Of a stretch of 64,000 nucleotides of DNA, positions 1 through 64,000 are shown in pieces. How positions within the stretch are numbered: the first letter of the stretch is position 1; every line of letters begins with the position of its first letter. Location: the sequence record KJ019095.1; one strand, written 5' to 3'. Below the pieces are notes generated by a model that saw nothing but the letters and a program-made list of their open reading frames with translations, ran no database searches and had not been told where the DNA came from. The translations under genes were made by a program, and so were the position numbers.

Positions 1-2
1 GT

Positions 3-332
3 CTATATGAATGGGTGGTGTCCTTTGACCTTAACTCCCTGTATCCTCACCTACTAATGCAATACAACATCTCTCCAGAAACATTGATGGAAGAGAGGTG
101 TCCTAATATCTCCATTGAAAAGGTTCTCAATGAAGAAGTAACCTTTGAGATGTATAAAGACTATGCTGTTTGTCCTAATGGGGCAATGTATCGCAAAGAT
201 GTCCGCGGGTTCCTACCAACCCTAATGGAAAAGATGTATGATGAACGAAAGGCGTTCAAACAAAAGATGTTGAAGTCCAAACAAATCCTCGTTGATATCG
301 AGGCTGAAATGAAAAGAAGAGGTGTATTATGA
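3..332 (+). CDS. gp43: DNA polymerase gp43, N-terminal subunit (5' end outside window)
   Basis: PolB motif A (SFDLNSLYP) and GFLPTLMEKMYDER; stops in the fingers domain at KRRGVL*. Confidence 0.95.
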   Translation, partial: LYEWVVSFDLNSLYPHLLMQYNISPETLMEERCPNISIEKVLNEEVTFEMYKDYAVCPNGAMYRKDVRGFLPTLMEKMYDERKAFKQKMLKSKQILVDIEAEMKRRGVL

Positions 333-487
333 GTTTTCGTCACAAAACATATGGTGGTCTAGTTCATTATGACCACAATGATAAGATTATAGTCATTGAA
401 CGTCGATTGAATCCAATGCAACATCACGCTATGCTTGTGAGTAAGTTGAAGGAAGAGTATCCAGAGTATCAAGTAGTTACTGGATAG
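329..487 (+). CDS. 52-aa hypothetical protein inside split gp43
   Basis: Manual translation MSFRHKTYGG...YQVVTG; ATGA overlap with the gp43 stop, GAGGTG SD upstream. Confidence 0.65.
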   Translation: MSFRHKTYGGLVHYDHNDKIIVIERRLNPMQHHAMLVSKLKEEYPEYQVVTG

Positions 488-702
488 TGAGTGGTTTAGT
501 TGCTGAGATTATGCAAGTCGTTACTATGATTACTATGCTATTCAATATGTGCAATAGTAATGAGTTCAACAGACAAGCATGTATGAAAGACTGGGATACT
601 TGGTTATTACCTGAGATATCCCGTGCGTGGCAAATTAAAACAGGTCAGGAAGCCCCTTACCAAAACGAGGAAGATGTGGTAGAATGGCACCAACAGCAGT
701 GA
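487..702 (+). CDS. hypothetical protein inside split gp43
   Basis: ORF track; N-terminal hydrophobic stretch; coupled to neighbouring genes. Confidence 0.7.
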   Translation: MSGLVAEIMQVVTMITMLFNMCNSNEFNRQACMKDWDTWLLPEISRAWQIKTGQEAPYQNEEDVVEWHQQQ

Positions 703-703
703 G

Positions 704-1873
704 GTGTTTATCGGTTATCTTATTGGTGGTTCGAGTGAAGGACCCGATGAGGAGATTGTACAATCAGATAGTGACTATTCTAAACTATCTGATAAGCAAC
801 TGCAATACCTAAGAGCACAAACCATAAAGGATATTGCTAAGTTTTATAACTTCCAGCAAGTAAGGAAAATTACCCTAAACTCCGCTTATGGTGCTTTGGG
901 TAACCAATACTTCAGATACTACAAACTGGCGAACGCGGAGGCAGTGACCTTCTCTGGTCAGTTAAGTATCCGTTGGATTGAGAATAAGATGAATGGATTC
1001 ATCAATGAGATTCTAAAAACAGAGGGTAAGGATTATGTGATCGCCTCTGATACTGACTCTATCTACATTAACTTTGGTGATGTGGTAGATAAGTTCTTGA
1101 AGAAGTTTGATGGTGATAAGGAGAAGACTGTATCAATGGTAGATAAGATCTGTAAGGATCAACTAGAACCCTTCATTGATAAGTGCTATTCTCAGTTGGG
1201 TGAGTATGTGAATGCATACGAACAGAAGATGCAGATGAAGAGAGAGAATATTGCAGACAGGGGTATCTGGACAGCAAAGAAGAGATATATCCTAAACGTA
1301 TGGGATAGTGAGGGTGTTCGTTATGAGGAACCCAAACTGAAGATGATGGGTATTGAGGCTGTGAAGTCATCTACACCTGCCCCTTGTAGAACTATGATCA
1401 AGGATGCTCTCCGTATTATCATTGAGAAATCTGAGGATGAAGTCATTGACTACATTGATGATTGTAGGAAGAAGTTCAAACAGATGAAACCAGAGGAGAT
1501 CGCGTTTCCTCGTTCCGTTAGTGATATGATCAAGTTTCGTTCTGGGACAACAATATATGCTAAGAGTACTCCTATGCATGTGAGGGGGGCGTTACTATTC
1601 AATCATCACATTAAGAAGGGTGGGTTGGAGAACAAGTATTCTCTCATCAATAGTGGTGAGAAGATCAAGTTCTGCTACCTCAAGATTCCTAATCTAATTG
1701 GTGAGAATGTTATCTCATTCATCTCCGACTTTCCTAGGGAACTTAAGTTGGAGAAGTATGTTGATTATGATACCCAATTCAATAAAGCATTCCTAGATCC
1801 ACTCAAGATCATCTTGGATGCTATTGGTTGGAACTGTGAGAAGCAGATGTCCTTGGAGTCATTTTTTACCTGA
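704..1873 (+). CDS. gp43: DNA polymerase gp43, C-terminal subunit
   Basis: Motif B (KITLNSAYG), motif C (ASDTDSIY), KKRY, C-terminal clamp-binding tail SLESFF. Confidence 0.95.
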   Translation: MFIGYLIGGSSEGPDEEIVQSDSDYSKLSDKQLQYLRAQTIKDIAKFYNFQQVRKITLNSAYGALGNQYFRYYKLANAEAVTFSGQLSIRWIENKMNGFINEILKTEGKDYVIASDTDSIYINFGDVVDKFLKKFDGDKEKTVSMVDKICKDQLEPFIDKCYSQLGEYVNAYEQKMQMKRENIADRGIWTAKKRYILNVWDSEGVRYEEPKLKMMGIEAVKSSTPAPCRTMIKDALRIIIEKSEDEVIDYIDDCRKKFKQMKPEEIAFPRSVSDMIKFRSGTTIYAKSTPMHVRGALLFNHHIKKGGLENKYSLINSGEKIKFCYLKIPNLIGENVISFISDFPRELKLEKYVDYDTQFNKAFLDPLKIILDAIGWNCEKQMSLESFFT

Positions 1874-1901
1874 TATATAAAACCCCCAGAGGAGATCACC
1901 A

Positions 1902-2060
1902 ATGGAAAAACAAAATCTAGCGATGGATCTATTCATCGAGTCTGTAATCAAACCAGACAGTGACCTTAGGGGTCAAGCATCAGAACAGGGTTGTCTAGAA
2001 GAACTATTGCAAATCCGTGATGATGTGATAAAATATCTTTATAACGAGAGGAAAAACTAG
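1902..2060 (+). CDS. 52-aa hypothetical protein
   Basis: Manual translation MEKQNLAMDLFIESVIKPD...; GAGGAG SD. Confidence 0.7.
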   Translation: MEKQNLAMDLFIESVIKPDSDLRGQASEQGCLEELLQIRDDVIKYLYNERKN

Positions 2061-2063
2061 TTT

Positions 2064-2297
2064 ATGGCGTTATCCCAATCAGTGGAGAATTCCCTCAGGG
2101 AGGCAAGTTCGTCCCTGAGGAATGCTCTAGCTTTTGCTGCCAGACAGGAGAGATCACATACCTGTCAGCATATTGCTAAAGTATTAAACGATATTGATCT
2201 TATTCAGAGAACGGATGAGATGTTTGATACCCTTGATAGTATCAAGGATGGTAAGGGTGGTAGCAACCCATTTGGTAAATTTGGTTTTGATGAATAA
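2064..2297 (+). CDS. hypothetical protein
   Basis: ORF track; abuts uvsX. Confidence 0.75.
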   Translation: MALSQSVENSLREASSSLRNALAFAARQERSHTCQHIAKVLNDIDLIQRTDEMFDTLDSIKDGKGGSNPFGKFGFDE

Positions 2298-3304
2298 TGG
2301 ATTTCTTAAAGGATATTGTAAATGAAATTGGTGGCGACTTCACTCAGATTGCCTCAGAGATTGAAGAAAACGAAACATACGTGGACACTGGTTCGTTCAT
2401 CTTTAATGCTCTTGTATCTGGGTCTATCTATGGTGGTGTATCTGGTAACAAGATTACTGCAATTGCTGGGGAAAGTTCTACTGGAAAGACTTTCTTCTCA
2501 CTCGCCGTGGTCAAGAACTTCTTGGATACTAATCCCGATGCATATTGCCTTTATTTTGATACTGAAGCTGCAATCAATAGAAACCTTCTTGAGTCACGAG
2601 GTATTGACCTTAAGCGGTTGGTTGTCGTCAATGTCGTTACAGTAGAAGAGTTTAGGATGAAGGCACTTAAGTGTGTCGATATCTACCAGAAGAAACCAGA
2701 AGACGAACGCAAACCTTGTATGTTTGTCCTAGATTCTCTGGGTATGTTGTCTACAGAGAAAGAGATCAATGATGCTCTGAATGACAAGAACGTTCGTGAT
2801 ATGACTAAATCACAACTCATCAAGGGGGCGTTCAGGATGTTGACCTTGAAACTAGGTCAGGCTAAGATACCAATGATTGTTACTAACCATACCTATGATG
2901 TGATTGGTGCCTATGTTCCTACTAAGGAAATGGGTGGTGGTTCAGGTCTTAAGTATGCCGCCTCTACTATTATTCACCTCACTAAGAAGAAAGAGAAAGA
3001 CGGTAAGGATGTTATTGGTAACATTATCAAGTGTAAGACAGCTAAGTCCAGACTCTCCAAAGAGAATACAGATGTAGGTGTTAGACTATTCTATGATGAA
3101 CGGGGTTTGGATAAGTACTATGGTCTCCTAGAACTTGGTGAGCTTGGTGGTATGTGGAAGAACGTAGCTGGTCGTTATGACTTGGGTGATGGTAAGAAGA
3201 TCTACGCTAAAGAGATACTAAAGGATCCAGAGAAGTACTTCACCGAAGAAGTTATGGAGAAACTAGATGTTGTTGCTAGGGGAACATTCTCATATGGGTC
3301 ATAA
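2297..3304 (+). CDS. uvsX: UvsX RecA-like recombinase
   Basis: Walker A GESSTGKT, YFDTE, DSLG, GGGSGLKYAAS. Confidence 0.96.
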   Translation: MDFLKDIVNEIGGDFTQIASEIEENETYVDTGSFIFNALVSGSIYGGVSGNKITAIAGESSTGKTFFSLAVVKNFLDTNPDAYCLYFDTEAAINRNLLESRGIDLKRLVVVNVVTVEEFRMKALKCVDIYQKKPEDERKPCMFVLDSLGMLSTEKEINDALNDKNVRDMTKSQLIKGAFRMLTLKLGQAKIPMIVTNHTYDVIGAYVPTKEMGGGSGLKYAASTIIHLTKKKEKDGKDVIGNIIKCKTAKSRLSKENTDVGVRLFYDERGLDKYYGLLELGELGGMWKNVAGRYDLGDGKKIYAKEILKDPEKYFTEEVMEKLDVVARGTFSYGS

Positions 3305-3309
3305 ACAAT

Positions 3310-3840
3310 ATGAGTGAGTATATCAAACACTATAGGGGAGTTCTAACAGATACATCTTGTGATGTTCTGATAGATGCTCTTCTGAGTGTAGATAGAAAGC
3401 ATATAAAGGAACATCGAACAGATCGTAAAACATTTGATCAGGTGTTTCTTAATGCTGCAAATATGGATCTGATTCCAGGTATTACTAAAATAGTTGGTAA
3501 TGTAATCAAACAATACAAGATGGATGTTCCATACTTCACACAGTTCTTTCCCAAGGGACTGGAGATTGAAACACCAAAGGTCAAAGGTTACAGTCCTGGG
3601 GGACAATTCAAACCACATTGTGATGTAGATGCTACTTCCTGTCCAAGGTATCTTGCCTTTCTATTTTATCTTAATGATAATTTTACAGGTGGACAAACAG
3701 AGTTCTTACCTGGTATAATGGTGGAACCTGTGAAAGGTTCAGTGGTGGTATTTCCACCCAACTGGCAACACCCTCATTGTGGATTACCAGTGGAGACTGG
3801 TAACAAATATATTATGTCAACTTATCTAAGATACGTTTAA
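3310..3840 (+). CDS. 2OG-Fe(II) oxygenase (prolyl-4-hydroxylase-like)
   Basis: HCD...FYLNDNFTGGQTEF...HCG...KY facial triad pattern. Confidence 0.9.
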   Translation: MSEYIKHYRGVLTDTSCDVLIDALLSVDRKHIKEHRTDRKTFDQVFLNAANMDLIPGITKIVGNVIKQYKMDVPYFTQFFPKGLEIETPKVKGYSPGGQFKPHCDVDATSCPRYLAFLFYLNDNFTGGQTEFLPGIMVEPVKGSVVVFPPNWQHPHCGLPVETGNKYIMSTYLRYV

Positions 3841-5210
3841 TGGATCGAATTGAGAATTTAATACTAAGATCACTCTCACATAGTGAAGGGTTTTCTAGGA
3901 AGGTTATCCCCTTCATCAAACCAGATTATTTCCATGATAATGCTGAGAAAGTTCTCTTCGAAGAAATTGCACAATACATTGTCAAGTACAACTCCAATGT
4001 TACTGTACAGGCTCTAAGTATTGAGGTGGAACAGAGAACCGATTTATCTGATAGTGATGTCAAAACTATCAGAACCATCCTAGATGACTTTGATGCAGTC
4101 ACAGGAACTGATGAGTGGATGATTGATTCCACTGAGAAGTGGTGTAAGAAACAAGCAATCTACAACGCTCTTATGGAGTCTGTGAGTATTGCTAATGGAG
4201 ATAGTCAGACTAAGGCTGAAGACGCTATTCCTAGTATCCTCTCAGAGGCTCTGGGTGTATCCTTTGATAGTAATGTAGGTCACGACTATATCGAGAATGC
4301 AGAGGATAGGTGGGAGTACTATCACCAGAAGGAAGATAAGATTCCCTTCGATATTGATCTACTCAATGCAATTACTAAAGGTGGATTACCTAACAAGACA
4401 CTGAATATCGCACTCGCTGGTACTGGTGTCGGTAAGTCACTCTTTATGTGTCACGTAGCAGCCTCTAGTTTAATGCAGGGTAAGAATGTTCTATACATCA
4501 CTGCTGAGATGGCAGAAGAGAAGATCGCGGAACGTATTGACTCCAACCTACTCAACGTTAATATCAAGGATCTATCTGAACTACCCAAACAGATGTTTGA
4601 GAAGAAGATAGATGCGGTATCTAAGAAGACACAAGGTTCCTTGGTTATCAAGGAGTATCCTACAGCTTCTGCACACTCAGGTCACTTCAAGTCTCTACTT
4701 AACGAACTAAAACTCAAGAAGAACTTCACACCAGATATTATCTTTATTGATTATCTCAATATCTGTGCTTCCTCTCGTATCAGAGCTGGTGCTAACGCTA
4801 ACTCCTACACACTAGTGAAGAGTATCGCAGAAGAGATTCGTGGTCTAGCGGTAGAGTTCAACGTTCCTATCGTGAGTGCTACTCAGACGACCCGTAGTGG
4901 GTATGGAAACAGTGACGTGGGTATCACAGATACCTCTGAGTCTTTCGGTCTTCCTGCAACCGCTGACCTTATGATTGCTCTCATCTCCACTGAGGAGTTG
5001 GAGGGACTGAATCAGATTATGGTTAAACAACTTAAGAATAGATACAATGATCCCACTCTCCATAAGCGTTTTGTTGTTGGTATTGATAGAGCTAAGATGC
5101 GGTTGTATGACTGTGAGCAGGCAGCTCAGGATGATATTCTGGATTCTGGTGATACAGAAACCCAGGAAGGTTCTTCTCTGAAGGATAAGTTGGCAAAACT
5201 GAGTTTCTAG
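3840..5210 (+). CDS. gp41: replicative helicase gp41 (DnaB-like)
   Basis: AGTGVGKS, EMAEE, IDYLNI, SATQTTR, KQLKNRY. Confidence 0.97.
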   Translation: MDRIENLILRSLSHSEGFSRKVIPFIKPDYFHDNAEKVLFEEIAQYIVKYNSNVTVQALSIEVEQRTDLSDSDVKTIRTILDDFDAVTGTDEWMIDSTEKWCKKQAIYNALMESVSIANGDSQTKAEDAIPSILSEALGVSFDSNVGHDYIENAEDRWEYYHQKEDKIPFDIDLLNAITKGGLPNKTLNIALAGTGVGKSLFMCHVAASSLMQGKNVLYITAEMAEEKIAERIDSNLLNVNIKDLSELPKQMFEKKIDAVSKKTQGSLVIKEYPTASAHSGHFKSLLNELKLKKNFTPDIIFIDYLNICASSRIRAGANANSYTLVKSIAEEIRGLAVEFNVPIVSATQTTRSGYGNSDVGITDTSESFGLPATADLMIALISTEELEGLNQIMVKQLKNRYNDPTLHKRFVVGIDRAKMRLYDCEQAAQDDILDSGDTETQEGSSLKDKLAKLSF

Positions 5211-5218
5211 TGTATAAT
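5190..5218 (+). promoter_or_regulatory. sigma70-type promoter upstream of mazG
   Basis: TTGGCA-17 bp-TATAAT. Confidence 0.75.
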
Positions 5219-5268
5219 AGTTATGTTGGGAAGAAACCCCAACCTCCTTTGTGATGTGGTGTTTGTTG

Positions 5269-5296
5269 GGGAAGGGGTGGTTCCCTTCCCTTTTTT
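5269..5296 (+). terminator. intrinsic terminator in the mazG leader
   Basis: GGGAAGGG/CCCTTCCC stem followed by T6. Confidence 0.75.
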
Positions 5297-5320
5297 ATTG
5301 TTTATTGGTATTCAATTATT

Positions 5321-5725
5321 ATGAGCGTAGATTTTTCTAAGTACGGTGAGTTTGTAGACACAGTAACTAGTGCCCCCTCCAAGGGAACTGGTGAGATGAT
5401 CGCAGTACTCAAGGACCTTAAGCTTCGTGGAGCACAACCCGAAAGACTTCTTACTGGTGCAGTTGGTATCTGTGCTGAGGGTGGTGAGTTCATGGAAGTG
5501 GTCAAGAAGATGGTATTCCAAGGCAAACCCTATGACCAAGATAATGTCTGGCATATGAAGCGTGAGTTGGGTGATATTATGTTCTATGTACAAACAGCNT
5601 GTATCGCTCTAGGTACCTCTGTTGATGAGATTGTAGAGATGAATGTNGAGAAACTAGAAGCACGATATCCAGGTGGTCAATTTAGTGTAGAGAATAGTGA
5701 GAACCGAGTAGAGGGTGACTTATGA
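5321..5725 (+). CDS. mazG: MazG nucleotide pyrophosphohydrolase
   Basis: GICAEGGEFMEVVKK, KRELGDIMFY, EKLEARYP. Confidence 0.93.
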   Translation: MSVDFSKYGEFVDTVTSAPSKGTGEMIAVLKDLKLRGAQPERLLTGAVGICAEGGEFMEVVKKMVFQGKPYDQDNVWHMKRELGDIMFYVQTXCIALGTSVDEIVEMNXEKLEARYPGGQFSVENSENRVEGDL

Positions 5726-5844
5726 TTGCATCTGATACACATAATGAACCCACTGAGTTAATCAGACAAATCAATGATTCAGTGGAACGTGCTAGAATGA
5801 AGGAACAAGACGATCAACTAAACTACGACACAGGAGGTAAATGA
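5722..5844 (+). CDS. 40-aa hypothetical protein
   Basis: Manual translation; ATGA overlaps with both neighbours. Confidence 0.55.
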   Translation: MIASDTHNEPTELIRQINDSVERARMKEQDDQLNYDTGGK

Positions 5845-6149
5845 TGGACAAACCAATTACAGTTGAGGAATACCAAGAGGCTGGTAAAGAGTTCTGGCCA
5901 AAGTATTGGTATGTTGCTAAAGAACTTGGTGAAAACGCTAAGACTGAAGATGTCCTACATGTTATGGAGTCTCTTGCTGGTGTTGTTATGGTCAACAGAA
6001 GCAATGAAAAGAAAGAATACTCTGGTATGATTGGGTTCAATAAGTCCCTAGAAGACAACCCATTGGCTTCTGCTACATACCACGGACAACCAGTTACAGA
6101 GTGTCCCCCAGGGACTATCTACTGTAACGGTGAATGTTGTGATCTATGA
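5841..6149 (+). CDS. conserved cyanophage-type hypothetical protein
   Basis: ORF track; GGAGGT SD. Confidence 0.8.
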   Translation: MMDKPITVEEYQEAGKEFWPKYWYVAKELGENAKTEDVLHVMESLAGVVMVNRSNEKKEYSGMIGFNKSLEDNPLASATYHGQPVTECPPGTIYCNGECCDL

Positions 6150-6157
6150 GGTAAATT

Positions 6158-6292
6158 ATGGCTAAAAGAACCTATACTACAAAGTCTGGAGATGTGTTTG
6201 AGTGGGAAGAGACCCCTGAAACTACTGCAGCACTCAAAGCTCTCCACAGACAAGTGGCAGAGACAAAACAGAAGCTTGACAGCACCAAGTGA
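6158..6292 (+). CDS. 44-aa hypothetical protein
   Basis: Manual translation MAKRTYTTKSGDVFEWEE...; GAGGT SD. Confidence 0.65.
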   Translation: MAKRTYTTKSGDVFEWEETPETTAALKALHRQVAETKQKLDSTK

Positions 6293-6304
6293 GTCTGTTA
6301 TAAT
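6276..6304 (+). promoter_or_regulatory. consensus sigma70 promoter of the tRNA/ncRNA cassette
   Basis: TTGACA-17 bp-TATAAT with extended -10 TG. Confidence 0.9.
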
Positions 6305-6310
6305 ATGAGA

Positions 6311-6380
6311 GTTGGGAAGGAAACCCCCCAACTGCGGTGACCCCCTTGGTAGTTCAGGGTTAGCGGCGATAGGAACTACC
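6311..6380 (+). ncRNA. candidate structured RNA (5' hairpin plus H-type pseudoknot)
   Basis: GTTGGG/CCCAAC hairpin; TGACCC/GGGTTA crossing GGTAGTTC/GAACTACC. Confidence 0.5.
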
Positions 6381-6384
6381 ACAA

Positions 6385-6458
6385 GGGTTAATAGCTCAGC
6401 TGGACAGAGCAACGCTCTTCTAAAGCGTCGGTCGTTGGTTCGAATCCAACTTAACCCG
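6385..6458 (+). tRNA. tRNA-Arg(TCT)
   Basis: Acceptor stem GGGTTAA/TTAACCC, anticodon arm ACGCT-CTTCTAA-AGCGT, GGTTCGAATCC; CCA not encoded. Confidence 0.95.
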
Positions 6459-6480
6459 TTGGGGTCTAATTAACCCCATA

Positions 6481-6665
6481 GGATGTGACAGAATGAACCG
6501 TTTGGTTAATACCGGTCATTGTATAGTAGGGAAGGCTGTGGTGGCCGCCAGAAAGACTAGGAGACTAGAGTTCTGAGAACCCATACCAGGGTCCCGAAAG
6601 TTCAGAGGTATTACTATTCTTAGTATGACCCCTCTGTTGGAGGTAAAAAGATAATCCTCCCATCC
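6481..6665 (+). ncRNA. large structured RNA, probably manA RNA motif
   Basis: Closed by GGATG/CATCC with internal CAGAGG/CCTCTG and GGAGG/CCTCC stems; lies between tRNAs as recalled for cyanophage manA RNAs; family assignment from memory. Confidence 0.6.
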
Positions 6666-6671
6666 ACCCAA

Positions 6672-6743
6672 TCCACAATAGCTCAGCGGTAGAGTCGGCG
6701 ACTGTTAATCGCCTTGTCCCTGGTTCGAATCCAGGTTGTGGAG
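6672..6743 (+). tRNA. tRNA-Asn(GTT)
   Basis: Acceptor stem TCCACAA/TTGTGGA, anticodon arm GGCGA-CTGTTAA-TCGCC. Confidence 0.95.
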
Positions 6744-6761
6744 TTCTTTATTATCTTTGAT

Positions 6762-7478
6762 ATGGATGTATCCAATCCTGATAACTGGTATATTGGTAGA
6801 TTTTGTGAATCTAACTTCCTAGATCAAACAGCACTCTCCTCAGTGAGGTCATGGATTGATACTCAATCATGGGTAGATGGAGTTTTAACTTTGGACTACT
6901 CTAAAGATAAGGATCCATATCAACTGAAAAGAAATCAGGCAACGAGAAATATAATCCCACCCAGACTATTTTGGCCACATGTTGATAAGAACGAAAAGTT
7001 CGCTCGGTTCACCTGTCCCCGATCAAGTACCGATCCAAACTGCACAAAAACATCTAAGGGTGAATACTACAAACCACACTTTGATGATGTAGTTAATGGG
7101 CACTTCTCAACTACGATCTTTATCAGTGATCCTGATGAATATGATGGTGGTGAGTTAGTTCTGTATATTGACGGGAAGGAAGTATTCTTCAAACCAAAAG
7201 CAGGTGAAGGTGTAACTTATGAGACTGGTATTGGTCATAGAGTCAATACAGTCACAAGGGGTGAGAGATTGGCATTTGTATTCTGGACAGATTGTCGATG
7301 GGATGATATTGATGATTATCGTGATTGGCGTTATTATAACTATATGAAAGACTACCTAATGACAACTCCTTATGTTGATACCTTATATGAGTTTTGTAAC
7401 GAACCCCATACTATATTCAAAGGGAAATCATATGATATTATGAGAAAGGTTATGAGGAAAGTTATTCCTAATGGTTGA
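6762..7478 (+). CDS. PKHD-type 2OG-Fe(II) hydroxylase
   Basis: YKPHFD, YDGGELVL, HRVNTVTRGER; start moved to the ATG after the tRNA. Confidence 0.88.
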   Translation: MDVSNPDNWYIGRFCESNFLDQTALSSVRSWIDTQSWVDGVLTLDYSKDKDPYQLKRNQATRNIIPPRLFWPHVDKNEKFARFTCPRSSTDPNCTKTSKGEYYKPHFDDVVNGHFSTTIFISDPDEYDGGELVLYIDGKEVFFKPKAGEGVTYETGIGHRVNTVTRGERLAFVFWTDCRWDDIDDYRDWRYYNYMKDYLMTTPYVDTLYEFCNEPHTIFKGKSYDIMRKVMRKVIPNG

Positions 7479-8004
7479 ATCATTTTACGGAGAAATACTC
7501 AACTCCGATGCTACTGGGCATCTGTATTCGTATGCCCAAAGTATTCAAGACTGGCAAACCATAAAGCAAGACTATATGGGTAAGAACTATCAGTCTGTTA
7601 TGGCTCATAAAGTTCCAAAGGGAAATGAAATTGAGAAGTATGTTGTTAGAACTTTCCTCACATTCAATAAGTTATATTTCAATTACGATCTAGTAGGAAC
7701 ATTTGAAACACAGATTCTAAAGTATAATGTTCATGATGGATATGATTGGCATTGTGACTATGGTGTGAGTGAGAATCCCAATGCGATAAGAAAACTGAGT
7801 ATGATTATTCAACTCAGTGATATGTGGGACTACAACGGTGCAAATGTATTCCTAAGGGACTGGCACAACCGAGAACACATCCTAAGTAAGGAATCTGGGT
7901 ATGTTACCGTATTCGACTCTAGGTCCCCTCACAGGGTCTCTCCCCTAGCTATCGGAGAACGATACTCACTGGTAGCCTGGGCTCACGGTCCAGAGTGGAG
8001 ATAA
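7471..8004 (+). CDS. 2OG-Fe(II) oxygenase
   Basis: YDWHCD, RKLSMIIQLSD, HRVSPL...RYSLVAW. Confidence 0.9.
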   Translation: MVESFYGEILNSDATGHLYSYAQSIQDWQTIKQDYMGKNYQSVMAHKVPKGNEIEKYVVRTFLTFNKLYFNYDLVGTFETQILKYNVHDGYDWHCDYGVSENPNAIRKLSMIIQLSDMWDYNGANVFLRDWHNREHILSKESGYVTVFDSRSPHRVSPLAIGERYSLVAWAHGPEWR

Positions 8005-8029
8005 ATAAAATACAAAGAAATGGAAACAT

Positions 8030-8344
8030 ATGCTTTCTACACAATATCGTCTTCGCCTTGAGGCTATCTGCCAAAAGATTGCGAATAGTGAATCTGTGGA
8101 TTTGAGTGACATGATCTGGGCAGACAAACTGGCAAAGAGTCATACTACCGCTAGAGACTGGTTGCAGCAGGCAAGAAGACAATCCGCCCATCAAATTGAA
8201 GAAGGTACCATAGATGATTTTATGAATCGGATGAATTTAGGGAACCCTGATCCATCCGATCATAAAACTGGGTTCGATAGTGCCGATGACATCAAAGATT
8301 GGTTTCGGCAAGATAAGTCCAAAGACTGGAGACAAAGAGACTAA
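8030..8344 (+). CDS. conserved cyanophage hypothetical protein
   Basis: ORF track; GATAAATA late-like promoter at 8000. Confidence 0.8.
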   Translation: MLSTQYRLRLEAICQKIANSESVDLSDMIWADKLAKSHTTARDWLQQARRQSAHQIEEGTIDDFMNRMNLGNPDPSDHKTGFDSADDIKDWFRQDKSKDWRQRD

Positions 8345-8346
8345 CT

Positions 8347-8526
8347 ATGGCTAATAAAAACGACAAAGGCAATCACCCAAGAGAAGAGGGTTGGTTCACC
8401 GAAAAGTTGAAGAGAAGACTCAGGAATGATCTCATACATCCTGAACATCTAGTTCCCATCCTTATTGAAGAGAATGAGGCACTTAGAGCAGAGATTGCAA
8501 CACTAAAAGCAATGCATAAATGGTAA
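8347..8526 (+). CDS. 59-aa hypothetical protein
   Basis: Manual translation MANKNDKGNHPREEGW...; fills the gap between neighbours. Confidence 0.6.
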   Translation: MANKNDKGNHPREEGWFTEKLKRRLRNDLIHPEHLVPILIEENEALRAEIATLKAMHKW

Positions 8527-8527
8527 A

Positions 8528-9829
8528 ATGGCAGCATTAAGTTCCACTTCCCCAGGACAACTAGGTAAGTATGTCATCCCCACAGTCCAGAAACTAAATG
8601 ATGCGATGAAACGCAGAACTAGTCTTGGTAGGGGGAGTGGTAAGTCTTATACCATTAAGAATACCCCTGCGAATGTGGCAGCTATCAAGGAGTTCTCTCG
8701 TATTGGTAGCTCCCCCAAGTCACAGAAAGAAGCACTTGCTATTAGTCTACAGACCACTGATACTAAAGTTCCTACTATTACTATCGGCAGTATTGATAAA
8801 CCTAATATCAAATACAACCTTGGAGATATGTCTGAGGCTGTAGTTGGTGCTGCTATTGCTGCCAGGTTTATCTACAAGAATAGAAGTATTACGACTTCAA
8901 ATGTTTATGGTGTTCTATATGGAATGCCACCATCATCTAACTACCCAGGGAAGAAGGGAAAATATACAGAGAAGACATTCCAGTCAGTTAATGAAAATAA
9001 GAAGGTTACAGATCAAGTTAAGGTGTATATCTCCTTAGCTGAGGTTAATATGGCTGCTGTGATGGATAGATCCAATAAGGATCTTATTCTTCCTTATGTT
9101 CGTTCTGCAGTCAGATATGCCAATAGTACTACTGTTAAGAAGTGGTCCAAACTACTTTATGAGAACAATAGATCAGATAAGATTGATGTAATGTCCGATG
9201 GTCTTGGAGGACAAACCACAACTAAAGTGGATGTATATGTAAAAGTTAATGATGAGAAAGTAAATATTAATGTGTCACTGAAGGCTGGTGATGTCAAACA
9301 GTTTGGTCAGGTCTCTGGTATTGAGTTTGAGAAACAAACTAAACTATGGGAAACCTCCTTTGGTTTTGGTAGTGAGATTAAGAGTCTAGAGTCAAAGTAT
9401 AACCAGTTGATCTCAGATAAATCAACAGTCCCACAGGCTGTAACTATGGTGTATCAAGAGGTGGCTAACCTTTTTAATCAAGGTATTAAGAGAGGTGATG
9501 CTGGTATGATAAGGAAATTTGCCAACTCCATTAAGTATTTTGCTACACTAAATGAAGACAATGTAACCCTACTACAGGTGGGTAATGATGCAGCAAAGCT
9601 CTATTCGTTTGATGATATATACCAAGGAATAGAAAACATGCAACTGAACGCTTCTATTACTATGGGTAAGAGTGGTCTCCCAACCTTACTAATAAACGAG
9701 ACTGCTAGTGGGCAACCTCTTATTCAGTATCGAGTGAAGCAGGAGTTCAAACCCGATGGGTCTCCATACATCAGAAACTATGTGGAGAAGCAGACTGTTC
9801 TAGGAAAACTTATTGGTGAAAACCTCTAG
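8528..9829 (+). CDS. hypothetical protein, possible PD-(D/E)xK-like nuclease
   Basis: Helix GDMSEAVVG and KVDVYV-x9-VSLK pattern; upstream of a Dam-like gene. Confidence 0.55.
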   Translation: MAALSSTSPGQLGKYVIPTVQKLNDAMKRRTSLGRGSGKSYTIKNTPANVAAIKEFSRIGSSPKSQKEALAISLQTTDTKVPTITIGSIDKPNIKYNLGDMSEAVVGAAIAARFIYKNRSITTSNVYGVLYGMPPSSNYPGKKGKYTEKTFQSVNENKKVTDQVKVYISLAEVNMAAVMDRSNKDLILPYVRSAVRYANSTTVKKWSKLLYENNRSDKIDVMSDGLGGQTTTKVDVYVKVNDEKVNINVSLKAGDVKQFGQVSGIEFEKQTKLWETSFGFGSEIKSLESKYNQLISDKSTVPQAVTMVYQEVANLFNQGIKRGDAGMIRKFANSIKYFATLNEDNVTLLQVGNDAAKLYSFDDIYQGIENMQLNASITMGKSGLPTLLINETASGQPLIQYRVKQEFKPDGSPYIRNYVEKQTVLGKLIGENL

Positions 9830-9864
9830 GTGTGTTATAATACCATTGTAGAGATTTCTATTTT

Positions 9865-10764
9865 ATGAAGGAACGCAGAAAGTATCCAACCGTATTGAGG
9901 TATCCAGGCGGTAAGTCTAGGATTATCTACTATTTGTTTAGGGAAAATATGATCCCTAAGAATGTCAAGGAATACCGTGAGGGTTTCCTAGGTGGGGGTT
10001 CTTGTGCTCTTGCGTTCTCTGTGATGTACCCAAACACCCCAGTTTGGGTCAATGATCTTTACTACAATCTGTATATCTTCTGGACACAACTCCAGAAGAA
10101 TCCAGATCCACTCATCAATCGTCTCCTAGAACTAAAGGACGAAGCCTGTGATGCATCGGGTACAGAAGAACTAGAGAAAAAGCATAGAAAACTCTACACA
10201 GATATGCGTGATCTCATTAATACTTCTAGTGATCACCTTGATATTGCAACCTCCTTCTACATTCTAAACCGATCTAGTTTCGGTGGATTCACTGAACAAA
10301 ACAAGAATGCCTTCATCCGAGACTCATACAAGAATACTATTTTCTCTCAGAGTAAAATCCGTAAGTTGGCTAATATCTCTGAGATTATCCAACCCTGGAG
10401 AATTACCAATACACACTACAAGGAACTAATGAGAGCTCCTGGTGATGATGTATTTGTGTTCCTAGACCCTCCATATCTAATCAAGGATATGTTGTATGGT
10501 AAGGACAAGGAGATGCACACTGGGTTCTCTCATGAAGAGTTTGTGAGTGAGTGTAAAGGTTCTACACATGACTGGATGATTACCTACAATGAACATGAAT
10601 GGTTGAGATCCCAGTTCGCTGACTATCATATGGAGTCTTTCGAGTTCCGTTATAGTCTCGCCCACAGGGAAGAGAATGGCAACAAGAAAGAAGAACTCCT
10701 CATAATGAACTATGAGATTCCTCGTGATATCCCAAACCCACTAGAGGTAGTTTTGTATGGATGA
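9865..10764 (+). CDS. Dam-like (D12 class) DNA adenine methyltransferase
   Basis: YPGGKS, FLGGGS, DPPY. Confidence 0.93.
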   Translation: MKERRKYPTVLRYPGGKSRIIYYLFRENMIPKNVKEYREGFLGGGSCALAFSVMYPNTPVWVNDLYYNLYIFWTQLQKNPDPLINRLLELKDEACDASGTEELEKKHRKLYTDMRDLINTSSDHLDIATSFYILNRSSFGGFTEQNKNAFIRDSYKNTIFSQSKIRKLANISEIIQPWRITNTHYKELMRAPGDDVFVFLDPPYLIKDMLYGKDKEMHTGFSHEEFVSECKGSTHDWMITYNEHEWLRSQFADYHMESFEFRYSLAHREENGNKKEELLIMNYEIPRDIPNPLEVVLYG

Positions 10765-11212
10765 TCTAGAGCTAGAGTATCATCTTTATCTGGATGGAAA
10801 CCCTATTCAGACACTGAAGGATGACGCTAGTACAATGACTTTAGCCAAGAAGAGAGTTATCGGTCCTTACATTCGTAGAGCTGAATCTTTTATTAAAATA
10901 TCAGAACCATTTAGGGAACTACTTCGTCTTGATGATGGTAAGGATAAACTTCTAGATGCAATAGGTGTTGTCTGGGCACACTACTTTGAACATAAGATTA
11001 ACAAGAAGTATATGGTTATCCCTAAGGATGCATCTCTTGATTTTATGGAATACTTTGGTACTATGGCACAGAAGGATAAGTTTCCAGATGATAAATATAT
11101 TAAGAAAGCTCAGCGTATCATTCTCTCTCACGAAAAGAGTATTGATGCTTTCATTAAGGCTTTTCATAGTATCCGTTTAGCCAACGACAAATATCTCTCC
11201 CTGAAGAAATGA
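10757..11212 (+). CDS. hypothetical protein
   Basis: ORF track; overlaps both neighbours. Confidence 0.75.
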   Translation: MDDLELEYHLYLDGNPIQTLKDDASTMTLAKKRVIGPYIRRAESFIKISEPFRELLRLDDGKDKLLDAIGVVWAHYFEHKINKKYMVIPKDASLDFMEYFGTMAQKDKFPDDKYIKKAQRIILSHEKSIDAFIKAFHSIRLANDKYLSLKK

Positions 11213-13887
11213 TCACACCGAAGTCCCTACTATCATTCCTATCTGAAGCCGCTGATTCTGAGGCTGCACAACAGGCTAAGGAGATGGGTTTAACCTCTGC
11301 CGGTTATGGTAACTGGAGAGACAGGTCGGGCAATGTTGTTGCCAAAACTGTAGATGGTCAGTTGGTGATGATTGACGCCAAGGCAGACCCTATGGCTAGA
11401 CCGGCGGCACCTGAGGAGGAAATGCCACCTGAAGAGGAGGAGGAGCCCCAGTTTGTAGAACCAGATCCAGATATGGTTGAGAAAGTAGCTAAGGGTCTTT
11501 CTGGTGGTAGATATAATATTGCATCAGCACAGAGGAAGAAAGAGTTACTGGCTTCTGCTAGACAGATACTAATCAATAAACAGATCCAAGACGCTCAGAT
11601 GCAGGCTGACGCTGAGGCTCAGGCAGCGGCACAGAACCCACCAGAACCCACTCCAGAGGAGTTGGCACAACAACAGGCGGATATGGAACTACAGCAACAG
11701 AACGCTGTGATGGATACTGAACTGAAGGCACAGAGTGTAGAGAATGGGAAACTGGACCTTCAGATGAAGAAGGACCAGATGAAGCAACAGAAGGAGGCAG
11801 AGAAAGAAGCCAAGGCTATGGATAAACTAGCCAAGAAAGCAGAGGCACAGAAACAAGCAGAAGCAGAAGCCGCAGCTCCTCCACCAATGCCACAGGGTGT
11901 CGCCCCCGATGCACCACCACTTCCTGAAGAAGAGATGGTTGTACCTGATGAACTGGATGCCCTGCTTGGAGCTATTAGGGGTGGTAATGAGAAGAAGACT
12001 AGTTCTGTTCTAGGTAAAATTCAGAAGAAAATTGGTAAGAAATCTGCTCCAAAGGCAAAAGCAAAACCCAAAAAGACACCTAAAGTTCAGACAGATCGAA
12101 GAATACCTGTTGCGGCTGTCGATAGAACAGATGTCCCGCAGTTTCAATCTGAAGCCCTAAGTCAGATGAATGCATATCTATCCGAAAATAGACAGAGAGA
12201 GGAGGATGATTACTATAGGGGTGCAGCAATTGAGGCTGTGCGTGAGCAACACGGTGAGGCTTTCTATTACTTTGATGAACCAAATGGTGTTGTAACAGAA
12301 ATCAACACCCCACAGGGTGCTGCTGACCTAATGGAGTGGTCAACTAATAGCTCTAACAAACTAATTGGTAAGTCCCTGAAACCTTTTTGGAAAGAAGTTG
12401 ATAACTTCCATAACAACTGGGCAGATCCTGAACTCCGTGACGAGAATAACTACGAACAAATCATCGAAGTTACTCGCCCAAACCGAGGAAAGATACCTGA
12501 TTCTGTAGTAGATTCTGAATGGAAGAAACTAAAGAATGCAGAGAGGAAGCAACTAGCTGAAATGGGTCTAGGTGGTGCTGGTGGTCGTGCTAATATGTTT
12601 CTAAAGACCGATAAGGATAGGGAGAAGAGGGGTAAATCTATCCTTAAGGTGTATCTAGAACAGGGCGGTCGAGATGCCTGGTTGGGTTCTTCTGACACTA
12701 ACCCTATTAGTTGGAAGGATATGACTGTCGATCATGTTCATTCTGAGGGTGATGTTCAGTTCTGGCAAGCCGAATGTGTCAAGAGGGGTATGGATCCTAA
12801 GGATTATCAGGCTTTGGCTAATGATCCAGAAGTTAACTATGTTATGACTCGTTTTGGATTCAATGGAGCTCAGAAGAGGGACAACTCCATGGATAAACTA
12901 TACACTGAAATGGAGAAGAAGTATTACTCTAAAGGTAAGAATGAAGTTGATAGTCTTACTAGAGGTAATGCTGAGAAGAAGATGAGGAAGCAACTTAGGG
13001 AACAAGAATATTATGCTCCCCTAGTTCAGAATCTTAAGGCGGCAGTTCAGTCTGGCAATTTTACCCCAGAAGTTTATAATGAACTATTTGATACTTATAA
13101 GAAAGGTAGGTCTGAACTTGAGACATCTAACGGTCCTAGAACTGATCGTTCTCAGATGATTATGGGACGTAATGAATCTACCGATCCTTGGAGATCTCTT
13201 GCTGAAAGATCACTATTTGGTTATAAGATCTTTGCTGGTGATGGTCTCCGTGCCAAGAAAGGTGGTCAGATTGCTGGTTGGTCTGGTGTCGGTGGAACTA
13301 CCAGTGGTTCTAATGCGGCTGATGGTGAAGCTCCTTCATATCCCTTCGAGGATACTGCTATGGACTTCTACTTCGATCCTATTCGGAGAATGGCACTATC
13401 CAGTCCAGAGAATCAAAAAAAGGCAGATTCTATCCACAAATACACTCAGTTTATGGGTAACGCCTTTGTTACTGGTAAGATTGGATCTCAAGAATGGCAC
13501 AACTATCTAACCCAGTCTTCACAGATGATGCATGAGATGCTTCCTGATGAGTGGAAAGGTGAGTATGAGGCGGAACGGGGACAGGAATACCTATCAACAA
13601 TTAATAGAACTCTAAACAAACTCAATAAGGGTCAGGATGATCTTGAGGGTGATAATTATGCGCCCGATCGTAATATCACTGAACTTTTTAAGAACTCACC
13701 ACAGAAGAGTTTAGCTGATCAGGGTATTGAAATTATGAGATCTATGATGGATCCAGAGAACTTCAATGCGGTTGACTACTATGATCGTGGTAATCTTTAT
13801 GAAGGTTTCGAAAATCTTGGGTTGTTATCTGGTAGAGGTGATGTTATAATGGAGAGGTTCCAAAATAAGAGAAGGAATGAAATTTGA
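11209..13887 (+). CDS. 892-aa multidomain protein with HNH nuclease motif
   Basis: YLEQGGRD...TVDHV...NYVMTR...NGAQK; N-terminal module shared with the cytidyltransferase; Pro/Glu/Gln linker. Confidence 0.8.
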   Translation: MITPKSLLSFLSEAADSEAAQQAKEMGLTSAGYGNWRDRSGNVVAKTVDGQLVMIDAKADPMARPAAPEEEMPPEEEEEPQFVEPDPDMVEKVAKGLSGGRYNIASAQRKKELLASARQILINKQIQDAQMQADAEAQAAAQNPPEPTPEELAQQQADMELQQQNAVMDTELKAQSVENGKLDLQMKKDQMKQQKEAEKEAKAMDKLAKKAEAQKQAEAEAAAPPPMPQGVAPDAPPLPEEEMVVPDELDALLGAIRGGNEKKTSSVLGKIQKKIGKKSAPKAKAKPKKTPKVQTDRRIPVAAVDRTDVPQFQSEALSQMNAYLSENRQREEDDYYRGAAIEAVREQHGEAFYYFDEPNGVVTEINTPQGAADLMEWSTNSSNKLIGKSLKPFWKEVDNFHNNWADPELRDENNYEQIIEVTRPNRGKIPDSVVDSEWKKLKNAERKQLAEMGLGGAGGRANMFLKTDKDREKRGKSILKVYLEQGGRDAWLGSSDTNPISWKDMTVDHVHSEGDVQFWQAECVKRGMDPKDYQALANDPEVNYVMTRFGFNGAQKRDNSMDKLYTEMEKKYYSKGKNEVDSLTRGNAEKKMRKQLREQEYYAPLVQNLKAAVQSGNFTPEVYNELFDTYKKGRSELETSNGPRTDRSQMIMGRNESTDPWRSLAERSLFGYKIFAGDGLRAKKGGQIAGWSGVGGTTSGSNAADGEAPSYPFEDTAMDFYFDPIRRMALSSPENQKKADSIHKYTQFMGNAFVTGKIGSQEWHNYLTQSSQMMHEMLPDEWKGEYEAERGQEYLSTINRTLNKLNKGQDDLEGDNYAPDRNITELFKNSPQKSLADQGIEIMRSMMDPENFNAVDYYDRGNLYEGFENLGLLSGRGDVIMERFQNKRRNEI

Positions 13888-14782
13888 TGTTGTTATTGGC
13901 AACCCCCCATATCAGAATCCTGATGGTGTAAAGAACAAGAAGATCTGGTTATCTTTCTTTGATCTTGGTGTCTCCCTCCTAAAGAAGGGTGGCACTATGT
14001 GTTACATCACGCCCACCACTCACTTCTGGAGTTTGGGTAGAAAGTGGCAAACTGGTGTGTCTGCTGATATTCTACTGAAACAGAACAACCTTCGTAGTGT
14101 AGATTTCACTACATCCAAACACTTCCCACAGGTTGGTGACTATATTTGTAACTATGTTCTACGCAAAGAACCTCCCAGTGGTATGGTAGATGTTATTGAG
14201 AAAGATGGGACAGAGGTTCTACGCCCACATGATGATGTCTATGATTGTGATGAGGAGAGACAAAAGGCAAAGTTCTTCTCTGCTATGAGAGAACTACGAG
14301 AGAAGTATGGGAAGTATCATATTCCCCACGACACAAGAGATAAGAGTCATTATAGTCAGACACAGGAGGGCGTGTATCAGCATCCTACTTATATTTCGGC
14401 AGCAAAACAGATATGGTATGCTGACAGTCCTACACTAGGGACTGATACACTGAAGATTATTATGAATATGTCTTCCTACTTCTGGAATATCAATGATACT
14501 CAGAAGTATATGAGGATTGATTCAGGTCCTGGTGTTGGGTTATTGGGAAGAATGTTGGCAATTGATAGTGTGGAGGATGGTGAGAAGATAGTTGAGTACC
14601 TAACTTCACCACTAGTGAAGTTCTACATTGACTGTATGAAGAGGACATCCCCATGGAACCACGCGATGTATCAGTTACCAAAGTGTCACCATATGACAGA
14701 GAGTGAGATCCTAGATGAGATGGGTTGGACTAGAGACCAGTTTGAAGAAATGTATCCAGAACGTCTGGAAACCAAAGTATAG
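13877..14782 (+). CDS. Eco57I-like N6-adenine methyltransferase catalytic/TRD fragment
   Basis: Starts with FDVVIGNPPY (motif IV); no motif I seen. Confidence 0.8.
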   Translation: MKFDVVIGNPPYQNPDGVKNKKIWLSFFDLGVSLLKKGGTMCYITPTTHFWSLGRKWQTGVSADILLKQNNLRSVDFTTSKHFPQVGDYICNYVLRKEPPSGMVDVIEKDGTEVLRPHDDVYDCDEERQKAKFFSAMRELREKYGKYHIPHDTRDKSHYSQTQEGVYQHPTYISAAKQIWYADSPTLGTDTLKIIMNMSSYFWNINDTQKYMRIDSGPGVGLLGRMLAIDSVEDGEKIVEYLTSPLVKFYIDCMKRTSPWNHAMYQLPKCHHMTESEILDEMGWTRDQFEEMYPERLETKV

Positions 14783-14811
14783 TTGACAAGGGACCCCAGG
14801 TGTGTTATACT
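14783..14811 (+). promoter_or_regulatory. sigma70-type promoter
   Basis: TTGACA-17 bp-TATACT with extended -10. Confidence 0.85.
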
Positions 14812-14836
14812 ATCTGGGTAGGTTAGGTTATTCTGT

Positions 14837-15718
14837 ATGGTGAAACCCCTGTTTAAGTGGACTGGTGGAAAGGGGCGACTATTCCAGAAGTATCAAGATC
14901 TAAACTTCTTCCCAGAGGCAGACAGGTTCGACACATTTGTTGACCTGTTTTTTGGTGCTGGGTCAGTCACCCTTTGGGTTGCGGAGAAGTATCCAGATAA
15001 GAAACTCATTATTAATGATAAGAACACGGAACTTATGGGGTTATATACCCAAATACGTGATAACTGGGGTGAGTTTAGTGAGCACTATAAGAGAGTGTAT
15101 AACGTATTCCTAGACACCCCAATAGAGAAAAGAAAGGCACTCTATAACTGTTATAAGAAGAGATATGCATGGAACTATAAGTGGTTGTCAGAAGCAGAGA
15201 TTGCGGCAAACCTCTTGGTTATGATGAAGATTAACTTCAATGGTATTTGGTTAGCGTATAAGATGTATGGTCGTAGGTATTCTACGGCACCAGGGAAGAT
15301 TGATTATAAAGAAAGTATCTTTGGTATGGAGAATGTGGAACAGTTCCGTCAAGTCCTACTACGGGCAACACTCTACAATAGATCCTTTGAGGATGTTCCT
15401 ATTCCTGATAACTCCTGGGTATTTGCTGATCCACCATACAGAGACACCAGAGATATGTATTCCGATACATTCACCGATGAACTTCAGTCTAAACTGGCAA
15501 AGTTCATAGTTTCTACAGACGGACTATACTGTGAGTCTAATAAAGAAACTGGTGATGGTTTCTGGGGAGAACACTTCCCTATGGAGAACATCCACTTCAC
15601 AGATCACAAATACACTTGTGGTTATGGGGGATCCATTAACCCAGTCACTGAAGTTCTTATAAAGAACTATGGGAATAATATCCCACAACCAACTACCCTT
15701 GATTCCTTTTTTAACTGA
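14837..15718 (+). CDS. Dam-like DNA adenine methyltransferase
   Basis: FKWTGGK, FFGAGS, DPPY. Confidence 0.92.
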   Translation: MVKPLFKWTGGKGRLFQKYQDLNFFPEADRFDTFVDLFFGAGSVTLWVAEKYPDKKLIINDKNTELMGLYTQIRDNWGEFSEHYKRVYNVFLDTPIEKRKALYNCYKKRYAWNYKWLSEAEIAANLLVMMKINFNGIWLAYKMYGRRYSTAPGKIDYKESIFGMENVEQFRQVLLRATLYNRSFEDVPIPDNSWVFADPPYRDTRDMYSDTFTDELQSKLAKFIVSTDGLYCESNKETGDGFWGEHFPMENIHFTDHKYTCGYGGSINPVTEVLIKNYGNNIPQPTTLDSFFN

Positions 15719-15720
15719 TT

Positions 15721-16413
15721 ATGCAAAAGAAAAACCGTATCTCCCACGAAGAAGAAATTAAACTATGTCGTCAGGCACAACTACAAGATCATACATCCAA
15801 GTATGCTATGACTAAAATGGTTAGTGCTAATATTGGGTTGGTTGAGAAACTCGCTAACAAACTCTACATCAAGAATGATCAATACTCTTTCGATGATCTA
15901 TACCAGGAGGGTGTATTTGGTCTTATCAGAGGTGTGAATAAGTTTGATCCTAGTGTTGGGTGTAGGTTTTCCACATATTCATACTACTGGATCTATAGTT
16001 ATATCATGAGGTATTGTGAGAATAACCTAGGTAAGATCCGTATTCCCACTCACCTCCGTGAGAAGATGAGGAAACAGAAAGATAATAAGGTAGAGTTGGA
16101 CAGACTAAAGTCCAAAGTCCCGTCAGTAGTATCATTAAATACAATAGTGGGTGAATCACTATCCTTGGATAATGTAGTTACATACACCGAGAATATCTCA
16201 TTTGATGATGAGATGGAACATGTTTTGGTTGTTATGGATGAGGTTTTGGATGAAAGAGAACACCAGGTTCTCTGTAGTAGGTTTGGTATTGGTGGCGAGA
16301 AGCCACTATCCCAGAGAGAGTGTGCTAAACTACACAATGTTACCCATGGTGCTATCTATTTGATTGAGAAGAAATCAATCAAGAAAATCAAACACCATAT
16401 GGGTTATAAATAA
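15721..16413 (+). CDS. sigma70-family RNA polymerase sigma factor (regions 2-4)
   Basis: DLYQEGVFGLIRGVNKFDP, FSTYSYYWI, IRIPTH, region 4 HTH. Confidence 0.93.
   Translation: MQKKNRISHEEEIKLCRQAQLQDHTSKYAMTKMVSANIGLVEKLANKLYIKNDQYSFDDLYQEGVFGLIRGVNKFDPSVGCRFSTYSYYWIYSYIMRYCENNLGKIRIPTHLREKMRKQKDNKVELDRLKSKVPSVVSLNTIVGESLSLDNVVTYTENISFDDEMEHVLVVMDEVLDEREHQVLCSRFGIGGEKPLSQRECAKLHNVTHGAIYLIEKKSIKKIKHHMGYK
16405..16412 (+). promoter_or_regulatory. T4-type late promoter
   Basis: TATAAATA 18 bp before the cytidyltransferase ATG. Confidence 0.8.
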
Positions 16414-16429
16414 TACTATAGTAGATTCT

Positions 16430-17644
16430 ATGGCGATGAGATCGTTTCTAACATTCCTAACCGAAGCCCGTTCTCGTGCATCTAAAAGAGCCAAAGAGTT
16501 GGGACTCACTGGCAATGGTCACGGTGGATGGGAAGATAACGAAGGTAACCTAGTCGCCATGACGGTGAAGGGTGATCTGGAGTTTGTGAAGGGAAGAGAA
16601 CCCAAAGAGGAAGAAGAACCCGATGAAAAGACTTCTGCCCCTGAAGAGGAACCAACATCCAACAAAGCGCCTGGGGTAGATCCAGAGAACACAGATACTC
16701 CAAGACAGAAAGAACCAGCGCCTGTTCCCAAAGATAAGGGTATTCTAACTGTTGCTTTCGGTAGGTTTAACCCTCCTACGATTGGACATGAGAAACTAAT
16801 CAATACTGTAGCATCATATTCAGAGAACGGTGATTACATAATCATTCCCTCTAGGAGTGAGGATAAGAAGAAGAACCCTTTAGATATCGACACTAAAGTT
16901 AGTATCATGAGGCAGATGTATCCAACACACGCCGAGAAGATTGTTAACGATCCACATAATAGAACCATCTTTGATGTTATGCGTAAGGCGCATAATGATG
17001 GTTACGCTGGTATTAGGATTGTTGGTGGTGGAGATAGAGTTAAGGAATATGAGAAGTTAGCCAACGCATATAACGGATCTACCTATCAGTTTGATGAAAT
17101 TGATGTAGTAAACGCTGGTGACAGGGATCCAGATGCGGAAGGTGCGGAAGGTATGTCTGCCTCCAAGATGAGAAAGGCGGCAGCTGATAACGACTTTGCT
17201 TCTTTCAGAAAGGGAATGCCAAAGACTCTCAGTAACGACCAGATGGTTTCTATCTACACTCAGGTTCAGAAGTCTATGGGTGTAACACCTAAGGAAGCTG
17301 TAATTGAAAACTGGAAAGTTGCTCCTAGACTGTATCCACAGGAACTGAGAGAGGCTTATATCCAAAACGAAATCTATAATATTGGTGATACTGTCAGTCA
17401 TGACACCACTGGTATGGTAGGTAAGATCGTAAGAAAGGGAACCAATCACCTCATTTGTGTAACAGAAAGTGAGGAAATGTTCAAGACCTGGACACAGGAT
17501 GTTAGTCCCGCAGATCTAAAACCACAACCAGCAATCTCTACTCCAAAGGAGAGGGAAGTTGGAACAGATTCCCTTAGATCTTTCCTTCAGAGGATCACTC
17601 CAGGAGAGAAAGAGCAATCCTTTATAAATAAACATAAGAAATAA
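16430..17644 (+). CDS. cytidyltransferase-family protein
   Basis: FGRFNPPTIGH (HxGH), SASKMR; start set after the late promoter. Confidence 0.9.
   Translation: MAMRSFLTFLTEARSRASKRAKELGLTGNGHGGWEDNEGNLVAMTVKGDLEFVKGREPKEEEEPDEKTSAPEEEPTSNKAPGVDPENTDTPRQKEPAPVPKDKGILTVAFGRFNPPTIGHEKLINTVASYSENGDYIIIPSRSEDKKKNPLDIDTKVSIMRQMYPTHAEKIVNDPHNRTIFDVMRKAHNDGYAGIRIVGGGDRVKEYEKLANAYNGSTYQFDEIDVVNAGDRDPDAEGAEGMSASKMRKAAADNDFASFRKGMPKTLSNDQMVSIYTQVQKSMGVTPKEAVIENWKVAPRLYPQELREAYIQNEIYNIGDTVSHDTTGMVGKIVRKGTNHLICVTESEEMFKTWTQDVSPADLKPQPAISTPKEREVGTDSLRSFLQRITPGEKEQSFINKHKK
17623..17630 (+). promoter_or_regulatory. T4-type late promoter
   Basis: TATAAATA. Confidence 0.75.
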
Positions 17645-17663
17645 GACAGTTCCTTTTTAGAAG

Positions 17664-19160
17664 ATGGATTTCAACGTAACCGAAGCTGTCGAGCTAATCG
17701 TATTGTTAGCCGAGACAGAACAGCTAACACTACAAGATGCTCTACAGGAGTTCCTATCAGAGACCGAGTTGGACTCTGAAACGGCATCCCATCTAAAGGG
17801 TGCCCTCTTTGAGAAATATTCACTCAGAGAGATGGCGACTGACGCCGTAACAAACGCTATGATGAAAGTGTTTGTTAGTCGTCCAGTAGTAGAAGAGGAA
17901 GTGGAGACTCCTGATGGTAATCTCTACTTTGTAGAGGTTGAATTAGAGGAGGAAGTTCTAGAAGGTTATCTAACCCTAGAAGAAATCCAGAATATGAGAG
18001 TGGATGCTGATGTTCTATCCGTTAAGTTAGTTGATGAAGGTGTTCGTGACACTGACGCCGAGAAAGGAACAGAGGAAAGAAAGAAACGCCTTGAGAAGAA
18101 GCGTGGAATGAAGTTGGACGACCATCCTCAGTATCTGGAAACAGATATGAAGAAGCGTCAGGAGAATAACGAGAAGGCTCGTAAGGATATGGATAAAGTG
18201 AAGGGTCAGAAGAATCCTCACTTCGAAGAGTATGATATTTCTGAAGGTCGCAAAGAAGGTGAGTCTTCTAAAGATTACGCCGATAGAATGACTAAGAAGT
18301 ATTCTGGTGGTAAGTCTAAGTCCTATGATCCCATGAAGGATAAGAACTTCGACCATGACAAGGCAGAAAGAACCCGTGGTTCTATGGAAGAAGGTCTAGA
18401 TGCCGTAGGTGGCGAAGACGCTGACATTAATAACGATAATAAGGTTGATAAGACTGATAAGTATCTACACAATCGTCGTAAGGCTATCGGAAAGGCGATG
18501 AAGAAGGAATCAGCTTGGGCTGAGTATCTAAATCGTAGAGGAATCTCTGAGGAAGTATTCTCTGAAGGTGACCTAATCGACGCAGGTCGTAAGAATGAGG
18601 GAGAACGAAAGGGAAAAAAGATTACCGGGGAGGGTGTTGATAACTCCTCCTCTGTGAAGTTGATGCCCCGTATCGCTGAAGCCGCTATCATCACTGAGAA
18701 GTCAGAGAGTAAGTCACAACAGCGTCTCTTTGGTATGGTAAGAGCAGCTCAGAAGGGTGAGAAACCCGCCTCTGGTAAGGTTGCTGAACTAGCTTCTAAG
18801 GTTGGTAAGAAAGACGTTCTAGACTTCGCTAAGACAAAACACAAGGGTTTGAAAGAGAACTGTTGTGATAAGTGTGGCACTCCTGATTGTACTTGTGATG
18901 AGAAGCCCAAGTCTAAGAAAAAGAAAGCTAAACTAGATGAAGCAGGGATGCCTATTCTAGAGTATTCTAGAAACAACGCTGAAGGTCCTACACCTGAAAT
19001 GATTGATCCTCCAAAGGATGAAGAAGGTAAGAAGGGTGTAAAGAACCCTAAAGGTAAGGCTAAGAGACCTGGTGCAGGTGACAGAAGACCTAACGACGGT
19101 GGTTCCGAACTACCATTCGATATGGGAACCGTACCCGGTGGTGGCGGTTGTGGTTGCTAA
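17664..19160 (+). CDS. highly charged late protein, putative internal head/core protein
   Basis: Late promoter; many L/I-x-E motifs; DUF3008-like segment KSQQRLFGMV...AKTKHKGL. Confidence 0.65.
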   Translation: MDFNVTEAVELIVLLAETEQLTLQDALQEFLSETELDSETASHLKGALFEKYSLREMATDAVTNAMMKVFVSRPVVEEEVETPDGNLYFVEVELEEEVLEGYLTLEEIQNMRVDADVLSVKLVDEGVRDTDAEKGTEERKKRLEKKRGMKLDDHPQYLETDMKKRQENNEKARKDMDKVKGQKNPHFEEYDISEGRKEGESSKDYADRMTKKYSGGKSKSYDPMKDKNFDHDKAERTRGSMEEGLDAVGGEDADINNDNKVDKTDKYLHNRRKAIGKAMKKESAWAEYLNRRGISEEVFSEGDLIDAGRKNEGERKGKKITGEGVDNSSSVKLMPRIAEAAIITEKSESKSQQRLFGMVRAAQKGEKPASGKVAELASKVGKKDVLDFAKTKHKGLKENCCDKCGTPDCTCDEKPKSKKKKAKLDEAGMPILEYSRNNAEGPTPEMIDPPKDEEGKKGVKNPKGKAKRPGAGDRRPNDGGSELPFDMGTVPGGGGCGC

Positions 19161-19186
19161 ATAGTGATGTAGTTTTTAGGTATAAC

Positions 19187-19363
19187 ATGTCAAAAGTAGT
19201 GAGTCTACTCAAGCCAGCACTTCTCTGGTTGCGTGATTCTACCGAAGTGAAGAAGTTAGTAATTGAACTCCTCCAGCGTTACGCTGAGAGTACGAAGACT
19301 GATGTTGATGATTTACTCGTCGCCACAGTCAGTAAAGCACTCCTCCCCGAAGGAGCTGAGTGA
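19187..19363 (+). CDS. small hypothetical protein
   Basis: ORF track; start moved to ATG 19187. Confidence 0.7.
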   Translation: MSKVVSLLKPALLWLRDSTEVKKLVIELLQRYAESTKTDVDDLLVATVSKALLPEGAE

Positions 19364-19536
19364 TGGAGTGTTTGTTGGTGTCCCATACTACGTTTTGGGT
19401 TCTAACAGGCGCGTTACTTCTTTCTGAAGCTATCGGTGAAACCAAATGGATTAAATCCAATGGAATTTTGTCATTCATCTTTGAACTTTTAGAGCATCTA
19501 GCTCGTATAGTCCGAAAGGCACTATATCAACGTTAA
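19363..19536 (+). CDS. 57-aa membrane protein
   Basis: Manual translation MECLLVSHTTFWVLTGALLLSEAIGETKWIKSNGILSF...; coupled start. Confidence 0.6.
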   Translation: MECLLVSHTTFWVLTGALLLSEAIGETKWIKSNGILSFIFELLEHLARIVRKALYQR

Positions 19537-19572
19537 CCTAGAGGGTATTCAAAACCTTCTAGGTTTTTTCTG

Positions 19573-19580
19573 TATAAATA
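19573..19580 (+). promoter_or_regulatory. T4-type late promoter
   Basis: TATAAATA. Confidence 0.8.
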
Positions 19581-19615
19581 AAACTACCGGATATTCACAC
19601 TAAAGGAATCAACAA

Positions 19616-20422
19616 ATGGCACTCTGGGGAAACAAAGACAATTTACAAGGTCCAACTCCAGTTACTATTGTCGGCACAGCAACCTCCGAGTTTTGGACTG
19701 CTGCCGCAACTGGAATTGGCACCATCGCAACAGGAACCACTATCGTATTGGGAGACGGTGGTTCAGCAGGTTTTGCAGTCATCGAAGCAAGTCTAGGGGC
19801 AGACCTAGTAAAGGTTAACCACCTATCAGCACTTGCTGGAGCTAACGCGGCTGTATATTCACTACAACCCATCTCACTCAAGAACGATCCTGGTTATGCT
19901 CCTACTTCAGCCGATGGCTCACTAGGACGTACTCAGAGACCAGTTGGTTTGAGTTCTGCAAACATGACAGCATCAGCTGGAACTGTGTGGGAAGCTGATC
20001 ACAGTGGTTGGGTTGGAGTTACAACCTACATGGACAACTCAGCAACACCTCCAGTGATGCGTGTTAAGAAGGAAGTTCTAGTCGCTATGTCTGGTATTCA
20101 GACTGGTGGACGTGAGTATCCTGGTATGTTCAGTAACGCAGCTGCCGCAGTTGTTATTGGTGCAGCATCCGTAAGTGGTTCTGCCACACCTGTAGCACTC
20201 ACACCATCAGCATATACAGTATCTACTGCTTCAGCAACCGCTGGTGACCTAACCTATGTTTGGTCTACTAACGATGGTTCTGCTACAATTACTGGTGGCA
20301 CTACAACTACCGCTAACATTGGATTCAGTACAGCTGGTAGCTACAACGTTACTTGTACAGTTTCTTCTGCAACTGCCTCTGATTCACCATCAGCAGACAC
20401 ACTTGCAGTAGTCGCTAGCTGA
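19616..20422 (+). CDS. virion structural protein with C-terminal PKD/Ig-like domain
   Basis: Late promoter; MALWG start; LTYVWS...GSYNVTCTVS beta-sandwich pattern. Confidence 0.7.
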   Translation: MALWGNKDNLQGPTPVTIVGTATSEFWTAAATGIGTIATGTTIVLGDGGSAGFAVIEASLGADLVKVNHLSALAGANAAVYSLQPISLKNDPGYAPTSADGSLGRTQRPVGLSSANMTASAGTVWEADHSGWVGVTTYMDNSATPPVMRVKKEVLVAMSGIQTGGREYPGMFSNAAAAVVIGAASVSGSATPVALTPSAYTVSTASATAGDLTYVWSTNDGSATITGGTTTTANIGFSTAGSYNVTCTVSSATASDSPSADTLAVVAS

Positions 20423-20438
20423 TAACCAAGAGTAAGAG

Positions 20439-20822
20439 ATGAGATTTGACGAACTAAATGATGATAATTATCTCTTGTTTGCTATCAAGTTTTACGAGAA
20501 TCCTCACGCGGTAACCCGTGATGATTTTGAGGATGATCTTAAGAAGATTAAGTATGTTAAACGTCTATTGAGACGTTATAGGAATATGGGTGTGTTAAAA
20601 ACGCACCTCATACTTAATCACTTGATTGTATTATTTAATGTATTCGGGGATGCTGCCGTTCCCCTCCTGTTCTATAACATAGAAAAGGACCTATGGCCAG
20701 CACTGAAGGGGTTCCTTGTGTTTATGCACAAACTTCCTGAGTTTCCTAGGACACTTATGGATGAGGTTCCCTTAGACGAATATTGCCTAGAACAACTGGA
20801 GAACATAGATGAGTCATCCTAA
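20439..20822 (+). CDS. conserved T4-like hypothetical protein
   Basis: ELNDDNYLLFAIKFY...HLILNHLIVLFNVFG; usual position upstream of primase. Confidence 0.8.
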   Translation: MRFDELNDDNYLLFAIKFYENPHAVTRDDFEDDLKKIKYVKRLLRRYRNMGVLKTHLILNHLIVLFNVFGDAAVPLLFYNIEKDLWPALKGFLVFMHKLPEFPRTLMDEVPLDEYCLEQLENIDESS

Positions 20823-20994
20823 ACTAGATATTCTAATAGAAGCCTTCAGGAAACTGAGGGAAGACGCAGGGATGACTGTAGGTGGTGGTAACATTGCCGG
20901 TATGCCTCCAGAAGATACTGATCCCCCTGTGGATCTAAAGAAGAAAAAGAAGAAGGTATTATCTACCTTCCGTAGAAGTTTACCCAACCAGTAG
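20809..20994 (+). CDS. hypothetical protein
   Basis: ORF track. Confidence 0.7.
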   Translation: MSHPKLDILIEAFRKLREDAGMTVGGGNIAGMPPEDTDPPVDLKKKKKKVLSTFRRSLPNQ

Positions 20995-21001
20995 GAAGTT
21001 T

Positions 21002-21388
21002 ATGTTCCAGAGGAATGACAATGTGAAATTGGCAGTCCTTGAGGAGAAACTAAGCACAGCAACTGATGTTATCTCCAAACTCGATGAGAATATCGAGCAA
21101 CTTAGTCATCTTAGTGTCAATGTCAGCAAGATGCTAGCTGTCCACGAGGAAAAGCTAGAGGTTTCTAGGGAAGTTTCTCTGGAAACTGAAAAGGAATTAG
21201 GAGAACTATCGGATAGATTAGACGAAAAGTATAATTGTCTATCCAGAAGACTCTCTGTTTTGGAACGCAGAGTCTGGATGGCTGCAGGTGCCTTTGCTAT
21301 TATAGGTATCTGTCTTCAAATTGGTATTATAGAGGGTGTTTCATTATCCCAAAAGTCTGTTATAATGGAGGTGTCCCCGACTGAGTGA
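21002..21388 (+). CDS. coiled-coil protein with C-terminal TM helix
   Basis: Heptad pattern followed by WMAAGAFAIIGICL. Confidence 0.75.
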   Translation: MFQRNDNVKLAVLEEKLSTATDVISKLDENIEQLSHLSVNVSKMLAVHEEKLEVSREVSLETEKELGELSDRLDEKYNCLSRRLSVLERRVWMAAGAFAIIGICLQIGIIEGVSLSQKSVIMEVSPTE

Positions 21389-21395
21389 ATACTGA

Positions 21396-22376
21396 ATGGA
21401 TTTTGTTGATTCCAAGTTCATAAGTCTAGTATCCTCTCGCTTAGAGAAGTTCAAACAGAAGAAGTCTGACCTGTATAACTGCAGGTGTCCCATTTGTGGA
21501 GACTCTTCTAGGAACCGAACTAAAGCGAGGGGATATATTTATGCAGTGAAACAAAATACAAACTACAAATGCCACAACTGTGGTGTGAGTATGTCATTCT
21601 CTAACTTCCTGAAGGAGATAGATCCAGTATTACATAAGCAATATGTCTTTGAGAAGTTCAAGGGAAAGAACTCTACGCCCATCAAGAACGTTAAGTCAGT
21701 TCTGGATAAGTTTTCCTACGAACCCAAGTTCAAGAAGAAGACAAAGATTGATTTGCCCTCCGCCTTTGATGTAAAACTATCTAAGGAGTATCTGGATAAC
21801 AGAAAGATTACCTCTGGGGAGTTTTATTACACAGATAACTTCAAAGAGTTTGTGAATGTAATCAAACCAAGAACGTTTGATGACGAACGTGGGGGACCTA
21901 GAATTGTAATTCCCCTGTATGACAGGGATGGTGTATTGTTTGGGTTACAGGGAAGATCTCTTCTCCCCAGTAAGGTTAAATACATCACAATCATCCTTGA
22001 TGAAGACCAACCAAAAGTGTATGGTTTGGAGAAAATAGACCCCACACAGAGGGTTTATCTAGTGGAAGGTCCTTTCGATTCCACATTCATAAATAACTCA
22101 CTCGCTATGTGTGGTGCTGATGTAGTATTAGATACACTGGGACTACAAGAACTAGTATATGTGTACGATAACGAACCTCGTAACAGGGAGATCTGCAATA
22201 GGATCAATAAAGTTATCGATCAGGGTAAGAAGGTTGTTATTTTCCCCACAAATATAGAACAAAAGGACATCAATGATATGATCTTAGCAGGGCATGATAT
22301 AATGACTGTATTGGGATCCAATGTCTACCAAGGACTAACTGCTAAAATTAAGTATAACGAATGGAAAAGATTATGA
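21396..22376 (+). CDS. gp61: DNA primase gp61
   Basis: CPICGD...CHNC zinc finger; TOPRIM VEGPFDS, DNE, KDIND. Confidence 0.96.
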   Translation: MDFVDSKFISLVSSRLEKFKQKKSDLYNCRCPICGDSSRNRTKARGYIYAVKQNTNYKCHNCGVSMSFSNFLKEIDPVLHKQYVFEKFKGKNSTPIKNVKSVLDKFSYEPKFKKKTKIDLPSAFDVKLSKEYLDNRKITSGEFYYTDNFKEFVNVIKPRTFDDERGGPRIVIPLYDRDGVLFGLQGRSLLPSKVKYITIILDEDQPKVYGLEKIDPTQRVYLVEGPFDSTFINNSLAMCGADVVLDTLGLQELVYVYDNEPRNREICNRINKVIDQGKKVVIFPTNIEQKDINDMILAGHDIMTVLGSNVYQGLTAKIKYNEWKRL

Positions 22377-24673
22377 ATTCTGTGATCAGTGTTGTTAAGA
22401 GGTCTGGTGACAAGGAAGTACTTGACATTAACAAACTTCACGTAATGGTCGAGGCTGCTTGTGACGATCTATCTGGAGTCTCTGCCTCACAGGTAGAGAT
22501 GAACTCAAATATTCAGTTCTATGATGGAATTACAACTGATGCAATTCAGGAAATTCTTATTAAGAGTGCTTCTGATTTGATTGATCTTGATCACCCAAAC
22601 TATCAGTTTGTTGCTGCTAGGTTGTTGTTGTTTGCTGTACGCAAACAGGTTTTTGATCGGATGCATGAACTACCTGATGTTAAGTCGCATGTTAGGAAGT
22701 GTGTAGACGCAGGTGTTTATGATGCCGAAATCTTTGATCTCTATAGTGACGAAGAGTTTGCTGAGTTTGATAAGATTATCAATCACGACAGGGACTATAT
22801 CTTCACCTTTGCTGGTCTCCGTCAGGTGGTAGATAAGTATTTGGTTCAGGATAGGACCAATAATAAGATGTATGAAACACCTCAGTTCATGTATCTCCTT
22901 ATCGCCGCTACTATCTTCTCTCAGTATNCNAGAGANACANGAATGTCCTATGTGAAACGTTACTATGACGCAATCTCAAAGCACCGCATCAATATTCCAA
23001 CGCCTATTATGGCAGGCGTTAGAACGCCCCTTAGGCAGTTCGCTAGCTGCGTTCTTATTGATTCCGACGACAGTCTCGATTCTATCTTTAGTTCTGATAT
23101 GGCTATTGGCAGATATGTTGCGCAAAGAGCTGGAATCGGGATCAACGCTGGTAGAATCCGTGGACTCAACAGTAAGATCCGTGGTGGAGAGGTCAGTCAT
23201 ACAGGGGTAATTCCTTTCCTTAAGAAGTTTGAAACTACCGTTAGGTGTTGTACCCAGAACGGTATCAGGGGAGGTTCGGCAACAGTTCACTTCCCTATCT
23301 GGCACCAAGAGATCGAAGATATCATGGTGTTGAAGAATAACAAGGGTACAGAAGACAACCGAGTGAGGAAACTTGACTACTCCATCCAACTATCAAAGAT
23401 TTTCTACGAGCGTTTCATCCAGAATGGAGAGATTAGCTTGTTCTCACCGCATGACGTACCAGGTTTGTATGATGCTTTTGGTACTGATGACTTTGACACT
23501 CTATATCGGATGCATGAACTCAATGATGCTGTTCCAAGAACGACACACAAAGCACAAGAGTTAATCATGGATCTCTTGAAGGAGAGATCTGAGACTGGTC
23601 GTATCTACTTAATGAATATCGATCATTGTAACTCCCACTCGTCCTTCTTGGATAAGGTGGAGATGTCCAACCTCTGTCAGGAGATTACACTACCTACAAG
23701 ACCCCTAAACCATATCGATGATACCGAAGGTGAGATTGCTCTCTGTATCCTCTCTGCGTTGAACGTAGGTAAGTTACGCAACCTAGAAGAGATGGAGGAG
23801 CTATGTGACTTGGCAATTCGTGGTTTAGATGAACTCATTGACTTCCAGAACTACCCCATCAAGGCAGCTGAAATTGCCACTAAGAATCGTAGGTCTCTAG
23901 GTGTTGGTTACATTGGGTTGGCACACTACCTAGCGAAACATAGAGTTGGGTATAATGATCAGGAAGCATTCCAATTGGTTCATGATCTAACTGAACACTT
24001 CCAGTACTATCTAATCAAGGCAACAACTAATCTCGCCAAAGAGAAAGGAGCTTGTGGTTGGTCTGATCGTACTAAGTATAGTCAGGGTATTCTACCTATT
24101 GACACATACAAGAGTGATGTGGATGAGATTGTTCCTAACGTTCTCACACTAGACTGGGAAGCTCTACGAGCCGATTGTCTGAAGTATGGAGTCCGTAACT
24201 CCACTCTATCCGCACAGATGCCCTCTGAGTCCTCCTCAGTCGTCTGTAACGCCACTAACGGTATCGAACCACCCAGAGGGTTCCTATCGGTGAAGAAGTC
24301 CAAGAAGGGAACCCTGAAACAGATTGTTCCTTCCTATCCATACCTCAAGCAGTTCTACACTCTCCTATGGGAAATGGGTAGTAACGAGGGATACATCAAG
24401 ATTGTGGCTGTGATGCAGAAGTTCTTTGACCAGGCTATCTCTGGGAACTGGTCTTACAACCCTAAGGACTACCCAAATAATGAGGTTCCAATGAGTGAGA
24501 TGGTCAAAGATTGGCTCACTACATATAAGTACGGTTGGAAGACTTCTTACTACCAAAACACATATGATATGTCCACCGATACTGGGGAATCTGACACCAA
24601 AGAAGAACTAGAAACATTACTGTCACAGATCGAACTCCTCGAAGATGACGACTGTGACAGTTGCAAAATCTAA
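22373..24673 (+). CDS. nrdA: ribonucleotide reductase class Ia alpha subunit
   Basis: ATP cone VVKRSG, FASCVL, SNLCQEI, AQMPSESSS, C-terminal CDSCKI. Confidence 0.97.
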   Translation: MNSVISVVKRSGDKEVLDINKLHVMVEAACDDLSGVSASQVEMNSNIQFYDGITTDAIQEILIKSASDLIDLDHPNYQFVAARLLLFAVRKQVFDRMHELPDVKSHVRKCVDAGVYDAEIFDLYSDEEFAEFDKIINHDRDYIFTFAGLRQVVDKYLVQDRTNNKMYETPQFMYLLIAATIFSQYXRXTXMSYVKRYYDAISKHRINIPTPIMAGVRTPLRQFASCVLIDSDDSLDSIFSSDMAIGRYVAQRAGIGINAGRIRGLNSKIRGGEVSHTGVIPFLKKFETTVRCCTQNGIRGGSATVHFPIWHQEIEDIMVLKNNKGTEDNRVRKLDYSIQLSKIFYERFIQNGEISLFSPHDVPGLYDAFGTDDFDTLYRMHELNDAVPRTTHKAQELIMDLLKERSETGRIYLMNIDHCNSHSSFLDKVEMSNLCQEITLPTRPLNHIDDTEGEIALCILSALNVGKLRNLEEMEELCDLAIRGLDELIDFQNYPIKAAEIATKNRRSLGVGYIGLAHYLAKHRVGYNDQEAFQLVHDLTEHFQYYLIKATTNLAKEKGACGWSDRTKYSQGILPIDTYKSDVDEIVPNVLTLDWEALRADCLKYGVRNSTLSAQMPSESSSVVCNATNGIEPPRGFLSVKKSKKGTLKQIVPSYPYLKQFYTLLWEMGSNEGYIKIVAVMQKFFDQAISGNWSYNPKDYPNNEVPMSEMVKDWLTTYKYGWKTSYYQNTYDMSTDTGESDTKEELETLLSQIELLEDDDCDSCKI

Positions 24674-24730
24674 TCCATAACGTGATATAATAGGATCACT
24701 ACTTAAACCATAAACTAACTCTCACCAACT

Positions 24731-25897
24731 ATGAAGTTTCTAACAAATACAGGAAATATTGAAGGAATGACCGTGTTTAATCAGAATGAAGTTGATGCTA
24801 AGACCCAACCAATGTTTTTTGGTAAGCCTCTGGGGATACAACGTTATGATACCTTCAAGTATCCTATCTTTGAGAAGCTAACTCAACAACAACTAGGATA
24901 CTTCTGGAAACCTGAGGAGATCTCTCTCCAGAAGGATAGATCTGACTATCAGAAGCTACGTCCAGAACAGAAACACATCTTCACTTCTAACCTGAAGTAT
25001 CAGATTCTTCTAGATTCTGTACAGGGTCGCGGTCCTGGTATGGCTTTTGCTCCTTATTGCTCTCTCCCAGAACTAGAGGGTTGTCTAAAGGCTTGGGAGT
25101 TTATGGAGATGATTCATAGTCGGTCATATACTCATATCATCAAGAACCTATACCCAGATCCTTCTGAAGTATTTGATACTATTCTGACAGATGAAAAGAT
25201 CCTTGAGCGAGCAAAGACGGTTACAGCGGCTTATAACGAATTCATTAATGCCGCTCACGAATACGACAACGGCAACACATGGCAACACGCAAATGAAGAC
25301 GTACCTGCGGCTCTTATCAACCGTTATGACCTTAAGCGTAAGCTTTACCGTGCTATGGCTAACGTTAATATCCTAGAGGGTATTCGTTTCTATGTTTCCT
25401 TTGCCTGTTCTTTCGCCTTTGGTGAGTTGAAGCAGATGGAGGCATCAGCCAAGATCATTTCACTCATTGCCCGTGACGAATCACAACACCTAGTTATCAG
25501 TCAGAACATTCTGAAGAACTGGAGGAATGGTGATGATCCTGATATGATCAAGATTGCTGAGGAACAGAAGCCTTGGTTGATTGAAACCTTCAAGTTGGCA
25601 GTGGATCAGGAGAAAGCCTGGGCGGAATACCTCTTTAAAGATGGTTCTATGATTGGTTTGAACGAGAAACTACTAGGAAACTATGTTGAGTGGATTGCTA
25701 ACCGTCGTATGAAGGCTGTTGGTCTAGAACCCATCTACGATATCGCAGCTAAGAACAACCCCCTCCCCTGGACAGAACACTGGTTGAACTCCAAGAGTGT
25801 TCAGGTTGCCCCTCAGGAGACTGAGATTACCTCCTATATCGTTGGTAATGTGAACCAGGATGTGAAATCAGATCAGTTTGCTAACTTCTCCCTATAA
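24731..25897 (+). CDS. nrdB: ribonucleotide reductase class Ia beta subunit
   Basis: WKPEE, EMIHSRSY, LEGIRFY, RDESQH, APQETE. Confidence 0.97.
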   Translation: MKFLTNTGNIEGMTVFNQNEVDAKTQPMFFGKPLGIQRYDTFKYPIFEKLTQQQLGYFWKPEEISLQKDRSDYQKLRPEQKHIFTSNLKYQILLDSVQGRGPGMAFAPYCSLPELEGCLKAWEFMEMIHSRSYTHIIKNLYPDPSEVFDTILTDEKILERAKTVTAAYNEFINAAHEYDNGNTWQHANEDVPAALINRYDLKRKLYRAMANVNILEGIRFYVSFACSFAFGELKQMEASAKIISLIARDESQHLVISQNILKNWRNGDDPDMIKIAEEQKPWLIETFKLAVDQEKAWAEYLFKDGSMIGLNEKLLGNYVEWIANRRMKAVGLEPIYDIAAKNNPLPWTEHWLNSKSVQVAPQETEITSYIVGNVNQDVKSDQFANFSL

Positions 25898-25902
25898 TTT
25901 GA

Positions 25903-26544
25903 ATGGAACTATATTATGAAAAGTTAGATAAGAATCTCTATGTATTAGATGATTTCTTTACTATGGATGAATTCATGCCGTTACATGATGAACTACACGG
26001 CATGTACCATACTTTTTTGAGAAAGAGGGAGAGATATACGGGTGGTGAAAACCCATATTGGTTTGCACTCAGTAAGAATAATACTCCAAATTCATCACCA
26101 AATAACGGACTCGGGGAAAATATGGTTTTCCTCGATAGAGCCACAAAGATAAGATGGGCAATAAACAAAATACTGAGACCTGATTTCTCCTTTTACCTGA
26201 AGAGAATCAATACTAACCTGCAATGGAAGTTTCAGGATTCATCTTTCCATTTAGATTCGTATAGTAATGAACTAGACGAGAAATACTGGGGTTGGACTTT
26301 CCTCGCCTGCACCCAAACGGATTGGGATTATGAGTGGGGAGGTGAGTTTGTGTGTCAGGTTGCAGACAGAACCTACAAAAACATCTCATATTCACCAAAT
26401 AGGTGTATACTATTCAATGGGGATTGTTCCCATAGGGGAGCTGCCCCCAATATCTTTGCACGGGATGTTAGAACTACCGTAGCTTGGACATTTGTATCTG
26501 TGGACGCACATATAACCCCCGATGCAACTAGCCATATTTCCTAG
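25903..26544 (+). CDS. 2OG-Fe(II) oxygenase
   Basis: FHLD, WGGEF, PNRCILF...HRG...R. Confidence 0.85.
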   Translation: MELYYEKLDKNLYVLDDFFTMDEFMPLHDELHGMYHTFLRKRERYTGGENPYWFALSKNNTPNSSPNNGLGENMVFLDRATKIRWAINKILRPDFSFYLKRINTNLQWKFQDSSFHLDSYSNELDEKYWGWTFLACTQTDWDYEWGGEFVCQVADRTYKNISYSPNRCILFNGDCSHRGAAPNIFARDVRTTVAWTFVSVDAHITPDATSHIS

Positions 26545-26591
26545 ATAGTCACGTCACATGATAGAATGACGTATATCACTAGGAGGATGTC

Positions 26592-26807
26592 ATGTCGAGT
26601 GAACCATTTCTTGAATGGATGGTGAAGCCGCCCATTTCAGATGAAGAGTTGATGTTGATTTGCCTAAAGAATGCCCCGTGTGGTACGAATAGGAAGCAAG
26701 CAATGAAATTGATCAGAGTATTGGAAGTAAAGTTGGCGGAACCTACGGGATTTGCTAATATATTTCCACAACCCAAACCAGGTGGGGAGTCTGATTATGC
26801 TGGGTAA
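26592..26807 (+). CDS. hypothetical protein
   Basis: ORF track; AGGAGG SD. Confidence 0.75.
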   Translation: MSSEPFLEWMVKPPISDEELMLICLKNAPCGTNRKQAMKLIRVLEVKLAEPTGFANIFPQPKPGGESDYAG

Positions 26808-26925
26808 TGTTTTACTTTGGATATCAATTCCCTTTGTAGTTTCTACCATATTCTTTGGTATCTACAGAGGTGAAAATTATTATTATGAGAGTAGTGACTA
26901 TGATGGAAATGGAACATCGCATTAA
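26797..26925 (+). CDS. ndhP: NdhP-like NDH-1L small subunit (42 aa)
   Basis: MLGNVLLWISIPFVVSTIFFGIYRGENYYYESSDYDGNGTSH: one TM helix plus FFG...Y..GNGxxH tail as in cyanobacterial NdhP (recalled). Confidence 0.8.
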   Translation: MLGNVLLWISIPFVVSTIFFGIYRGENYYYESSDYDGNGTSH

Positions 26926-27118
26926 GATGCGTTACGAATTCGCTATGAGTTCGTTCGCTAGAATGTACGGAGTGAGAGCTGTTTCTGGATCAGGGCACCA
27001 TGTCAAATTCTGCAAAAGGTGGGCAGATACTAGTGTTGAGGAAGCTCCTAATGGAACTCTAACTGAAGTTGATTTCTACTTCAGGGATTTGTGGGACATT
27101 TGGGGGGAGTATATATAA
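26900..27118 (+). CDS. conserved cyanophage hypothetical protein
   Basis: ORF track; start moved to ATG 26900. Confidence 0.7.
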   Translation: MMEMEHRIKMRYEFAMSSFARMYGVRAVSGSGHHVKFCKRWADTSVEEAPNGTLTEVDFYFRDLWDIWGEYI

Positions 27119-27201
27119 TGAGAACATATATTCCAGCGTTTTTCATACTAACCTTTGTGATAGTATTTGTTACTTGGGGATTGAATAACGCCTACCCATA
27201 A
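27118..27201 (+). CDS. 27-aa TM peptide resembling the NdhQ C-terminal helix
   Basis: MRTYIPAFFILTFVIVFVTWGLNNAYP; GGGGAG SD; coupled to the upstream stop. Confidence 0.6.
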   Translation: MRTYIPAFFILTFVIVFVTWGLNNAYP

Positions 27202-27209
27202 AATTACAT

Positions 27210-27353
27210 ATGATTGCTTCGTATAAGAAACTCGAAACGGAAAACTTCATGTTACGTTTGGAAGTCGAGAGACTACGAATGGCACTACAAGAGACCCAAA
27301 ACGAGTGGTCACACCCAGAGTCTTGTGTTAGAAAACAAAGTCTCTGGAAATAG
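27210..27353 (+). CDS. 47-aa hypothetical coiled-coil peptide
   Basis: Manual translation; ends just before the terminator. Confidence 0.6.
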   Translation: MIASYKKLETENFMLRLEVERLRMALQETQNEWSHPESCVRKQSLWK

Positions 27354-27357
27354 GTTA

Positions 27358-27395
27358 GGGGGGTGGTTGCCACCTCCCTTTTTTTGTGCTATAAT
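27358..27395 (+). terminator. intrinsic terminator overlapping a sigma70 promoter
   Basis: GGG..GGTGG/CCACCTCCC stem plus T7; TTGCCA-17 bp-TATAAT embedded. Confidence 0.75.
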
Positions 27396-27462
27396 ACCTT
27401 TGTGAAGGGAAACAGGGGCTGCTTAGCATCTAAATACTTAATGAGAGGAGTTATCATTTAAT

Positions 27463-27597
27463 ATGGCATACAGAGTTTGGCATTCACCAATAAAGAGTAT
27501 TATCCTACAAACCTATGAGGAGGTAGTTGTATACTATGCAATGCAAAGAGCAGCACATAACACTACTCCAGAAGGTTGGGAAGAAGTTGCTGCATAG
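27463..27597 (+). CDS. 44-aa hypothetical protein
   Basis: Manual translation; GAGGAG upstream. Confidence 0.5.
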   Translation: MAYRVWHSPIKSIILQTYEEVVVYYAMQRAAHNTTPEGWEEVAA

Positions 27598-27620
27598 ATA
27601 TGGTAGAATGATTATGTTAT

Positions 27621-28061
27621 GTGAAAGAAGTAAATTATGAGAACCCATGGATATATCTGGAGAGACCTTTCACTGATGATGATATTCTGGACTACTTTGG
27701 TTTTGTTTATCGTATTACCAATAAGACAACAGGGAGGAAGTACCTGGGAAGAAAGGTATTTTGGTTCCACAGAAAGCCTCCTGGTAAGAAACGAAGGGTA
27801 AAGAAACCATCAGACTGGAAGAAGTACTATGGATCCAGTGATGAACTTAAAGCAGATATTCAACTCTTAGGGAAAGATATCTTCACCAGGGAGATTATAT
27901 CATTGCATAAGACCCTAGGAAAGACAAACTTTGCAGAGACAGAAGCACTCTTCCAATACAAAGTATTGACAGAGAAACTTGACGATGGGTCTCCAATGTA
28001 TTATAATGCGAATATACTTTCGAGATACTACAGGAAAGACTACTTTGATTATGAGGACTAA
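27621..28061 (+). CDS. GIY-YIG endonuclease (T4 EndoII/denA-like)
   Basis: GFVYRITN...KYLGRK...YYGSS...E...YYN. Confidence 0.85.
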   Translation: MKEVNYENPWIYLERPFTDDDILDYFGFVYRITNKTTGRKYLGRKVFWFHRKPPGKKRRVKKPSDWKKYYGSSDELKADIQLLGKDIFTREIISLHKTLGKTNFAETEALFQYKVLTEKLDDGSPMYYNANILSRYYRKDYFDYED

Positions 28062-29149
28062 TGAGTTATTTTACTGATCGTTTTGGTGATACCTATAAGG
28101 TTATCCGTAACTATATCTCTAGTGAAGAAGCAAATACTTTAGGAGAGAACTATAAAGAGTTTGTATCTACTGATGGGGTGCCTACAGAGGCAACCATGAT
28201 TACTTCGAATGCATATGATTTCTACAACAGACCTGAACAGGTAGCACTACTATCAGAGAAAGTATCACATATTAATGAACTATTGGGTAAGAAAGTTCTT
28301 CCTGCCTATTCCTTTGTTAGACAATACGGAGTTGGATCCTTTCTAGGCAAACATACGGACAGAAAGTCCTGTGAGGTATCTCTGAGTATCCACCTGTGTG
28401 GTGATAAGGAATGGCCGTTCTGTATAGAGGATAAGGAAGGAAACCCCGTAGAACTCATCCTACACCCCGGAGATGCAGTCTTATATGATGCACCTAATGC
28501 AACTCACTGGAGAGAAGAATATGATGGTGAGTTCTATATTCAAACCTTTCATCACTATGTAACTTTAGGTGGTGAGTATGAGAATCTATTCTTTGATAAT
28601 AATGATAAAGAATTCTCACTAACCAATTATATTAAACAATATAAGGAATCAGTACCTCCTGATATCTGTGATATGATTGTTAAATACGCAGAACAATTCC
28701 CCAATAGGTGGGAAAATGCTACTACTATACAATCTATAAAAGATAATACTACTGATACTAGGATATGTGAGAGTTGGAATGTTTTACCAACTGATAGTAT
28801 TGATGATGTTGTTTATAAGTATATAACTGAAGCATCTTCTAAGTTCTGTAATACCTTCCCACACTTTAATCTTACTCAGGACACTGGATATCAGATTTTA
28901 AGATACAAACCAGGTGGTAAGTATGACTACCATACAGATCAACATGCCACTTATAACAGGGAAGTTACTATTATTCTAAACCTTAATGATGACTACGAAG
29001 GTGGTAACCTATGTCACATTAAAGACAACCATATGATAAAGATGGGTAAGGGTGATATCATTATTTTCCCTGCTAACTTTATGTACCCACATCGTATTAC
29101 TCCCATAACATCTGGTGTTAGGTATTCTATTGTGACTTGGGCAGTCTAA
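28061..29149 (+). CDS. tandem two-domain 2OG-Fe(II) oxygenase
   Basis: Domain 1 KHTDRKSCE...HWR; domain 2 YHTD...YEGG...HRI...RYS. Confidence 0.88.
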   Translation: MSYFTDRFGDTYKVIRNYISSEEANTLGENYKEFVSTDGVPTEATMITSNAYDFYNRPEQVALLSEKVSHINELLGKKVLPAYSFVRQYGVGSFLGKHTDRKSCEVSLSIHLCGDKEWPFCIEDKEGNPVELILHPGDAVLYDAPNATHWREEYDGEFYIQTFHHYVTLGGEYENLFFDNNDKEFSLTNYIKQYKESVPPDICDMIVKYAEQFPNRWENATTIQSIKDNTTDTRICESWNVLPTDSIDDVVYKYITEASSKFCNTFPHFNLTQDTGYQILRYKPGGKYDYHTDQHATYNREVTIILNLNDDYEGGNLCHIKDNHMIKMGKGDIIIFPANFMYPHRITPITSGVRYSIVTWAV

Positions 29150-29171
29150 ATACTCTGTTATTTCGGTTACA

Positions 29172-30392
29172 GTGATGAAAATAGATTTCAGTAACTTTTT
29201 CCAATACTATGATGGTAATCTAAAGAACCATGTAGAATCAATTGCTCTACTAGAGCGTGAGATTGAAAAGGTTGCTCCCCATCTCCTCCAGGACGAAGCG
29301 GAGTGGGTTAAGTTATATCGTAATACTGCTCAGGTTGATAAACCTGATAAGGTTATTGCCTTACCTGTACCTTACTTCCCCCAGACAGATAACTACACAC
29401 AACCAGAGAGGACTTGTAACTCTTCCTCCTGTGCTATGTGTCTAGAATACTTTAGACCTGGGACTCTAGTTGGTTCTAAAGGTGATGACGCGTATATCAG
29501 AAAGGTATTTGCTGTAGGAGATACCACAGACCACTCAGTTCAAACTAAAGTTCTAGCAGACTATGGTGTAGATTCTGAGTTCAACTATTCACTCAGTTTT
29601 GATAACCTAGATCACGAACTTGAGAACAAGAGACCTGTTGTGATTGGTATCCTCCACAGAGGAAGCCTAGCACACCCCACAGGGGGTCATATGGTGGTTG
29701 TGATAGGTAAGACGGCAGAAGGTGATTACATCTGTCACGACCCCTACGGAGACCTTAACGACGGATATACAACCAATGTATACAACGGTCAGTCTGTTGT
29801 GTATAAGAGAAATGTTCTAGAGGCTAGATGGACTCCTGACGGTCCTACCAGTGGTTGGGGGCGTACTTTCCAGGCGAAAGTAACCGCAAAAAAGTCTGAG
29901 GAGGGTAAGTTGCCCTCCGCTGGTGTTGAACTTATCAAAGAGTTTGAAGGACTTCATGTTCTAAAATCTGATGGAATGATCCATGCTTATCCTGACCCTC
30001 TATCTGGTGGTGAACCCTGGACTATTGGTTGGGGTTCTACTAGGGATCTTGATGGATCAGCATTCCATCCTGGGGATAAAATCACCAGAGAGAAAGCAGA
30101 CATCCTCCTAGAGGAACAACTTAGAAGAGATTATCTTTCTAAGTTAGAGCAAACCATTCCCTATTGGGATGAGATGAATGACAACCAGCATGGTGCTCTA
30201 CTCAGTTTTGGGTATAACCTAGGAGCCAGTTTCTACGGAAGTCCTGATTTTAACACAATAACCCGTGTTTTGCGAGACAAAGAGTGGAATAAAGTCCCCG
30301 ACGCGTTATACTTGTATCGTAACCCCGGAACTCCTGTAGAGGAGGGTCTTTCTAGACGACGGATTGCAGAAGGAGAACTTTGGGAGAGCTGA
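29172..30392 (+). CDS. modular endolysin: C39-like peptidase plus GH24 lysozyme
   Basis: VPYFPQ...CNSSSCAM...HMVVVIG...HDPYG; IKEFEG...YPD...WTIGWG...GLSRRR. Confidence 0.9.
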   Translation: MMKIDFSNFFQYYDGNLKNHVESIALLEREIEKVAPHLLQDEAEWVKLYRNTAQVDKPDKVIALPVPYFPQTDNYTQPERTCNSSSCAMCLEYFRPGTLVGSKGDDAYIRKVFAVGDTTDHSVQTKVLADYGVDSEFNYSLSFDNLDHELENKRPVVIGILHRGSLAHPTGGHMVVVIGKTAEGDYICHDPYGDLNDGYTTNVYNGQSVVYKRNVLEARWTPDGPTSGWGRTFQAKVTAKKSEEGKLPSAGVELIKEFEGLHVLKSDGMIHAYPDPLSGGEPWTIGWGSTRDLDGSAFHPGDKITREKADILLEEQLRRDYLSKLEQTIPYWDEMNDNQHGALLSFGYNLGASFYGSPDFNTITRVLRDKEWNKVPDALYLYRNPGTPVEEGLSRRRIAEGELWES

Positions 30393-30812
30393 ATGATTGC
30401 ACTTGATATATTCTGTGACTGGTTCACTGGGAGATGGAACAATCGTGCTCAGGCACATTCCAACCCCAGAGGTCAGGCATATGTGATGGCTAGACACGAT
30501 AGGATATCAGACACAGAGTTTCGATGTGTTTATCACTACCATAGGGATAAGACCCCTTATAGGGACTTTACCCTGAATATCAACGGACATGATAGTGATA
30601 TTATTCTGTCTGATAAGGAAACCAGGTTAGTTTATTCTTTATATAACGGCGCGTATACTTGTCACTTTGATAAGATAATCAAAGGAAAAAGATATGTATT
30701 TGATTCTGTATTAGCGAATACTTTCTATAAACTTAATGATCAGTGTTTTGATGGAACCCGACTAGTTCGGGGTCTAGAAACCGGTGAGTTTTATGACTTT
30801 AGAAAGGAATAA
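30393..30812 (+). CDS. cpeT: CpeT/CpcT-family phycobilin lyase
   Basis: WFTGRWNNRAQA...PYR...RGL. Confidence 0.8.
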   Translation: MIALDIFCDWFTGRWNNRAQAHSNPRGQAYVMARHDRISDTEFRCVYHYHRDKTPYRDFTLNINGHDSDIILSDKETRLVYSLYNGAYTCHFDKIIKGKRYVFDSVLANTFYKLNDQCFDGTRLVRGLETGEFYDFRKE

Positions 30813-30814
30813 TA

Positions 30815-31000
30815 TTATCTAATCCCCACCCACCATTCGCGAGCACAGTTTGCGATTTGTTCTGCGGTGGGGTTTTCTACGCGGATAATCTCAGAGCACT
30901 CATCTATCATTTCCTCTAGATGTTTATTGCAGGTAGCGAGATCGTTCATTTGCTTGTGCCTTGATATTTTCGCAGTCATGAGAATACTAACAATGATCAC
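30815..31000 (-). CDS. hypothetical protein on the minus strand
   Basis: Fills an intergenic gap; ACTAAATA late-like promoter on the minus strand at 31010-31017. Confidence 0.55.
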   Translation of the reverse strand: MIIVSILMTAKISRHKQMNDLATCNKHLEEMIDECSEIIRVENPTAEQIANCAREWWVGIR

Positions 31001-31140
31001 ATATAGAGTTATTTAGTTCTCAGAAAACTCTCAGTTGTGAGAAATGTGTAATATGATATAATGTAAATATCTTCATATTTTCTTCATATACATAATGAAG
31101 AAACTATTAAGTTTCACATTGTCGTTTGTAAATTAAAGTT

Positions 31141-31785
31141 TTGGATTCCAATAAGAGATCGATTATTAGAAAACTAGCAGCTATTGCTGCGATTGGCTTC
31201 GTGGGTATTCCCGCTGGAGCTGGTCTAATCCCTACTCTAGAACAGTTTCAAGAAGAAAATGGATATGGTACTGAGGAAGTAGTAGAGGATACAACTGAAG
31301 AGGTAGTAGAAGAAGTAGCAATGACAAGGCGTTGGGTTCTCCCCAATGGAACACATAATGAGAAGATAGTACTCAGTGCCCTACAGGATAGGGGTATTAC
31401 TGATAAAGTTGCTCTAGCGGTTGTTTTAGGTAATATCAAACAAGAGTCACGATTCCATTCCAACATCTGTGAGGGTGGTGCAAGGGTCAACTATCATGGT
31501 TGTAGATATGGTGGGTATGGTCTTATCCAATGGACTACTTCAGATAGATATAGAGGACTTGGACACTACGCTTCTAGGATTGGTGGTGATCCTTCCAGTG
31601 TAGAAACTCAGGTTGGATATATCTTCAGAGAGAGGCAGTGGTTAGACATTGAATCATCCCTCAAAAGAAATGGTCATAGTGTTGGTTACTACATGAATAG
31701 GGCATATTACTGGTTGGGATGGGGTCACCATGGAGCCAGAACCCACTACTCACATGACTATGCTGCTCGTCTCATCTTTAAATAA
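31141..31785 (+). CDS. secreted phage-tail-lysozyme-like protein
   Basis: N-terminal hydrophobic segment; GNIKQES, GYGLIQWT. Confidence 0.75.
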   Translation: MDSNKRSIIRKLAAIAAIGFVGIPAGAGLIPTLEQFQEENGYGTEEVVEDTTEEVVEEVAMTRRWVLPNGTHNEKIVLSALQDRGITDKVALAVVLGNIKQESRFHSNICEGGARVNYHGCRYGGYGLIQWTTSDRYRGLGHYASRIGGDPSSVETQVGYIFRERQWLDIESSLKRNGHSVGYYMNRAYYWLGWGHHGARTHYSHDYAARLIFK

Positions 31786-31799
31786 ATAGATGAAACCCA

Positions 31800-32195
31800 A
31801 TGAAAGTCCCAGAGTTTAAAGTCAGTTTTCAGTTTGGTAAGAAGAAGAAAAACCCCCTACGTCTATACATTATAGGGGCAGTTTTGAGCTTTGTTATCGA
31901 TATGATACATACTTTTATGAGGGTTCCCACAAAGGACCTCTGGGCTTTGGTTGACGAATTGGGAAAAGAGCTTAGAATAGAAGATATCAATGAGCTCGTT
32001 TTGAATAGTCCCGAACTACTACAGGCTAGAATCGAACGAGAAGTTGATGGAGCTATTGAGGACCATCTTAAAGAAACAGGTCACAAAGACCCAGAGATTG
32101 AATCAGTATTTACTGAAACACTAAAGGGAGAAACCCCCTTAGGTGGTGAACTAAGAATCCGTGGTAAGTGGGTTCCTGAAAATAAGGAGGACTAA
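31800..32195 (+). CDS. conserved cyanophage hypothetical protein
   Basis: AATAAATA at 31781; ORF track. Confidence 0.75.
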   Translation: MKVPEFKVSFQFGKKKKNPLRLYIIGAVLSFVIDMIHTFMRVPTKDLWALVDELGKELRIEDINELVLNSPELLQARIEREVDGAIEDHLKETGHKDPEIESVFTETLKGETPLGGELRIRGKWVPENKED

Positions 32196-32356
32196 TGAAA
32201 CGACACAACAAAGTGATGCACCTTATCCGTGAGTCTCTTCGTAACCCAGAAGCATATTCTGAGGAAGAGATTACATATATGAGAGAGCAACTCAAACTAC
32301 TGGAGGGTGAGAAGGAAACTATTAAACGGGAGAAGAATCGTGGATTTGGATCTTAA
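32195..32356 (+). CDS. 53-aa hypothetical protein
   Basis: Manual translation ending NRGFGS; GGAGG SD. Confidence 0.65.
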   Translation: MKRHNKVMHLIRESLRNPEAYSEEEITYMREQLKLLEGEKETIKREKNRGFGS

Positions 32357-32786
32357 ATTCATTGGAGATGAGTGTCTTAGGAAACCATCAGTAAATGTTG
32401 AAGATATCACAGAGGATGTGGTAACTTTATCCAAGGCAATGAAACAGAAGATGGTTGAGTGTAATGGTATTGGTCTAGCAGCCCCACAGGTTGGTAGGAA
32501 TATCAGACTTATAGTTGTGCGACTAATGTGTGGTATGACTGTGGAGATGATTAATCCACGCATCAGTTGGACTTCTGATGACAGATGCATACTTGATGAA
32601 GGTTGTCTTAGTATCCCTGGAAAAACACACCCTGTTGAGAGGTATAAATCCATCAGAGTTAAATTTCAGGACATTACAGGACAACATAAATATTGGAAAT
32701 TATCTAAGATGGACGCACGAGTGGTTCTACATGAGTATGATCATTTGGAAGGTTTATTGATGGTTGATTACCAGAAGACTGGTTAA
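32340..32786 (+). CDS. def: peptide deformylase
   Basis: GIGLAAPQVG, EGCLS, HEYDH. Confidence 0.95.
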   Translation: MDLDLKFIGDECLRKPSVNVEDITEDVVTLSKAMKQKMVECNGIGLAAPQVGRNIRLIVVRLMCGMTVEMINPRISWTSDDRCILDEGCLSIPGKTHPVERYKSIRVKFQDITGQHKYWKLSKMDARVVLHEYDHLEGLLMVDYQKTG

Positions 32787-32802
32787 CTTTATAGTATTAA
32801 CA

Positions 32803-32994
32803 ATGATTATGAAAACGAAGAGAGAGCGTCTTGAAGATGTCATTATGGAATACCTAAACGAAGACTACTCATCAAGACGTATCTACGAAGAATTCTTATC
32901 AGTAATGATGGATGAATGTCAAGGTAGGGAAGAGGCATCTAAGAAAGCATTAGAACTCAGAGACTTGATGTTGGGTGATAGACCTGTATTTTAA
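32803..32994 (+). CDS. hypothetical protein
   Basis: ORF track; start adjusted. Confidence 0.7.
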   Translation: MIMKTKRERLEDVIMEYLNEDYSSRRIYEEFLSVMMDECQGREEASKKALELRDLMLGDRPVF

Positions 32995-33012
32995 AAAAGG
33001 AGATTATCAATT

Positions 33013-33324
33013 ATGACTAAAGAAGTTAGCGATTTGAAACTCACACGACTTGAGTGTGTGAAGTGTGGCGCCACTTGGATCAATGGTAATCATGTATGGA
33101 AGACTGGTAATACTGGAAGTGAAACCGATCTAGCTGGGTTAGTTTGCAATAAACTAGGTGATGACGATTGCATCAACCCCCTAAGGGGTGCTGAGACAGG
33201 TGACACTTGGGAACAACGCCTTGGTGACCTGGATACTGGATTCAATGCAAGGAGAGAGCGTCTAGAAGACCAGAGAGCAAGGTTCAAAGAACAATATGGG
33301 GAAGACCCTCACTTTGACGATTGA
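33013..33324 (+). CDS. Cys-containing conserved hypothetical protein
   Basis: CVKCGATW...CN...CIN; AGGAG SD. Confidence 0.8.
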   Translation: MTKEVSDLKLTRLECVKCGATWINGNHVWKTGNTGSETDLAGLVCNKLGDDDCINPLRGAETGDTWEQRLGDLDTGFNARRERLEDQRARFKEQYGEDPHFDD

Positions 33325-33326
33325 GG

Positions 33327-33370
33327 AAGTGGCACACCCCCTAGGCAAACCTATGGGGATGCGTTATAAT
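33327..33370 (+). promoter_or_regulatory. early-type promoter with upstream AAGTGGCACA box
   Basis: AAGTGGCACA-5-TAGGCA-17-TATAAT. Confidence 0.7.
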
Positions 33371-33392
33371 ATGAAGGTAATCAACCAGAGAG

Positions 33393-33608
33393 ATGACACA
33401 GCTTAAAACAAAGTTCCGCAGGTATATCGGTGTTCTCACTGAAGCCGTATCTCGTTCCATCGAGTTAGACTACTCACAACCCAAACTCTATAAGAAGGTC
33501 CGAAGGTTCTATGAGGAACAGGGAGTCTCCTTCACTGGAGACGAGGTAGATGACTACCAAATTGTTATGGATTGTTTAACTGAAGATCTAGTAAAGGAGC
33601 CAGTATGA
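33393..33608 (+). CDS. hypothetical protein
   Basis: ORF track. Confidence 0.75.
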   Translation: MTQLKTKFRRYIGVLTEAVSRSIELDYSQPKLYKKVRRFYEEQGVSFTGDEVDDYQIVMDCLTEDLVKEPV

Positions 33609-33841
33609 AGACTATTCTTGAGAGAGAAGGTTTCCGTTTCATTGAGAAAGGTATTATTGAACTCAATGGAATGCCAGACTACCGACTACAGAAACAAGAT
33701 CACTATTCCCAACGATGGAATGATGTTTATCTCTTCGATAACAAGATGCAGTGTCTAACTGCTATGGAAGATATCGAATATTGTAAGTGGTTGTGTGGAG
33801 AACCCTGTTATGTTCGTGATGTTGTTGGTTCCTATTCATAG
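33605..33841 (+). CDS. conserved cyanophage hypothetical protein
   Basis: ORF track; coupled. Confidence 0.75.
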   Translation: MKTILEREGFRFIEKGIIELNGMPDYRLQKQDHYSQRWNDVYLFDNKMQCLTAMEDIEYCKWLCGEPCYVRDVVGSYS

Positions 33842-34072
33842 ATGAGAACTACATCCTTCCTAAGGTATCTTGGAAATACCTTACTAGTGTTGGGTCATTT
33901 CACACTCCTTTGGGGGGATACACAGACCGCCTTGACTATCAAAATCATAGGTGGTCTTTCTTTGTTACCCTTTGCCATCTCCTGGAAGTTGTGGGATGTT
34001 GTGGCACTTGAGTTAATATTTGGAGGTATGGATGTAACCAAGTTCATCCAGCTGGTGTTTTCTAACTCCTAG
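33842..34072 (+). CDS. small multi-TM membrane protein
   Basis: Three hydrophobic segments. Confidence 0.7.
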   Translation: MRTTSFLRYLGNTLLVLGHFTLLWGDTQTALTIKIIGGLSLLPFAISWKLWDVVALELIFGGMDVTKFIQLVFSNS

Positions 34073-34098
34073 GGTTTCTTTATTCCCTTACAAAGATG

Positions 34099-34142
34099 AA
34101 GTGGCGCACCTGATTGGCAAACCCAAAAATATGTGTTATACT
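34099..34142 (+). promoter_or_regulatory. early-type promoter with upstream AAGTGGCGCA box
   Basis: AAGTGGCGCA-5-TTGGCA-17-TATACT. Confidence 0.75.
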
Positions 34143-34147
34143 GGGTA

Positions 34148-34233
34148 GGTATTGGTAGCGTTTTCAGGGGTGAATAAACTACCAATACCAATCTAAACTC
34201 ATAGAAAACCACTCCTCATGGGGTGGTTTTTTT
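34148..34233 (+). ncRNA. candidate ~85-nt small RNA
   Basis: Begins at the predicted +1 with 11-bp stem GGTATTGGTAG/CTACCAATACC and ends in a terminator at 34205-34233; no ORF inside. Confidence 0.55.
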
Positions 34234-34267
34234 GTGCGCGTATAACTAGTGTAACTTGGGTTACATT

Positions 34268-34564
34268 ATGAAAGCCGACGCACAACTAGAACACCACGCC
34301 AATTGCTGGAATGCTATTCGAAATAATGATAAGGAATACTTTAAGATAGGAGTTGGTGTTTATAAAACTATCAACGCTGATAGGGAATACTATATCAATA
34401 GTCGTATTGAAACTGATAAGAATAGTGATATATCAGAGATGGATCAAGTGAAAGAAGCCCACTCCAAACACTTAAGTTATTTTATTGGATACAAATCAGA
34501 AGTAACAGTTGAAGCTATCAGTAGTGATTGGAAATCTACCCTATACCGGGTTACTACCTGCTAG
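34268..34564 (+). CDS. hypothetical protein
   Basis: ORF track; start adjusted. Confidence 0.65.
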
Positions 34565-34584
34565 GGTGTGTTATAATAGATGAA

Positions 34585-35595
34585 ATGCATGTTGTGATGA
34601 AAGCTTTAATCTCTGGTATAACTGGGCAGGATGGATCCTATCTTGCTGAACTTCTACTGAAGAAGGGGTATGAAGTCCATGGTATTATTCGTAGAACCTC
34701 CTCGTTTAATACAGGAAGAATCGATCATATCTTCGATCAGTTACACCTCCACTACGGGGATTTGACTGACTCCCTGAACATAGTCTCTATCATTAAGGAA
34801 GTAGAACCTGATGAGATCTACAACCTAGGGGCACAGAGTCATGTGAAAGTATCTTTCGAGGAACCTGAATATACAGCACAGACTGATGCTCTGGGAACCC
34901 TAAGAGTATTGGAGGCAGTTCGTCTCCTAGGTATGACAGATAGGGTCCGTATCTACCAGGCATCCACCAGTGAGTTGTATGGGTTGGTACAAGAGACACC
35001 ACAGAAAGAAACAACACCTTTCTACCCACGATCTCCATATGGCGTAGCTAAACTCTATGGATATTGGATTATAAAGAACTACAGAGAGAGTTATGGGATG
35101 CACGCCAGTAGTGGTATTCTATTCAACCATGAGTCACCACGACGGGGTGAGACTTTCGTAACCCGTAAGATTACTAGGGGACTATCCCGTATTAGTACAG
35201 GACTACAGGATTGTCTATACCTAGGTAATCTAAACTCAAGACGAGATTGGGGTCATGCTGAAGACTATGTGGAGGCTATGTGGTTGATGTTACAACAGGA
35301 AACTCCTGATGACTATGTGATTGCCACAGGTAAAGAGTATTCAGTGAAGGACTTTGTAGAGGCATCTGCTGAATACTTTGGTATGAAGATTGAGTGGCAG
35401 GGTGAAGGATTGGATGAAGTGGGTATAGATAGATTTACAAAGAAGGTTGTCGTTCGTGTGAGTGACAAATACTTCAGACCAGCAGAGGTTGAAACTCTCT
35501 GGGGTGATCCCACTAAGGCTAAAGAGGTATTGGGTTGGAAACCTAATCATACCTTTGCTTCCCTAGTAGAAGATATGTGTATCTACGGTCAGTAA
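34585..35595 (+). CDS. gmd: GDP-mannose 4,6-dehydratase
   Basis: [36 protein letters not shown]. Confidence 0.96.
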
Positions 35596-35597
35596 TT

Positions 35598-36524
35598 ATG
35601 GAAAAAGGTGCAACGGTAGCAGTATTTGGTTCGGGTGGATTGGCTGGAAGTGCCATCACCAGGGCACTCAGGTGTTCTTTTGGGGGGTATAAGATTCTTA
35701 CTCCTAGGAGTAAAGAACTAGACCTAAGAGAACAAGCAGATGTTCGTAGTTGGTTTAAGCATAACAAAGTTGATTATGTATTCTTAGCTGCTGCCTTAGT
35801 TGGTGGTATCATGGCTAACAAGACTAGAAAGGCAGAGTTCTTACATGACAATCTAATGATGCAGTGTAATGTAATTGACTCTGCATACTATAGTGGAGTG
35901 AAGAAACTTCTATTCCTAGGTACTTCTTGTATCTATCCAGCAGGAAGGCACCATCCACTAGTGGAACATGAACTACTCACAGGACTATTAGAACCAACCA
36001 ATGACGCATACGCAATCGCAAAGATCGCAGGGATCAAACAATGTGACTTCTACCGAGAACAATATGGATTTGATGCTATCTCTATCATGCCTCCTAATCT
36101 ATATGGTCCTGGAGATAATTTCAATGAGGGATCAGGACATGTCCTCGCCTCATTGATGAATAGGTTTCACCTAGCGAAGGAAGCAGGTGCATCTAGAGTT
36201 GAATGTTGGGGTGATGGGACACCTATGAGGGAGTTCCTATATGTGGATGACTTAGCAGATGCTTCCTTATACTTTATGGATAGTTATAGTGAGTCTGGGC
36301 ACATTAATACTGGGACTGGTAGGGATGTAACTATCAAACAACTAGCGGAGACTATTGCTGATGTAGTTGGATACAAAGGTGAGATAGGTTGGGATACAAC
36401 TAAACCCAACGGAAACCCAAGGAAACTACTTGACAGCAGTAGGGCAAACCTGTTAGGATGGGAACCCAAGGTTAAATTTGAAGACGGAATCAAACTCACA
36501 TACAACTGGTATCTAGCACAATGA
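35598..36524 (+). CDS. fcl: GDP-L-fucose synthase family epimerase/reductase (Fcl/WcaG/ColC)
   Basis: GSGGLAG, AALVGGI, LGTSCIYP, YAIAK, PNLYGP. Confidence 0.93.
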   Translation: MEKGATVAVFGSGGLAGSAITRALRCSFGGYKILTPRSKELDLREQADVRSWFKHNKVDYVFLAAALVGGIMANKTRKAEFLHDNLMMQCNVIDSAYYSGVKKLLFLGTSCIYPAGRHHPLVEHELLTGLLEPTNDAYAIAKIAGIKQCDFYREQYGFDAISIMPPNLYGPGDNFNEGSGHVLASLMNRFHLAKEAGASRVECWGDGTPMREFLYVDDLADASLYFMDSYSESGHINTGTGRDVTIKQLAETIADVVGYKGEIGWDTTKPNGNPRKLLDSSRANLLGWEPKVKFEDGIKLTYNWYLAQ

Positions 36525-37714
36525 CAAAGATTACAAATGGATATACGTGGCCTCTTATGAAGGACACTGTGACCAAAAGAGATAGGTTGAGGATGGCAAA
36601 GTTTATCCTCACCAGTGATAGACTAACACAAGGTAAAGAAGTTCGTAAGTTTGAGGAGCAGTGGAGTGAGTGGCTTGGAGTTAAACATTCTCTTTTTGTT
36701 AGCAGTGGCAGTACCGCTAACCTACTTCTTGTGTCTGCTTGGAAGGAATTATACGAGATCCCAGACCAGTCGAAAGTAATTGTACCTGCTTGTACTTGGG
36801 TAACTAACGTTGCTCCTATTATCCAGTGTGGATTGACTCCAGTCTTTTGTGATATCAATCTAGAAGATTACTCTTTTGATTTGGATAAACTACAAGAACT
36901 ACGTGATGAATATCACGATGACATCAGAGGTATCTTTGTTACTCACCTCCTAGGATTTCCTGCTAATGTGGAAAAGTTTCGTGATGTTTTCCCCGACGCT
37001 CATATTCTAGAAGATGTATGTGAGAGTCACGGAGCAGTCCTCCCTAGTGGTGATAAGGCGGGAACCTTTGATGTTGGTGGCACATTTAGTTTCTACTTTG
37101 GGCACCACATGACTACCATTGAAGGTGGTATGGTGAGTACTAATGATCCAGAACTCTATGATCTAATGAGAATGAAGCGTTCTCATGGGTTAGCGAGAGA
37201 ATCACTATACTTTGAAACATACAAAGAGAAGTATCCTGATGTAAATCCACAGTTTCTCTTCGTTACTGAGGGATATAACTTCCGTAATACTGATCTAGCT
37301 GCTGTATTAGGACAGTCTCAACTGAAGAGACTAGACAGTATGATTGGGATTCGTAACAGGAACTATGAGTTATACCAACAATTACTAAAGAAACACGAAC
37401 ATGACCTTACACATGAGTATGGTGGTTCTTTCTATATCCCCTCCACACAGGGGGATGTAAGTAGTTTCTGTTTTCCATTTGTAGTTGATAATATGCACTG
37501 CTATCTTAAGTTAAAAGAACTTCTAGAAGAATACTATGTTGAGTATCGACCTATTGTGAGTGGTAACCTCCTACGACAACCATTCTTGAGAGAATATTCT
37601 GCTGAGTGTCCCAAGGCAGATATAGCCCATGAAAAGGGACTATATATTGGGAATAATCACTTTGTAGATGAGTCTAACTTTCACATGCTAGATGAGATTT
37701 TGAGCCAACTTTGA
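36521..37714 (+). CDS. DegT-fold PLP enzyme of ColD type (GDP-4-keto-6-deoxymannose 3-dehydratase-like)
   Basis: SSGSTAN, EDVCESHGA, SFYFGHHMTTIEGG with His at the usual Lys position. Confidence 0.85.
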   Translation: MTKITNGYTWPLMKDTVTKRDRLRMAKFILTSDRLTQGKEVRKFEEQWSEWLGVKHSLFVSSGSTANLLLVSAWKELYEIPDQSKVIVPACTWVTNVAPIIQCGLTPVFCDINLEDYSFDLDKLQELRDEYHDDIRGIFVTHLLGFPANVEKFRDVFPDAHILEDVCESHGAVLPSGDKAGTFDVGGTFSFYFGHHMTTIEGGMVSTNDPELYDLMRMKRSHGLARESLYFETYKEKYPDVNPQFLFVTEGYNFRNTDLAAVLGQSQLKRLDSMIGIRNRNYELYQQLLKKHEHDLTHEYGGSFYIPSTQGDVSSFCFPFVVDNMHCYLKLKELLEEYYVEYRPIVSGNLLRQPFLREYSAECPKADIAHEKGLYIGNNHFVDESNFHMLDEILSQL

Positions 37715-37715
37715 T

Positions 37716-38510
37716 ATGACATTTTCATTTAATCATATGGGCAACTTGGGGCATCTGGGAAACCAGATGTTTCAGTATGCCGCACTCATTGGTATGGGGG
37801 CTAAGCATGGGAGGAGTATTTGTATCCCCCATAAACAAAGTTTTGGGCAATCATACTACCAGGATCTTCGTAGTAATATCTACGATGCTTTCAACCTCTC
37901 ACCCAATGGTGTAGGTATCAGTAGGTTCCCCACAGTTCAGGAAGGTAGTTTCCACTTTGATGGAAACTTATTTGAGAACCCACCAGAGGAGAACTGTAAC
38001 CTCTATGGATTCTTCCAGAGTGAAAAGTGGTTCTCACATATTAAAGAAGGTATTAGGAAAGAGTTCACTCTAAAGGATGAGTACCGGGAAGTGGCACAAC
38101 TGATGAGAGAACAACTCTCTGGTCAGGTTGTTGCTATTCATGTTCGTAGAACTGACTACCTATCCAATCCAAACCACGGAGCATTGGGTTTAGATTACTA
38201 TGAGAAGGCACTGGAGTTGGTTCCTAATAACCTTACAGTAGTTGTATTCACTGATGATCCAGAGTGGGCTAAAGAACAACCACTCTTTCCAGATGATAGG
38301 TTCTTTGTATCAGAGACAGACTGTCCCTATACAGACCTTGCTCTTATGAGTATGTGTGATTATCATATTATTGCCAACAGTTCATACTCTTGGTGGGGTG
38401 CATACTTATCTGATAGTAAGAAAGTAATTGCTCCTAAACAGTGGTTTGGGGAACCACTTAAAACAAATAACCTGAAAGATCTTTATTGTGATGGGTGGGT
38501 GAAACTATGA
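37716..38510 (+). CDS. GT11 alpha-1,2-fucosyl/colitosyltransferase
   Basis: GHLGNQMFQYA, GFFQSE, HVRRTDY, NSSYSWWGAYL. Confidence 0.92.
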   Translation: MTFSFNHMGNLGHLGNQMFQYAALIGMGAKHGRSICIPHKQSFGQSYYQDLRSNIYDAFNLSPNGVGISRFPTVQEGSFHFDGNLFENPPEENCNLYGFFQSEKWFSHIKEGIRKEFTLKDEYREVAQLMREQLSGQVVAIHVRRTDYLSNPNHGALGLDYYEKALELVPNNLTVVVFTDDPEWAKEQPLFPDDRFFVSETDCPYTDLALMSMCDYHIIANSSYSWWGAYLSDSKKVIAPKQWFGEPLKTNNLKDLYCDGWVKL

Positions 38511-39130
38511 GTAACTTTGCAAGTGCTAAACAGTTTATCAAGAATGGTATTGATACACAACAGGAGTCTATCTCTGGTGGTGGCAGCACTATGGCTTCCA
38601 CAGTTGCCTTCAGATACTTCCTACCAAAGTATATCAAACAGTATGGTATTGAGAGTATCTTAGACATTGGGTGTGGTGACTGGCATTGGATGTCTACTAT
38701 CAGAGAAGAGTTTCCTGATGTAGACTATGAGGGATGGGATGCCTCTGAGGATATGATTAATCCCATGACTGAGAAGTATGGAACAGAGAATACCAGGTTT
38801 GAGGTAAAGGATATCATTGATAACAAGTATCCCAAAGTGGATTTGGTTATCGCTCGTGATGTTCTATTCCACCTCAAAGAAGATTACCTAAAGAAGGTTC
38901 TCAAGAATATCAGTAAGGCAGGTGTGAAGTATCTACTAGCAACTACCTTCCCAGGTTTACCTAAGAACGAAGAACTCACTCCTAAGAAATATGACGGTTG
39001 GGGATTCAGACCAATCAATCTGGATATCGAGCCTTATAATATGAAAGATTATTGTATCAATGATTTCAAGGAAACCACAGCCCCCAACAGGGGGTATCAT
39101 CGTCATGTGTATTTGTATGAGGTAAAATGA
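38507..39130 (+). CDS. class I SAM-dependent methyltransferase
   Basis: SGGGS, ILDIGCGD, DLVIARDVLFH. Confidence 0.85.
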   Translation: MSNFASAKQFIKNGIDTQQESISGGGSTMASTVAFRYFLPKYIKQYGIESILDIGCGDWHWMSTIREEFPDVDYEGWDASEDMINPMTEKYGTENTRFEVKDIIDNKYPKVDLVIARDVLFHLKEDYLKKVLKNISKAGVKYLLATTFPGLPKNEELTPKKYDGWGFRPINLDIEPYNMKDYCINDFKETTAPNRGYHRHVYLYEVK

Positions 39131-39279
39131 AGATCGAAATTGAACTCTCTAAAGATGTAGAATACAAAGGAGAGAAACTAGGTGAGTATATCTGGAACCT
39201 AGAAGAGGGAATTAATCATGTTACTGGTTTTGGTGATTCACTTGAGGAATGTTTTAAGGAAATTGTGAGGTTTAGATGA
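39127..39279 (+). CDS. 50-aa hypothetical protein
   Basis: Manual translation; ATGA overlaps at both ends. Confidence 0.6.
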   Translation: MKIEIELSKDVEYKGEKLGEYIWNLEEGINHVTGFGDSLEECFKEIVRFR

Positions 39280-40007
39280 AGAAAGTAGCTATTATCTTTA
39301 TTGGAACAGGTAGATACCTAGAGTTTCTACCAAAGTATTATGAACAGGCAGAAGCAAACCTCTTCCCTGACAGACCCAAACACTACTATGTGTTTACTGA
39401 TGGTGACTTAGGTAATGAACTACCTGACAATGTAACTGTATACGAACAGGAACATCTCCAATGGCCATACATCACCCTCTATCGTTTCGGTATTATCCAG
39501 AAACACCTAGAGGAGATTGAGAAGGAGTGTGGTTTCCTACTCTTTATGGATGCTGATACACAGGTAGTATCCCCTGTATCGTTCGATGAAGTATTCAGGA
39601 AGGGAAAACCCTATACAGGTGTTCATCACCCCTGCCACGCCCTGAATATGCCACCACACAATGAGTTTCCTGGTAGTCTAGAAACTAATACAGCATCCAA
39701 GGCAGCATGTAAACCTGGTGATGACTTCTCTGTATATTGGCAAGGTTGTGTATGGGGTGGAAACATAAAGGGTGCTCGTAAGATTATTGATACTCTCCAC
39801 CACAGAACTAAACAAGATGAGGAGAATGGAATCATTGCCAAGTGGCATGATGAAAGTCATATCAATAGATACTTCCTTGACAACAAAGATAAGGTGAATA
39901 CCCTATCACCTAGTTTCGCATACCCAGAGTCCTTCACTGAGTATATGGAAGACTACGAACCTAAGATTGTACACCTAGCAAAAGAGAATTCTAAGTATCA
40001 GGTATGA
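39276..40007 (+). CDS. GT6 (ABO-like) glycosyltransferase
   Basis: IGTGRY, YYVFTD, WPYITLYRF, DAD, HP, WHDESHIN. Confidence 0.92.
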   Translation: MKKVAIIFIGTGRYLEFLPKYYEQAEANLFPDRPKHYYVFTDGDLGNELPDNVTVYEQEHLQWPYITLYRFGIIQKHLEEIEKECGFLLFMDADTQVVSPVSFDEVFRKGKPYTGVHHPCHALNMPPHNEFPGSLETNTASKAACKPGDDFSVYWQGCVWGGNIKGARKIIDTLHHRTKQDEENGIIAKWHDESHINRYFLDNKDKVNTLSPSFAYPESFTEYMEDYEPKIVHLAKENSKYQV

Positions 40008-40627
40008 GTTACTTCACAGATTATGACAACGAATTCACAGTATTCGAGGCACCAAAGAACGGGGGAACTACTCTCCGTCTTTGGATATACTACGCAGGAA
40101 CAGGGGAGTTGGTGAAGTCAGCGGAGTCTGAATACTACGCTGGCACTGGAGAAACATACAAACAACTCCAAGAGTGGGGTTATGTGAATGGGGAATACGA
40201 GAACCCCAAGACCCAGATGGTATGTATCAAGAGAGACCCTGTAGATAGGTTTGTAAGTGCCTTCTATGATAAGGTAATCAAAGAGGGGAGAATCAAAGTA
40301 ACCATCGATGAGTTTCTCTCAAACTATGAAGAGATACTTGATAAGTCTACCCTCAAGATGAATGATGGTAAGACTAACTTCATGAAGTTTCACTTTGAGT
40401 CACAGACATATCACTTCGGTAAAGATAAAGATCTATATCATAAGGTCTTTGATATCTCAGAGGTTGGTACTGGTCTGAAGAAGTATCTGGAGGGTAAGTG
40501 GAATATAGAACTACCTGATGTCCATGCTAGAAATAGTGGTGGTGGTCGGAAGTTTGATCTCTCCAGGGGACAACTGAATAAGGTGAAGGAAATCTACACA
40601 CAGGACTATTATAATGGCTGGTACTGA
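40004..40627 (+). CDS. sulfotransferase family protein
   Basis: PKNGGTT (5'PSB), RDPVDRFVSAF (3'PB). Confidence 0.85.
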   Translation: MSYFTDYDNEFTVFEAPKNGGTTLRLWIYYAGTGELVKSAESEYYAGTGETYKQLQEWGYVNGEYENPKTQMVCIKRDPVDRFVSAFYDKVIKEGRIKVTIDEFLSNYEEILDKSTLKMNDGKTNFMKFHFESQTYHFGKDKDLYHKVFDISEVGTGLKKYLEGKWNIELPDVHARNSGGGRKFDLSRGQLNKVKEIYTQDYYNGWY

Positions 40628-41399
40628 AGGATATATCCTGATAGGTATTGGTGATAGGTATCTACAGATGACAGAGAACCTCACTAAAACTCTAAAGAAA
40701 CATGGAGATAATAGAGGATCCCTAACTATCACAAGATCGGATAATAGGGAACTCTATAGTGAGTGTAACACTGAGTTTGAGAGGAATGGAACTCTACCTA
40801 AGATTACCTTAGACAGATACTTACCTTTTGATCACAATATATTCCTAGATGCTGATATGTTATGTGTAGGTGATACACAACATGTATGGGATCTATTCAG
40901 GAGTAGTGATCAGTTTGTTCAACAGGTAGGATGTTTGGGAAGAGATCCTAACTTCCACGCTCACCAGTATGAGAGTGAGTTGGGTTTTGAGATTCCTAGA
41001 GTCCATGGTGGTTGTATCTACATCAATAGAGAGAAACTAGACCCAGGGTTCTTTCCCTATATGAGAGAGTGTTTCCTAAACTATAAACAAATATTTCATA
41101 ATAGTGGTCTAACCTATAAGAATAGTAGACCAGATCAACCACTATACGCTCTAGCAAATGGTATGTGGGGATTCAAACCTGTGGATCTATACACTAACCC
41201 TATCATGACTATTGTGAATGATAGTACCCCACCCCCACTAGATAGTGTGTTCTTCAATAAGAAGAGGGGTCCTAAGTTAGATACTCCTGTTCCCTTTGTT
41301 CATGTATTCCGTGGAGAAGAGGGTATGTCTAAGGGTTATACTAGAGGTGACCAGAAGATGTTGTTGTCCCATTATGATTACTACCTGAACTATGAATAA
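40614..41399 (+). CDS. GT-A fold glycosyltransferase (GT8-like)
   Basis: NIFLDADML, GG, DQP. Confidence 0.65.
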   Translation: MAGTEGYILIGIGDRYLQMTENLTKTLKKHGDNRGSLTITRSDNRELYSECNTEFERNGTLPKITLDRYLPFDHNIFLDADMLCVGDTQHVWDLFRSSDQFVQQVGCLGRDPNFHAHQYESELGFEIPRVHGGCIYINREKLDPGFFPYMRECFLNYKQIFHNSGLTYKNSRPDQPLYALANGMWGFKPVDLYTNPIMTIVNDSTPPPLDSVFFNKKRGPKLDTPVPFVHVFRGEEGMSKGYTRGDQKMLLSHYDYYLNYE

Positions 41400-42180
41400 A
41401 ACTATATGGATGTGTTGGTTCCAGGGTTGGGATAAGGCACCAGAGATTACAGAGAAGTGTTTAGAGTCCTGGAAACACTACAATAGTGATTGGGATATTG
41501 TTCTACTAGATGAATCCAACTACAAGGATTACATCTCCATTGATAAAGAACTACCAGGACTGAAGACAAACTATATCTCACTGGGTGATATCCTTCGTCT
41601 CTTTCTACTAAAAGAGCATGGTGGAGTATGGGCAGATGCAACTATCTTCTGCAACAAACCAGTGGATTGGGTTTTGGATTATGAGGATTCTTTCGTCTTC
41701 ACCAGGAAGGATAAGATGATTGCCTCTTGGTTTGTTGCTGCTCAGAAAGATTCCCATGTTGTAGATGTATGGTATAATAAGATGTTAGAGTTCTGGAAGT
41801 ATCGTATGGAAAATACAGATACTTTCGAGCAACAATATGGTTGGATACACGCTTTGTTCCGTCAGTCCTACGCTCAGGATAAGGGGTTCAGGGATATTGT
41901 AGATAGTATGGATAAGATTGATTGCATGAGTGATGGTCAATCTAGAGGTAAGGGTCCGCACTTCTTTGCACCCTACAGTAAATACTTCTACAACCCTATC
42001 AGTGACACGATAAAGAATCGTATAGACTCTAAAGTTGATCCACTATATAAGTTGTCTTACAAGGCAAACACAGACTGGAGAAGTCCAGAGAACAGGGGTA
42101 TCCACCCAGCAGACCAAAAGATTATGTTGGAATATCCAACTAATAGTGAACTACATTATCTACTCAACACATTAAAATGA
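41392..42180 (+). CDS. capsular polysaccharide synthesis-family (GT32-like) glycosyltransferase
   Basis: TIWMCWFQG, DILRLFLLKEHGGVWADAT. Confidence 0.85.
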   Translation: MNKTIWMCWFQGWDKAPEITEKCLESWKHYNSDWDIVLLDESNYKDYISIDKELPGLKTNYISLGDILRLFLLKEHGGVWADATIFCNKPVDWVLDYEDSFVFTRKDKMIASWFVAAQKDSHVVDVWYNKMLEFWKYRMENTDTFEQQYGWIHALFRQSYAQDKGFRDIVDSMDKIDCMSDGQSRGKGPHFFAPYSKYFYNPISDTIKNRIDSKVDPLYKLSYKANTDWRSPENRGIHPADQKIMLEYPTNSELHYLLNTLK

Positions 42181-43082
42181 CAAATAAATCATTGGTTACC
42201 GGTGGCGCGGGTTTCATCGGGTCACATATTGTGGACCGACTTATTACACTAGGACATCAAGTCGTAGTGATTGACAATGAATCCTCTGATGGTCATGATG
42301 AATACCATTGGAACAGAAGCGGACAAGTACAAAACCATAAGGCAGACATTCGTGACTACGATGCAATCAAACACTTGTTTGGTGGAGTCAATAATGTTTT
42401 TCACCTTGCCGCTAAAGCATCAGTACAGGCGTCAGTAGATAACCCCCTACCAACTATTGCCACACAGGTAATGGGAACCGCCAATGTATTGGAGGCAGCA
42501 CGACAATCTGGTGTGAGTAAGTTTGTATATTCCTCTACTAGTGCTTGTTATGGTAACAACAACCCCATTCCTAATGTAGAAACGATGAGAGAAGATCCTC
42601 TCAACGCCTATGCTATTGGTAAGTTATCTGGGGAACAACTAGTTCGTGCCTATCACTACCTCTATGGTATGAAGACGGTGGCATTCCGTTATACCAATGT
42701 ATATGGGGAGAGGGCAAGACATGTAGGACACTATGCTCCTGCTGTTAGTAAGTTCCTAAAGATGAGAGCACAGGGAGAACCCCTAACTATCTTTGGTGAT
42801 GGTGCCCAACGCCGGGACTTTATTCATGTATCTGATGTAGTCAACGCTAACTGCTGTATTACCTATGAGGAACTAGAGCAGTGGGGTGAGACCTATAACA
42901 TTGGTTATGGTAAGAACTGGAGTATCCAAGAGATCGCAGACTCTATCAGTCAGGAACAGATTCACCTATCTGCTCGTACTGGTGAGATGCGTGAGACCCT
43001 TGCTGATATTGGGAAGGCAAAGGCAGAGTTGATGTGGAAACCAAAGACTGACATCATGGATTGGATTAGGGTACAACTCTGA
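42177..43082 (+). CDS. NAD-dependent nucleotide-sugar epimerase/dehydratase
   Basis: VTGGAGFIGSH, YAIGK, RYTNVYG, RDFIHV. Confidence 0.93.
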   Translation: MTNKSLVTGGAGFIGSHIVDRLITLGHQVVVIDNESSDGHDEYHWNRSGQVQNHKADIRDYDAIKHLFGGVNNVFHLAAKASVQASVDNPLPTIATQVMGTANVLEAARQSGVSKFVYSSTSACYGNNNPIPNVETMREDPLNAYAIGKLSGEQLVRAYHYLYGMKTVAFRYTNVYGERARHVGHYAPAVSKFLKMRAQGEPLTIFGDGAQRRDFIHVSDVVNANCCITYEELEQWGETYNIGYGKNWSIQEIADSISQEQIHLSARTGEMRETLADIGKAKAELMWKPKTDIMDWIRVQL

Positions 43083-43699
43083 TGCCAGTATTTCAGAAGG
43101 ACAACAAGAAAGTTCTATTCATCCATGTTCCCAAGACTGCAGGAAGTTCTGTGAATAAACTCTTTGTGAATAATGGATATGAAATGTCCTACTATTCTGA
43201 GAGTTCTAAAGATCTATACAATGGATTATGTGGACCACAACATCTGGACTCACTTCTATTGGAAGATGAGTTCCAAGATTTCTCTCAGTTTGATTATATC
43301 TTCTCTATCTTCAGAGACCCAGTAGACAGACATCTATCTGAGTTCACCTGGGCACCCTGGGGACTAATGGGTAGAAACATCTACACACCAGAAAGATTTG
43401 ATGAGTGGTGTCCTAAGATATTCAGAGCGTATCAGGACTCACCATATAGGATGGATAATCACATTAGACCTCAACATGAGTTCTATGTCAATGGATGTGA
43501 TGTGTATGACTATGAAAATATCAATACACTCACAGAGAAACTATGTGATAAAATAGGTCTAGATAATAAAGAGATGCCATATGAAAGGTCTTCACGATAT
43601 GATAGTGAGGATTATGTCATCTATGAAGATACTTACAATTGTATTACTGAATTTTACAAAGGAGACTATCAATGGCAAAAGGATTCAGTCCTGTTGTGA
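43082..43699 (+). CDS. sulfotransferase family protein
   Basis: FIHVPKTAGSS, RDPVDR. Confidence 0.85.
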   Translation: MPVFQKDNKKVLFIHVPKTAGSSVNKLFVNNGYEMSYYSESSKDLYNGLCGPQHLDSLLLEDEFQDFSQFDYIFSIFRDPVDRHLSEFTWAPWGLMGRNIYTPERFDEWCPKIFRAYQDSPYRMDNHIRPQHEFYVNGCDVYDYENINTLTEKLCDKIGLDNKEMPYERSSRYDSEDYVIYEDTYNCITEFYKGDYQWQKDSVLL

Positions 43700-44550
43700 C
43701 TAAGGATAAGAACAAGTCCCAGTTCAAACTACAGGGTGTTCCTAGGATTTACTACATCAGTTTAGATGATCATGCTCATCGTCAAGACTATATGGAGTCC
43801 CAGTTTGAAGACTGGGGCATCACTAACTTCGAAAGAATCTCTGCTCATGATGGTAGAGGTGATAATGATCTGAGTGATATTCTCAAAGGATCTTATCCAA
43901 AGATGATGAGTTCTGGTGAGGTTGGTTGTGTAACCTCTCACCTAAAGGCACTAAAACACTGGTTAGATACTACAGAGGGTGAAGAGTTTCTCCTTATGAT
44001 GGAGGATGATTGTGATATCTCCACTGCTTCCCACTGGGGGTTCTCCTGGAGAGAGTTTGTTGGGAATATTCCATCCCATGTAGATTGTGTTCAGTTAGCA
44101 GTTATCAACCCATCAGAACTACATATCAAACTCCATATCAGGTTTGTGAATGATTTCTCCACTGCCTCATACCTAATCCGTAGATCACACGCAGAGAAGT
44201 TAGTTAGACTCTATTGTAGGGGTGATAAGTATAAACTTGATAGTGATATCAAACCCAGAGCAGTTGCTGATGATCTTATCTACAACTCTGGTGTGACTCT
44301 TGCTATGCCTCTATTTGCCTTCAAGATTGCACTAGGTTCCAGTATCCATGATGTCCATATCAATACCTTCCACAAGAGTAGTCATGATGGTATCTGGGAG
44401 TTTTGGAAGAAAACAGCACCAACTATTGAGAACTGGAAACCATTCTTCAACTATGATGCCTATCTGGGAACCCTACCACCCAATGTTGTGGTTCAACAAT
44501 GGCAGCAAAAACAGGAATCCAAAGCAAAAGATTCAGGGGCTTCGCAATAG
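43672..44550 (+). CDS. GT25 glycosyltransferase
   Basis: YYISLD...R, GEVGCVTSH, MEDD. Confidence 0.88.
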   Translation: MAKGFSPVVTKDKNKSQFKLQGVPRIYYISLDDHAHRQDYMESQFEDWGITNFERISAHDGRGDNDLSDILKGSYPKMMSSGEVGCVTSHLKALKHWLDTTEGEEFLLMMEDDCDISTASHWGFSWREFVGNIPSHVDCVQLAVINPSELHIKLHIRFVNDFSTASYLIRRSHAEKLVRLYCRGDKYKLDSDIKPRAVADDLIYNSGVTLAMPLFAFKIALGSSIHDVHINTFHKSSHDGIWEFWKKTAPTIENWKPFFNYDAYLGTLPPNVVVQQWQQKQESKAKDSGASQ

Positions 44551-44594
44551 AACATATATATGTTATAATATTTACATTCACCCATGAGGTTATT

Positions 44595-44714
44595 ATGAAA
44601 TTTGGTTTTACCCCCGAAGCAGAAATCCTAAACGCTCGTTTGGCAATGTTGGGATTCGTTATCGCCGTAGGCACTTACTTGACCACAGGTCAGATTATTC
44701 CAGGAGTTCTTTGA
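44595..44714 (+). CDS. hli: high-light-inducible protein
   Basis: [13 protein letters not shown]. Confidence 0.92.
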
Positions 44715-45007
44715 TGGCGTTTTCTGTAACACTTAGATCACCTACTGGTGAAGATAAAGTTGTAACAGTGGAGGGAGATCAATACATCCTAGATGCCGCA
44801 GAGGAAGCGGGTGTAGATCTCCCATATTCATGTAGAGCTGGTGCTTGTTCATCCTGTGCAGGTAAGATTGTATCTGGAAAGGTGAATCAAGAAGACCAGT
44901 CATTCTTAGATGATGATCAGATCGAAGCAGGTTTCGCACTCTTATGTGTAGCTTATGCCGAATCTGATTGTGTGATTGAGACGGAAAAAGAGGAAACCCT
45001 TTACTGA
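44714..45007 (+). CDS. petF: plant-type [2Fe-2S] ferredoxin
   Basis: [15 protein letters not shown]...LLC. Confidence 0.96.
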
Positions 45008-45012
45008 GACTG

Positions 45013-45162
45013 ATGTCTAATCCAAACGCTCTATATGAAGATATGGAGAAACTGAATGCCCTCTACGAAGAACTTTGTTGGGGGCATAACGATGAACTAC
45101 AGTTTTCCCATGACGGGGAGAGCATTATTATTACCAATAAAACCCAGGAGAAACAAAAATGA
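45013..45162 (+). CDS. 49-aa conserved cyanophage hypothetical protein
   Basis: Manual translation MSNPNALYEDMEKLNALYEELCW...; ATGA overlap with hli. Confidence 0.7.
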   Translation: MSNPNALYEDMEKLNALYEELCWGHNDELQFSHDGESIIITNKTQEKQK

Positions 45163-45368
45163 CAGTAACAACTGAAGATGGTGGACGTACAAACATGTAT
45201 GCTACTGAACCCACTATGTTTATTGATCCTTCTTACACTGAGAAGTATGGTTTAGAAACACACGCGGAACGAGCTGAAACAGCAAACGGGCGTTGGGCAA
45301 TGATTGGATTTGTTTCTGGTATTGTATCCTATGTTATTACTGGTAACTTCTTCTTTGGTGTTATCTAA
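45159..45368 (+). CDS. hli: high-light-inducible protein
   Basis: AETANGRWAMIGF. Confidence 0.92.
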   Translation: MTVTTEDGGRTNMYATEPTMFIDPSYTEKYGLETHAERAETANGRWAMIGFVSGIVSYVITGNFFFGVI

Positions 45369-45374
45369 TATTAG

Positions 45375-45402
45375 AAGGAGGGTTTGATACCCTCCTTTTT
45401 TT
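45375..45402 (+). terminator. intrinsic terminator
   Basis: AAGGAGGGT/ACCCTCCTT plus T-run. Confidence 0.8.
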
Positions 45403-45409
45403 GTGCTCC

Positions 45410-45417
45410 TATAAATA
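45410..45417 (+). promoter_or_regulatory. T4-type late promoter
   Basis: TATAAATA upstream of the tail fibre gene. Confidence 0.8.
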
Positions 45418-45449
45418 CCTTTTAGGCACCCACACACCTTCGTATCAAA

Positions 45450-47765
45450 ATGGCATTTAAGATTAATGGCGTAGTACGCATTGATAATAGTGGCAACGGT
45501 TTTCTGGGAATTGTAACCGCTACCGACGCTAATATCACAGGAGTTCTCACTGCCACTGAGGTGGATGCGAAAGTATCATCTAAGGCAATAACTGAACAAA
45601 CAGATGGAACCGTAGATGATGTAACTGGTGCAGATGAACTATTACTATTAGATGCCGAGACTGGTGGATTACTAAGAGTATCAATAGATGAGTTCGTGCA
45701 GGGTTCAGGCATTGGAACTCTAGTAACGGACTTTGATAACTTAACTGTTACTGGTATCACAACCGTTGCCACCCTCAAAGGTATTGGATCTAATAACATC
45801 AGTGTAGGGAGCACACTTTCCTTTGCTGATGGTACAGAGATCATCATGGGTGACTCTGGTGACTTCAGTATTCATCATGATGGTGACCATACTTACCTAG
45901 ATGAGACGGGGCAGGGTAATCTAAAACTCCGTACAAATAACTTTAGAGTAACAAATATAGCAGAAACAAAACCAGCTATTACAGCACAGGTTACTTCTGG
46001 TGTTGAGTTGTATTTTGATGGTAATAAGAAGATAGAAACTACAAATACTGGTGTTCTTGTGAGTGGTATGCTCACTGCTGATAGATTAAGATCAGGTGAT
46101 ATTGCTGCTAGAAATGTAATCACACTGGGTATTACCACTATCCAAGATCATTTGGAAGTGAATGATAGTACTGGTTCTGGTACGGAATATAATCTTAATG
46201 TTAAGACTAATGGTAGTTCTACCTTTGGTGTCTTAGGTAATGGAAATATTCTACTTGGAAACAGTTCCGGTGCTCCATTCATGGCGACGAATGATCACCA
46301 CGCAACTTCCAAGAAATATGTAGATGACGCCATCGCTGATGATCCTAGCGGTGCTGCGGCTTGGGGTACTGTTGCCTCAAACAACAGTGGTGGTGCTAGT
46401 AGTATTACTTTACTGGGTGGGATGAATGTAGCAAGTGTCACAGCTGGCACATCAAATGCAAAAGGAAATTTCGTGGTTACATTTGCCACTCCAATGCCTG
46501 ATGCAAACTATTCAGTAACCGCTAGTTATAATAACGCTAATGTTAACACATATGGGGATATTAGTGTAGGTTCTAAAACAGCAAGTAGTTTTGAGGTTCA
46601 AACTTTTGAATCATCAAATCTGCCTGACTGGCAGGGGTTTGGATTTGTCGTCTTCGCAACCAATGCCCTCCCACCAACAGGCGGCACCGGCACAGATAGC
46701 TGGGCAGCTGTAGATCAAACTATTGTTAATGGTGCTTGTAATGTACCGGCAAGTTTTAACGTTGCTTCAGTAACTAGAACTGGACTGGGCCTATATGACG
46801 TGGTGTTTACAACGCCGATGCCTACTGATAAATACAGCGTTGTGGGTAGCATTACCCGAGACACATTTTCTAATTTCTGTACTTCTAATAGGTCGGCTAC
46901 TGGCTTTACAGTAAAGAACACCTATCAGAATCGCGATAACGGTGCTACTCAGTATGCAGACAACCCCTTCTCCTTCACCGTCAACGCCACCAACGCAACG
47001 CTACCTGAAACTATTACAACGGATCAGTTTACCTCTGCGTTTAATGCTCCTACCTTCAAAAACATTCTCATCAATGGAAATCTGACAATTAATCAACGTA
47101 ATGTTAATATTACATCTGTTTCTGCCGGTGAATATGGTGAAGATCGTTGGAAAAAGACATTAGGTGGGATGACGCAGATTGTTGAAGATGGTAATTATCT
47201 ACCAAGTTCTTCTTACACTTTATCTGGAACAGGTATTACTACAACTACAGCAAACTCACCTGCTTCTGGTGACTGGGACATCTCAACAACCTTTGGTGAT
47301 ATTCCTATTACTGCTCGTTCTATCCAACTTGAATATGGCAACGTAGCCTCAGCGTTTGACTTGAGACCGGTTGGGGTGGAGCTGAGTTTGTGTCATCGTT
47401 ATTTTTATAGAATAATAAGGTCCGTCAACAGCACTCCTTTTACTATTAAATCTAACAGTAACTCAAACGACATTCCCGCTGTAGGCTCGATCGAGTGTTC
47501 TTACAGTGTAGTTTTTCCAGCCACAATGAGAACCCAACCTACTGGCTCAAATTACAGTAACAACGGAGCAAATAACTATTTGGCAATTCCAGGATATAGG
47601 GCTATTACTAACTCTTTTCTGGCAAGCGATGTAAGTTTTTCATACGCATCCTCTGAAGACGCAGTAATTTTAGTGGATACGACCTTAGGGAGCATCGGAG
47701 TAGTTCAAGGAGCTGCGTTCCCGCTAGAGGCGGCTTTTAGTTATGACATCGACGCCGAACTTTAA
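45450..47765 (+). CDS. tail fibre / receptor-binding protein
   Basis: Gly/Thr-rich; DHHATSKKYVD; two tandem VASV...F.TPMP..YSV modules; NILINGN.TINQR. Confidence 0.8.
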   Translation: MAFKINGVVRIDNSGNGFLGIVTATDANITGVLTATEVDAKVSSKAITEQTDGTVDDVTGADELLLLDAETGGLLRVSIDEFVQGSGIGTLVTDFDNLTVTGITTVATLKGIGSNNISVGSTLSFADGTEIIMGDSGDFSIHHDGDHTYLDETGQGNLKLRTNNFRVTNIAETKPAITAQVTSGVELYFDGNKKIETTNTGVLVSGMLTADRLRSGDIAARNVITLGITTIQDHLEVNDSTGSGTEYNLNVKTNGSSTFGVLGNGNILLGNSSGAPFMATNDHHATSKKYVDDAIADDPSGAAAWGTVASNNSGGASSITLLGGMNVASVTAGTSNAKGNFVVTFATPMPDANYSVTASYNNANVNTYGDISVGSKTASSFEVQTFESSNLPDWQGFGFVVFATNALPPTGGTGTDSWAAVDQTIVNGACNVPASFNVASVTRTGLGLYDVVFTTPMPTDKYSVVGSITRDTFSNFCTSNRSATGFTVKNTYQNRDNGATQYADNPFSFTVNATNATLPETITTDQFTSAFNAPTFKNILINGNLTINQRNVNITSVSAGEYGEDRWKKTLGGMTQIVEDGNYLPSSSYTLSGTGITTTTANSPASGDWDISTTFGDIPITARSIQLEYGNVASAFDLRPVGVELSLCHRYFYRIIRSVNSTPFTIKSNSNSNDIPAVGSIECSYSVVFPATMRTQPTGSNYSNNGANNYLAIPGYRAITNSFLASDVSFSYASSEDAVILVDTTLGSIGVVQGAAFPLEAAFSYDIDAEL

Positions 47766-47807
47766 ACTCCTTAATTCCTTACAATAGAACTATCACACTT
47801 TAAAACT

Positions 47808-48050
47808 ATGGCTTATACTTACGCATTTACTGATGCTGATAACAACAGCATCAAACGCACTGATGAAGACGGTAACGTTGCATTCGTTCCAGTCGCAGAA
47901 GGCAATCGTGACTACGCAGAATATCTATCCTCTGGTATCACTGCCGATGCATACGTAGCACCACCGGAACCAGAACCCCTTACTCCAGAAGAGAAACTAG
48001 CCAACTCTGGACTGACAGTTGATGAGCTAAAGAGTTTGTTAGATCTATAG
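47808..48050 (+). CDS. tail fibre assembly chaperone-like protein
   Basis: Follows the fibre gene; FVP...GNRDYAEYL. Confidence 0.65.
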   Translation: MAYTYAFTDADNNSIKRTDEDGNVAFVPVAEGNRDYAEYLSSGITADAYVAPPEPEPLTPEEKLANSGLTVDELKSLLDL

Positions 48051-48051
48051 G

Positions 48052-48109
48052 TGTGACAGCCAGCAAACTGGCACAGGGGGTTGGCACCCTGGGGAATGTG
48101 TGTTATAAT
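48052..48109 (+). promoter_or_regulatory. psbA promoter with upstream inverted repeat
   Basis: TGTGACAG-8-CTGGCACA, then TTGGCA-17-TATAAT. Confidence 0.8.
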
Positions 48110-48157
48110 AAACACATAAATAAGATATGTAAAGTTCTTATTACAACACTTCCATCT

Positions 48158-48257
48158 AACCGAGACCTACGGGGAAGTAAAATACGTCTCTAATACCTAC
48201 ACCGGAGGGTGGTGTAGGAATAATACTATCGTCAGCTCCCCCTGGCACTACTTACCC
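48158..48257 (+). ncRNA. structured psbA 5' UTR, probably PhotoRC-II motif
   Basis: GAGAC/GTCTC and CCTACACC/GGTGTAGG stems upstream of psbA; family name from memory. Confidence 0.65.
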
Positions 48258-48267
48258 TTTTTACACA

Positions 48268-49347
48268 ATGGCTTCAACACTTACACGCCGTCAAGGCGCA
48301 TCTATCTGGGATCAGTTTTGTTCCTGGGTCACATCAACCAACAATCGTCTTTACGTCGGTTGGTTCGGTGTTCTAATGATTCCTACATTGTTAGCCGCAA
48401 CTGTATGTTTCATTATCGCTTTCGTGGGTGCTCCCCCAGTGGACATCGACGGAATCCGTGAACCAGTAGCTGGTTCACTCATGTATGGAAACAACATCAT
48501 CTCTGGTGCAGTTGTTCCTAGTTCAAACGCAATCGGTTTACACTTCTACCCCATCTGGGAAGCTGCATCACTTGATGAATGGCTTTACAATGGTGGTCCT
48601 TTCCAACTAGTTGTCTTCCACTTCCTTATCGGTATCTACGCCTATATGGGACGTGAATGGGAACTCTCTTATCGTTTAGGTATGAGACCTTGGATCTGTG
48701 TAGCATACTCTGCACCAGTTGCAGCAGCTTCAGCAGTATTCCTAGTCTATCCTTTCGGTCAAGGTTCATTCTCAGACGCGATGCCCTTGGGTATCTCTGG
48801 AACATTCAACTACATGTTGGTCTTCCAAGCAGAACATAACATCTTGATGCACCCCTTCCACATGTTGGGAGTCGCAGGTGTCTTCGGTGGTTCATTGTTC
48901 TCAGCGATGCATGGTTCACTTGTTACCTCTTCACTTGTCCGTGAGACAACTGAAACTGAGTCACAGAACTATGGTTACAAGTTCGGTCAAGAAGAAGAGA
49001 CCTATAACATCGTGGCAGCCCATGGCTACTTCGGTCGTTTGATCTTCCAATACGCTTCATTCAACAACTCACGCTCACTCCACTTCTTCTTAGCCGCATG
49101 GCCAGTTGTGGGTATCTGGTTCACCGCACTTGGTGTTTCCACAATGGCATTCAACCTCAATGGTTTCAACTTCAACCAGTCTGTTATCGACGGACAAGGT
49201 AGAGTATTGAACACCTGGGCGGATGTTCTTAACAGAGCTGGTCTTGGGATGGAAGTAATGCATGAGAGAAATGCACACAACTTCCCACTAGATTTGGCAG
49301 CAGCTGAGTCCACACCAGTGGCTCTAATTGCACCATCTGTTGGTTGA
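48268..49347 (+). CDS. psbA: photosystem II D1 protein (Glu130 form, no intron)
   Basis: Full-length 359 aa; [13 protein letters not shown]. Confidence 0.99.
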
Positions 49348-49368
49348 TCACTCAACCTGTGGTATGAT

Positions 49369-49400
49369 AAAGGGGGACTTCGGTCCCCTTTCTTTTTCTT
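49369..49400 (+). terminator. psbA terminator
   Basis: GGGGAC-TTCG-GTCCCC plus T-run. Confidence 0.85.
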
Positions 49401-49417
49401 TTGTAATGTAAAGTTTT

Positions 49418-49648
49418 ATGTCTCACGATCTAATCGAATTGCTCACTTACTATGTGATCGGTGGTGCCCTTATCATAGGACCACCCGCTATCTTTCTCAT
49501 CATTGCTATGATGGCAGCACTCCAAAATACGAAAGGTCGCATGGTTGGATACAAAGATCACAAAACTTATGGTGATTCATCCATCTACGATCCGGCACCA
49601 AAATTGCCAGTAGATCAAACAAAATTCTTCTTGGAACTTAACAACTGA
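49418..49648 (+). CDS. hypothetical membrane protein
   Basis: ORF track; one TM segment. Confidence 0.7.
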   Translation: MSHDLIELLTYYVIGGALIIGPPAIFLIIAMMAALQNTKGRMVGYKDHKTYGDSSIYDPAPKLPVDQTKFFLELNN

Positions 49649-49659
49649 GGTAAACAAAA

Positions 49660-50715
49660 ATGACGACAAGTACACTTACAACACCACAAAGGGGGTGGTT
49701 TGATCTACTGGACGATTGGATCAAGAGAGATAGATTTATCTTTATTGGTTGGTCTGGACTTCTCCTTCTCCCCTGTGCATATCTCTCTATTGGCGGATGG
49801 CTCACTGGAACGACATTCGTAACTTCATGGTATACGCATGGACTCGCCTCCTCTTATTTGGAAGGTGCAAACTTCTTGACGGCGGCTGTCTCGACTCCTG
49901 CTGATGCTATGGGTCATTCTCTCCTTCTACTTTGGGGTCCTGAATCTCAGGGCGACTTCCAGCGGTGGCTCCAACTTGGAGGGCTTTGGTCATTTGTTGC
50001 TCTCCATGGTGCCTTCGCTCTAATTGGATTCATGCTTCGTCAGTTTGAACTGGCAAGACTCATTGGTATCCGTCCCTACAACGCTATTGCATTCAGTGGT
50101 CCTATCGCTGTATTTGTCAGTGTGTTTCTTCTATACCCACTAGGTCAATCTTCCTGGTTCTTTGCCCCCTCCTTTGGTGTGGCAGCAATCTTTAGATTCC
50201 TATTGTTTCTTCAGGGTTTCCACAACTGGACACTGAACCCCTTCCATATGATGGGAGTTGCTGGTATACTAGGTGGAGCACTACTATCTGCAATCCATGG
50301 CGTTACTGTTGAAAATACCCTATATGAAGATGGAGAACAGAACAACACCTTCACTGCGTTCGATTCCACGCAGGAGGAAGAGACCTATTCGATGGTTACT
50401 GCGAACCGCTTCTGGTCGCAAATCTTCGGGGTTGCGTTTAGTAATAAGCGTTGGCTTCACTTCTTTATGTTGTTTGTTCCTGTCATGGGTCTTTGGGTCT
50501 CAAGTATTGGGATCATTGGGCTTGCTCTTAATCTTCGTGCTTATGATTTTGTGAGCCAAGAGATTAGAGCAGCAGAAGATCCTGAGTTTGAAACTTTCTA
50601 CACAAAGAACATCCTTCTTAACGAAGGACTAAGAGCATGGATGGCACCTGTGGATCAACCACATGAGTCATTTGTATTCCCAGAAGAAGTTCTACCTAGA
50701 GGTAACGCATTGTGA
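49660..50715 (+). CDS. psbD: photosystem II D2 protein
   Basis: 351 aa; WLKR-like WIKRDRF...[10 protein letters not shown]. Confidence 0.99.
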
Positions 50716-50957
50716 TTAACGCACTCTTCACTTTTATATTTGCTGCGGTGATGTGGGTGCAAGTCCCACAGTGGCAGGATGATTGGTCTAAGTGCGCAGT
50801 AGATGTACCTGATGTTCAATGTCATTGGTATATCACAGCACCCGATAGCACCATGGGTGAAGGATTTAGTTGGGCGAATGCCCCTTGGTTCAGTGCTGAA
50901 GGTCTCCTTGATATTGGAGAACTTCACAACACAGTTCAATCACTTCAGGAGGCATGA
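50712..50957 (+). CDS. conserved cyanophage hypothetical protein
   Basis: ORF track; coupled to psbD. Confidence 0.75.
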
Positions 50958-51169
50958 TGAATATATTATTTTTAGTATTATACTTCGTCTGTTTCTGTCT
51001 CATTGCAGGTGGTGCCGCAGCTATGATGTATGCAAACATACAATCTATCTGGAACACACCACCCGCTCCACCTAAACCAATTCATCCTGAGGCACCTGTA
51101 GCAGGTGAAGAGGTTATGTATGTCGATCTAACAAGAGAAAAACTGGAAGATTTGTACCATGAACATTGA
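50954..51169 (+). CDS. hypothetical membrane protein
   Basis: ORF track. Confidence 0.7.
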   Translation: MMNILFLVLYFVCFCLIAGGAAAMMYANIQSIWNTPPAPPKPIHPEAPVAGEEVMYVDLTREKLEDLYHEH

Positions 51170-51281
51170 ATACCTTTTAGGTTGGGTTGCTATTCTTGTT
51201 TTGTTTATAGCAACACAGAATACTGATGATGACGATGATCCAGAAGGTGGTATGATGGTTCCTTCCACTCAATCTACATAA
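51159..51281 (+). CDS. 40-aa membrane peptide
   Basis: Manual translation ...TDDDDDPEGGMMVP... Confidence 0.6.
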   Translation: MNIEYLLGWVAILVLFIATQNTDDDDDPEGGMMVPSTQST

Positions 51282-51405
51282 CAAAACTACAAGGGGATTG
51301 CTAACAATCCTCTTTTTTTGTATCGTTATTTTGTTTGATTGTTATATATTGTGTGTATTTTCACACAAACCATATACATAGAGTGTAGAGCAAAGAGGAA
51401 GTATT

Positions 51406-51606
51406 ATGTTATCGCATAATCTTATTTCACATAACCAACTAGAAGGTTGGCGTGAATCTTTTCAGAAGATAGATAAATCTACCAATAGAACAACAGACGA
51501 ACTAAACCTAATTAATGATTACTATGATTGCTTAATAGAGTGTGATGATAACCAATCAGCATGTAAGCGTATCTGTAAACATGTATTGACATCTCCACCA
51601 ATTTAA
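51406..51606 (+). CDS. Cys-rich small protein
   Basis: YYDCLIEC...CKRIC; GAGG SD; followed by a terminator. Confidence 0.75.
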   Translation: MLSHNLISHNQLEGWRESFQKIDKSTNRTTDELNLINDYYDCLIECDDNQSACKRICKHVLTSPPI

Positions 51607-51645
51607 ATATGTTAGAATGGAGGGTATAACAACCCTCTTTTTTTT

Positions 51646-51813
51646 ATGCGATTCGATTTAACCATGGATGATTATGCCATCATCCTCAACGCATTACACT
51701 ATTATAAGAAAGTAGAGAAGCGTGGCAACTTCAAGCAGTATAATGAGGAGCGAGTTAACGATCTTAGGGACCGAATGGCCCACCAAATCGTCTGGGAACA
51801 GGGTGAAGAGTAG
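51646..51813 (+). CDS. 55-aa hypothetical protein
   Basis: Manual translation MRFDLTMDDYAIILNALHYYKK... Confidence 0.6.
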   Translation: MRFDLTMDDYAIILNALHYYKKVEKRGNFKQYNEERVNDLRDRMAHQIVWEQGEE

Positions 51814-51928
51814 CAAATACCACCATTTTCAGGAACCTCTCACCAAACCTTTGGGATACACTATGGGAAAACGGGTTGTTGATCGCCTATAATAAGGGGG
51901 TAGAACACAACTGGAGAGAAAATCCACT

Positions 51929-52693
<765 letters not shown>

Positions 52694-52763
52694 TCACTCA
52701 ACCTGTGATATGATAAAAGGGGACTTCGGTCCCCTTTCTTTTTCTTTTGTAATGTAAAGTTTT

Positions 52764-52994
52764 ATGTCTCACGATCTAATCGAATTGCTCACTTACTATG
52801 TGATCGGTGGTGCCCTTATCATAGGACCACCCGCTATCTTTCTCATCATTGCTATGATGGCAGCACTCCAAAATACGAAAGGTCGCATGGTTGGATACAA
52901 AGATCACAAAACTTATGGTGATTCATCCATCTACGATCCGGCACCAAAATTGCCAGTAGATCAAACAAAATTCTTCTTGGAACTTAACAACTGA
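52764..52994 (+). CDS. duplicate of 49418-49648
   Basis: Identical translation. Confidence 0.6.
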   Translation: MSHDLIELLTYYVIGGALIIGPPAIFLIIAMMAALQNTKGRMVGYKDHKTYGDSSIYDPAPKLPVDQTKFFLELNN

Positions 52995-53005
52995 GGTAAA
53001 CAAAA

Positions 53006-54061
53006 ATGACGACAAGTACACTTACAACACCACAAAGGGGGTGGTTTGATCTACTGGACGATTGGATCAAGAGAGATAGATTTATCTTTATTGGTTGGTC
53101 TGGACTTCTCCTTCTCCCCTGTGCATATCTCTCTATTGGCGGATGGCTCACTGGAACGACATTCGTAACTTCATGGTATACGCATGGACTCGCCTCCTCT
53201 TATTTGGAAGGTGCAAACTTCTTGACGGCGGCTGTCTCGACTCCTGCTGATGCTATGGGTCATTCTCTCCTTCTACTTTGGGGTCCTGAATCTCAGGGCG
53301 ACTTCCAGCGGTGGCTCCAACTTGGAGGGCTTTGGTCATTTGTTGCTCTCCATGGTGCCTTCGCTCTAATTGGATTCATGCTTCGTCAGTTTGAACTGGC
53401 AAGACTCATTGGTATCCGTCCCTACAACGCTATTGCATTCAGTGGTCCTATCGCTGTATTTGTCAGTGTGTTTCTTCTATACCCACTAGGTCAATCTTCC
53501 TGGTTCTTTGCCCCCTCCTTTGGTGTGGCAGCAATCTTTAGATTCCTATTGTTTCTTCAGGGTTTCCACAACTGGACACTGAACCCCTTCCATATGATGG
53601 GAGTTGCTGGTATACTAGGTGGAGCACTACTATCTGCAATCCATGGCGTTACTGTTGAAAATACCCTATATGAAGATGGAGAACAGAACAACACCTTCAC
53701 TGCGTTCGATTCCACGCAGGAGGAAGAGACCTATTCGATGGTTACTGCGAACCGCTTCTGGTCGCAAATCTTCGGGGTTGCGTTTAGTAATAAGCGTTGG
53801 CTTCACTTCTTTATGTTGTTTGTTCCTGTCATGGGTCTTTGGGTCTCAAGTATTGGGATCATTGGGCTTGCTCTTAATCTTCGTGCTTATGATTTTGTGA
53901 GCCAAGAGATTAGAGCAGCAGAAGATCCTGAGTTTGAAACTTTCTACACAAAGAACATCCTTCTTAACGAAGGACTAAGAGCATGGATGGCACCTGTGGA
54001 TCAACCACATGAGTCATTTGTATTCCCAGAAGAAGTTCTACCTAGAGGTAACGCATTGTGA
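53006..54061 (+). CDS. psbD: photosystem II D2 protein (duplicate copy)
   Basis: Identical translation to 49660-50715. Confidence 0.85.
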
Positions 54062-54303
54062 TTAACGCACTCTTCACTTTTATATTTGCTGCGGTGATGT
54101 GGGTGCAAGTCCCACAGTGGCAGGATGATTGGTCTAAGTGCGCAGTAGATGTACCTGATGTTCAATGTCATTGGTATATCACAGCACCCGATAGCACCAT
54201 GGGTGAAGGATTTAGTTGGGCGAATGCCCCTTGGTTCAGTGCTGAAGGTCTCCTTGATATTGGAGAACTTCACAACACAGTTCAATCACTTCAGGAGGCA
54301 TGA
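54058..54303 (+). CDS. duplicate of 50712-50957
   Basis: Identical translation. Confidence 0.6.
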
Positions 54304-54515
54304 TGAATATATTATTTTTAGTATTATACTTCGTCTGTTTCTGTCTCATTGCAGGTGGTGCCGCAGCTATGATGTATGCAAACATACAATCTATCTGGAA
54401 CACACCACCCGCTCCACCTAAACCAATTCATCCTGAGGCACCTGTAGCAGGTGAAGAGGTTATGTATGTCGATCTAACAAGAGAAAAACTGGAAGATTTG
54501 TACCATGAACATTGA
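54300..54515 (+). CDS. duplicate of 50954-51169
   Basis: Identical translation. Confidence 0.6.
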   Translation: MMNILFLVLYFVCFCLIAGGAAAMMYANIQSIWNTPPAPPKPIHPEAPVAGEEVMYVDLTREKLEDLYHEH

Positions 54516-54627
54516 ATACCTTTTAGGTTGGGTTGCTATTCTTGTTTTGTTTATAGCAACACAGAATACTGATGATGACGATGATCCAGAAGGTGGTATG
54601 ATGGTTCCTTCCACTCAATCTACATAA
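54505..54627 (+). CDS. duplicate of 51159-51281
   Basis: Same sequence at offset 3346. Confidence 0.5.
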   Translation: MNIEYLLGWVAILVLFIATQNTDDDDDPEGGMMVPSTQST

Positions 54628-54751
54628 CAAAACTACAAGGGGATTGCTAACAATCCTCTTTTTTTGTATCGTTATTTTGTTTGATTGTTATATATTGTGT
54701 GTATTTTCACACAAACCATATACATAGAGTGTAGAGCAAAGAGGAAGTATT

Positions 54752-54952
54752 ATGTTATCGCATAATCTTATTTCACATAACCAACTAGAAGGTTGGCGTG
54801 AATCTTTTCAGAAGATAGATAAATCTACCAATAGAACAACAGACGAACTAAACCTAATTAATGATTACTATGATTGCTTAATAGAGTGTGATGATAACCA
54901 ATCAGCATGTAAGCGTATCTGTAAACATGTATTGACATCTCCACCAATTTAA
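54752..54952 (+). CDS. duplicate of 51406-51606
   Basis: Identical translation. Confidence 0.6.
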   Translation: MLSHNLISHNQLEGWRESFQKIDKSTNRTTDELNLINDYYDCLIECDDNQSACKRICKHVLTSPPI

Positions 54953-54991
54953 ATATGTTAGAATGGAGGGTATAACAACCCTCTTTTTTTT

Positions 54992-55159
54992 ATGCGATTC
55001 GATTTAACCATGGATGATTATGCCATCATCCTCAACGCATTACACTATTATAAGAAAGTAGAGAAGCGTGGCAACTTCAAGCAGTATAATGAGGAGCGAG
55101 TTAACGATCTTAGGGACCGAATGGCCCACCAAATCGTCTGGGAACAGGGTGAAGAGTAG
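54992..55159 (+). CDS. duplicate of 51646-51813
   Basis: Same sequence at offset 3346. Confidence 0.5.
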   Translation: MRFDLTMDDYAIILNALHYYKKVEKRGNFKQYNEERVNDLRDRMAHQIVWEQGEE

Positions 55160-55274
55160 CAAATACCACCATTTTCAGGAACCTCTCACCAAACCTTTGG
55201 GATACACTATGGGAAAACGGGTTGTTGATCGCCTATAATAAGGGGGTAGAACACAACTGGAGAGAAAATCCACT

Positions 55275-55655
55275 ATGAAAATCCAACAATCAATGCTTCG
55301 TCGTCTCGCCGCTAAGAAAGGAAAGACGCAGAACGGATTCACACTAATTGAACTGATGGTGGTTGTTGCTATCGTTGGTGTCCTGTCCGCTGTAGCACTT
55401 CCTCAACTCACTAAAGCACAAGACCGTGCTAAGTCCGCAGCCGCATCTTCCACCGCATTAAACGCTGCTAAGACTTGTTCAATCGCTATCATCGGCGGTG
55501 ATTCTACAGAGGGTGACGTCGCTGAAGTTACCACAGGGGACGTTACCAATGGAGCGATCACTTGTGCTGATGATGCCGAATTCGTATTCATCGGTGGCGG
55601 AGACACATGGACAGTAGCGATGGATGACGGCATTCCCGGTAACCCTTCTAAGTAA
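55275..55655 (+). CDS. type IV pilin (prepilin with class III signal peptide)
   Basis: Basic leader then NG|FTLIELMVVVAIVGVLSAVALP; two Cys in the C-terminal domain. Confidence 0.92.
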   Translation: MKIQQSMLRRLAAKKGKTQNGFTLIELMVVVAIVGVLSAVALPQLTKAQDRAKSAAASSTALNAAKTCSIAIIGGDSTEGDVAEVTTGDVTNGAITCADDAEFVFIGGGDTWTVAMDDGIPGNPSK

Positions 55656-55661
55656 AAATCA

Positions 55662-56225
55662 ATGAACCTAATGTCCGCTCTGGTAGGACTTAGTGTTATG
55701 GGGGCTGCGGCTCCCTCAATAACACAAATGTCCATCGCACCATTCGAAGCTCAAAAGAGAGCACAAAACCTTGGAGTCGCTGAAACTGCTGCTGTAGTAT
55801 TCGCCGCTACTTACGAAGGTAAGCTCGAACTCCCAGAAGATACAGACACCTGTGTATCAAAGTTACGTGAAGGTACTGCAAACGCTTTTAGCGTTACCTG
55901 TACTGAAGGTGATGGTAAGTATGTCCAAAGTGTCACTCGTGCCTTCCGTCTAGCTGTACCTGATTCAGAACTAGATGGTGGTAATGGAACTGATACAAGC
56001 AGAGAGTTTGCATTTGAAACTCCTACTCGTTTCTCAGGACACCAATGTCCAATTCACGACAGATGGGGAACTAATGGATACAACGATAGAAATTACTCTG
56101 CCTTAGGTGGAGCTTGTATTCCTAACGATGGTTGGAATCAAACTAATTATCAGTTCTCTAATCCAGACGCTTGGCTTTATGACATCAACAACCGTAATGG
56201 TTGGGGAGCACATCCTGACTACTAA
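55662..56225 (+). CDS. pilin-like protein lacking a cleavable leader
   Basis: Starts directly with hydrophobic helix MNLMSALVGLSVMGAAAP; four Cys. Confidence 0.6.
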   Translation: MNLMSALVGLSVMGAAAPSITQMSIAPFEAQKRAQNLGVAETAAVVFAATYEGKLELPEDTDTCVSKLREGTANAFSVTCTEGDGKYVQSVTRAFRLAVPDSELDGGNGTDTSREFAFETPTRFSGHQCPIHDRWGTNGYNDRNYSALGGACIPNDGWNQTNYQFSNPDAWLYDINNRNGWGAHPDY

Positions 56226-56407
56226 TGATTGAGTTACTCGCATCTAGCATTATCATTTACGGTAATGCCAACGGGGTGTGGTCTCCCTCACATCCCGATA
56301 TTTATCCTTATTCAGAACCACCTACACGAGTAGAAAAACCTGAAACTCCAAAAACATCTACGACTAGCGGAAATGGAGATATCATTTTCCCTCAACTATT
56401 AGAATAA
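56225..56407 (+). CDS. small hypothetical protein
   Basis: ORF track; coupled; ends before the terminator. Confidence 0.6.
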   Translation: MIELLASSIIIYGNANGVWSPSHPDIYPYSEPPTRVEKPETPKTSTTSGNGDIIFPQLLE

Positions 56408-56428
56408 CTAAAACTAGGAAACACACAC

Positions 56429-56451
56429 AGGAGGGCAACCCTCCTTTTTTT
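56429..56451 (+). terminator. terminator of the pilin cassette
   Basis: AGGAGGG-CAA-CCCTCCT plus T-run; TATAAT follows at 56456. Confidence 0.8.
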
Positions 56452-56466
56452 GTGCTATAATTACTA

Positions 56467-56766
56467 GTGAGTTGTGAGACTACTATGGATGAAAGAATAA
56501 GAACTTTATATGTCTTTCAGTCAGAAGAGCGTCTTATAACTCATGACGGGCATGTTCAACTAGGTTGTCACAACATGACTATGGAAGAGTTTATGTCTTT
56601 CGATAGGGAGAATATCCGATACATCGAAACCTACTGGTTGCCTGATGTATTTGGAAATAGGTATAAGCGTTCTAACTTCCAAGCACACCAGAGGGTATCT
56701 GGGGAGAAGGGTGTATTAGAACTATCCAATAACCAACCAGAAAACAGACTTGATAGGTCTGTATAA
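56467..56766 (+). CDS. conserved cyanophage hypothetical protein
   Basis: ORF track. Confidence 0.7.
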   Translation: MSCETTMDERIRTLYVFQSEERLITHDGHVQLGCHNMTMEEFMSFDRENIRYIETYWLPDVFGNRYKRSNFQAHQRVSGEKGVLELSNNQPENRLDRSV

Positions 56767-56794
56767 GGCACCTATATACACAAAAAGGATTCCT

Positions 56795-57004
56795 ATGGGA
56801 CCTATAATTGTATTTGCTTGTTTTCTACCTATAGTTGCTATATTCATTGTAATAAAACTAGCTGTTTGGGTAGAAGCTGTTAACTCCGAAACAAACTATG
56901 TCAGAGAAGAACCTTCAAGACAACGAGGACCTTGGGTGGAAAACCCATATGAGGATATTGATGTTGAGGAAGAGGAGTATGGAGATCGCACAGACTATCG
57001 ATGA
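56795..57004 (+). CDS. membrane-anchored hypothetical protein
   Basis: ORF track; start adjusted. Confidence 0.65.
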   Translation: MGPIIVFACFLPIVAIFIVIKLAVWVEAVNSETNYVREEPSRQRGPWVENPYEDIDVEEEEYGDRTDYR

Positions 57005-57131
57005 AGCGATTAACGACTATTATTCGCTTCATGGACTCCCTGTTCCCGATTGGAAACTGAAAAAGAATCCAGACTGGTGGATTGAATACTTACTTTCTCT
57101 TGGATTAACTGATAACAATGAACCCCTTTAA
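56979..57131 (+). CDS. conserved hypothetical protein
   Basis: GAGGAG SD before ATG 56979; KKNPDWWIEYL. Confidence 0.65.
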   Translation: MEIAQTIDEAINDYYSLHGLPVPDWKLKKNPDWWIEYLLSLGLTDNNEPL

Positions 57132-57290
57132 GATACTCGGACCTTTCCTGAACCTATTGGTGGTGTATAGTCTATGGTATTCTGACTTATACAGTAGGAA
57201 TCGATACTACGCATATGGTATTGTACTACTACACATTCTCGTACTGGCATCAATTCCAACCATACCCGCAATTCTATATTGGTATTAATT

Positions 57291-57941
57291 ATGAAGATCT
57301 TTTTAGACACCGCTGACCTGAATGAAATCAAAGAGGCATCATCCACTGGTTTGATTGATGGGGTGACTACCAACCCAACACTCATTCTAAGAAGTGGAAA
57401 CACTCTGTACTCCACTGCAAAACTATTACAACTAGAATACCCCACATTTGAGAGTATCTCCACTGAGGTGGTTGCAGATACCGCAGAGGAGATGGTAGAA
57501 CAGGCACGTCAGTACCTTGATATTGGACCTGCAATCACTGTTAAGGTTCCTTGTACTGTAGAGGGTCTTAAGGCGTGTAGAACACTCTCAGAGGAGGGTG
57601 TGAAGACCAATGTGACCCTTGTGTTCTCTGTATCCCAGGCTATCCTGGCAGCTAAGTCAGGAGCCACCTACGTGTCTCCCTTTGTTGGTAGGGTGAATGA
57701 TAACTCCTTCAGTGGAGTTGCACTTATCCAAGCTATCTCAGAGACCTTCTCCCTACACAGGGTGAAGACAGAGGTATTGGCAGCTTCAGTTCGTGAAGCA
57801 AACCAAGTAGGACGTTGTTTTGCAGCTGGTGCTGACATTTGTACCATCCCAACCAAAGTATTCTGGAAGATGTACGAGCACATTCTCACAGAGAAAGGTT
57901 TAGAACTCTTCCAAAAGGACTGGGAGAACTCAGTACGATAA
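57291..57941 (+). CDS. talC: transaldolase TalC/MipB
   Basis: IFLDTA, GVTTNP, VKVP, YVSPFVGR, ASVR. Confidence 0.96.
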   Translation: MKIFLDTADLNEIKEASSTGLIDGVTTNPTLILRSGNTLYSTAKLLQLEYPTFESISTEVVADTAEEMVEQARQYLDIGPAITVKVPCTVEGLKACRTLSEEGVKTNVTLVFSVSQAILAAKSGATYVSPFVGRVNDNSFSGVALIQAISETFSLHRVKTEVLAASVREANQVGRCFAAGADICTIPTKVFWKMYEHILTEKGLELFQKDWENSVR

Positions 57942-58004
57942 AGTGTGAATATCCACACTTTAAGTATTATATAAATATTAAAGAATACATATTTCTTTGC
58001 ATAA

Positions 58005-58211
58005 ATGAAACGTCCAGCCTTTTATTTGGTTGCGAGTGTTGTTATTGTTCAGATGTTAATGGCGGCGGGGGTATTATTTGGTTGTTTTGCACGACCGGAT
58101 CCCCGTTGTACCGGAGATAAAGCATCTGATTTACTGAATAATATTATTGTACAAACTTTCGCACTCTATGCGGCTGAGAAAGTTTCCCATAAAGATGATA
58201 AACAAGTATAG
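58005..58211 (+). CDS. small membrane protein
   Basis: TATAAATA at 57970; two hydrophobic segments. Confidence 0.65.
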   Translation: MKRPAFYLVASVVIVQMLMAAGVLFGCFARPDPRCTGDKASDLLNNIIVQTFALYAAEKVSHKDDKQV

Positions 58212-58250
58212 TGTGGTAGAATAGGGGAGAACACCTCCACCTATTTTTTT

Positions 58251-58739
58251 ATGCCTATCAATAAAGAGTATTATGATAAATGGTATGGGATATGGAGTTC
58301 CCAATCAGAAGATGTATTGGAAGTTACTGCCTTAGTTAGAGCTATTGAATGTACTAATGGGTGTATTCAGTGGGCGTTTAGGGACGATGATGAAAGGTCA
58401 CTACCCATTGAGAAGACCAGAGAGGCTATGAAACTCTCCATGGGTGTGATGAAGAATAAGGTTTTACCATTCCCTGATGGTGGGAAGTTTGTTATCCCAG
58501 AGGATGTAGTTCCCCTCATGGATAAGTCCAGAGATATTTACATTAGAGGATTCAAACAAGGTGATGAGGATGCCTACCAAGAGTTTATGGCACTATCCAA
58601 GTCACACTTTGTTGTAATGGGTAGAGAGAGGATGGATAGAAACTTCCAGAAGGTGAAGGATCATTTCATAGATGTGTTTAGTGACTACTGGATTGAGATG
58701 GGTAGGGGATATGTTTATGCCCTTGGGGAGTATGTATAA
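58251..58739 (+). CDS. hypothetical protein
   Basis: ORF track. Confidence 0.8.
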   Translation: MPINKEYYDKWYGIWSSQSEDVLEVTALVRAIECTNGCIQWAFRDDDERSLPIEKTREAMKLSMGVMKNKVLPFPDGGKFVIPEDVVPLMDKSRDIYIRGFKQGDEDAYQEFMALSKSHFVVMGRERMDRNFQKVKDHFIDVFSDYWIEMGRGYVYALGEYV

Positions 58740-58763
58740 ATATCTGGTATCGCTTCTCCTCCA

Positions 58764-58955
58764 ATGGACGAAAATAGTGCATCACGTATTTTAGATTCAG
58801 CAGGAAAAGGTGGGCATGTTAATCCTACCGCCCTGGCTGTTACCATACGTGCCGCAGTGAAGGAATGTCTAGACCATAATGGTATGGTTAGTATGTCATC
58901 CCTCTACGAACTCAGTTGTCAGTTGGAAAAGAAGGGAAAAGAGTGGTATGATTAG
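58764..58955 (+). CDS. hypothetical protein
   Basis: TATAAATA at 58735; ORF track. Confidence 0.6.
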   Translation: MDENSASRILDSAGKGGHVNPTALAVTIRAAVKECLDHNGMVSMSSLYELSCQLEKKGKEWYD

Positions 58956-58975
58956 TAAACTTATTTGGTGATGTC

Positions 58976-59176
58976 ATGAGTGAAAAACTTTGGGTGAAGA
59001 TGGCGGAAGTATTCTACAATAAGGATGCCGAGACCGCAGAGCGAATGGGAGTTGAGAACTTCTTCAATAAAGCAGCATCTAGAATGATTGCAGTTGTTGC
59101 TGAGAGTATTGATGGGGAGGAGAGACTATACCTAGAAGAGCAATCCAAAATAGCAGAGGCTGAACAACGAGTATGA
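58976..59176 (+). CDS. hypothetical protein
   Basis: ORF track. Confidence 0.65.
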   Translation: MSEKLWVKMAEVFYNKDAETAERMGVENFFNKAASRMIAVVAESIDGEERLYLEEQSKIAEAEQRV

Positions 59177-59400
59177 ACACTTACTATGTGATAGTATACA
59201 CACTAGTATTCTTTGTTGGTGTGTGTATTATTGAACCCAACCTACTCAAGTGGATAGAACTCCAGTTTAAGTGGGCAGGTATAAACGTCAGAAGAGCTAT
59301 ACTTATAGTTCAATTTCATCCACGTAACTTTGTTACCAACTGGATAATTCGTAGGAAGTTTCAGAAGATTATCAGAGAACATAGTCAACCTAAAGAGTAG
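59173..59400 (+). CDS. membrane hypothetical protein
   Basis: ORF track; coupled. Confidence 0.7.
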   Translation: MNTYYVIVYTLVFFVGVCIIEPNLLKWIELQFKWAGINVRRAILIVQFHPRNFVTNWIIRRKFQKIIREHSQPKE

Positions 59401-59409
59401 GAGTTAGTT

Positions 59410-59586
59410 GTGATTGAGACTTTGGCATTTGTTTTCCTTTCATGCCAAGATGCACGTCAGGTTGCAGATCGTGCAATGAATACTGAGAGTATTACCAAAG
59501 AAGTAGCCATAGAAGTTATTATTGAACTTGATATAGCTTCTGGCGGCAAATGTAACTTACCTGGAATAACTGATGGGCATGTTTGA
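59410..59586 (+). CDS. 58-aa hypothetical protein
   Basis: Manual translation from GTG; AGGAG upstream. Confidence 0.5.
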   Translation: MIETLAFVFLSCQDARQVADRAMNTESITKEVAIEVIIELDIASGGKCNLPGITDGHV

Positions 59587-59962
59587 TACTATAAGATGCT
59601 CCTATGATATTGGAGAACTAACTGATGTAGAATGTCAGTCTAAGAATATAGATGATTGGGGAGGCACTATGTCTTTCTATTGGGTAGATCCTAATGGGAG
59701 GTTGTGGTCTCCCAGTTATGCTGGAACCTATGACTTTGTTCCTGAAGAAGGACCCTTCCCCGAGCTCGGAAAGGGGAAGCTTAGTCATGTACAATATTTG
59801 GGTACTACACCTAATGGAACTCATGGGAAGTATCAGTTCGTATCTATGACAAGATGTATAGAGATATATGATACAAAAACACATGCAGATGGGTATGTAG
59901 AGTTTGTGACATGTTATTTGTCATTCTACCAAGGACTACTGAGAGATTACTTTTATAAATAA
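59573..59962 (+). CDS. conserved hypothetical protein
   Basis: MGMFDTIRC...QSK. Confidence 0.75.
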   Translation: MGMFDTIRCSYDIGELTDVECQSKNIDDWGGTMSFYWVDPNGRLWSPSYAGTYDFVPEEGPFPELGKGKLSHVQYLGTTPNGTHGKYQFVSMTRCIEIYDTKTHADGYVEFVTCYLSFYQGLLRDYFYK

Positions 59963-59987
59963 GTCCATATAGAGTTGTTTTTAACCA

Positions 59988-61484
59988 ATGGATCTCCAAT
60001 CATATATCCAACTTAAAGAGGCGTACACCAACGTCCACTCCCCAAAGGTAGAAGTCACTAGAGAAGAAGTTGATGCTTTCATTGATGCTCTACTGGAAGA
60101 AGGATACGATCTAAGTGAGTTCACTTGGGAGGAAGTCCGTGATGCTTACCTAGAAGAGGGTGTTGCTAATAATCCTCGTTGGGGAGTTATTGGTCAAGGT
60201 GCAAGACTTCTTCAGAAAGGTTTTGGTAACAAACAACAGGGAGATGCTGCTAGGGATTATGAGACATCTGTAAATAATATTAATAGTCGTAGAAATCAAA
60301 ATTCTAGTACATCAACCGCAACTGCTAACGAGATTGCAGCAGAAACCAAAGGTAGGAAAGCTCAGACAGGTGGTGGATCTAGTTCTAGTGGATCTAGTTC
60401 TAGTGGATCTGGTGGATCAAGTCTCTCTGATTCTGTTGCTAGAAAACAGAAAGAGGCTGATGCCAAACGCGCAAGACAAAGGGAGACTGGTGGAACTGGA
60501 GCCACCGACAATAAGCCCGCTGGTGGTTCCGGTGGTTCTGGTGGATCCGGTGGTTCTGGTGGATCCGGTGGTTCTGGTGGTTCTGGTGGATCCGGTGGCG
60601 GCAGTAATAGACCAGTAGCAAAGGCTAAGCCAGTACAGACAGCACAACAGAAGGCAGACTCTTCTACTAACGCACAGTATGACAAGTTGAGGAAGTCTGA
60701 TCCAGCTGCCGCTAAGAAGTTTGGTATGGCTGCATCACAGAAGAAGTTTGGTAATCAACTAAAGCCAAAGACTCCAAATCCATTGATGAGGGGTATGAAT
60801 ACTGCTTCTACTAAGCCAGCAACTACTCCCAAACCAGCAACTACTCCTAAGCCAACAACTCCAGTAGCAGACTCATCTCCTGTTAGGGCAATGAGTAAGA
60901 CTACCCCCACACCAGCTGCCTCCAAGCCAAAGGCAACACCTATCAAGTCAAGTCGCCTAAACAAGGCACTATCCAGTGTTGGTGAAGCAGTGGAATTTGA
61001 TTCCTTTGATATCATCCTAGAATACCTAGTTGATTCTGGTTTCCCACAACAGGAAGCTCTCGTCATCATGGCGGAAATGCCTGAAGAGAAACGCGAAGAG
61101 ATTCTCGAAGCTATGAAGCATCGTGACGCCAAGACTGGTGAAGTCACAGACAAGCCTGAAATTGGCAAGACATACTACCCCCATGGTGAGCGTCAGAAGT
61201 CTTCTGTAGCTCTTCGCAAAGAGAAGGAGAGGGCAGATGCTAAAAAGAAATCAGTGAAGGAGGATAGAGCTTCCCTCGCAGATGCCTATCGGGCAGTTTA
61301 TTCTGAGGAAGCTTCCGATACTAAAAAGGATAAGCACCTAGAGCGTGGTGGTCACTCTGCTAAGACTGACTATAGTAAGCCACCTTCTACTGGTAACACC
61401 TTCGGTAAGAAGCCATCTATGAGTGAGGAAGATCGTAGTGAGGCTATGGCTAAGATTGTTGCTAGAATGAAAGGTAAGAAATAA
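59988..61484 (+). CDS. late low-complexity protein, putative internal virion protein
   Basis: TATAAATA at 59954; GS/GGS and PKPATT repeats; LLEEGYDLSEFTWEE and FDIILEYLVD modules. Confidence 0.7.
   Translation: MDLQSYIQLKEAYTNVHSPKVEVTREEVDAFIDALLEEGYDLSEFTWEEVRDAYLEEGVANNPRWGVIGQGARLLQKGFGNKQQGDAARDYETSVNNINSRRNQNSSTSTATANEIAAETKGRKAQTGGGSSSSGSSSSGSGGSSLSDSVARKQKEADAKRARQRETGGTGATDNKPAGGSGGSGGSGGSGGSGGSGGSGGSGGGSNRPVAKAKPVQTAQQKADSSTNAQYDKLRKSDPAAAKKFGMAASQKKFGNQLKPKTPNPLMRGMNTASTKPATTPKPATTPKPTTPVADSSPVRAMSKTTPTPAASKPKATPIKSSRLNKALSSVGEAVEFDSFDIILEYLVDSGFPQQEALVIMAEMPEEKREEILEAMKHRDAKTGEVTDKPEIGKTYYPHGERQKSSVALRKEKERADAKKKSVKEDRASLADAYRAVYSEEASDTKKDKHLERGGHSAKTDYSKPPSTGNTFGKKPSMSEEDRSEAMAKIVARMKGKK
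60522..60593 (+). repeat. 8 x 9-bp tandem repeat GGTGGWTCY encoding (GGS)8
   Basis: Read directly from the sequence. Confidence 0.95.
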
Positions 61485-61562
61485 TAGTGTTATAATAACC
61501 CCATAGGTCCATTCCCATGGGGTTTTTTGTTATGAATACATAAAACTAGATGGACTTACTCC

Positions 61563-61937
61563 ATGAATACATATGGTTCTCCCGAAGGTTATCTCTTTAA
61601 TCTTCATACCTGCTCAGCATCAGAAGCGAAGCGAATGTGGAAAGAATCTATAAAGAATGATTGGAAACATAAATGTGCTTATTGTGGATCGGAACATGAA
61701 ATTACTTTAGATCATATAGTACCCAAAGCAAAAGGGGGTACTAGTCATACAACCAATGTCGTAGCTTGTTGTCGTTCTTGTAACGGGAGTAAGGCATATG
61801 AGGATTGGATTATCTGGTATATTCAACAGCCATTCTTCACTGAAGAGAGGAGGGAGGCTATTGAAAAGTGGATGGAGAAGGGCCTCCTCAACAATAACTT
61901 AGTTGCATATCCACCCAGAAGAAATGTCGTTTATTGA
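61563..61937 (+). CDS. HNH endonuclease
   Basis: CAYC...LDHIVP..KGG....NVVACCRSCNGSK. Confidence 0.92.
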   Translation: MNTYGSPEGYLFNLHTCSASEAKRMWKESIKNDWKHKCAYCGSEHEITLDHIVPKAKGGTSHTTNVVACCRSCNGSKAYEDWIIWYIQQPFFTEERREAIEKWMEKGLLNNNLVAYPPRRNVVY

Positions 61938-61943
61938 GTCTTT

Positions 61944-62072
61944 ATGGATTCCTATCACCCGTCTAGGGCAGATCAAGAACTAGAACTAGAACAGCAAGAA
62001 CTAAAAACAATCATAGGAGGATCTATACTATCCTTCTTCACTGTACTTATACCTTTTATTATACTTCTCTAA
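61944..62072 (+). CDS. 42-aa membrane peptide
   Basis: Manual translation with a C-terminal hydrophobic segment. Confidence 0.45.
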   Translation: MDSYHPSRADQELELEQQELKTIIGGSILSFFTVLIPFIILL

Positions 62073-62091
62073 AACCTTTCAGTTCAGGCGA

Positions 62092-62099
62092 TATAAATA
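62092..62099 (+). promoter_or_regulatory. T4-type late promoter
   Basis: TATAAATA. Confidence 0.8.
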
Positions 62100-62153
62100 A
62101 ACCTAAGAAGAGTATATGCGTTCTTCGTCGGATAGCCTGAATCGACAAAAGAG

Positions 62154-64000
62154 ATGATCTCAACAGCGACTAAGATTAAATTTAAAAGGTCTGGTGTAGC
62201 CGGACGTAGACCCTCCTTAGCTGATCTTCAGTTAGGTGAATTGGGGATCAATTATAACGATGGTAAACTATTTTTCCGACAGGAAAATGAAGTAGTTGGC
62301 TCTCGTATCATTGAACCTGGACAGGGTGATGTAATCGGTAAGACTATTTTCGTATCCACAAAGGGTAACGATAACAATAGTGGTCTTAACGAAAGGGATG
62401 CCAAGAGAACTGTTAAAGCGGCCGCCGCAGTAGCAGAACCTGGTGACTCCATCAAACTGTATCCAGGTCAGTACATCGAAGATAACCCTATCGTATTTAA
62501 GGATAGGGTATCTGTAGAGGGTATGGAGCTTCGTAACGTTCTCGTTACTCCAGCCAACCCCAGTAAAGACTTGTATCAAGTTGGTGAGGCGTTCCACGCT
62601 ACCAACCATTCCTTTGTGTCCAATAGGGATTCAACAGATGGTGCCTCTATTATCACCTATCGTCCTCTAGAGGGAACTGCGTCTGACAGGTATTTTGACG
62701 CGGCTAGACTCATCAGGGACAATCTTAGCTTCATTGCTAACGAGACAGTAGGTTTCCTAACCAGTGGATATTCAGGCTTTGCCGCTGGTCAGAGATCACA
62801 GGACGCTGCTCGTGCTCTAGAACTAAACAAGAACTTCATAGTAGAAGAAGCATTTCAATATATCAACTCTCCTGATTATACAGGAGCCACATACTTCAAC
62901 CCAGACCCAGCACAGTGTAAGAGAGACCTAGGAAATATCATTGATGGTTGGAGATATGATCTCATCTCTGATGGTAACACCAGATCTACTGGTCTTGGTC
63001 TAACCTACTACGCACCTATTCCCTTTGTGAATAGTGCTAATGTTGCTGACCTTGTATACAACAGAAATAACGGTGATGTTCTAATTGAAACCGACGTAGA
63101 TACACAGGTTTCAGTTGGTGAGAAGATCAAACTACAGGATATCAGACTAGAGTGTGGTTCCTACAATAACGACTTCTTTATCACTGGTTTCAAGTATGAT
63201 AACACCAGTGGTATTGGAACAGTTAATCTACCCTTTATCCATAACGTCAAGGTTGGAGACCTTGTTAAGTTTGATGGTTTAGAGTTTGATTGTCCTGCCT
63301 ATGGTGCCATTGAATATGGTATCCAAGACTTCAAGTATAATGAAACTACTGGTGGAAGTGTTGTCACACTCACCGAAGATCACGATCTAAAGATTGGTGA
63401 CACCATTGAACTAAGAGACCTTCAGTTCGATTGTCCCGCCTATGGTGGTGACTTCACTAACATCATCAACCTAGAATACAATAAGACCAGTGGTCAGGGT
63501 GTTATCACATATGACAAACCCGCCGATCTCAAGTCTGGTGACGTTGTTATCCTCTATGACCTCACACTAACTTGTGATGCTTATGGTAACGCTATCTCAG
63601 TTACTGATTTCTCTTATGATAACTTCACTGGTATCACTGAAGTAGAAGTAAATAGACCCCACAACCTCCGTCCCGGAGACCTAATCAAACTAGAGAACCT
63701 TAAGTTCTCTTGTGATTCCTACCTTAATGAAACATACAAGGTCTCTAACTTTGTATATAATGAGAGCACTGGTGATAGTGTCCTCACCCTAACTGAACCA
63801 CATAGTTTAGTTGCTGGTAAGAACGTCAGACTTGCTGACCTAGTTTTCTCCTGTAACTCCTATGTTCCAACCGCTAAAGCAATCTCTGATTTCCAGTATG
63901 ATGAAGTAGTTGGTATCTCTACTATTACTCTAGCATCTCCACACAACTTATCAGTTGGTGAGCAGTTCAGACTAGAGGACCTAGTATTCTCCTGTAACTC
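62154..64000 (+). CDS. large virion structural/fibre protein (runs off window)
   Basis: Manual translation MISTATKIKFKRSGVAGRRPS...LGELGINYNDGKLF, FVSTKGNDNNSG, then ~43-aa tandem repeats. Confidence 0.85.
   Translation, partial: MISTATKIKFKRSGVAGRRPSLADLQLGELGINYNDGKLFFRQENEVVGSRIIEPGQGDVIGKTIFVSTKGNDNNSGLNERDAKRTVKAAAAVAEPGDSIKLYPGQYIEDNPIVFKDRVSVEGMELRNVLVTPANPSKDLYQVGEAFHATNHSFVSNRDSTDGASIITYRPLEGTASDRYFDAARLIRDNLSFIANETVGFLTSGYSGFAAGQRSQDAARALELNKNFIVEEAFQYINSPDYTGATYFNPDPAQCKRDLGNIIDGWRYDLISDGNTRSTGLGLTYYAPIPFVNSANVADLVYNRNNGDVLIETDVDTQVSVGEKIKLQDIRLECGSYNNDFFITGFKYDNTSGIGTVNLPFIHNVKVGDLVKFDGLEFDCPAYGAIEYGIQDFKYNETTGGSVVTLTEDHDLKIGDTIELRDLQFDCPAYGGDFTNIINLEYNKTSGQGVITYDKPADLKSGDVVILYDLTLTCDAYGNAISVTDFSYDNFTGITEVEVNRPHNLRPGDLIKLENLKFSCDSYLNETYKVSNFVYNESTGDSVLTLTEPHSLVAGKNVRLADLVFSCNSYVPTAKAISDFQYDEVVGISTITLASPHNLSVGEQFRLEDLVFSCN

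Follow-up and report, generated by a model that had tools for sequence, protein, structure and literature searches.

What does the product of gp190, a large phage protein that carries the database label 'cytitidyltransferase', do for the phage that encodes it? The gene lies in a 64-kb window (the whole stretch of DNA analysed, from sequence record KJ019095.1), in which an intact ORF with an ATG start at 11209..13887 on the + strand encodes an 892-residue protein. Its sequence agrees with that of gp190 (YP_009134401) from Synechococcus phage ACG-2014f, a T4-like marine cyanophage, at 100 % identity. The protein is mis-annotated in the database, owing its label only to the match between its first ~55 residues and those of the true cytidyltransferase, gp194. 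An earlier sequence-only reading had noticed this N-terminal match and a long linker following it. BLASTP confirmed the match, aligning gp190 residues 5-103 to gp194 with 38 % identity (E 9e-15); the similarity stops at about residue 100, ahead of the gp194 catalytic domain at 131-228. A cytidylyltransferase function was considered and rejected, gp190 being without a nucleotidyltransferase domain (CTP_transf_like / HxGH). As a whole, the protein gave zero matches to Pfam, NCBIfam or PADLOC, and its homologues are rare (13 matches in 1.84 billion representative proteins in a family profile search). Its parts are as follows.

11209..11247, + strand: motif match to a T4-type capsid-targeting propeptide, MITPKSLLSFLSE, residues 1-13, with a predicted gp21 cut after E13 (FLSE/A, the slash marking the cut)
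11248..11382, + strand: conserved module AKEMGLTSAGYGNWRDRSGNVVAKTVDGQL, residues 14-58, in common with gp194
11383..12108, + strand: low-complexity linker, residues 59-300, defined by composition
12109..12528, + strand: mostly helical region preceding the nuclease domain, residues 301-440, conserved in all family members
12529..12933, + strand: HNH (His-Me finger) domain of the Cas9/HNH_4 type, residues 441-575, defined by invariant columns, a PDB match and an AF2 model
12730..12735, + strand: D508-H509, predicted metal ligand and general base, by alignment to the SpCas9 HNH domain
12835..12864, + strand: N543 to N552 (NYVMTRFGFN), containing both Asn residues of the H-N-N motif, invariant
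12934..13887, + strand: C-terminal region, residues 576-892 plus the stop codon, strongly conserved within the family

The N-terminal module heads cytidyltransferases in 257 cyanomyovirus records and is also found in the gp12 nuclease and gp14 kinase of S-CREM2 and in a 175-residue Xanthomonas phage protein. The linker is low in complexity throughout, as the earlier reading had it, and comprises an acidic, Pro-rich segment (59-95), an Ala/Gln/Lys-rich segment (96-215), a Pro/Ala/Glu-rich segment (216-258) and a basic, Lys-rich segment (259-300, pI 11); none of it is conserved among relatives. Domain and family searches gave no family match for residues 301-440. The C-terminal region includes a Gly-rich stretch, GGQIAGWSGVGGTTSGSNAADGE, and has no known relatives, the nearest Atlas cluster scoring only 0.57; the model of this region is of low confidence.

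Residues 441-575 very probably constitute an HNH nuclease domain, with activity predicted from the conservation of its catalytic positions. The core of the His-Me-finger nuclease stretch falls at residues ~470-560. The domain has a Gly-rich loop (GLGGAGGR) followed by RGKSILKVYLEQGGRD. A helical insertion interrupts its beta-hairpin, and the domain contains the strings YLEQGGRD (482-489), TVDH (506-509), NYVMTR (543-548) and NGAQKRDN (552-559). Columns that stay invariant in all 11 family members, whose identity falls as low as 24 %, are G453, Q485, D489, H509, N543, R548, G550 and N552. The D/E preceding H509 was nearly invariant in these 11 sequences, and the D/E-H pair also occurs in the alternative gp190 alleles B, C and D, in S-CREM2 gp12 and in S-CRM01 gp51. 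Of 177,635 PDB sequences, the isolated HNH domain of SpCas9 matched the family profile best (E 0.018), with the motifs in register; D508-H509 aligned to D839-H840 of SpCas9, and the N543-N552 stretch to NKVLTRSDKN. The family also takes in a protein (P0016) that the profile matched at E 1.2e-6 among the 1.84 billion proteins; it has canonical HNH spacing and matches the group II intron maturase HNH and SpCas9 HNH domains at E 4e-4. Relatives gave sub-threshold Pfam matches to HNH (0.0036), HNH_4 (0.03) and GmrSD_C (6.5e-4).

An AF2 model of residues 425-600 (pLDDT 77) showed a strand at 505-509, helices, a strand at 544-548 and a helix at 551-557, and so outlined a beta-beta-alpha core, at pLDDT 84-93, whose hairpin takes in three inserted helices. 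The nearest structures to this model were those of HNH nucleases, at weak scores: the best Foldseek E was 1.2, the top VIA-align matches were the Cap5 HNH (Z 4.6) and a retron HNH (Z 4.2), followed by Z 2.6, and Atlas neighbours had TM 0.40-0.49, all the family-annotated ones being His-Me finger families. The sequence-only reading had proposed a Cas9-type HNH motif in a protein with no RuvC motifs and no CRISPR array in sight. The invariant H509, N543 and N552, together with SpCas9 HNH as the best PDB match, bear out the motif, and the second claim also stands. The possibility that gp190 is itself a Cas9 was rejected: Pfam and NCBIfam searches found no RuvC, REC or PAM-interacting domain, and only the HNH domain takes part in the PDB match. 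Neither a CRISPR repeat array (in the 64-kb window) nor a CRISPR-related Rfam family was found, and the gene's neighbours are methyltransferases (MTases), a sigma factor and a cytidyltransferase, with no cas1/cas2 context.

The N-terminal tag bears on where such a nuclease might act. Its pattern is hydrophobic(-6)-x-x-F(-3)-L(-2)-x-E(0), residues 7-13 being L-L-S-F-L-S-E, followed by A. Both the gp190 (LLSFLSE/A) and gp194 (SFLTFLTE/A) tags fit the MKTYQEFIAE/A of T4 IPII and IPIII, and they agree with it at the targeting and processing positions set by T4 genetics, which in IPIII are residues 4 and 7 for targeting and 8 and 10 for processing (PMC9026906). The tag likewise resembles the gp23 maturation sites of T4 (SFLTE/A) and of ACG-2014f (AFLSE/A), although in gp190 the motif starts three residues deeper into the protein than it does in T4 and S-CREM2. 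ACG-2014f encodes the corresponding head proteins gp139 (gp21), gp140 (gp22) and gp141 (gp23). Because the tag closely matches the T4 capsid-targeting signal, the most likely course is that gp190 is packed into the head and enters the cell along with the DNA.

Data from other phages point the same way. S-CREM2 gp12, whose nuclease region is homologous to that of gp190 (hhalign 97.8 %, E 1e-12), was detected in purified virions by mass spectrometry with 28 peptides, and its authors caution that abundant non-structural proteins could co-purify with virions (PMC10665884). The S-CREM2 virion proteome further includes the tag-bearing gp6, gp13, gp14 and gp154; four of the five annotated strict-tag genes are represented in it, against 52 of 221 genes overall (P 0.012). 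The virion proteins of S-SCSM1 include its NMNAT/cytidyltransferase, which has this tag and module (PMC9602691). The tag, S-CREM2 gp12 and the tagged cytidyltransferases thus strengthen the idea, put forward in the earlier reading, that gp190 is packaged in the virion, which we consider likely. A metagenomic relative (P0004) joins an S-CREM2-type N-terminus to a gp190-type C-terminus.

Comparison of ACG-2014f isolates revealed at least four gp190 alleles, which have the same first ~215 residues and in which the nuclease part is swapped; the tag-bearing N-terminal end is the only part constant among them. Isolate alleles and metagenome contigs diverge at the same place:

11837..11864, no strand assigned: left cassette boundary

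Contigs from runs X2, X3 and X19 break off at 11837 or 11864, beyond which they continue in three different ways, and the right boundary is marked by gp191, with contig breaks at 13877/13883. Several alleles coexist in marine metagenomes. The nuclease part of gp190 is a swappable cassette with at least four alleles in one phage species, and we read the gene as belonging to a variable cassette that pairs nuclease with methylase.

The features around gp190 are as follows.

9865..10764, + strand: gp188, D12-class N6-adenine DNA methyltransferase (Pfam PF02086, E 1e-24)
10757..11212, + strand: gp189, 151 residues, phrog_3417, overlapping the gp188 stop and the gp190 start (ATGA)
11090..11097, + strand: GATAAATA, a possible late-promoter variant inside gp189, 112 nt 5' of the gp190 start
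13877..14782, + strand: gp191, Eco57I-like N6-adenine MTase, C-terminal half only (Pfam Eco57I positions 73-169 of 171)
14837..15718, + strand: gp192, second D12-class N6-adenine DNA methyltransferase (Pfam PF02086, E 2e-20)
16430..17644, + strand: gp194, true cytidyltransferase (NMNAT-like; Pfam CTP_transf_like)

These Pfam assignments support the earlier reading's claim that adenine MTases flank gp190, with gp188 upstream and gp191 and gp192 downstream. The gp191 frame begins at DVVIGNPPY and shares its first 11 nt with the end of gp190; a promoter-like TTGACA-17-TATACT at 14783-14811 lies ahead of gp192. The gp194 N-terminus has the same tag, MAMRSFLTFLTE followed by A, plus the module. The small protein gp189 accompanies all four alleles and is a candidate partner, chaperone or inhibitor for gp190. 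A possible REase-like gene, gp187, lies near gp190. RNA libraries contained only small pieces of the gp190 region and give no proof of its transcription.

The earlier reading had called for a survey of gene neighbourhoods. An MTase gene lies directly 3' of gp190 in alleles A-D and of the corresponding gene in four close relatives (P0004, P0005, P0008 and P0010), the MTase downstream of these relatives being a gp191 orthologue; none directly follows the genes for the more distant S-CREM2 gp12 and S-CRM01 gp51. Within ACG-2014f the neighbouring MTase is not allele-specific: alleles A, B and D all have gp191 behind them; with allele C the D12 MTase is the only one. As support for methylation protecting the phage genome, the conserved adjacency of nuclease and methylase is suggestive only.

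Together, these observations are best accommodated by an internal-protein nuclease that would be injected by a phage protected by its own methylation. The first 13 residues would act as a capsid-targeting sequence and bring gp190 into the prohead scaffolding core, where the gp21 prohead protease would remove the propeptide by cutting after FLSE13. The remainder, consisting of the 45-residue module, the ~240-residue acidic, coiled and basic linker and an effector of ~590 residues, would stay in the head with the DNA, and the processed protein would be ejected into the cell at infection. There the HNH domain, acting through D508-H509, N543 and N552, would cut DNA without the phage's own adenine methylation, its target being perhaps the host chromosome or other foreign DNA, while the phage genome would enter already methylated by the MTases of the same translationally coupled gene run. 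Taken as a compromise between its steps, this account has in our estimation about an even chance of being correct; methylation-gated cutting of host DNA is a tentative element of it, and rather doubtful when judged by itself. A nuclease packed with the genome needs silencing in the head, and no means for this was identified for gp190.

An alternative with a modest claim to probability is that gp190 is packaged and ejected but does something other than degrade host DNA in bulk under the control of methylation. It may counter host defence, for instance through competition with restriction or cleavage of a defence element or plasmid, or it may act on the phage genome as a pilot, in processing its ends or in nicking it as it is ejected. 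A counter-defence role would be in keeping with the T4 internal proteins, which are anti-restriction factors whose capsid-targeting sequence (CTS) is conserved and whose bodies are diverse, and with a gene that is accessory, rare (the 13 matches in 1.84 billion representatives) and located at a hyper-allelic locus of the kind typical of defence and counter-defence. Near the S-CREM2 homologue, moreover, are genes (for a SAM hydrolase and a kinase, among others) whose products are likewise candidates for delivery in the virion. On the other hand, the invariant catalytic residues argue for real DNA cutting over inhibitor-like binding, and the constant MTase adjacency is most simply read as self-protection.

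We regard as improbable a phage-borne restriction-modification (RM) module in which gp190 stays unpackaged in the cytoplasm as an HNH endonuclease of restriction type, partnered by the (split) methylases next to it, and whose task is to break down host DNA or exclude rival phages. In such a module the N-terminal segment would serve another purpose, for example assembly or localisation. The gene's position and apparent regulation favour this alternative: it lies between gp41 and gp61, among genes of replication and nucleotide metabolism, and the reading frames of gp188, gp189, gp190 and gp191 overlap in a run that apparently starts at a sigma-70-like promoter before gp188, its first gene, which suggests early, not late, expression. 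The late-promoter box TATAAATA occurs directly 5' of gp194 (at 16405-16412) and of gp195, and no canonical box is present directly upstream of gp190; the GATAAATA site is weak, about 3 chance ATAAATA matches being expected per 14 kb. The conserved adjoining MTases and the possible REase-like gp187 would also suit an RM module. It accounts poorly, however, for a tag that fits the gp23 cleavage site as well as the CTS of T4 and that is the sole part constant among alleles, and for the detection of S-CREM2 gp12 and other tag-bearing enzymes in virions.

Less probable still, in our view, is that the HNH fold has been kept in a protein that is mainly DNA-binding or structural in the head, aiding DNA condensation or ejection with little or no nuclease activity. 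The long basic, Lys-rich segment at 259-300 would suit such a role, T4 internal proteins are DNA-associated, and a nuclease stored beside the genome would be hazardous; yet the D/E-H, N and N positions are kept at only 24 % identity and across alleles, which is unexpected for a dead site. A selfish homing-type HNH endonuclease inserted in the methylase locus would explain the split MTase around gp190, as in one locus (L019) where the N-half of the MTase precedes the HNH gene and the C-half comes after it, and such enzymes are common in T4-like phages, two small ones being annotated elsewhere in the ACG-2014f genome, but this is very improbable given that gp190-type proteins have 700-980 residues with a tag and long linker against 100-300 for homing enzymes, that the MTase is likewise split in two loci (L017 and L018) with no HNH gene between the halves, that the ACG-2014f halves are 100 kb apart, and that the alleles replace each other at a fixed locus with no empty site among isolates.

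The preferred reading, in which gp190 would be packaged, ejected and kept from its own genome by methylation, has parallels in several known systems. The HNH domain resembles those of Cas9 and group II introns (HNH_4/HNH) in its Q-x-G-R-D...D-H...N...N series and in having no zinc-binding cysteines. It differs from that of SpCas9 by a helical insertion of 20-35 residues between DH and the first Asn, a distance of 34 residues in gp190 and 14 in SpCas9, and gp190 is without the RuvC domain, REC lobe, guide RNA and CRISPR array of Cas9. S-CREM2 gp12, which is annotated as 'CRISPR-associated endonuclease Cas9/Csn1, virion protein' (PMC10665884), shares with gp190 the tag, the module, an LDALLG.IR.G motif, the linker and the HNH domain, but its HNH and C-terminal parts are of the allele C type, under 25 % identical to gp190, and its downstream neighbour is an EcoRI-like gene rather than an MTase. 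The S-CREM2 paper, which contains no targeting-tag analysis, suggests that gp12 originated from host CRISPR (PMC10665884).

In chloroviruses the restriction endonucleases are packaged and their MTases are not, and degradation of host DNA follows within 5 min (PMC7019647). As in the proposal for gp190, a virus-encoded nuclease arrives together with the genome, the cognate MTase encoded beside it stays unpackaged and the viral DNA is pre-methylated; chloroviruses differ in that they infect eukaryotic algae, and their enzymes are of the classical type II, small and without a capsid-targeting propeptide. The Dar proteins of phage P1 are packaged anti-restriction proteins and include DarB, with methylase and helicase domains. 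Like the proposed gp190, they are large enzymes loaded into the head and injected for conflicts over restriction and modification; they are other proteins, have another head-incorporation hierarchy and are not known to include an HNH nuclease.

T4 itself offers a further comparison. IPI, IPII, IPIII and Alt have the same kind of short propeptide, in which E stands at the cut, position -2 is aliphatic, -3 is F and -6 is aromatic or hydrophobic, and ACG-2014f has the same gp21/gp22/gp23 head machinery. The T4 internal proteins are small (about 8-20 kDa) and basic and Alt is an ADP-ribosyltransferase, whereas the putative gp190 cargo is of 100 kDa and has the extra 45-residue module, long linker and HNH domain. 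T-even internal proteins are diverse apart from their conserved CTS, and those of T4 are DNA-associated anti-restriction factors. The gp190 locus is similarly hypervariable, with the targeting end alone conserved, and by analogy may be an arms-race cassette parallel to those of the T-even internal proteins.

Over the gene under study, the window matches Synechococcus phage ACG-2014f with 100% identity; this phage is a T4-like cyanomyovirus (Kyanoviridae, Atlauavirus) with a genome of ~228 kb. The open reading frame picked out in the earlier, sequence-only reading was confirmed as intact:

11209-13887, + strand: gp190 (YP_009134401), intact ORF, 892 aa

It lies in a replication/nucleotide-metabolism region, with the gp41 helicase on one side and the gp61 primase on the other. 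Scans of Pfam, NCBIfam and PADLOC with gp190 gave zero matches, a single-sequence phmmer search of PDB returned low-complexity noise only, and the sole PHROGs match was to an unnamed family, phrog_3561. The product name in GenBank and RefSeq is 'cytitidyltransferase' (misspelt). As the sequence-only reading had noticed, the N-terminus does resemble that of gp194, the true cytidyltransferase (38% identity over residues 5-103, E 9e-15), the similarity stopping before the gp194 catalytic domain; because the two proteins have an N-terminal tag in common, the name evidently derives from this similarity alone. The present analysis corrects an annotation error propagated through ~20 deposited genomes, the misspelt name standing on the nuclease gene in the allele A and B records, which number 24.

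Taken together, residue conservation, profile matches and structure predictions make it very likely that gp190 carries an HNH nuclease domain. Very few members of the family are known: 6 clusters in 5.8 billion proteins and, by profile search, 13 representatives in 1.84 billion. In an 11-member alignment with identity down to 24%, the invariant columns were G453, Q485, D489, H509, N543, R548, G550 and N552 (gp190 numbering), that is, the D-H, N and N positions proposed at the outset plus an upstream Q-G-G-x-D. When the family profile was compared with 177,635 PDB sequences, the top match was the isolated SpCas9 HNH domain (6o56_A, E 0.018), YLEQGGRDAY...DH pairing with YLQNGRDMY...DH and NxVLTRxGxN with NKVLTRSDKN; this match and the invariance of H509, N543 and N552 bear out the suggested Cas9-type motif. 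The family member P0016, which matches the profile with E 1.2e-6, is without the insertion and has canonical HNH spacing; searched alone against PDB, it matched a group II intron maturase HNH (E 4.1e-4) and SpCas9 HNH (E 4.4e-4), and nearly all of the 54 matches listed were Cas9. A homologue search started from P0016 yielded one more relative only. Relatives of gp190 also gave sub-threshold Pfam matches to HNH, HNH_4 and GmrSD_C.

The AF2 model of residues 425-600 (pLDDT 77) predicts a strand (505-509), three inserted helices, a second strand (544-548) and a helix (551-557). Searched against PDB with Foldseek, it matched HNH nucleases best, though weakly (E 1.2 or more, none below E 1), and VIA-align gave similarly weak matches to Cap5 (Z 4.6), a retron HNH (Z 4.2) and Cas9 residues 780-880 (Z 2.6); those ESM Atlas neighbours, by features and structure, that have a family annotation were all His-Me finger families (TM 0.40-0.49). 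The domain belongs to the Cas9/HNH_4 type that lacks cysteines, and its hairpin contains an unusual insertion of 20-35 residues. A wider relationship to Cas9, or a CRISPR origin, was rejected: the likeness is confined to the HNH domain, the remainder of gp190 having no Cas9 match, and the window holds no repeat array or CRISPR RNA, as the sequence-only reading had said of the array.

Outside the nuclease domain, residues 301-440 and 576-892 are strongly conserved inside the family, without detectable relatives, and may serve in DNA recognition or regulation. An ESM Atlas search with the C-terminal 300 residues found nothing related, and the AF2 model of residues 309-892 (pLDDT 56) was too poor to serve as a search query. 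The composition of residues 59-300 passes from acidic/Pro-rich through Ala/Gln/Lys-rich to Lys-rich with a pI of 11.

The N-terminus of gp190 reads MITPKSLLSFLSE-AADSE and that of gp194 MAMRSFLTFLTE-ARS; in the T4 genome, IPII and IPIII begin MKTYQEFIAE-A. T4 genetics assigns capsid targeting to residues 4 and 7 of MKTYQEFIAE and processing to residues 8 and 10 (PMC9026906); these determinants correspond to L7, F10, L11 and E13 in gp190. The gp21 cleavage site in T4 gp23 is SFLTE-AEIGGDH, and the ACG-2014f gp23 propeptide contains AFLSE-APT, the same pentapeptide context as in gp190. Given the likeness to the T4 internal proteins and to the gp23 site, and the presence of gp21, gp22 and gp23 in ACG-2014f, residues 1-13 of gp190 look like a T4-type capsid-targeting sequence (CTS) with a putative prohead-protease site. 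This tag may be what the sequence-only reading meant by a 'capsid-protein-like' module. A full-text literature search for capsid targeting in cyanophage found a T4 review only.

The tag is followed by a 45-residue module (residues 14-58; consensus GL..GYG.W.D..G..VAKTV.G.L), which is N-terminal on cytidyltransferases in 257 cyanomyovirus records and occurs also in a nuclease and a kinase of phage S-CREM2 and in a small Xanthomonas phage protein. The last, a 175-aa protein of phage BUDD (L010:3950-4477), bears the same tag and module, MSFETYLKE-SAAAEEAHKLGLSAAGYGLWRDKTGKVVKKTVDDKLV, so the N-terminal unit extends beyond cyanophages. Within the window, the gp61 primase (21591-22376) starts MSFSNFLKE; its fit to the tag pattern, offset by one residue, is probably due to chance, though the start resembles that of the BUDD protein. 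A further site of the protease type may lie at the start of gp195 (498 aa, 'gp186'), which reads MDFNVTEAVELIVLLAE-TE.

Virion proteomics on relatives bears on packaging. The S-CREM2 virion proteome includes ORF12, an 869-aa 'CRISPR-Cas9 nuclease' (28 peptides; annotated by HHpred at 92.4% probability), together with a SAM hydrolase, an APH-like kinase and a cytidylyltransferase; its authors noted that abundant proteins possibly co-purified with virions (PMC10665884). This protein, gp12, has the layout of gp190: a FASFMAE-AA tag, the module, an LDALLG.IR.G motif, a linker and the HNH domain. In profile-profile comparison, the gp190-type nuclease region matched gp12, S-CRM01 gp51 and the allele C and D types with 97.8% probability (E 1e-12), and in the metagenomic relative P0004 the N-terminus is of the S-CREM2 type and the C-terminus of the gp190 type. 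When the entire S-CREM2 genome was scanned in six frames, the strict T4 pattern at ORF residues 1-10 turned up seven times, five of them at annotated gene starts (gp6, gp13, gp14, gp154, gp175); the virion proteome holds four of these five, versus 52 of 221 genes overall (hypergeometric P 0.012). The NMNAT of S-SCSM1, a virion protein by mass spectrometry (PMC9602691), starts MKSFLQFLKE-AA and continues into the module. In view of the homology and layout of gp12, the enrichment of tag genes and the S-SCSM1 NMNAT, gp190 is probably packaged into virions, which we consider a well-founded inference.

The presence of a gp190 homologue in virions was already published; the tag, the allele cassette and the methylase pairing were unrecognised there. 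The tag, a possible means of loading cyanophage heads with cargo in the manner of the T4 CTS, would give a sequence-based reason for the recurrent 'non-structural' enzymes in cyanophage virion proteomes. In S-CREM2 (L013, positions 3837-13331), several virion proteins with the tag are encoded close together (gp6 SAM hydrolase, gp12 HNH, gp13, gp14 kinase), and among their genes lie those for a Dam methylase and a pyrimidine-dimer glycosylase as well as an EcoRI-like gene; the region resembles an island of injected proteins. A further protein of the virion proteome, gp15, matches the tag only loosely (MNFSEFNE).

Among 45 ACG-2014f records, the gp190 gene shows 86-100% identity over its first ~650 nt (96% or more in 43 records), and the remainder falls into at least four types, all four with the HNH motif:

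Allele A: 892 aa, 19 records, as in the window; directly downstream, an Eco57I-like methyltransferase (MTase) of 301 aa
Allele B: 953 aa, 5 records, as in L002; directly downstream, an N6_N4 MTase, then two Eco57I-like genes
Allele C: 980 aa, as in L003; directly downstream, a D12 MTase
Allele D: 796 aa, 2 records, as in L006; downstream, a 247-aa gene (assigned by size and position only: comparable to the 248-aa Eco57I-like gene of allele B), followed in the gp191 position by a 301-aa gene

In two marine metagenomes, the depth of the conserved 5' part was 13-32 versus 2-5 for the allele A part (3-10 times deeper), and at 11837/11864 and 13877/13883 contigs switch to other sequence, two continuations past 11837 reading in frame like the starts of the variable parts of alleles B and D. 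Natural populations therefore hold several gp190 alleles at once, and residues ~215-892 are what is exchanged as a unit. The coexistence of several nuclease alleles within a single phage species points to a continuing arms race, which metagenomes make it possible to track.

The flanking adenine MTases of the sequence-only reading are present. gp188, a D12-class MTase, opens the run gp188-gp189-gp190-gp191, whose four reading frames all overlap; past the Eco57I-like gp191 come gp192 (a second D12 MTase), a sigma factor and gp194. An MTase directly follows the gene in the four alleles and in the four metagenomic relatives examined (P0004, P0005, P0008, P0010), being Eco57I-like in all four relatives and, after P0004, 72% identical to gp191; none directly follows the more distant S-CREM2 gp12, which an EcoRI-like gene adjoins, with a Dam gene three genes further, or S-CRM01 gp51. 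The conserved pairing of nuclease and MTase is the main argument for a restriction-modification-like relationship, which it suggests but does not prove.

gp191 (13877-14782) comprises only the C-terminal half of a gamma-class N6-adenine MTase, starting at motif IV (DVVIGNPPY); its Pfam Eco57I match covers model positions 73-169. The AdoMet-binding half is a separate ORF of 122-147 aa with motif X (TGEVFTP) and motif I (FLDNSAGNGNF):

L017:10276-10659, small MTase-half ORF
L018:3385-3753, small MTase-half ORF
L019:71-514, small MTase-half ORF
NC_026927 35896-36300, small MTase-half ORF

It is adjacent in the metagenomic relatives and ~100 kb away in ACG-2014f (gp051, 61.5% identical), and the two ORFs look like a split methylase; homologues of the small half are also found in T4-like phages of Aeromonas and Klebsiella. 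Two alternative MTase C-halves may be present in alleles B and D, on a Pfam basis for allele B only. That gp189 might be the N-half was rejected, as it shows no similarity, and so was the idea that the gp190 C-terminus supplies the missing AdoMet-binding half, because the prediction for that region is all-helical and motifs X and I are found in an N-half ORF of their own. Just upstream of gp188, gp187 (8528-9829, 433 aa, phrog_3560) has ESM Atlas feature neighbours that include RE_HaeIII (0.93) and R-HinP1I (0.91) clusters and, as a lead only, may resemble restriction endonucleases.

The window contains three exact late-promoter boxes of the T4 type, TATAAATA:

16405-16412, late-promoter box
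17623-17630, late-promoter box
19573-19580, late-promoter box

Those at 16405 and 17623 lie 18-40 nt before gp194 and gp195; none lies directly before gp190, and GATAAATA at 11090, inside gp189, could be chance. A sigma-70-like extended -10 site near 9833 precedes the overlapping gp188-gp191 run. Near-identical promoter-like sequences, AGGTGTGTTATA(A/C)T with an extended -10, stand before both D12 genes, gp188 and gp192 (~9828-9845; 14783-14811), the gp192 copy having besides a perfect TTGACA at 17-nt spacing. Public RNA runs covered ~5% of sampled words, in short contigs without direction. Elsewhere in the window are a manA RNA motif (90 bits) between two tRNA genes and a PhotoRC-II motif upstream of psbA (6385-6743 and 48136-48231), both known cyanophage cis-regulatory RNAs, and, at 60520-60598, tandem 9-nt Gly-Ser-coding repeats GGTGGTTCC (8.6 copies) inside the very large ORF gp265.

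These observations can be joined in a reading that we offer tentatively and, as a whole, think rather improbable. The T4-type tag would load interchangeable enzymes (HNH nuclease, kinase, SAM hydrolase, NMNAT/cytidyltransferase) into the heads of T4-like cyanophages and at least some other large myoviruses. gp190 would be the restriction half of a virus-borne restriction-modification system; injected with pre-methylated DNA, it would destroy the DNA of the host or of rivals from the very first seconds after infection begins. Alleles circulating together would swap cassettes and so diversify its specificity, and its partner would be a split methylase, the catalytic/recognition half of which accompanies the nuclease. 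The original interpretation as a virion-packaged, ejected nuclease whose own genome is protected by methylation is supported in part: the nuclease domain and the methylase flanks stood, and packaging gains support from the motif-level T4 match and from the proteomics of a homologue. If the nuclease is injected and methylation spares the phage genome, marine cyanophages would, like chloroviruses, deliver a restriction enzyme together with their DNA, and injected gp190 would bear on host DNA shutdown and recycling in very abundant marine phototrophs.

gp190 appears to belong with two known kinds of protein, T4-type internal proteins and virion-delivered restriction nucleases. In T-even internal-protein loci, the CTS is the only conserved part (PMC3012670), so that a constant targeting end is joined to a variable remainder, as at the gp190 locus. 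Chloroviruses package restriction endonucleases but not the adjacent MTases, and host DNA breakdown occurs within 5 minutes (PMC7019647); a packaged restriction endonuclease with its MTase left out is the closest documented logic to the role proposed for gp190.

What the first reader, a model, noticed from the sequence alone, without database searches (positions are those of the whole stretch)
27118..27201. 27-aa peptide resembling NdhQ, 190 bp from the NdhP-like gene
IPAFFILTFVIVFVTWGLNNAYP aligns without gaps to the recalled NdhQ C-terminal helix ISAVLILGFIAGLIWWALHTAYA (I-x-A-x-x-I-L-x-F...W-[AG]-L-x-x-A-Y). It has an SD and is translationally coupled, but it lacks NdhQ's N-terminal arm. 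Both NDH-1L-specific micro-subunits in one operon would suggest a phage module for remodelling cyclic electron transport; I do not know of a described phage ndhQ.
Basis: partly seen in the sequence, partly recalled or inferred. Interest (0 to 1): 0.75.

Follow-up and report, generated by a model that had tools for sequence, protein, structure and literature searches.

The report
Cyanophage-encoded minimal NdhQ-like micro-protein
A 27-codon gene that nobody has annotated in this marine cyanophage is a real, conserved gene copied from the host's NdhQ, a tiny membrane subunit that holds the photosynthetic NDH-1L complex together, so together with the neighbouring phage ndhP it probably lets the virus keep the host's cyclic electron flow running during infection.

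Summary
The window is Synechococcus phage ACG-2014f. The 27-aa ORF at 27118-27201 (+) exists exactly as described. Its ATG overlaps the stop of the upstream gene, and it is unannotated in GenBank.

- **It is a real gene family.** It belongs to a large cyanophage micro-protein family of 27-35 aa (one TM helix followed by WGLxNAYP). There are at least 130 IMG/VR contigs, synonymous codon changes and ATG/GTG start swaps. No PHROG covers it.
- **It is homologous to NdhQ.**
  - hhalign against canonical NdhQ gives probability 95-96%, with a score about 11 sd above column shuffles.
  - NdhQ chains are the top three of 177,635 PDB sequences (E 0.014).
  - NdhQ HMMs built only from cellular sequences pick this ORF as the best of 2,431 window fragments.
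- **The closest relatives are host genes.** These are unannotated ~39-aa NdhQ-like ORFs that I found between thiE and ribF in Prochlorococcus-like and marine-Synechococcus-like contigs. They share up to 48% identity without gaps and end in WGLxNAYP.
- **It is linked to ndhP.** The phage gene sits in variable order with phage ndhP and an unknown helical protein (phrog_593).
- **It lacks the NdhQ N-terminal arm.** The marine hosts have already largely lost that arm.
- **Function is inferred.** A role as an NDH-1L stabiliser has not been tested. I found no description of a phage ndhQ in the searchable literature.

The parts
27118..27201 (+). NdhQ-like micro-ORF of 27 aa. It has a short basic N-terminus (MRT), one TM helix (about residues 5-21) and a C-terminal WGLNNAYP motif.
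   Evidence: ORF. Family conservation. NdhQ homology. Hydropathy. Unannotated in KJ019095.1.
27102..27109 (+). Shine-Dalgarno-like GGGGGGAG, 8 nt before the ATG and inside the end of the upstream gene.
   Evidence: Read directly from the sequence. It is conserved in the close relatives L009-L014, but those bases also encode the upstream protein.
26797..26925 (+). Phage ndhP (42 aa, single TM, C-terminal YDGNGTSH).
   Evidence: Best PDB match is NdhP 6khi_P, E 0.016. phrog_2173, E 2.6e-29. Annotated only as a hypothetical protein.
26900..27118 (+). phrog_593 protein (72 aa from the ATG at 26900), the constant neighbour of phage Q and ndhP. Function unknown.
   Evidence: phrog_593, E 6e-29. Found on the same strand in 76 of 119 Q-bearing contigs. 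AF2 model is all-helical with pLDDT 86.7 and has no PDB fold match.
26592..26807 (+). 71-aa gene (phrog_1542) that overlaps the ndhP start. It is the first gene of the tightly packed cluster.
27210..27353 (+). 47-aa coiled-coil ORF (phrog_2352), 8 nt after the Q stop and the last gene before the terminator. Unannotated in this record.
   Evidence: phrog_2352, E 1.7e-8. An S-RIM2 homologue is annotated. Not annotated in KJ019095.1.
27357..27389 (+). Intrinsic-terminator-like hairpin (10-bp stem, 7 GC pairs) plus a T-run. It closes the transcription unit and overlaps a strong sigma-70-like promoter (27367-27395) for the next unit.

Best explanation
The ORF encodes a minimal, phage-borne homologue of NdhQ, the single-helix micro-subunit that, with NdhP, clamps the NdhD1/NdhF1 module onto the NDH-1M core of cyanobacterial NDH-1L.

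**Shown here**
- It is a genuine gene family under purifying selection.
- It is homologous to NdhQ, and closest to the ~39-aa NdhQ-like genes of marine picocyanobacteria. It was most likely captured from one of those genes as a copy starting at the host's internal Met.
- It is genomically linked to phage ndhP and to phrog_593.

**Inferred**
- It is co-transcribed and translationally coupled with ndhP and phrog_593, behind nrdA/nrdB.
- The peptide inserts N-in into the thylakoid membrane and occupies the NdhQ site on NdhD1, next to NdhF1 and its beta-carotene.
- With phage NdhP on the opposite face, it keeps NDH-1L assembled while host protein synthesis declines. This would sustain cyclic electron flow and ATP supply for phage replication, on the same logic as phage psbA, hli and ndhP.
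For: **Coding**
- Nine distinct relatives lie downstream of phrog_593 homologues, with an invariant W..N.Y and a conservatively varying helix.
- The WGLNNAYP codons differ synonymously between relatives. The start codon switches ATG to GTG at the same position.
- pN/pS is 0.3-0.6 at pS up to 0.7.

**Homology**
- hhalign of phage set A2 against canonical NdhQ: probability 94.7%, E 6e-8, score 33.0. Column shuffles give 8.8 +/- 2.2, maximum 19.1.
- A6 (79 phage sequences) against canonical NdhQ: probability 96.3%, E 1.8e-9.
- A2 against picocyanobacterial NdhQ found independently with the canonical HMM: probability 96.4%, E 1.3e-9.
- A PDB-wide hmmsearch with A6 gives NdhQ chains as the top three, E 0.014-0.094. 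The next, unrelated hit is at 1.3.
- The phage HMM ranks the NdhQ ORF above every unrelated fragment in 86 of 87 host loci, best E 4e-5.
- Host-only HMMs pick fragment 27073-27201 as the best of 2,431 window fragments. The marine-host HMM gives E 6.9e-5 (next 0.13). The canonical HMM gives 0.0032 (next 0.84).
- Negative control: phage Q against phage NdhP gives probability 0.5%.
- Gapless identity is 13/27 to the Prochlorococcus-like type and 11/27 to the marine-Synechococcus-like type.

**Linkage**
-.
- One contig has Q overlapping the start of a PTOX gene.

**Functional model**
- Loss of NdhQ or NdhP disassembles about half of NDH-1L into NDH-1M, and the double mutant loses nearly all of it (PMC11794437).
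- NdhP and NdhQ sandwich NdhD from opposite sides and contact NdhF, lipids and carotenoids (PMC6992706 and PMC7021789).
Against: - No evidence of translation or of binding was obtainable.
- The single window peptide alone matches nothing. The case rests on family profiles of a short hydrophobic segment.
- The invariant N-terminal NRGIMKF(E/D)GAD arm of canonical NdhQ is absent, and its structural role could not be evaluated here.
- The large phage set (A6) and the marine-host set were both collected with patterns that enforce WGLx(N/H)AYP. The A6-versus-marine-host score (probability 98.4%) is therefore inflated, and only the independent comparisons should be weighed.
- Most Q-bearing contigs (76 of 119) show no ndhP within the fetched stretch.
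- That the host NdhQ-like ORF is a true NDH-1L subunit is itself only inferred, from homology and synteny.
Confidence: 0.62

Rival explanations
1. NdhQ-derived antagonist or remodeller. The arm-less peptide competes with the host NdhQ for the NdhD1 site. It would then weaken or alter NDH-1L, for example by shifting it towards NDH-1M or changing which NdhD/NdhF module is used, rather than stabilising it.
For: - The homology is the same as for the main model.
- The phage version lacks even the short acidic N-terminal segment (ENGGSES) kept by the marine hosts.
- Phages that carry Q do not always carry ndhP nearby.
Against: - Q is paired with ndhP, a known stabiliser, in the window and in many contigs.
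- The other cyanophage photosynthesis genes reported in the papers read here (psbA, hli, petE, petF, ndhP and others) are copies of host components, and those authors interpret them as supporting host photosynthesis (PMC12801897).
- The TM helix and C-terminal motif, the parts embedded at the interface, are the conserved parts.
Confidence: 0.15
2. An unrelated small phage membrane peptide whose helix and WGLxNAYP tail resemble NdhQ by convergence. It might be a membrane anchor or partner of phrog_593, or a lysis or exclusion accessory.
For: - It is very short and hydrophobic.
- It often lies among other tiny membrane ORFs in hypervariable cyanomyovirus regions.
- phrog_593 is a more constant neighbour (76 of 119 contigs) than ndhP (43 of 119).
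- No curated library has a model for it.
Against: - Identity is 41-53% without gaps to host NdhQ-like proteins, including an 8-residue C-terminal motif.
- NdhQ is the top hit among all PDB chains, which include the other small photosynthetic subunits.
- Shuffles and the NdhP control score far lower.
- The host counterpart sits at a conserved chromosomal locus.
Confidence: 0.12
3. A chance ORF that is not translated, with conservation reflecting overlap with the upstream gene or a regulatory element.
For: - It is unannotated in every GenBank record checked.
- It is only 27 codons long.
- tblastn finds it only in ACG-2014f isolates.
Against: - Only 1 nt overlaps the upstream gene.
- More than 100 divergent versions keep the reading frame, the length, the start position and the amino-acid motif while the DNA and the gene order change.
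- No Rfam match in the region.
Confidence: 0.03

Closest known systems
NdhQ of cyanobacterial NDH-1L (T. elongatus PDB 6L7O/6KHI/6HUM chain Q; Synechocystis 6803 NdhQ)
   Same: - Single-pass micro-protein.
- The helix and C-terminus align without gaps (S-A-x-x-I-L/F-G/T-S-I-x-x-L/F-I/V-x-W-A/G-L-x-x-A-Y).
- Best PDB match of the phage family.
- Encoded beside the partner subunit gene ndhP in the phage.
   Different: - 27-30 aa instead of 45-46.
- The invariant N-terminal arm NRGIMKF(E/D)GAD is missing.
- The C-terminus ends in AYP, as in picocyanobacteria.
- Virus-encoded.
- Association with NDH-1L is untested.
Unannotated NdhQ-like ORF of picocyanobacteria between thiE and ribF (Cyanobium, Vulcanococcus, Ca. 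Synechococcus spongiarum, marine-Synechococcus-like and Prochlorococcus-like contigs)
   Same: - Same WGLx(N/H)AYP tail and G-x-I-G helix core.
- 11-16 identities over 27-30 residues.
- The phage Met1 aligns with the host's internal Met.
- This is the probable donor lineage.
   Different: - The host protein is about 39 aa, with an acidic N-terminal M-E-N-x-x-S-E-x-x segment.
- It is chromosomal, in a fixed synteny.
- It is not reported in the 2025 survey of NDH-1 subunits, whose table leaves NdhQ blank for WH5701, WH8102 and CCMP1375.
Cyanophage ndhP (known auxiliary metabolic gene; P-TIM68, S-SCSM2R and metagenomes)
   Same: - A phage copy of an NDH-1L-specific single-helix micro-subunit.
- Same operon in the window.
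- Same presumed purpose.
   Different: - A different protein family (hhalign probability 0.5%).
- ndhP is full length relative to the host, whereas Q is shortened.
- ndhP is in PHROGs (phrog_2173), whereas Q is in none.

Membership tests
NdhQ (NDH-1L subunit Q) | Micro-protein of 50 aa or fewer with one transmembrane helix | tested here: met
   27 aa. The best 17-residue window has mean hydropathy 2.27 (IPAFFILTFVIVFVTWG) and the N-terminus is basic. All family members are 27-35 aa and built the same way.
NdhQ (NDH-1L subunit Q) | Sequence match to the NdhQ helix and C-terminal W-[AG]-L-x-x-A-Y segment | tested here: met
   - hhalign probability 94.7-96.3% against 44 canonical NdhQ sequences, with 0 of 400 shuffles near.
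- NdhQ chains are ranks 1-3 in the PDB-wide search.
- The canonical NdhQ HMM ranks this ORF first in the window, E 0.0032.
NdhQ (NDH-1L subunit Q) | Conserved N-terminal arm N-R-G-I-M-K-F-x-G-A-D (invariant in 44 canonical sequences) | tested here: not met
   - Absent from all phage members.
- Also largely absent from Cyanobium and marine picocyanobacterial orthologues, which keep only G-S-[DE]-S/x-P/T.
- Present in Ca. Synechococcus spongiarum, which bridges the two types at the same locus.
- The phage protein is therefore filed as an NdhQ-derived minimal variant, not as a canonical NdhQ.
NdhQ (NDH-1L subunit Q) | Physical subunit of NDH-1L, bound to NdhD1/NdhF1 | not testable with these tools
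   No multimer prediction is available. The single-chain predictor needs at least 30 aa. No proteomic data are held.
NdhQ (NDH-1L subunit Q) | Needed for the stability of NDH-1L relative to NDH-1M | not testable with these tools
   Known for Synechocystis NdhQ (PMC11794437). Testing the phage peptide needs a complementation experiment.
Picocyanobacterial NdhQ-like subfamily (thiE-ribF locus) | C-terminal W-G-L-x-[NH]-A-Y-P, preceded by an L-G-G-I-G/A-x-F helix core | tested here: met
   - The window peptide ends in WGLNNAYP. It shares 11/27 residues with the marine-Synechococcus-like type and 13/27 with the Prochlorococcus-like type.
- A2 against independently found host sequences gives probability 96.4%.
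- The helix core is only partly kept in the window peptide (LTFVIVF). It is better kept in typical family members (ILGAIGCF).
Picocyanobacterial NdhQ-like subfamily (thiE-ribF locus) | Chromosomal synteny thiE - Q - ribF | tested here: not met
   The phage copies lie with ndhP and phrog_593 instead. This is expected for a captured gene.
Cyanophage auxiliary metabolic genes for photosynthetic electron transport | A phage-encoded homologue of a host photosynthetic or NDH-1 component, conserved across cyanophages | tested here: met
- Three cultured phages: ACG-2014f, S-ShM2 and DSL-LC03.
- Contig GC is 0.29-0.42.

The most novel reading that the evidence does not exclude
Q, ndhP and phrog_593 together form a mobile three-gene phage module that builds a virus-specific form of NDH-1. 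The arm-less Q and phage NdhP would replace the host clamps, and the unknown helical phrog_593 protein would act as a new assembly factor or extra subunit. Infection would then re-tune the complex, for example its coupling to PSI, PTOX or respiration, rather than merely preserve it. A linked possibility is that marine picocyanobacteria have a so-far unrecognised NdhQ that is the target of this takeover.
Probability: 0.18. Interest if true: 0.85.

Novelty: new variant of a known kind. Interest (0 to 1): 0.68.

Why it matters
- **A second NDH-1L clamp in phages.** Cyanophage genes for NDH-1 are reported as few and rare (ndhP, ndhI, ndhD). This adds the second NDH-1L-specific clamp subunit. It is widespread yet invisible to annotation: absent from GenBank records, PHROGs, Pfam and NCBIfam.
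- **A clearer target.** Having both clamps in one operon points to NDH-1L stability, and therefore cyclic electron flow and ATP supply, as a specific target of viral manipulation in the ocean's dominant phototrophs.
- **A cheap experiment.** A 27-aa peptide can be expressed in ndhQ deletion strains that already exist.
- **An unrecognised host gene.** The same analysis uncovers an NdhQ-like gene in Prochlorococcus-like, marine-Synechococcus-like and Cyanobium genomes. A recent survey lists none for its Prochlorococcus and marine or estuarine Synechococcus representatives. This changes the picture of NDH-1L composition in these organisms.
- **A search method.** Motif- and synteny-guided searches can recover micro-protein auxiliary genes that gene callers skip.

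Tried and rejected
- **Curated libraries.** Pfam, NCBIfam and PHROGs scans of the peptide and of the S-ShM2 homologue found nothing. Neither Pfam nor NCBIfam recognises the genuine NdhQ C-terminal 23-mer either, so those negatives say nothing about NdhQ. A weak DUF7248 hit (E 0.063, below threshold) was disregarded.
- **Single-peptide searches.** phmmer of the peptide against the PDB found nothing at E up to 10. tblastn against 50,697 phage records found only the 45 identical ACG-2014f copies, because even 100% identity scores only E 0.04. Prevalence in cultured phages could therefore not be counted that way.
- **DNA homology.** blastn shows that homology with other phages stops inside the upstream gene.
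- **Tool limits.** The search for homologous proteins refuses queries under 40 aa. I reached NdhQ sequences with an X-padded query instead. The structure predictor needs at least 30 aa and has no multimer mode.
- **Genome scan.** The first attempt failed for lack of a conserved stretch. The accepted one returned only the 80 best loci, all of the freshwater or estuarine Cyanobium type. Marine hosts were reached only through a motif scan of metagenomes.
- **False leads.** P0183 and P0187 turned out to be NdhQ of other cyanobacteria in a different synteny.
- **phrog_593.** No Pfam hit, no PDB sequence match (best E 0.73) and no fold match (best E 4.9).
- **RNA reading.** An RNA-element reading of the region was rejected. 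The only Rfam match is a chance lncRNA hit elsewhere.
- **S-RIM8.** The 44-aa ORF upstream of ndhP in S-RIM8 (VWGYNQ...) was considered as a diverged Q and left unassigned.

Full report
**Identity of the window and the observation.** The region is 100% identical to Synechococcus phage ACG-2014f isolate Syn7803US34 (KJ019095.1), a T4-like cyanomyovirus of the family Kyanoviridae.
- The ORF at 27118-27201 (+) reads MRTYIPAFFILTFVIVFVTWGLNNAYP, 27 codons, ATG to TAA.
- Its ATG shares one base with the TAA of the upstream gene (26900-27118). A GGGGGGAG run lies 8 nt upstream.
- The NdhP-like gene (26797-26925) ends 192 nt before it. Its best PDB match is NdhP of Thermosynechococcus (6khi_P, E 0.016).
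- GenBank annotates ndhP only as a hypothetical protein and does not annotate the 27-aa ORF at all.
- The cluster is tightly packed: a 71-aa gene, ndhP, phrog_593, the 27-aa ORF and a 47-aa ORF. It follows nrdA/nrdB on the same strand and ends at a strong terminator-like hairpin at 27357-27379.

**Is it a gene?** The single peptide matches nothing in Pfam, NCBIfam, PHROGs or the PDB. tblastn finds only the 45 identical ACG-2014f copies. Synteny gave the first lead.
- In phage S-ShM2, an unannotated 30-aa ORF overlapping the end of the phrog_593 homologue shares the block VIVxxTWxLxNxY.
- I anchored on phrog_593 in IMG/VR. Thirteen of the 87 loci held at that point (11 of the 80 IMG/VR loci) carry the peptide at the same place.
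- The nine distinct sequences keep W, N and Y invariant. Their helices vary conservatively.
- The WGLNNAYP codons differ synonymously between relatives. Two relatives use GTG instead of ATG at the same start position.
- pN/pS is 0.3-0.6 at pS up to 0.7.
All 120 carry the WGLxNAYP peptide; 118 are 27-41-aa ORFs of the same build (nearly all 27-35 aa) and one is fused to a longer ORF, in contigs of GC 0.29-0.42.
- No PHROG covers the family: 2 marginal hits among 79 members.
- Cultured phage DSL-LC03 also has an unannotated copy.
- Rfam finds nothing relevant.

The ORF is therefore a member of a large, overlooked cyanophage micro-protein family.

**Is it NdhQ-like?** I recovered canonical NdhQ sequences. 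They share an invariant N-terminal NRGIMKF-x-GAD arm and a helix ending in W-A-L-x-x-A-Y.
- Phage set A2 against 44 canonical NdhQ sequences: hhalign probability 94.7%, E 6e-8, score 33.0, over 25 gapless columns.
- 400 column shuffles of the phage alignment gave 8.8 +/- 2.2 (maximum 19.1). 400 shuffles of the NdhQ helix gave 10.3 +/- 2.5 (maximum 21.7). The reversed profile scored 12.8.
- With 79 phage sequences, the probability is 96.3% and E is 1.8e-9.
- In a natural-sequence background of 177,635 distinct PDB sequences, which include the other small photosystem, b6f and NDH subunits, the three NdhQ entries are ranks 1-3 (E 0.014, 0.025, 0.094). The next hit is at 1.3. The smaller, motif-independent set A2 also ranks NdhQ first, though not significantly.
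- Another single-helix micro-protein, phage NdhP, scores probability 0.5% against the phage Q family.

**The host side.**
- An exhaustive HMM search with the canonical profile over 1.84 billion representatives found a divergent branch that ends in WGL(T/S)HAYP and lacks the NRGIMKF arm.
- A genome scan places this branch in Cyanobium, Vulcanococcus and freshwater Synechococcus.
- Ca. Synechococcus spongiarum carries an intermediate form, with the canonical arm plus a WGLANAYP tail, between thiE and ribF.
- The phage HMM ranks this ORF above every unrelated six-frame fragment in 86 of 87 host loci. The best E is 4e-5 among 10,628 fragments.
- Phage A2 against this independently found branch gives probability 96.4% and E 1.3e-9.
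- A motif scan of metagenomes then revealed the same gene in low-GC contigs (0.34-0.45, Prochlorococcus-like, with a conserved GTG start in the lowest-GC group) and in contigs of GC 0.53-0.66 (marine-Synechococcus-like). These contigs show the same DUF1517-thiE / Q / ribF-DUF3611-surE synteny.
- These ~39-aa proteins end in VWGLxNAYP. The window peptide aligns to them without gaps at 11/27 and 13/27 identities, and its Met1 lies on the host's internal Met. A typical phage member reaches 16/30.
- Reciprocally, an HMM built only from these cellular sequences picks fragment 27073-27201 as the best of 2,431 window fragments (E 6.9e-5, next 0.13). The canonical NdhQ HMM does the same (E 0.0032, next 0.84).

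*Caveat.* The large phage set and the marine-host set were both gathered with patterns that enforce the shared tail. Their mutual score (probability 98.4%) is therefore inflated. The conclusion rests on the comparisons that were independent of that motif.

A 2025 survey of NDH-1 subunits lists no NdhQ for WH5701, WH8102 or Prochlorococcus CCMP1375 (PMC12038448 supplementary table). The host gene therefore appears to be unrecognised as well.

**Genomic linkage.**
- In the phrog_593-anchored sample, all 11 Q-bearing IMG/VR loci also have ndhP, against 40 of 80 overall (Fisher p = 4e-4, not corrected for relatedness).
- Among 119 pattern-derived contigs, 43 have ndhP and 76 have phrog_593 on the same strand.
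- Gene order varies: ndhP-phrog_593-Q (the window), Q-ndhP-phrog_593, or Q-phrog_593.
- In one contig, Q overlaps the start of a PTOX/AOX gene.
- phrog_593 folds confidently as a small helical protein (pLDDT 86.7). It resembles nothing solved.

**Mechanism.**
- *Shown:* a conserved coding gene, homology to NdhQ that is closest to marine picocyanobacterial NdhQ-like genes, and linkage to phage ndhP.
- *From the literature:*
  - NdhP and NdhQ sit on opposite faces of NdhD1.
  - They contact NdhF1, lipids and beta-carotenes.
  - They are specific to NDH-1L.
  - Each is needed to keep about half of NDH-1L from falling apart into NDH-1M, and the double mutant loses nearly all of it.
- *Inferred:* the phage peptide, with its basic N-terminus inside, inserts into the thylakoid membrane and takes the NdhQ position. 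With phage NdhP it maintains NDH-1L, and hence cyclic electron flow and ATP supply, during infection.

I put about 0.9 on homology and about 0.6 on this function.

*Rivals:*
- An arm-less competitor that remodels or weakens NDH-1L (0.15).
- A convergent membrane peptide working with phrog_593 (0.12).
- A non-translated ORF (0.03).

**Comparison and novelty.** Phage ndhP, ndhI and ndhD are described. No paper in the searchable library mentions a phage ndhQ. The protein fails one defining feature of canonical NdhQ, the N-terminal arm, so I file it as an NdhQ-derived minimal variant rather than a canonical member. The marine hosts are already halfway along the same reduction: 45-46 aa canonical, about 39 aa in picocyanobacteria, 27-30 aa in phage.

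**Verdict.** Function remains to be tested.

Noticed in passing
L307:8602-8703 (+), L358, L306 and about 50 other metagenome loci; also L088-L169: Prochlorococcus-like, marine-Synechococcus-like and Cyanobium contigs carry an unannotated ~39-aa NdhQ-like ORF between thiE and ribF. The lowest-GC group uses a GTG start. A 2025 survey lists no NdhQ for its Prochlorococcus and marine or estuarine Synechococcus representatives. Some database copies in Ca. Synechococcus spongiarum are named 'RNA polymerase subunit sigma'.
   Followed up: partly
window 26900-27118 (+): The phrog_593 protein is the most constant neighbour of the phage Q gene (76 of 119 contigs) and of ndhP. Its AF2 model is confident and all-helical (pLDDT 86.7). 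It has no Pfam, PDB sequence or fold match, so its function is unknown.
   Followed up: partly
window 27210-27353 (+): A 47-aa coiled-coil ORF (phrog_2352, E 1.7e-8) lies 8 nt after the Q stop. It is also unannotated in KJ019095.1, although its S-RIM2 homologue is annotated.
   Followed up: partly
window 27621-28061 and 28061-29149 (+): These look like mis-annotations in GenBank. The 'NAD synthetase' is a SegE-like GIY-YIG endonuclease (PF19835, E 3e-52). The 'ferrochelatase' carries a 2OG-Fe(II) oxygenase domain (PF13640, E 4.5e-17). A homing-type endonuclease next to the ndhP-Q cluster might help explain why the module moves around.
   Followed up: partly
L231:2793-2879 and 2876-3373 (+): In one IMG/VR contig the Q micro-ORF overlaps the start of a PTOX/alternative-oxidase gene (PF01786, E 1e-14). 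This is another link to plastoquinone-pool electron transport.
   Followed up: partly
L002:1700-1813, L004:1826-1906, L296:1752-1841 (+): Phages that lack Q at this position have a different tiny TM ORF after phrog_593, ending in F-(T)-D-Q or F-E. It is followed by a conserved MWAVHKYGWEHW membrane protein. Several micro-membrane-protein families seem to share this hypervariable spot.
   Followed up: no
L296:1330-1464 (+) (S-RIM8): A 44-aa TM ORF directly upstream of ndhP ends in ...LAVWGYNQIKNNKNHNP. It may be a diverged relative of Q or may be unrelated. It was left unassigned.
   Followed up: no
window 27367-27395 (+): A near-consensus sigma-70-like promoter (TTGCCA, 17-nt spacer, TG-TATAAT; 11 of 12 matches) overlaps the terminator tail, just upstream of the 44-aa gene at 27463.
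   Followed up: no

Follow-up and report, generated by a model that had tools for sequence, protein, structure and literature searches.

A predicted Fe-S-free nucleotide-sugar 3-dehydratase of the ColD type encoded beside gmd and fcl in the marine cyanophage ACG-2014f

Among the closest described counterparts of the locus analyzed here is the colitose gene set of Escherichia coli O55, which includes gmd, a gene for a family GT11 glycosyltransferase, and the colC-colD pair, set apart from gmd. ColC (WbdJ) is the GDP-L-colitose synthase of this strain and belongs to the Fcl-type SDR family, while ColD (WbdK, represented also in Yersinia pseudotuberculosis; PDB 2gms, 3b8x, 2r0t, and 3gr9) carries a His in place of the Schiff-base Lys, the hallmark of the enzyme, and works by a mechanism that requires no reductase partner (PMC8987622). 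Another His-type 3-dehydratase of the same superfamily is E1 (RfbH/DdhC), the CDP-6-deoxy-L-threo-D-glycero-4-hexulose 3-dehydrase, which acts on a CDP-sugar, needs a reductase, and has a [2Fe-2S] motif (C-x-C-x7-C) about 30 residues past the His. Homologues of E1 are also found in the glycan clusters of cyanophages S-H68 and S-B43. In addition, GDP-fucose modules composed of gmd, fcl, and fucosyltransferase genes are present in the large T4-like cyanophages P-SSM2, S-SCSM1, S-SRM01, and S-SKS1, with a GT11 gene nearby and a wcaG RNA upstream.

The window, that is, the whole stretch of 64,000 nucleotides of record KJ019095.1 that was analyzed, belongs to Synechococcus phage ACG-2014f, a marine T4-like cyanomyovirus, as indicated by the record match and the T4-like core genes. 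At the 5' end of a glycan-decoration operon, with all genes on one strand and their ends abutting or overlapping, we found a block with the order gmd-fcl-colD-GT11 (Table 1). As in E. coli O55, the ColD-like gene adjoins gmd, an Fcl-family gene, and a GT11 gene, although here the carrier is a lytic T4-like phage and the gene order is different. The four cyanophages with GDP-fucose modules share the gmd-fcl pair (Fcl 53 to 56% identical) but lack the ColD-like gene, which in ACG-2014f and S-CAM7 is located between fcl and the GT11 gene. S-CAM7 keeps the four-gene block at 65 to 80% identity, while the rest of its cluster differs. The open reading frames of the original prediction were found at the positions given there, with 34597 as the preferred start of gmd and 34585 as an in-frame upstream ATG.

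Table 1. Features of the glycan-decoration locus of ACG-2014f (positions in the 64,000-nucleotide window)
Feature	Position	Strand	Basis or remark
Candidate wcaG-type cis-regulatory RNA	34022-34115	+	Rfam RF01761, subthreshold
Small conserved phage ORF, function unknown	34268-34564	+	CDS in GenBank; phrog_3568
gmd, GDP-mannose 4,6-dehydratase	34597-35595	+	TIGR01472, PF16363
Fcl-type GDP-4-keto-6-deoxymannose 3,5-epimerase/4-reductase	35598-36524	+	PDB match, tree
ColD-like PMP/PLP-dependent nucleotide-sugar 3-dehydratase (predicted)	36521-37714	+	DegT_DnrJ_EryC1, ColD matches
Active-site motif SFYFGHHMTTIEGG of the ColD-like protein	37088-37129	+	Exact translation
GT11 alpha-1,2-fucosyl/colitosyl-type transferase	37716-38510	+	PF01531
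Remainder of the glycan-decoration cluster	38507-44550	+	Pfam, NCBIfam, PHROGs, PDB matches
Methyltransferase	38507-39130	+	Followed by a small ORF
GT6	39276-40007	+	
Sulfotransferase-like	40004-40627	+	
Gene of unknown function	40614-41399	+	
Caps_synth/GT32-like	41392-42180	+	
UDP-hexose 4-epimerase-like SDR	42177-43082	+	
Second sulfotransferase	43082-43699	+	
GT25	43672-44550	+	

Upstream of gmd, wcaG RNAs are strong at the syntenic position in S-CAM7 (77 bits) and S-SRM01 (101 bits). The ACG-2014f candidate covers the whole RF01761 model with a score of 30.7 bits (E value of 0.0018), below the gathering threshold of 42 bits, and its 3' hairpin is shared, with compensatory changes. The small ORF immediately 5' of gmd belongs to phrog_3568 and matched no Pfam family. 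Gmd itself scored 554 bits against the TIGR01472 equivalog (cutoff of 415) and 505 bits against PF16363, and the KJ019095.1 record names the gene product GDP-D-mannose 4,6-dehydratase; its predicted product is GDP-4-keto-6-deoxy-D-mannose.

The protein encoded between fcl and the GT11 gene is a fold-type I PLP/PMP enzyme by its match to DegT_DnrJ_EryC1 (PF01041, 205.7 bits), and the original prediction took it for a ColD-type 3-dehydratase, with a motif in which His replaces the Schiff-base Lys. This motif, SFYFGHHMTTIEGG, translates exactly from the DNA, and its first His, His195 (codon 37103 to 37105), aligns with the catalytic His at position 188 of E. coli ColD. Two mutant chains in the PDB, H188N (3b8x) and H188K (2r0t), depart from wild-type ColD exactly at this column, which is Lys in the perosamine synthase (Per) of E. 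coli O157 and His in all 121 of the nearest cluster representatives. The equivalents of ColD D159, E162, S183, H188, R219, and R331 show little or no variation throughout the ColD-like clade. ColD Ser187 is replaced by Gly194 in the phage, a column occupied by Gly in 56, Ser in 48, and Ala in 17 of 123 sequences; because the site varies in the family, we do not regard Ser187 as a defining ColD feature, and it is not conserved among characterized dehydratases either (10.1101/2021.09.04.459008).

Database names for this protein vary. RefSeq and PHROGs call it an aminotransferase, as had been anticipated for automated pipelines, GenBank calls it a hypothetical protein, the S-CAM7 record names the homologue CDP-4-keto-6-deoxy-D-glucose-3-dehydrase, and the UniRef name starts with "CDP-4-k...", apparently the name of a CDP-type dehydrase. 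If the aminotransferase label and the DegT_DnrJ_EryC1 match were taken at face value, the locus would be a plain GDP-fucose pathway accompanied by an aminotransferase such as GDP-perosamine synthase. However, the label is uninformative because PGAP also gives it to the genuine ColD of E. coli O55. Furthermore, the Schiff-base Lys is replaced by His, and in the tree the His-type enzymes form a clade (SH-aLRT support of 100) that leaves the Lys-type enzymes, O157 Per included, outside. An aminotransferase or perosamine synthase identity is thus contradicted by His195 and by the placement in the His clade, and we consider this reading very improbable.

The S-CAM7 annotation and the apparently matching UniRef name would favor instead an E1/RfbH-type CDP-4-keto-6-deoxyglucose 3-dehydrase, one that uses an Fe-S cluster together with a reductase, possibly encoded by a nearby ferredoxin gene. 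Indeed, the best NCBIfam match is RfbH, with 184.6 bits, but this is far under the cutoff of 423, and RfbH is also the best match of the genuine E. coli ColD (263 bits), since no model for ColD exists in NCBIfam. The original prediction had noted the lack of the Cys-rich Fe-S insert of E1/RfbH; C-x-C-x7-C is absent from the phage protein and from every one of the 123 sequences in the alignment (the phage protein itself, its S-CAM7 homologue, E. coli ColD, Per, and those 119 of the nearest representatives that had a suitable length), while the E1-type enzyme of phage S-H68, used as a positive control, has it. Moreover, the phage protein has no Cys between residues 168 and 316. In the PDB sequence search, ColD (2gms) was the best match (E value of 3e-51; 178 bits), followed by E1 (5e-30; 108 bits) and perosamine synthase (4e-26; 95 bits), in contrast to the S-H68 enzyme, which scores 238 bits to E1. 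The linkage is to gmd, and neither an RfbF-type cytidylyltransferase nor a CDP-glucose dehydratase or any other CDP-glucose pathway gene was detected in the 64,000-nucleotide window by Pfam and NCBIfam profiles and a further search. As for the ferredoxin gene, it lies about 0.2 kb past the glycan cluster in the company of hli genes, a typical setting for photosynthetic auxiliary genes. The E1/RfbH identity is contradicted by the missing Fe-S motif, the higher score to ColD, and the linkage to gmd, and it has in our opinion hardly any chance of being correct. Since the [2Fe-2S] cysteine motif is absent, the phage enzyme would not need a reductase partner.

Structural comparison and phylogeny point in the same direction. 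The AF2 model of the protein is confident (pLDDT of 95.4), and in a Foldseek search its top 12 matches were all ColD (TM of 0.83 to 0.89; 0.86 to 0.89 for the PDB entries listed above), followed by GDP-perosamine synthase, a user of the same GDP-sugar. In the tree, the phage protein and E. coli ColD fall in a ColD-like clade of moderate support (89), with the E1-like sequences (support of 93) as its sister, so that the phylogeny proposed in the original prediction sets the phage protein in an Fe-S-free His-type clade, apart from both E1-type and Lys-type enzymes. Within this clade, it belongs to a separate subclade of 59 sequences for which we know of no characterized member. Its identity to the characterized ColD enzymes, E. 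coli ColD among them, is only about 32%, compared to the 62 to 67% that these share with one another (PMC10440746), and therefore the phage protein represents a distant, uncharacterized subfamily.

Could the gene be a decaying or nonfunctional passenger in a GDP-fucose cluster? Between close relatives it has diverged more than any other gene of the block, with 84% amino acid identity versus 94 to 97% for its neighbors. Nevertheless, 45 ACG-2014f isolates (98.7 to 100% identity) have an uninterrupted reading frame, dN/dS is 0.21, indicating purifying selection, all near-invariant residues of the family are kept, FYFGHH is retained in 80 of 80 viral relatives (IMG/VR contigs), and the structural model is confident. 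A passenger gene therefore seems very unlikely.

The genomic neighborhood of the relatives points to the substrate. A gmd gene is found within 6 kb of the ColD relative in 69 of the 80 viral contigs, mostly as gmd-(fcl)-colD, and a GT11 gene within the same distance in 36, indicating that the same gene module is present in many uncultured viruses. Of 20 cellular loci, 13 carry gmd beside the ColD relative, another 4 carry only an Fcl-like gene there, and fusions of the Gmd-ColD and ColD/Fcl-like kinds occur naturally. The gmd linkage and the Gmd-ColD fusions are indirect but strong evidence that the substrate would be GDP-4-keto-6-deoxy-D-mannose. Because the active-site His, the missing Fe-S motif, the match to ColD, the clade, the gmd linkage, and the fusions agree, the assignment of the protein as a GDP-4-keto-6-deoxymannose 3-dehydratase, Fe-S-free and neither an aminotransferase nor of the E1/RfbH type, is well supported as a prediction from sequence.

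The reductase, on the other hand, did not turn out to be the Fcl-like ColC that had been proposed. Its best PDB match is the GDP-fucose synthetase of E. coli (312 bits), and it is nearer to E. coli Fcl (49% identity) than to O55 ColC (38%). Against the Fcl model NF047922 it scores 420 bits, versus 304 for ColC; the cutoff is 500, and Fcl proteins from the cyanophages without ColD also fall below it (455 to 474). In the tree, it sits inside the Fcl clade (support of 96/95), with ColC outside, and it is interleaved with Fcl from cyanophages that lack ColD, ColD-linked and unlinked sequences being mixed. By alignment, the Cys and His acid/base residues and Tyr-x3-Lys are present in both the phage Fcl and ColC. 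The phage enzyme thus classifies by sequence as a genuine Fcl type and not as a ColC orthologue. Because it groups with true Fcl, the claim of a GDP-colitose pathway "rather than plain GDP-fucose" was overstated: GDP-fucose synthesis has almost certainly been kept, and colitose synthesis would add a second branch to it. This branch would require Fcl to accept the 3-deoxy intermediate, as the gene linkage suggests; in the literature and in our analyses we found no demonstration that any Fcl takes a 3-deoxy substrate.

The next gene had been identified as GT11, and PF01531 (Glyco_transf_11) matched it with 97.9 bits, well above the cutoff of 23.9. Its protein is 32% identical (E value of 8e-32) to the GT11 protein of the E. 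coli O55 colitose cluster, which PGAP labels alpha-1,2-fucosyltransferase and which we take to be WbgN, the O55 alpha-1,2-colitosyltransferase. By family, the phage enzyme is an alpha-1,2-fucosyl/colitosyl-type transferase, with a donor that cannot be read from the sequence. In the remainder of the cluster, no export or initiation genes were seen among the Pfam, NCBIfam, PHROGs, and PDB assignments.

A 3-dehydratase may also be present with an end product other than L-colitose, either another 3,6-dideoxy or amino-trideoxy sugar made with a host or phage enzyme or a sugar derived from another GDP-4-keto-6-deoxy substrate, for example, the heptose of the Campylobacter pathway. The cluster encodes a single Fcl-family enzyme, of the genuine Fcl type, and because about 16 viral contigs have a different, distant SDR directly 3' of ColD, a dedicated finishing enzyme is suggested elsewhere. 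Besides, S-SRM01 has SIS-domain and NDP-sugar synthase genes beside gmd-fcl, and ColD-type enzymes acting on GDP-heptose have been documented (PMC10440746). Against this, heptose-nucleotide genes are absent from the window and the score of Gmd lies above the cutoff of the GDP-mannose dehydratase equivalog, the second SDR of the cluster resembles UDP-hexose 4-epimerases and not GDP-sugar reductases, and the order gmd-fcl-colD-GT11 is conserved in many viral contigs without any other reductase. On a 3-deoxy substrate, moreover, a 3,5-epimerase/4-reductase would have to carry out no more than its C5 and C4 steps. We therefore regard a different product or substrate as rather unlikely, although less so than the other alternatives.

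Our preferred reading, which we hold to be fairly probable, is a branched pathway to both GDP-fucose and GDP-colitose, with Fcl performing the final step of the two and GT11 as the transferase. Gmd would convert host GDP-mannose into GDP-4-keto-6-deoxy-D-mannose, which would have two fates. The Fcl-type enzyme would turn it into GDP-L-fucose. Alternatively, the ColD-like enzyme would form a PMP-sugar Schiff base, with His195 as the acid/base expelling the C3 hydroxyl, and hydrolysis would free GDP-4-keto-3,6-dideoxy-D-mannose, glutamate restoring PMP with no need for an Fe-S reductase; from this intermediate, GDP-L-colitose would then arise through C5 epimerization and C4 reduction by the same Fcl-type enzyme. 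GT11 might transfer fucose and/or colitose in alpha-1,2 linkage onto a galactose-type acceptor. The glycan, carried by virion proteins or by an acceptor of host origin (LPS or a surface glycoconjugate), might be elaborated by GT6 and the remaining transferases together with the methyltransferase and the sulfotransferases. In this scheme, the families of the genes, His195, the missing Fe-S motif, the fold and clade shared with ColD, and the proximity to gmd are shown, and the substrate, the use of Fcl in place of ColC, the product, the linkage, and the target are inferred, as the original prediction had already stated for product and target. In the literature, we found no experiment on the sugars of ACG-2014f; from its genes, the phage can probably make colitose as well as fucose.

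The synthesis of a 3,6-dideoxysugar by a phage had been presented as notable. A phage 3-dehydratase as such has precedents, namely, the homologue named as a CDP-type enzyme in the S-CAM7 record and the E1-type enzymes of other cyanophages. Here, the ColD-like protein would be a new, distantly related member of a known enzyme type. More tentatively, it is possible that large cyanophages of the sea, and with them the many uncultured viruses that have gmd-fcl-colD-GT11, make GDP-L-colitose during infection by adding one enzyme to an ordinary GDP-fucose pathway, with Fcl as the colitose synthase. Along with GT6, methyltransferases, and sulfotransferases, this sugar might then serve to give the infected cell or the virion a sulfated, blood-group-like glycan capped with colitose. 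If this were true, a "rare" sugar of enterobacterial O antigens would be a common viral product at sea.

The gene block lies in the genome of Synechococcus phage ACG-2014f, isolate Syn7803US34 (KJ019095.1; Kyanoviridae, Atlauavirus), with which the 9.1 kb around it agree at 100% identity, position 1 of the window being position 124001 of the record. That it is phage encoded, as the original prediction held, is confirmed by the T4-like core genes found within the window (gp43, UvsX, gp41, gp61, and NrdAB; hli genes, psbA, and a tail fibre gene are also present) and by the 95 to 100% identity of the 9.1-kb stretch around the block to 44 other ACG-2014f isolates. The four open reading frames were located where they had been predicted, the earlier gmd start at 34585 being an in-frame ATG upstream of 34597, and the GT11 gene does come directly after the ColD-like gene. 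Elsewhere in the window, two 2OG-Fe(II) oxygenase genes come after the block of manA RNA motif and tRNA genes.

Features of the window, with positions, strand, and supporting match
Feature	Position	Strand	Match or remark
gp43 DNA polymerase	1-1873	+	two separate annotated CDS (ending 332; 704-1873), two small ORFs between
tRNA gene	6385-6458	+	
manA RNA motif	6460-6670	+	90 bits
tRNA gene	6672-6743	+	
wcaG RNA motif match	34022-34115	+	30.7 bits, sub-threshold (gathering 42)
gmd	34597-35595	+	NCBIfam equivalog cut-off passed, 554 vs 415
Fcl-like SDR	35598-36524	+	Fcl equivalog model 420 bits, below cut-off 500
DegT-family protein (ColD-like)	36521-37714	+	DegT_DnrJ_EryC1
Active-site motif SFYFGHHMTTIEGG	37088-37129	+	encoded as predicted
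GT11 gene	37716-38510	+	Glyco_transf_11
Sulfotransferase-family gene	40004-40627		
Second SDR	42177-43082		UDP-hexose 4-epimerase-like
Sulfotransferase-family gene	43082-43699		
PhotoRC-II RNA motif	48136-48231	+	69 bits, psbA region

Reference enzymes for the comparisons came from Escherichia coli O55:H7 CB9615 (ColD and ColC, Gmd, Fcl, and the GT11 enzyme) and O157 Sakai (Per and Fcl). The top match of the DegT-family protein among all PDB sequences was E. coli ColD (2gms; 178 bits, E value of 3e-51), ahead of a putative NDP-4-keto-6-deoxyglucose 3-dehydratase (125 bits), E1 (108 bits), and perosamine synthase (95 bits). The phage protein is 32% identical to E. coli ColD. The proposed replacement of the Schiff-base Lys by His was borne out, as phage His195 aligns with ColD His188, exactly the column at which the deposited H188N and H188K mutants depart from the wild type, and O157 Per has Lys there. 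When 1.84 billion cluster representatives were searched, 642 proteins matched at an E value of ≤1e-30, and every one of the 121 nearest sequences, full-length representatives and phage sequences together, had His in the catalytic column. The residue just before it (Ser187 in ColD) was Gly in 56, Ser in 48, and Ala in 17, so that Gly194 of the phage protein is ordinary for the family, in agreement with the variability described for this site (10.1101/2021.09.04.459008). Positions matching ColD D159, E162, S183, H188, R219, and R331 were invariant or almost so across the alignment, the numbering being mapped by pairwise alignment and the residue evidence being one of clade-wide conservation.

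Two other readings are found in current annotations. RefSeq and PHROGs call the phage protein an aminotransferase, the mislabel that had been anticipated, and GenBank a hypothetical protein; the His column, the nearest neighbors, and the phylogeny rule the aminotransferase reading out. In a maximum-likelihood tree the Lys-type enzymes fell outside a His-type clade with support of 100, within which an E1-like pair (93) was sister to a ColD-like clade (89) containing E. coli ColD; the phage protein and its homologue from cyanophage S-CAM7 were placed inside the latter, in a subclade of 59 sequences (98). The GenBank record of S-CAM7 names this homologue a putative CDP-type 3-dehydrase, and a truncated UniRef name for the ACG-2014f protein appears to agree with it. 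This E1-type reading is likewise ruled out: the C-x-C-x7-C Fe-S motif, which the original prediction had described as missing, occurred in 0 of 123 aligned sequences and was visible in the cyanophage S-H68 3-dehydratase that served as positive control (238 bits on E1); the order of the PDB scores points the same way, and no CDP-glucose or dTDP-glucose pathway gene was found in the window. Neither of the two "cytidyltransferases" annotated elsewhere in the window belongs to the sugar-1-phosphate nucleotidyltransferase type, and both were rejected as RfbF-like candidates. An AlphaFold model built with 58 homologues had a mean pLDDT of 95.4, and its 12 best Foldseek matches in the PDB were all ColD chains (TM score of 0.83 to 0.89), followed by GDP-perosamine synthase and then E1. 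The ColD-type assignment is well supported, and we consider it probable. The enzyme is a new and distant representative of an enzyme kind and a pathway that are already known; it is carried by a virus and is widespread in viral metagenomes. E1-type 3-dehydratases with the Fe-S cysteine motif are encoded by S-H68 (L027:5842-7137), where the gene clusters with dTDP-sugar genes and a GT11 gene, and also by S-B43, RB11-B, and RN05-S, so that both kinds of 3,6-dideoxy-sugar chemistry are present in cyanophages.

As for the substrate, ColD forms a PMP-sugar Schiff base, expels the 3-OH with the help of His, and completes the cycle by hydrolysis and glutamate-dependent regeneration of PMP, without a reductase partner (PMC8987622). 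Among GTDB species representatives, relatives at 37 to 55% identity occurred at 20 loci in scattered bacteria and in DPANN and other archaea; a gmd homologue adjoined the ColD-like gene at 13 of them and an Fcl-like gene alone at 4 more. No cyanobacterial homologue appeared in the genome scan, which used peptide patterns from the phage protein and cannot show absence in the host. Relatives are encoded by 206 viral contigs in IMG/VR. In the best 80 of these (52 to 100% identity), FYFGHH was always kept, gmd lay within 6 kb of colD in 69, mostly in the order gmd-(fcl)-colD, and an Fcl-like gene (at least 35% identity) and a GT11 gene were present in 39 and 36, respectively. Natural Gmd-ColD fusions were found in Nanoarchaeota and Pacearchaeota MAGs (protein P0141, identical to the ORF at L020:483-2645, and ORFs in L013, L015, and L016), and Fcl-like/ColD fusions, in both orders, among metagenomic proteins (P0243, P0247, P0191, P0249, and P0254). 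Both types provide useful independent evidence for the pathway logic. Such linkage is strong, if indirect, evidence that the substrate would be the product of Gmd. A 58%-identical ColD-like gene was found on T4-like viral contigs (L032 to L034, with protein P0112) near a UvsX/RecA gene, in a different glycan cluster with GT17- and CAP59-like transferases and a cytidylyltransferase/mannose-phosphate-isomerase-like protein.

The reductase did not turn out to be the "Fcl-like ColC" proposed initially. The phage SDR shares 49% identity with E. coli Fcl and 38% with O55 ColC (39% between ColC and Fcl), and among solved structures E. coli GDP-fucose synthetase matches it best (312 bits). In a tree of 22 sequences it grouped (96/95) with the Fcl enzymes of E. 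coli and of the ColD-less cyanophages P-SSM2, S-SCSM1, and S-SRM01, and ColC fell outside this clade. Scores on the Fcl HMM were 551 for E. coli Fcl, 455 to 474 for the ColD-less cyanophages, 420 to 422 for ACG-2014f and S-CAM7, and 304 for ColC; the NCBIfam cut-off is uninformative as a discriminator, since the ColD-less cyanophage Fcl fall below it too. When 60 viral sequences were added to the tree, ColD-linked and ColD-less Fcl interleaved, the S-SRM01 Fcl being sister to the ColD-linked copy of contig L091, and no dedicated viral ColC lineage was seen. It therefore appears that an ordinary gmd-fcl module either gained ColD or lost it; this module surely still makes GDP-fucose. Of the suggestion that the phage follows a colitose pathway rather than plain GDP-fucose synthesis, the 3-dehydratase branch stands and the replacement of fucose does not; it is better read as "in addition to GDP-fucose." The colitose branch would need Fcl to accept the 3-deoxy intermediate, a reasonable demand on chemical grounds, since all that is left are the C5 and C4 steps. 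GDP-colitose is, on balance, a plausible if unproven end product. The second SDR of the window was ruled out as a finishing reductase on account of its resemblance to UDP-hexose 4-epimerases. About 16 viral contigs (L061, L071, L075, L078, L079, L082, L083, L085 to L087, L090, and others) have the order gmd-colD-SDR, with an SDR that forms its own clade, is about 24% identical to Fcl, and is absent from the window; this distant SDR may be specialized for finishing the 3-deoxy intermediate.

The phage GT11 protein and its counterpart in the O55 colitose cluster share 32% identity. Downstream, on one strand and with overlapping ends, are genes for a methyltransferase, a GT6 enzyme, two Sulfotransfer_2 proteins, a Caps_synth/GT32-like protein, a protein of unknown function, the epimerase-like second SDR, and a GT25 enzyme. 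The operon has no flippase, polymerase, ABC exporter, initiating transferase, or GDP-mannose supply gene, so the phage must decorate an acceptor supplied by the host or the virion. GT6 enzymes use Fuc-alpha-1,2-Gal acceptors, which makes a branched, blood-group-like glycan a fair guess. No sulfate-activation gene accompanies the sulfotransferase-family genes; the equivalent S-CAM7 cluster has an adenylylsulfate kinase (L003:10747-11316). The wcaG RNA match lies in the unannotated gap 5' of the operon; strong copies occupy the syntenic place in S-CAM7 (L003:5028-5123; 77 bits) and S-SRM01 (L030:2260-2357; 101 bits), and the 3' hairpin of the element shows compensatory changes.

S-CAM7, from a different genus, keeps the gmd-fcl-colD-GT11 block (ColD 65% and Fcl 80% identical), but the downstream genes differ. 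The colD-like gene is intact in all ACG-2014f isolates. Its dN/dS against the closest metagenomic relative was 0.21, a single usable value given that dS was saturated in every other pair, versus 0.05 to 0.10 for neighbor genes. In a close metagenomic relative, the ColD-like protein (L036:6001-7167) is only 84% identical to that of the window while the flanking gmd, fcl, and GT11 are 94 to 97% identical, which suggests either a mosaic produced by recombination or a colD-like gene that evolves faster.

Even the characterized E. coli ColD (L005:10701-11867) is labeled a "DegT/DnrJ/EryC1/StrS family aminotransferase" by PGAP, and O55 ColC a "GDP-L-fucose synthase family protein." NCBIfam has no ColD or ColC model, hence the mislabeling of the phage gene, and with its members variously named aminotransferase, hypothetical protein, or CDP-type 3-dehydrase, the family will be missed by surveys of viral auxiliary metabolic genes. 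Large cyanophages have already been described as carrying GDP-fucose genes and "LPS genes" (for example, in PMC9602691). Our search found no literature tying phages or cyanophages to colitose or ColD, a weak negative, as many subscription journals, including that of the S-CAM7 genome paper, were outside it. If true, the phage would provide the first viral route to a colitose-type 3,6-dideoxyhexose, and one inserted gene would be enough to divert a GDP-fucose module that is common in phages. The module extends beyond one isolate, its relatives in IMG/VR being nearly always accompanied by gmd, and with such a wide spread these sugars could matter for cyanophage superinfection exclusion, receptor masking, or virion glycosylation in the ocean.
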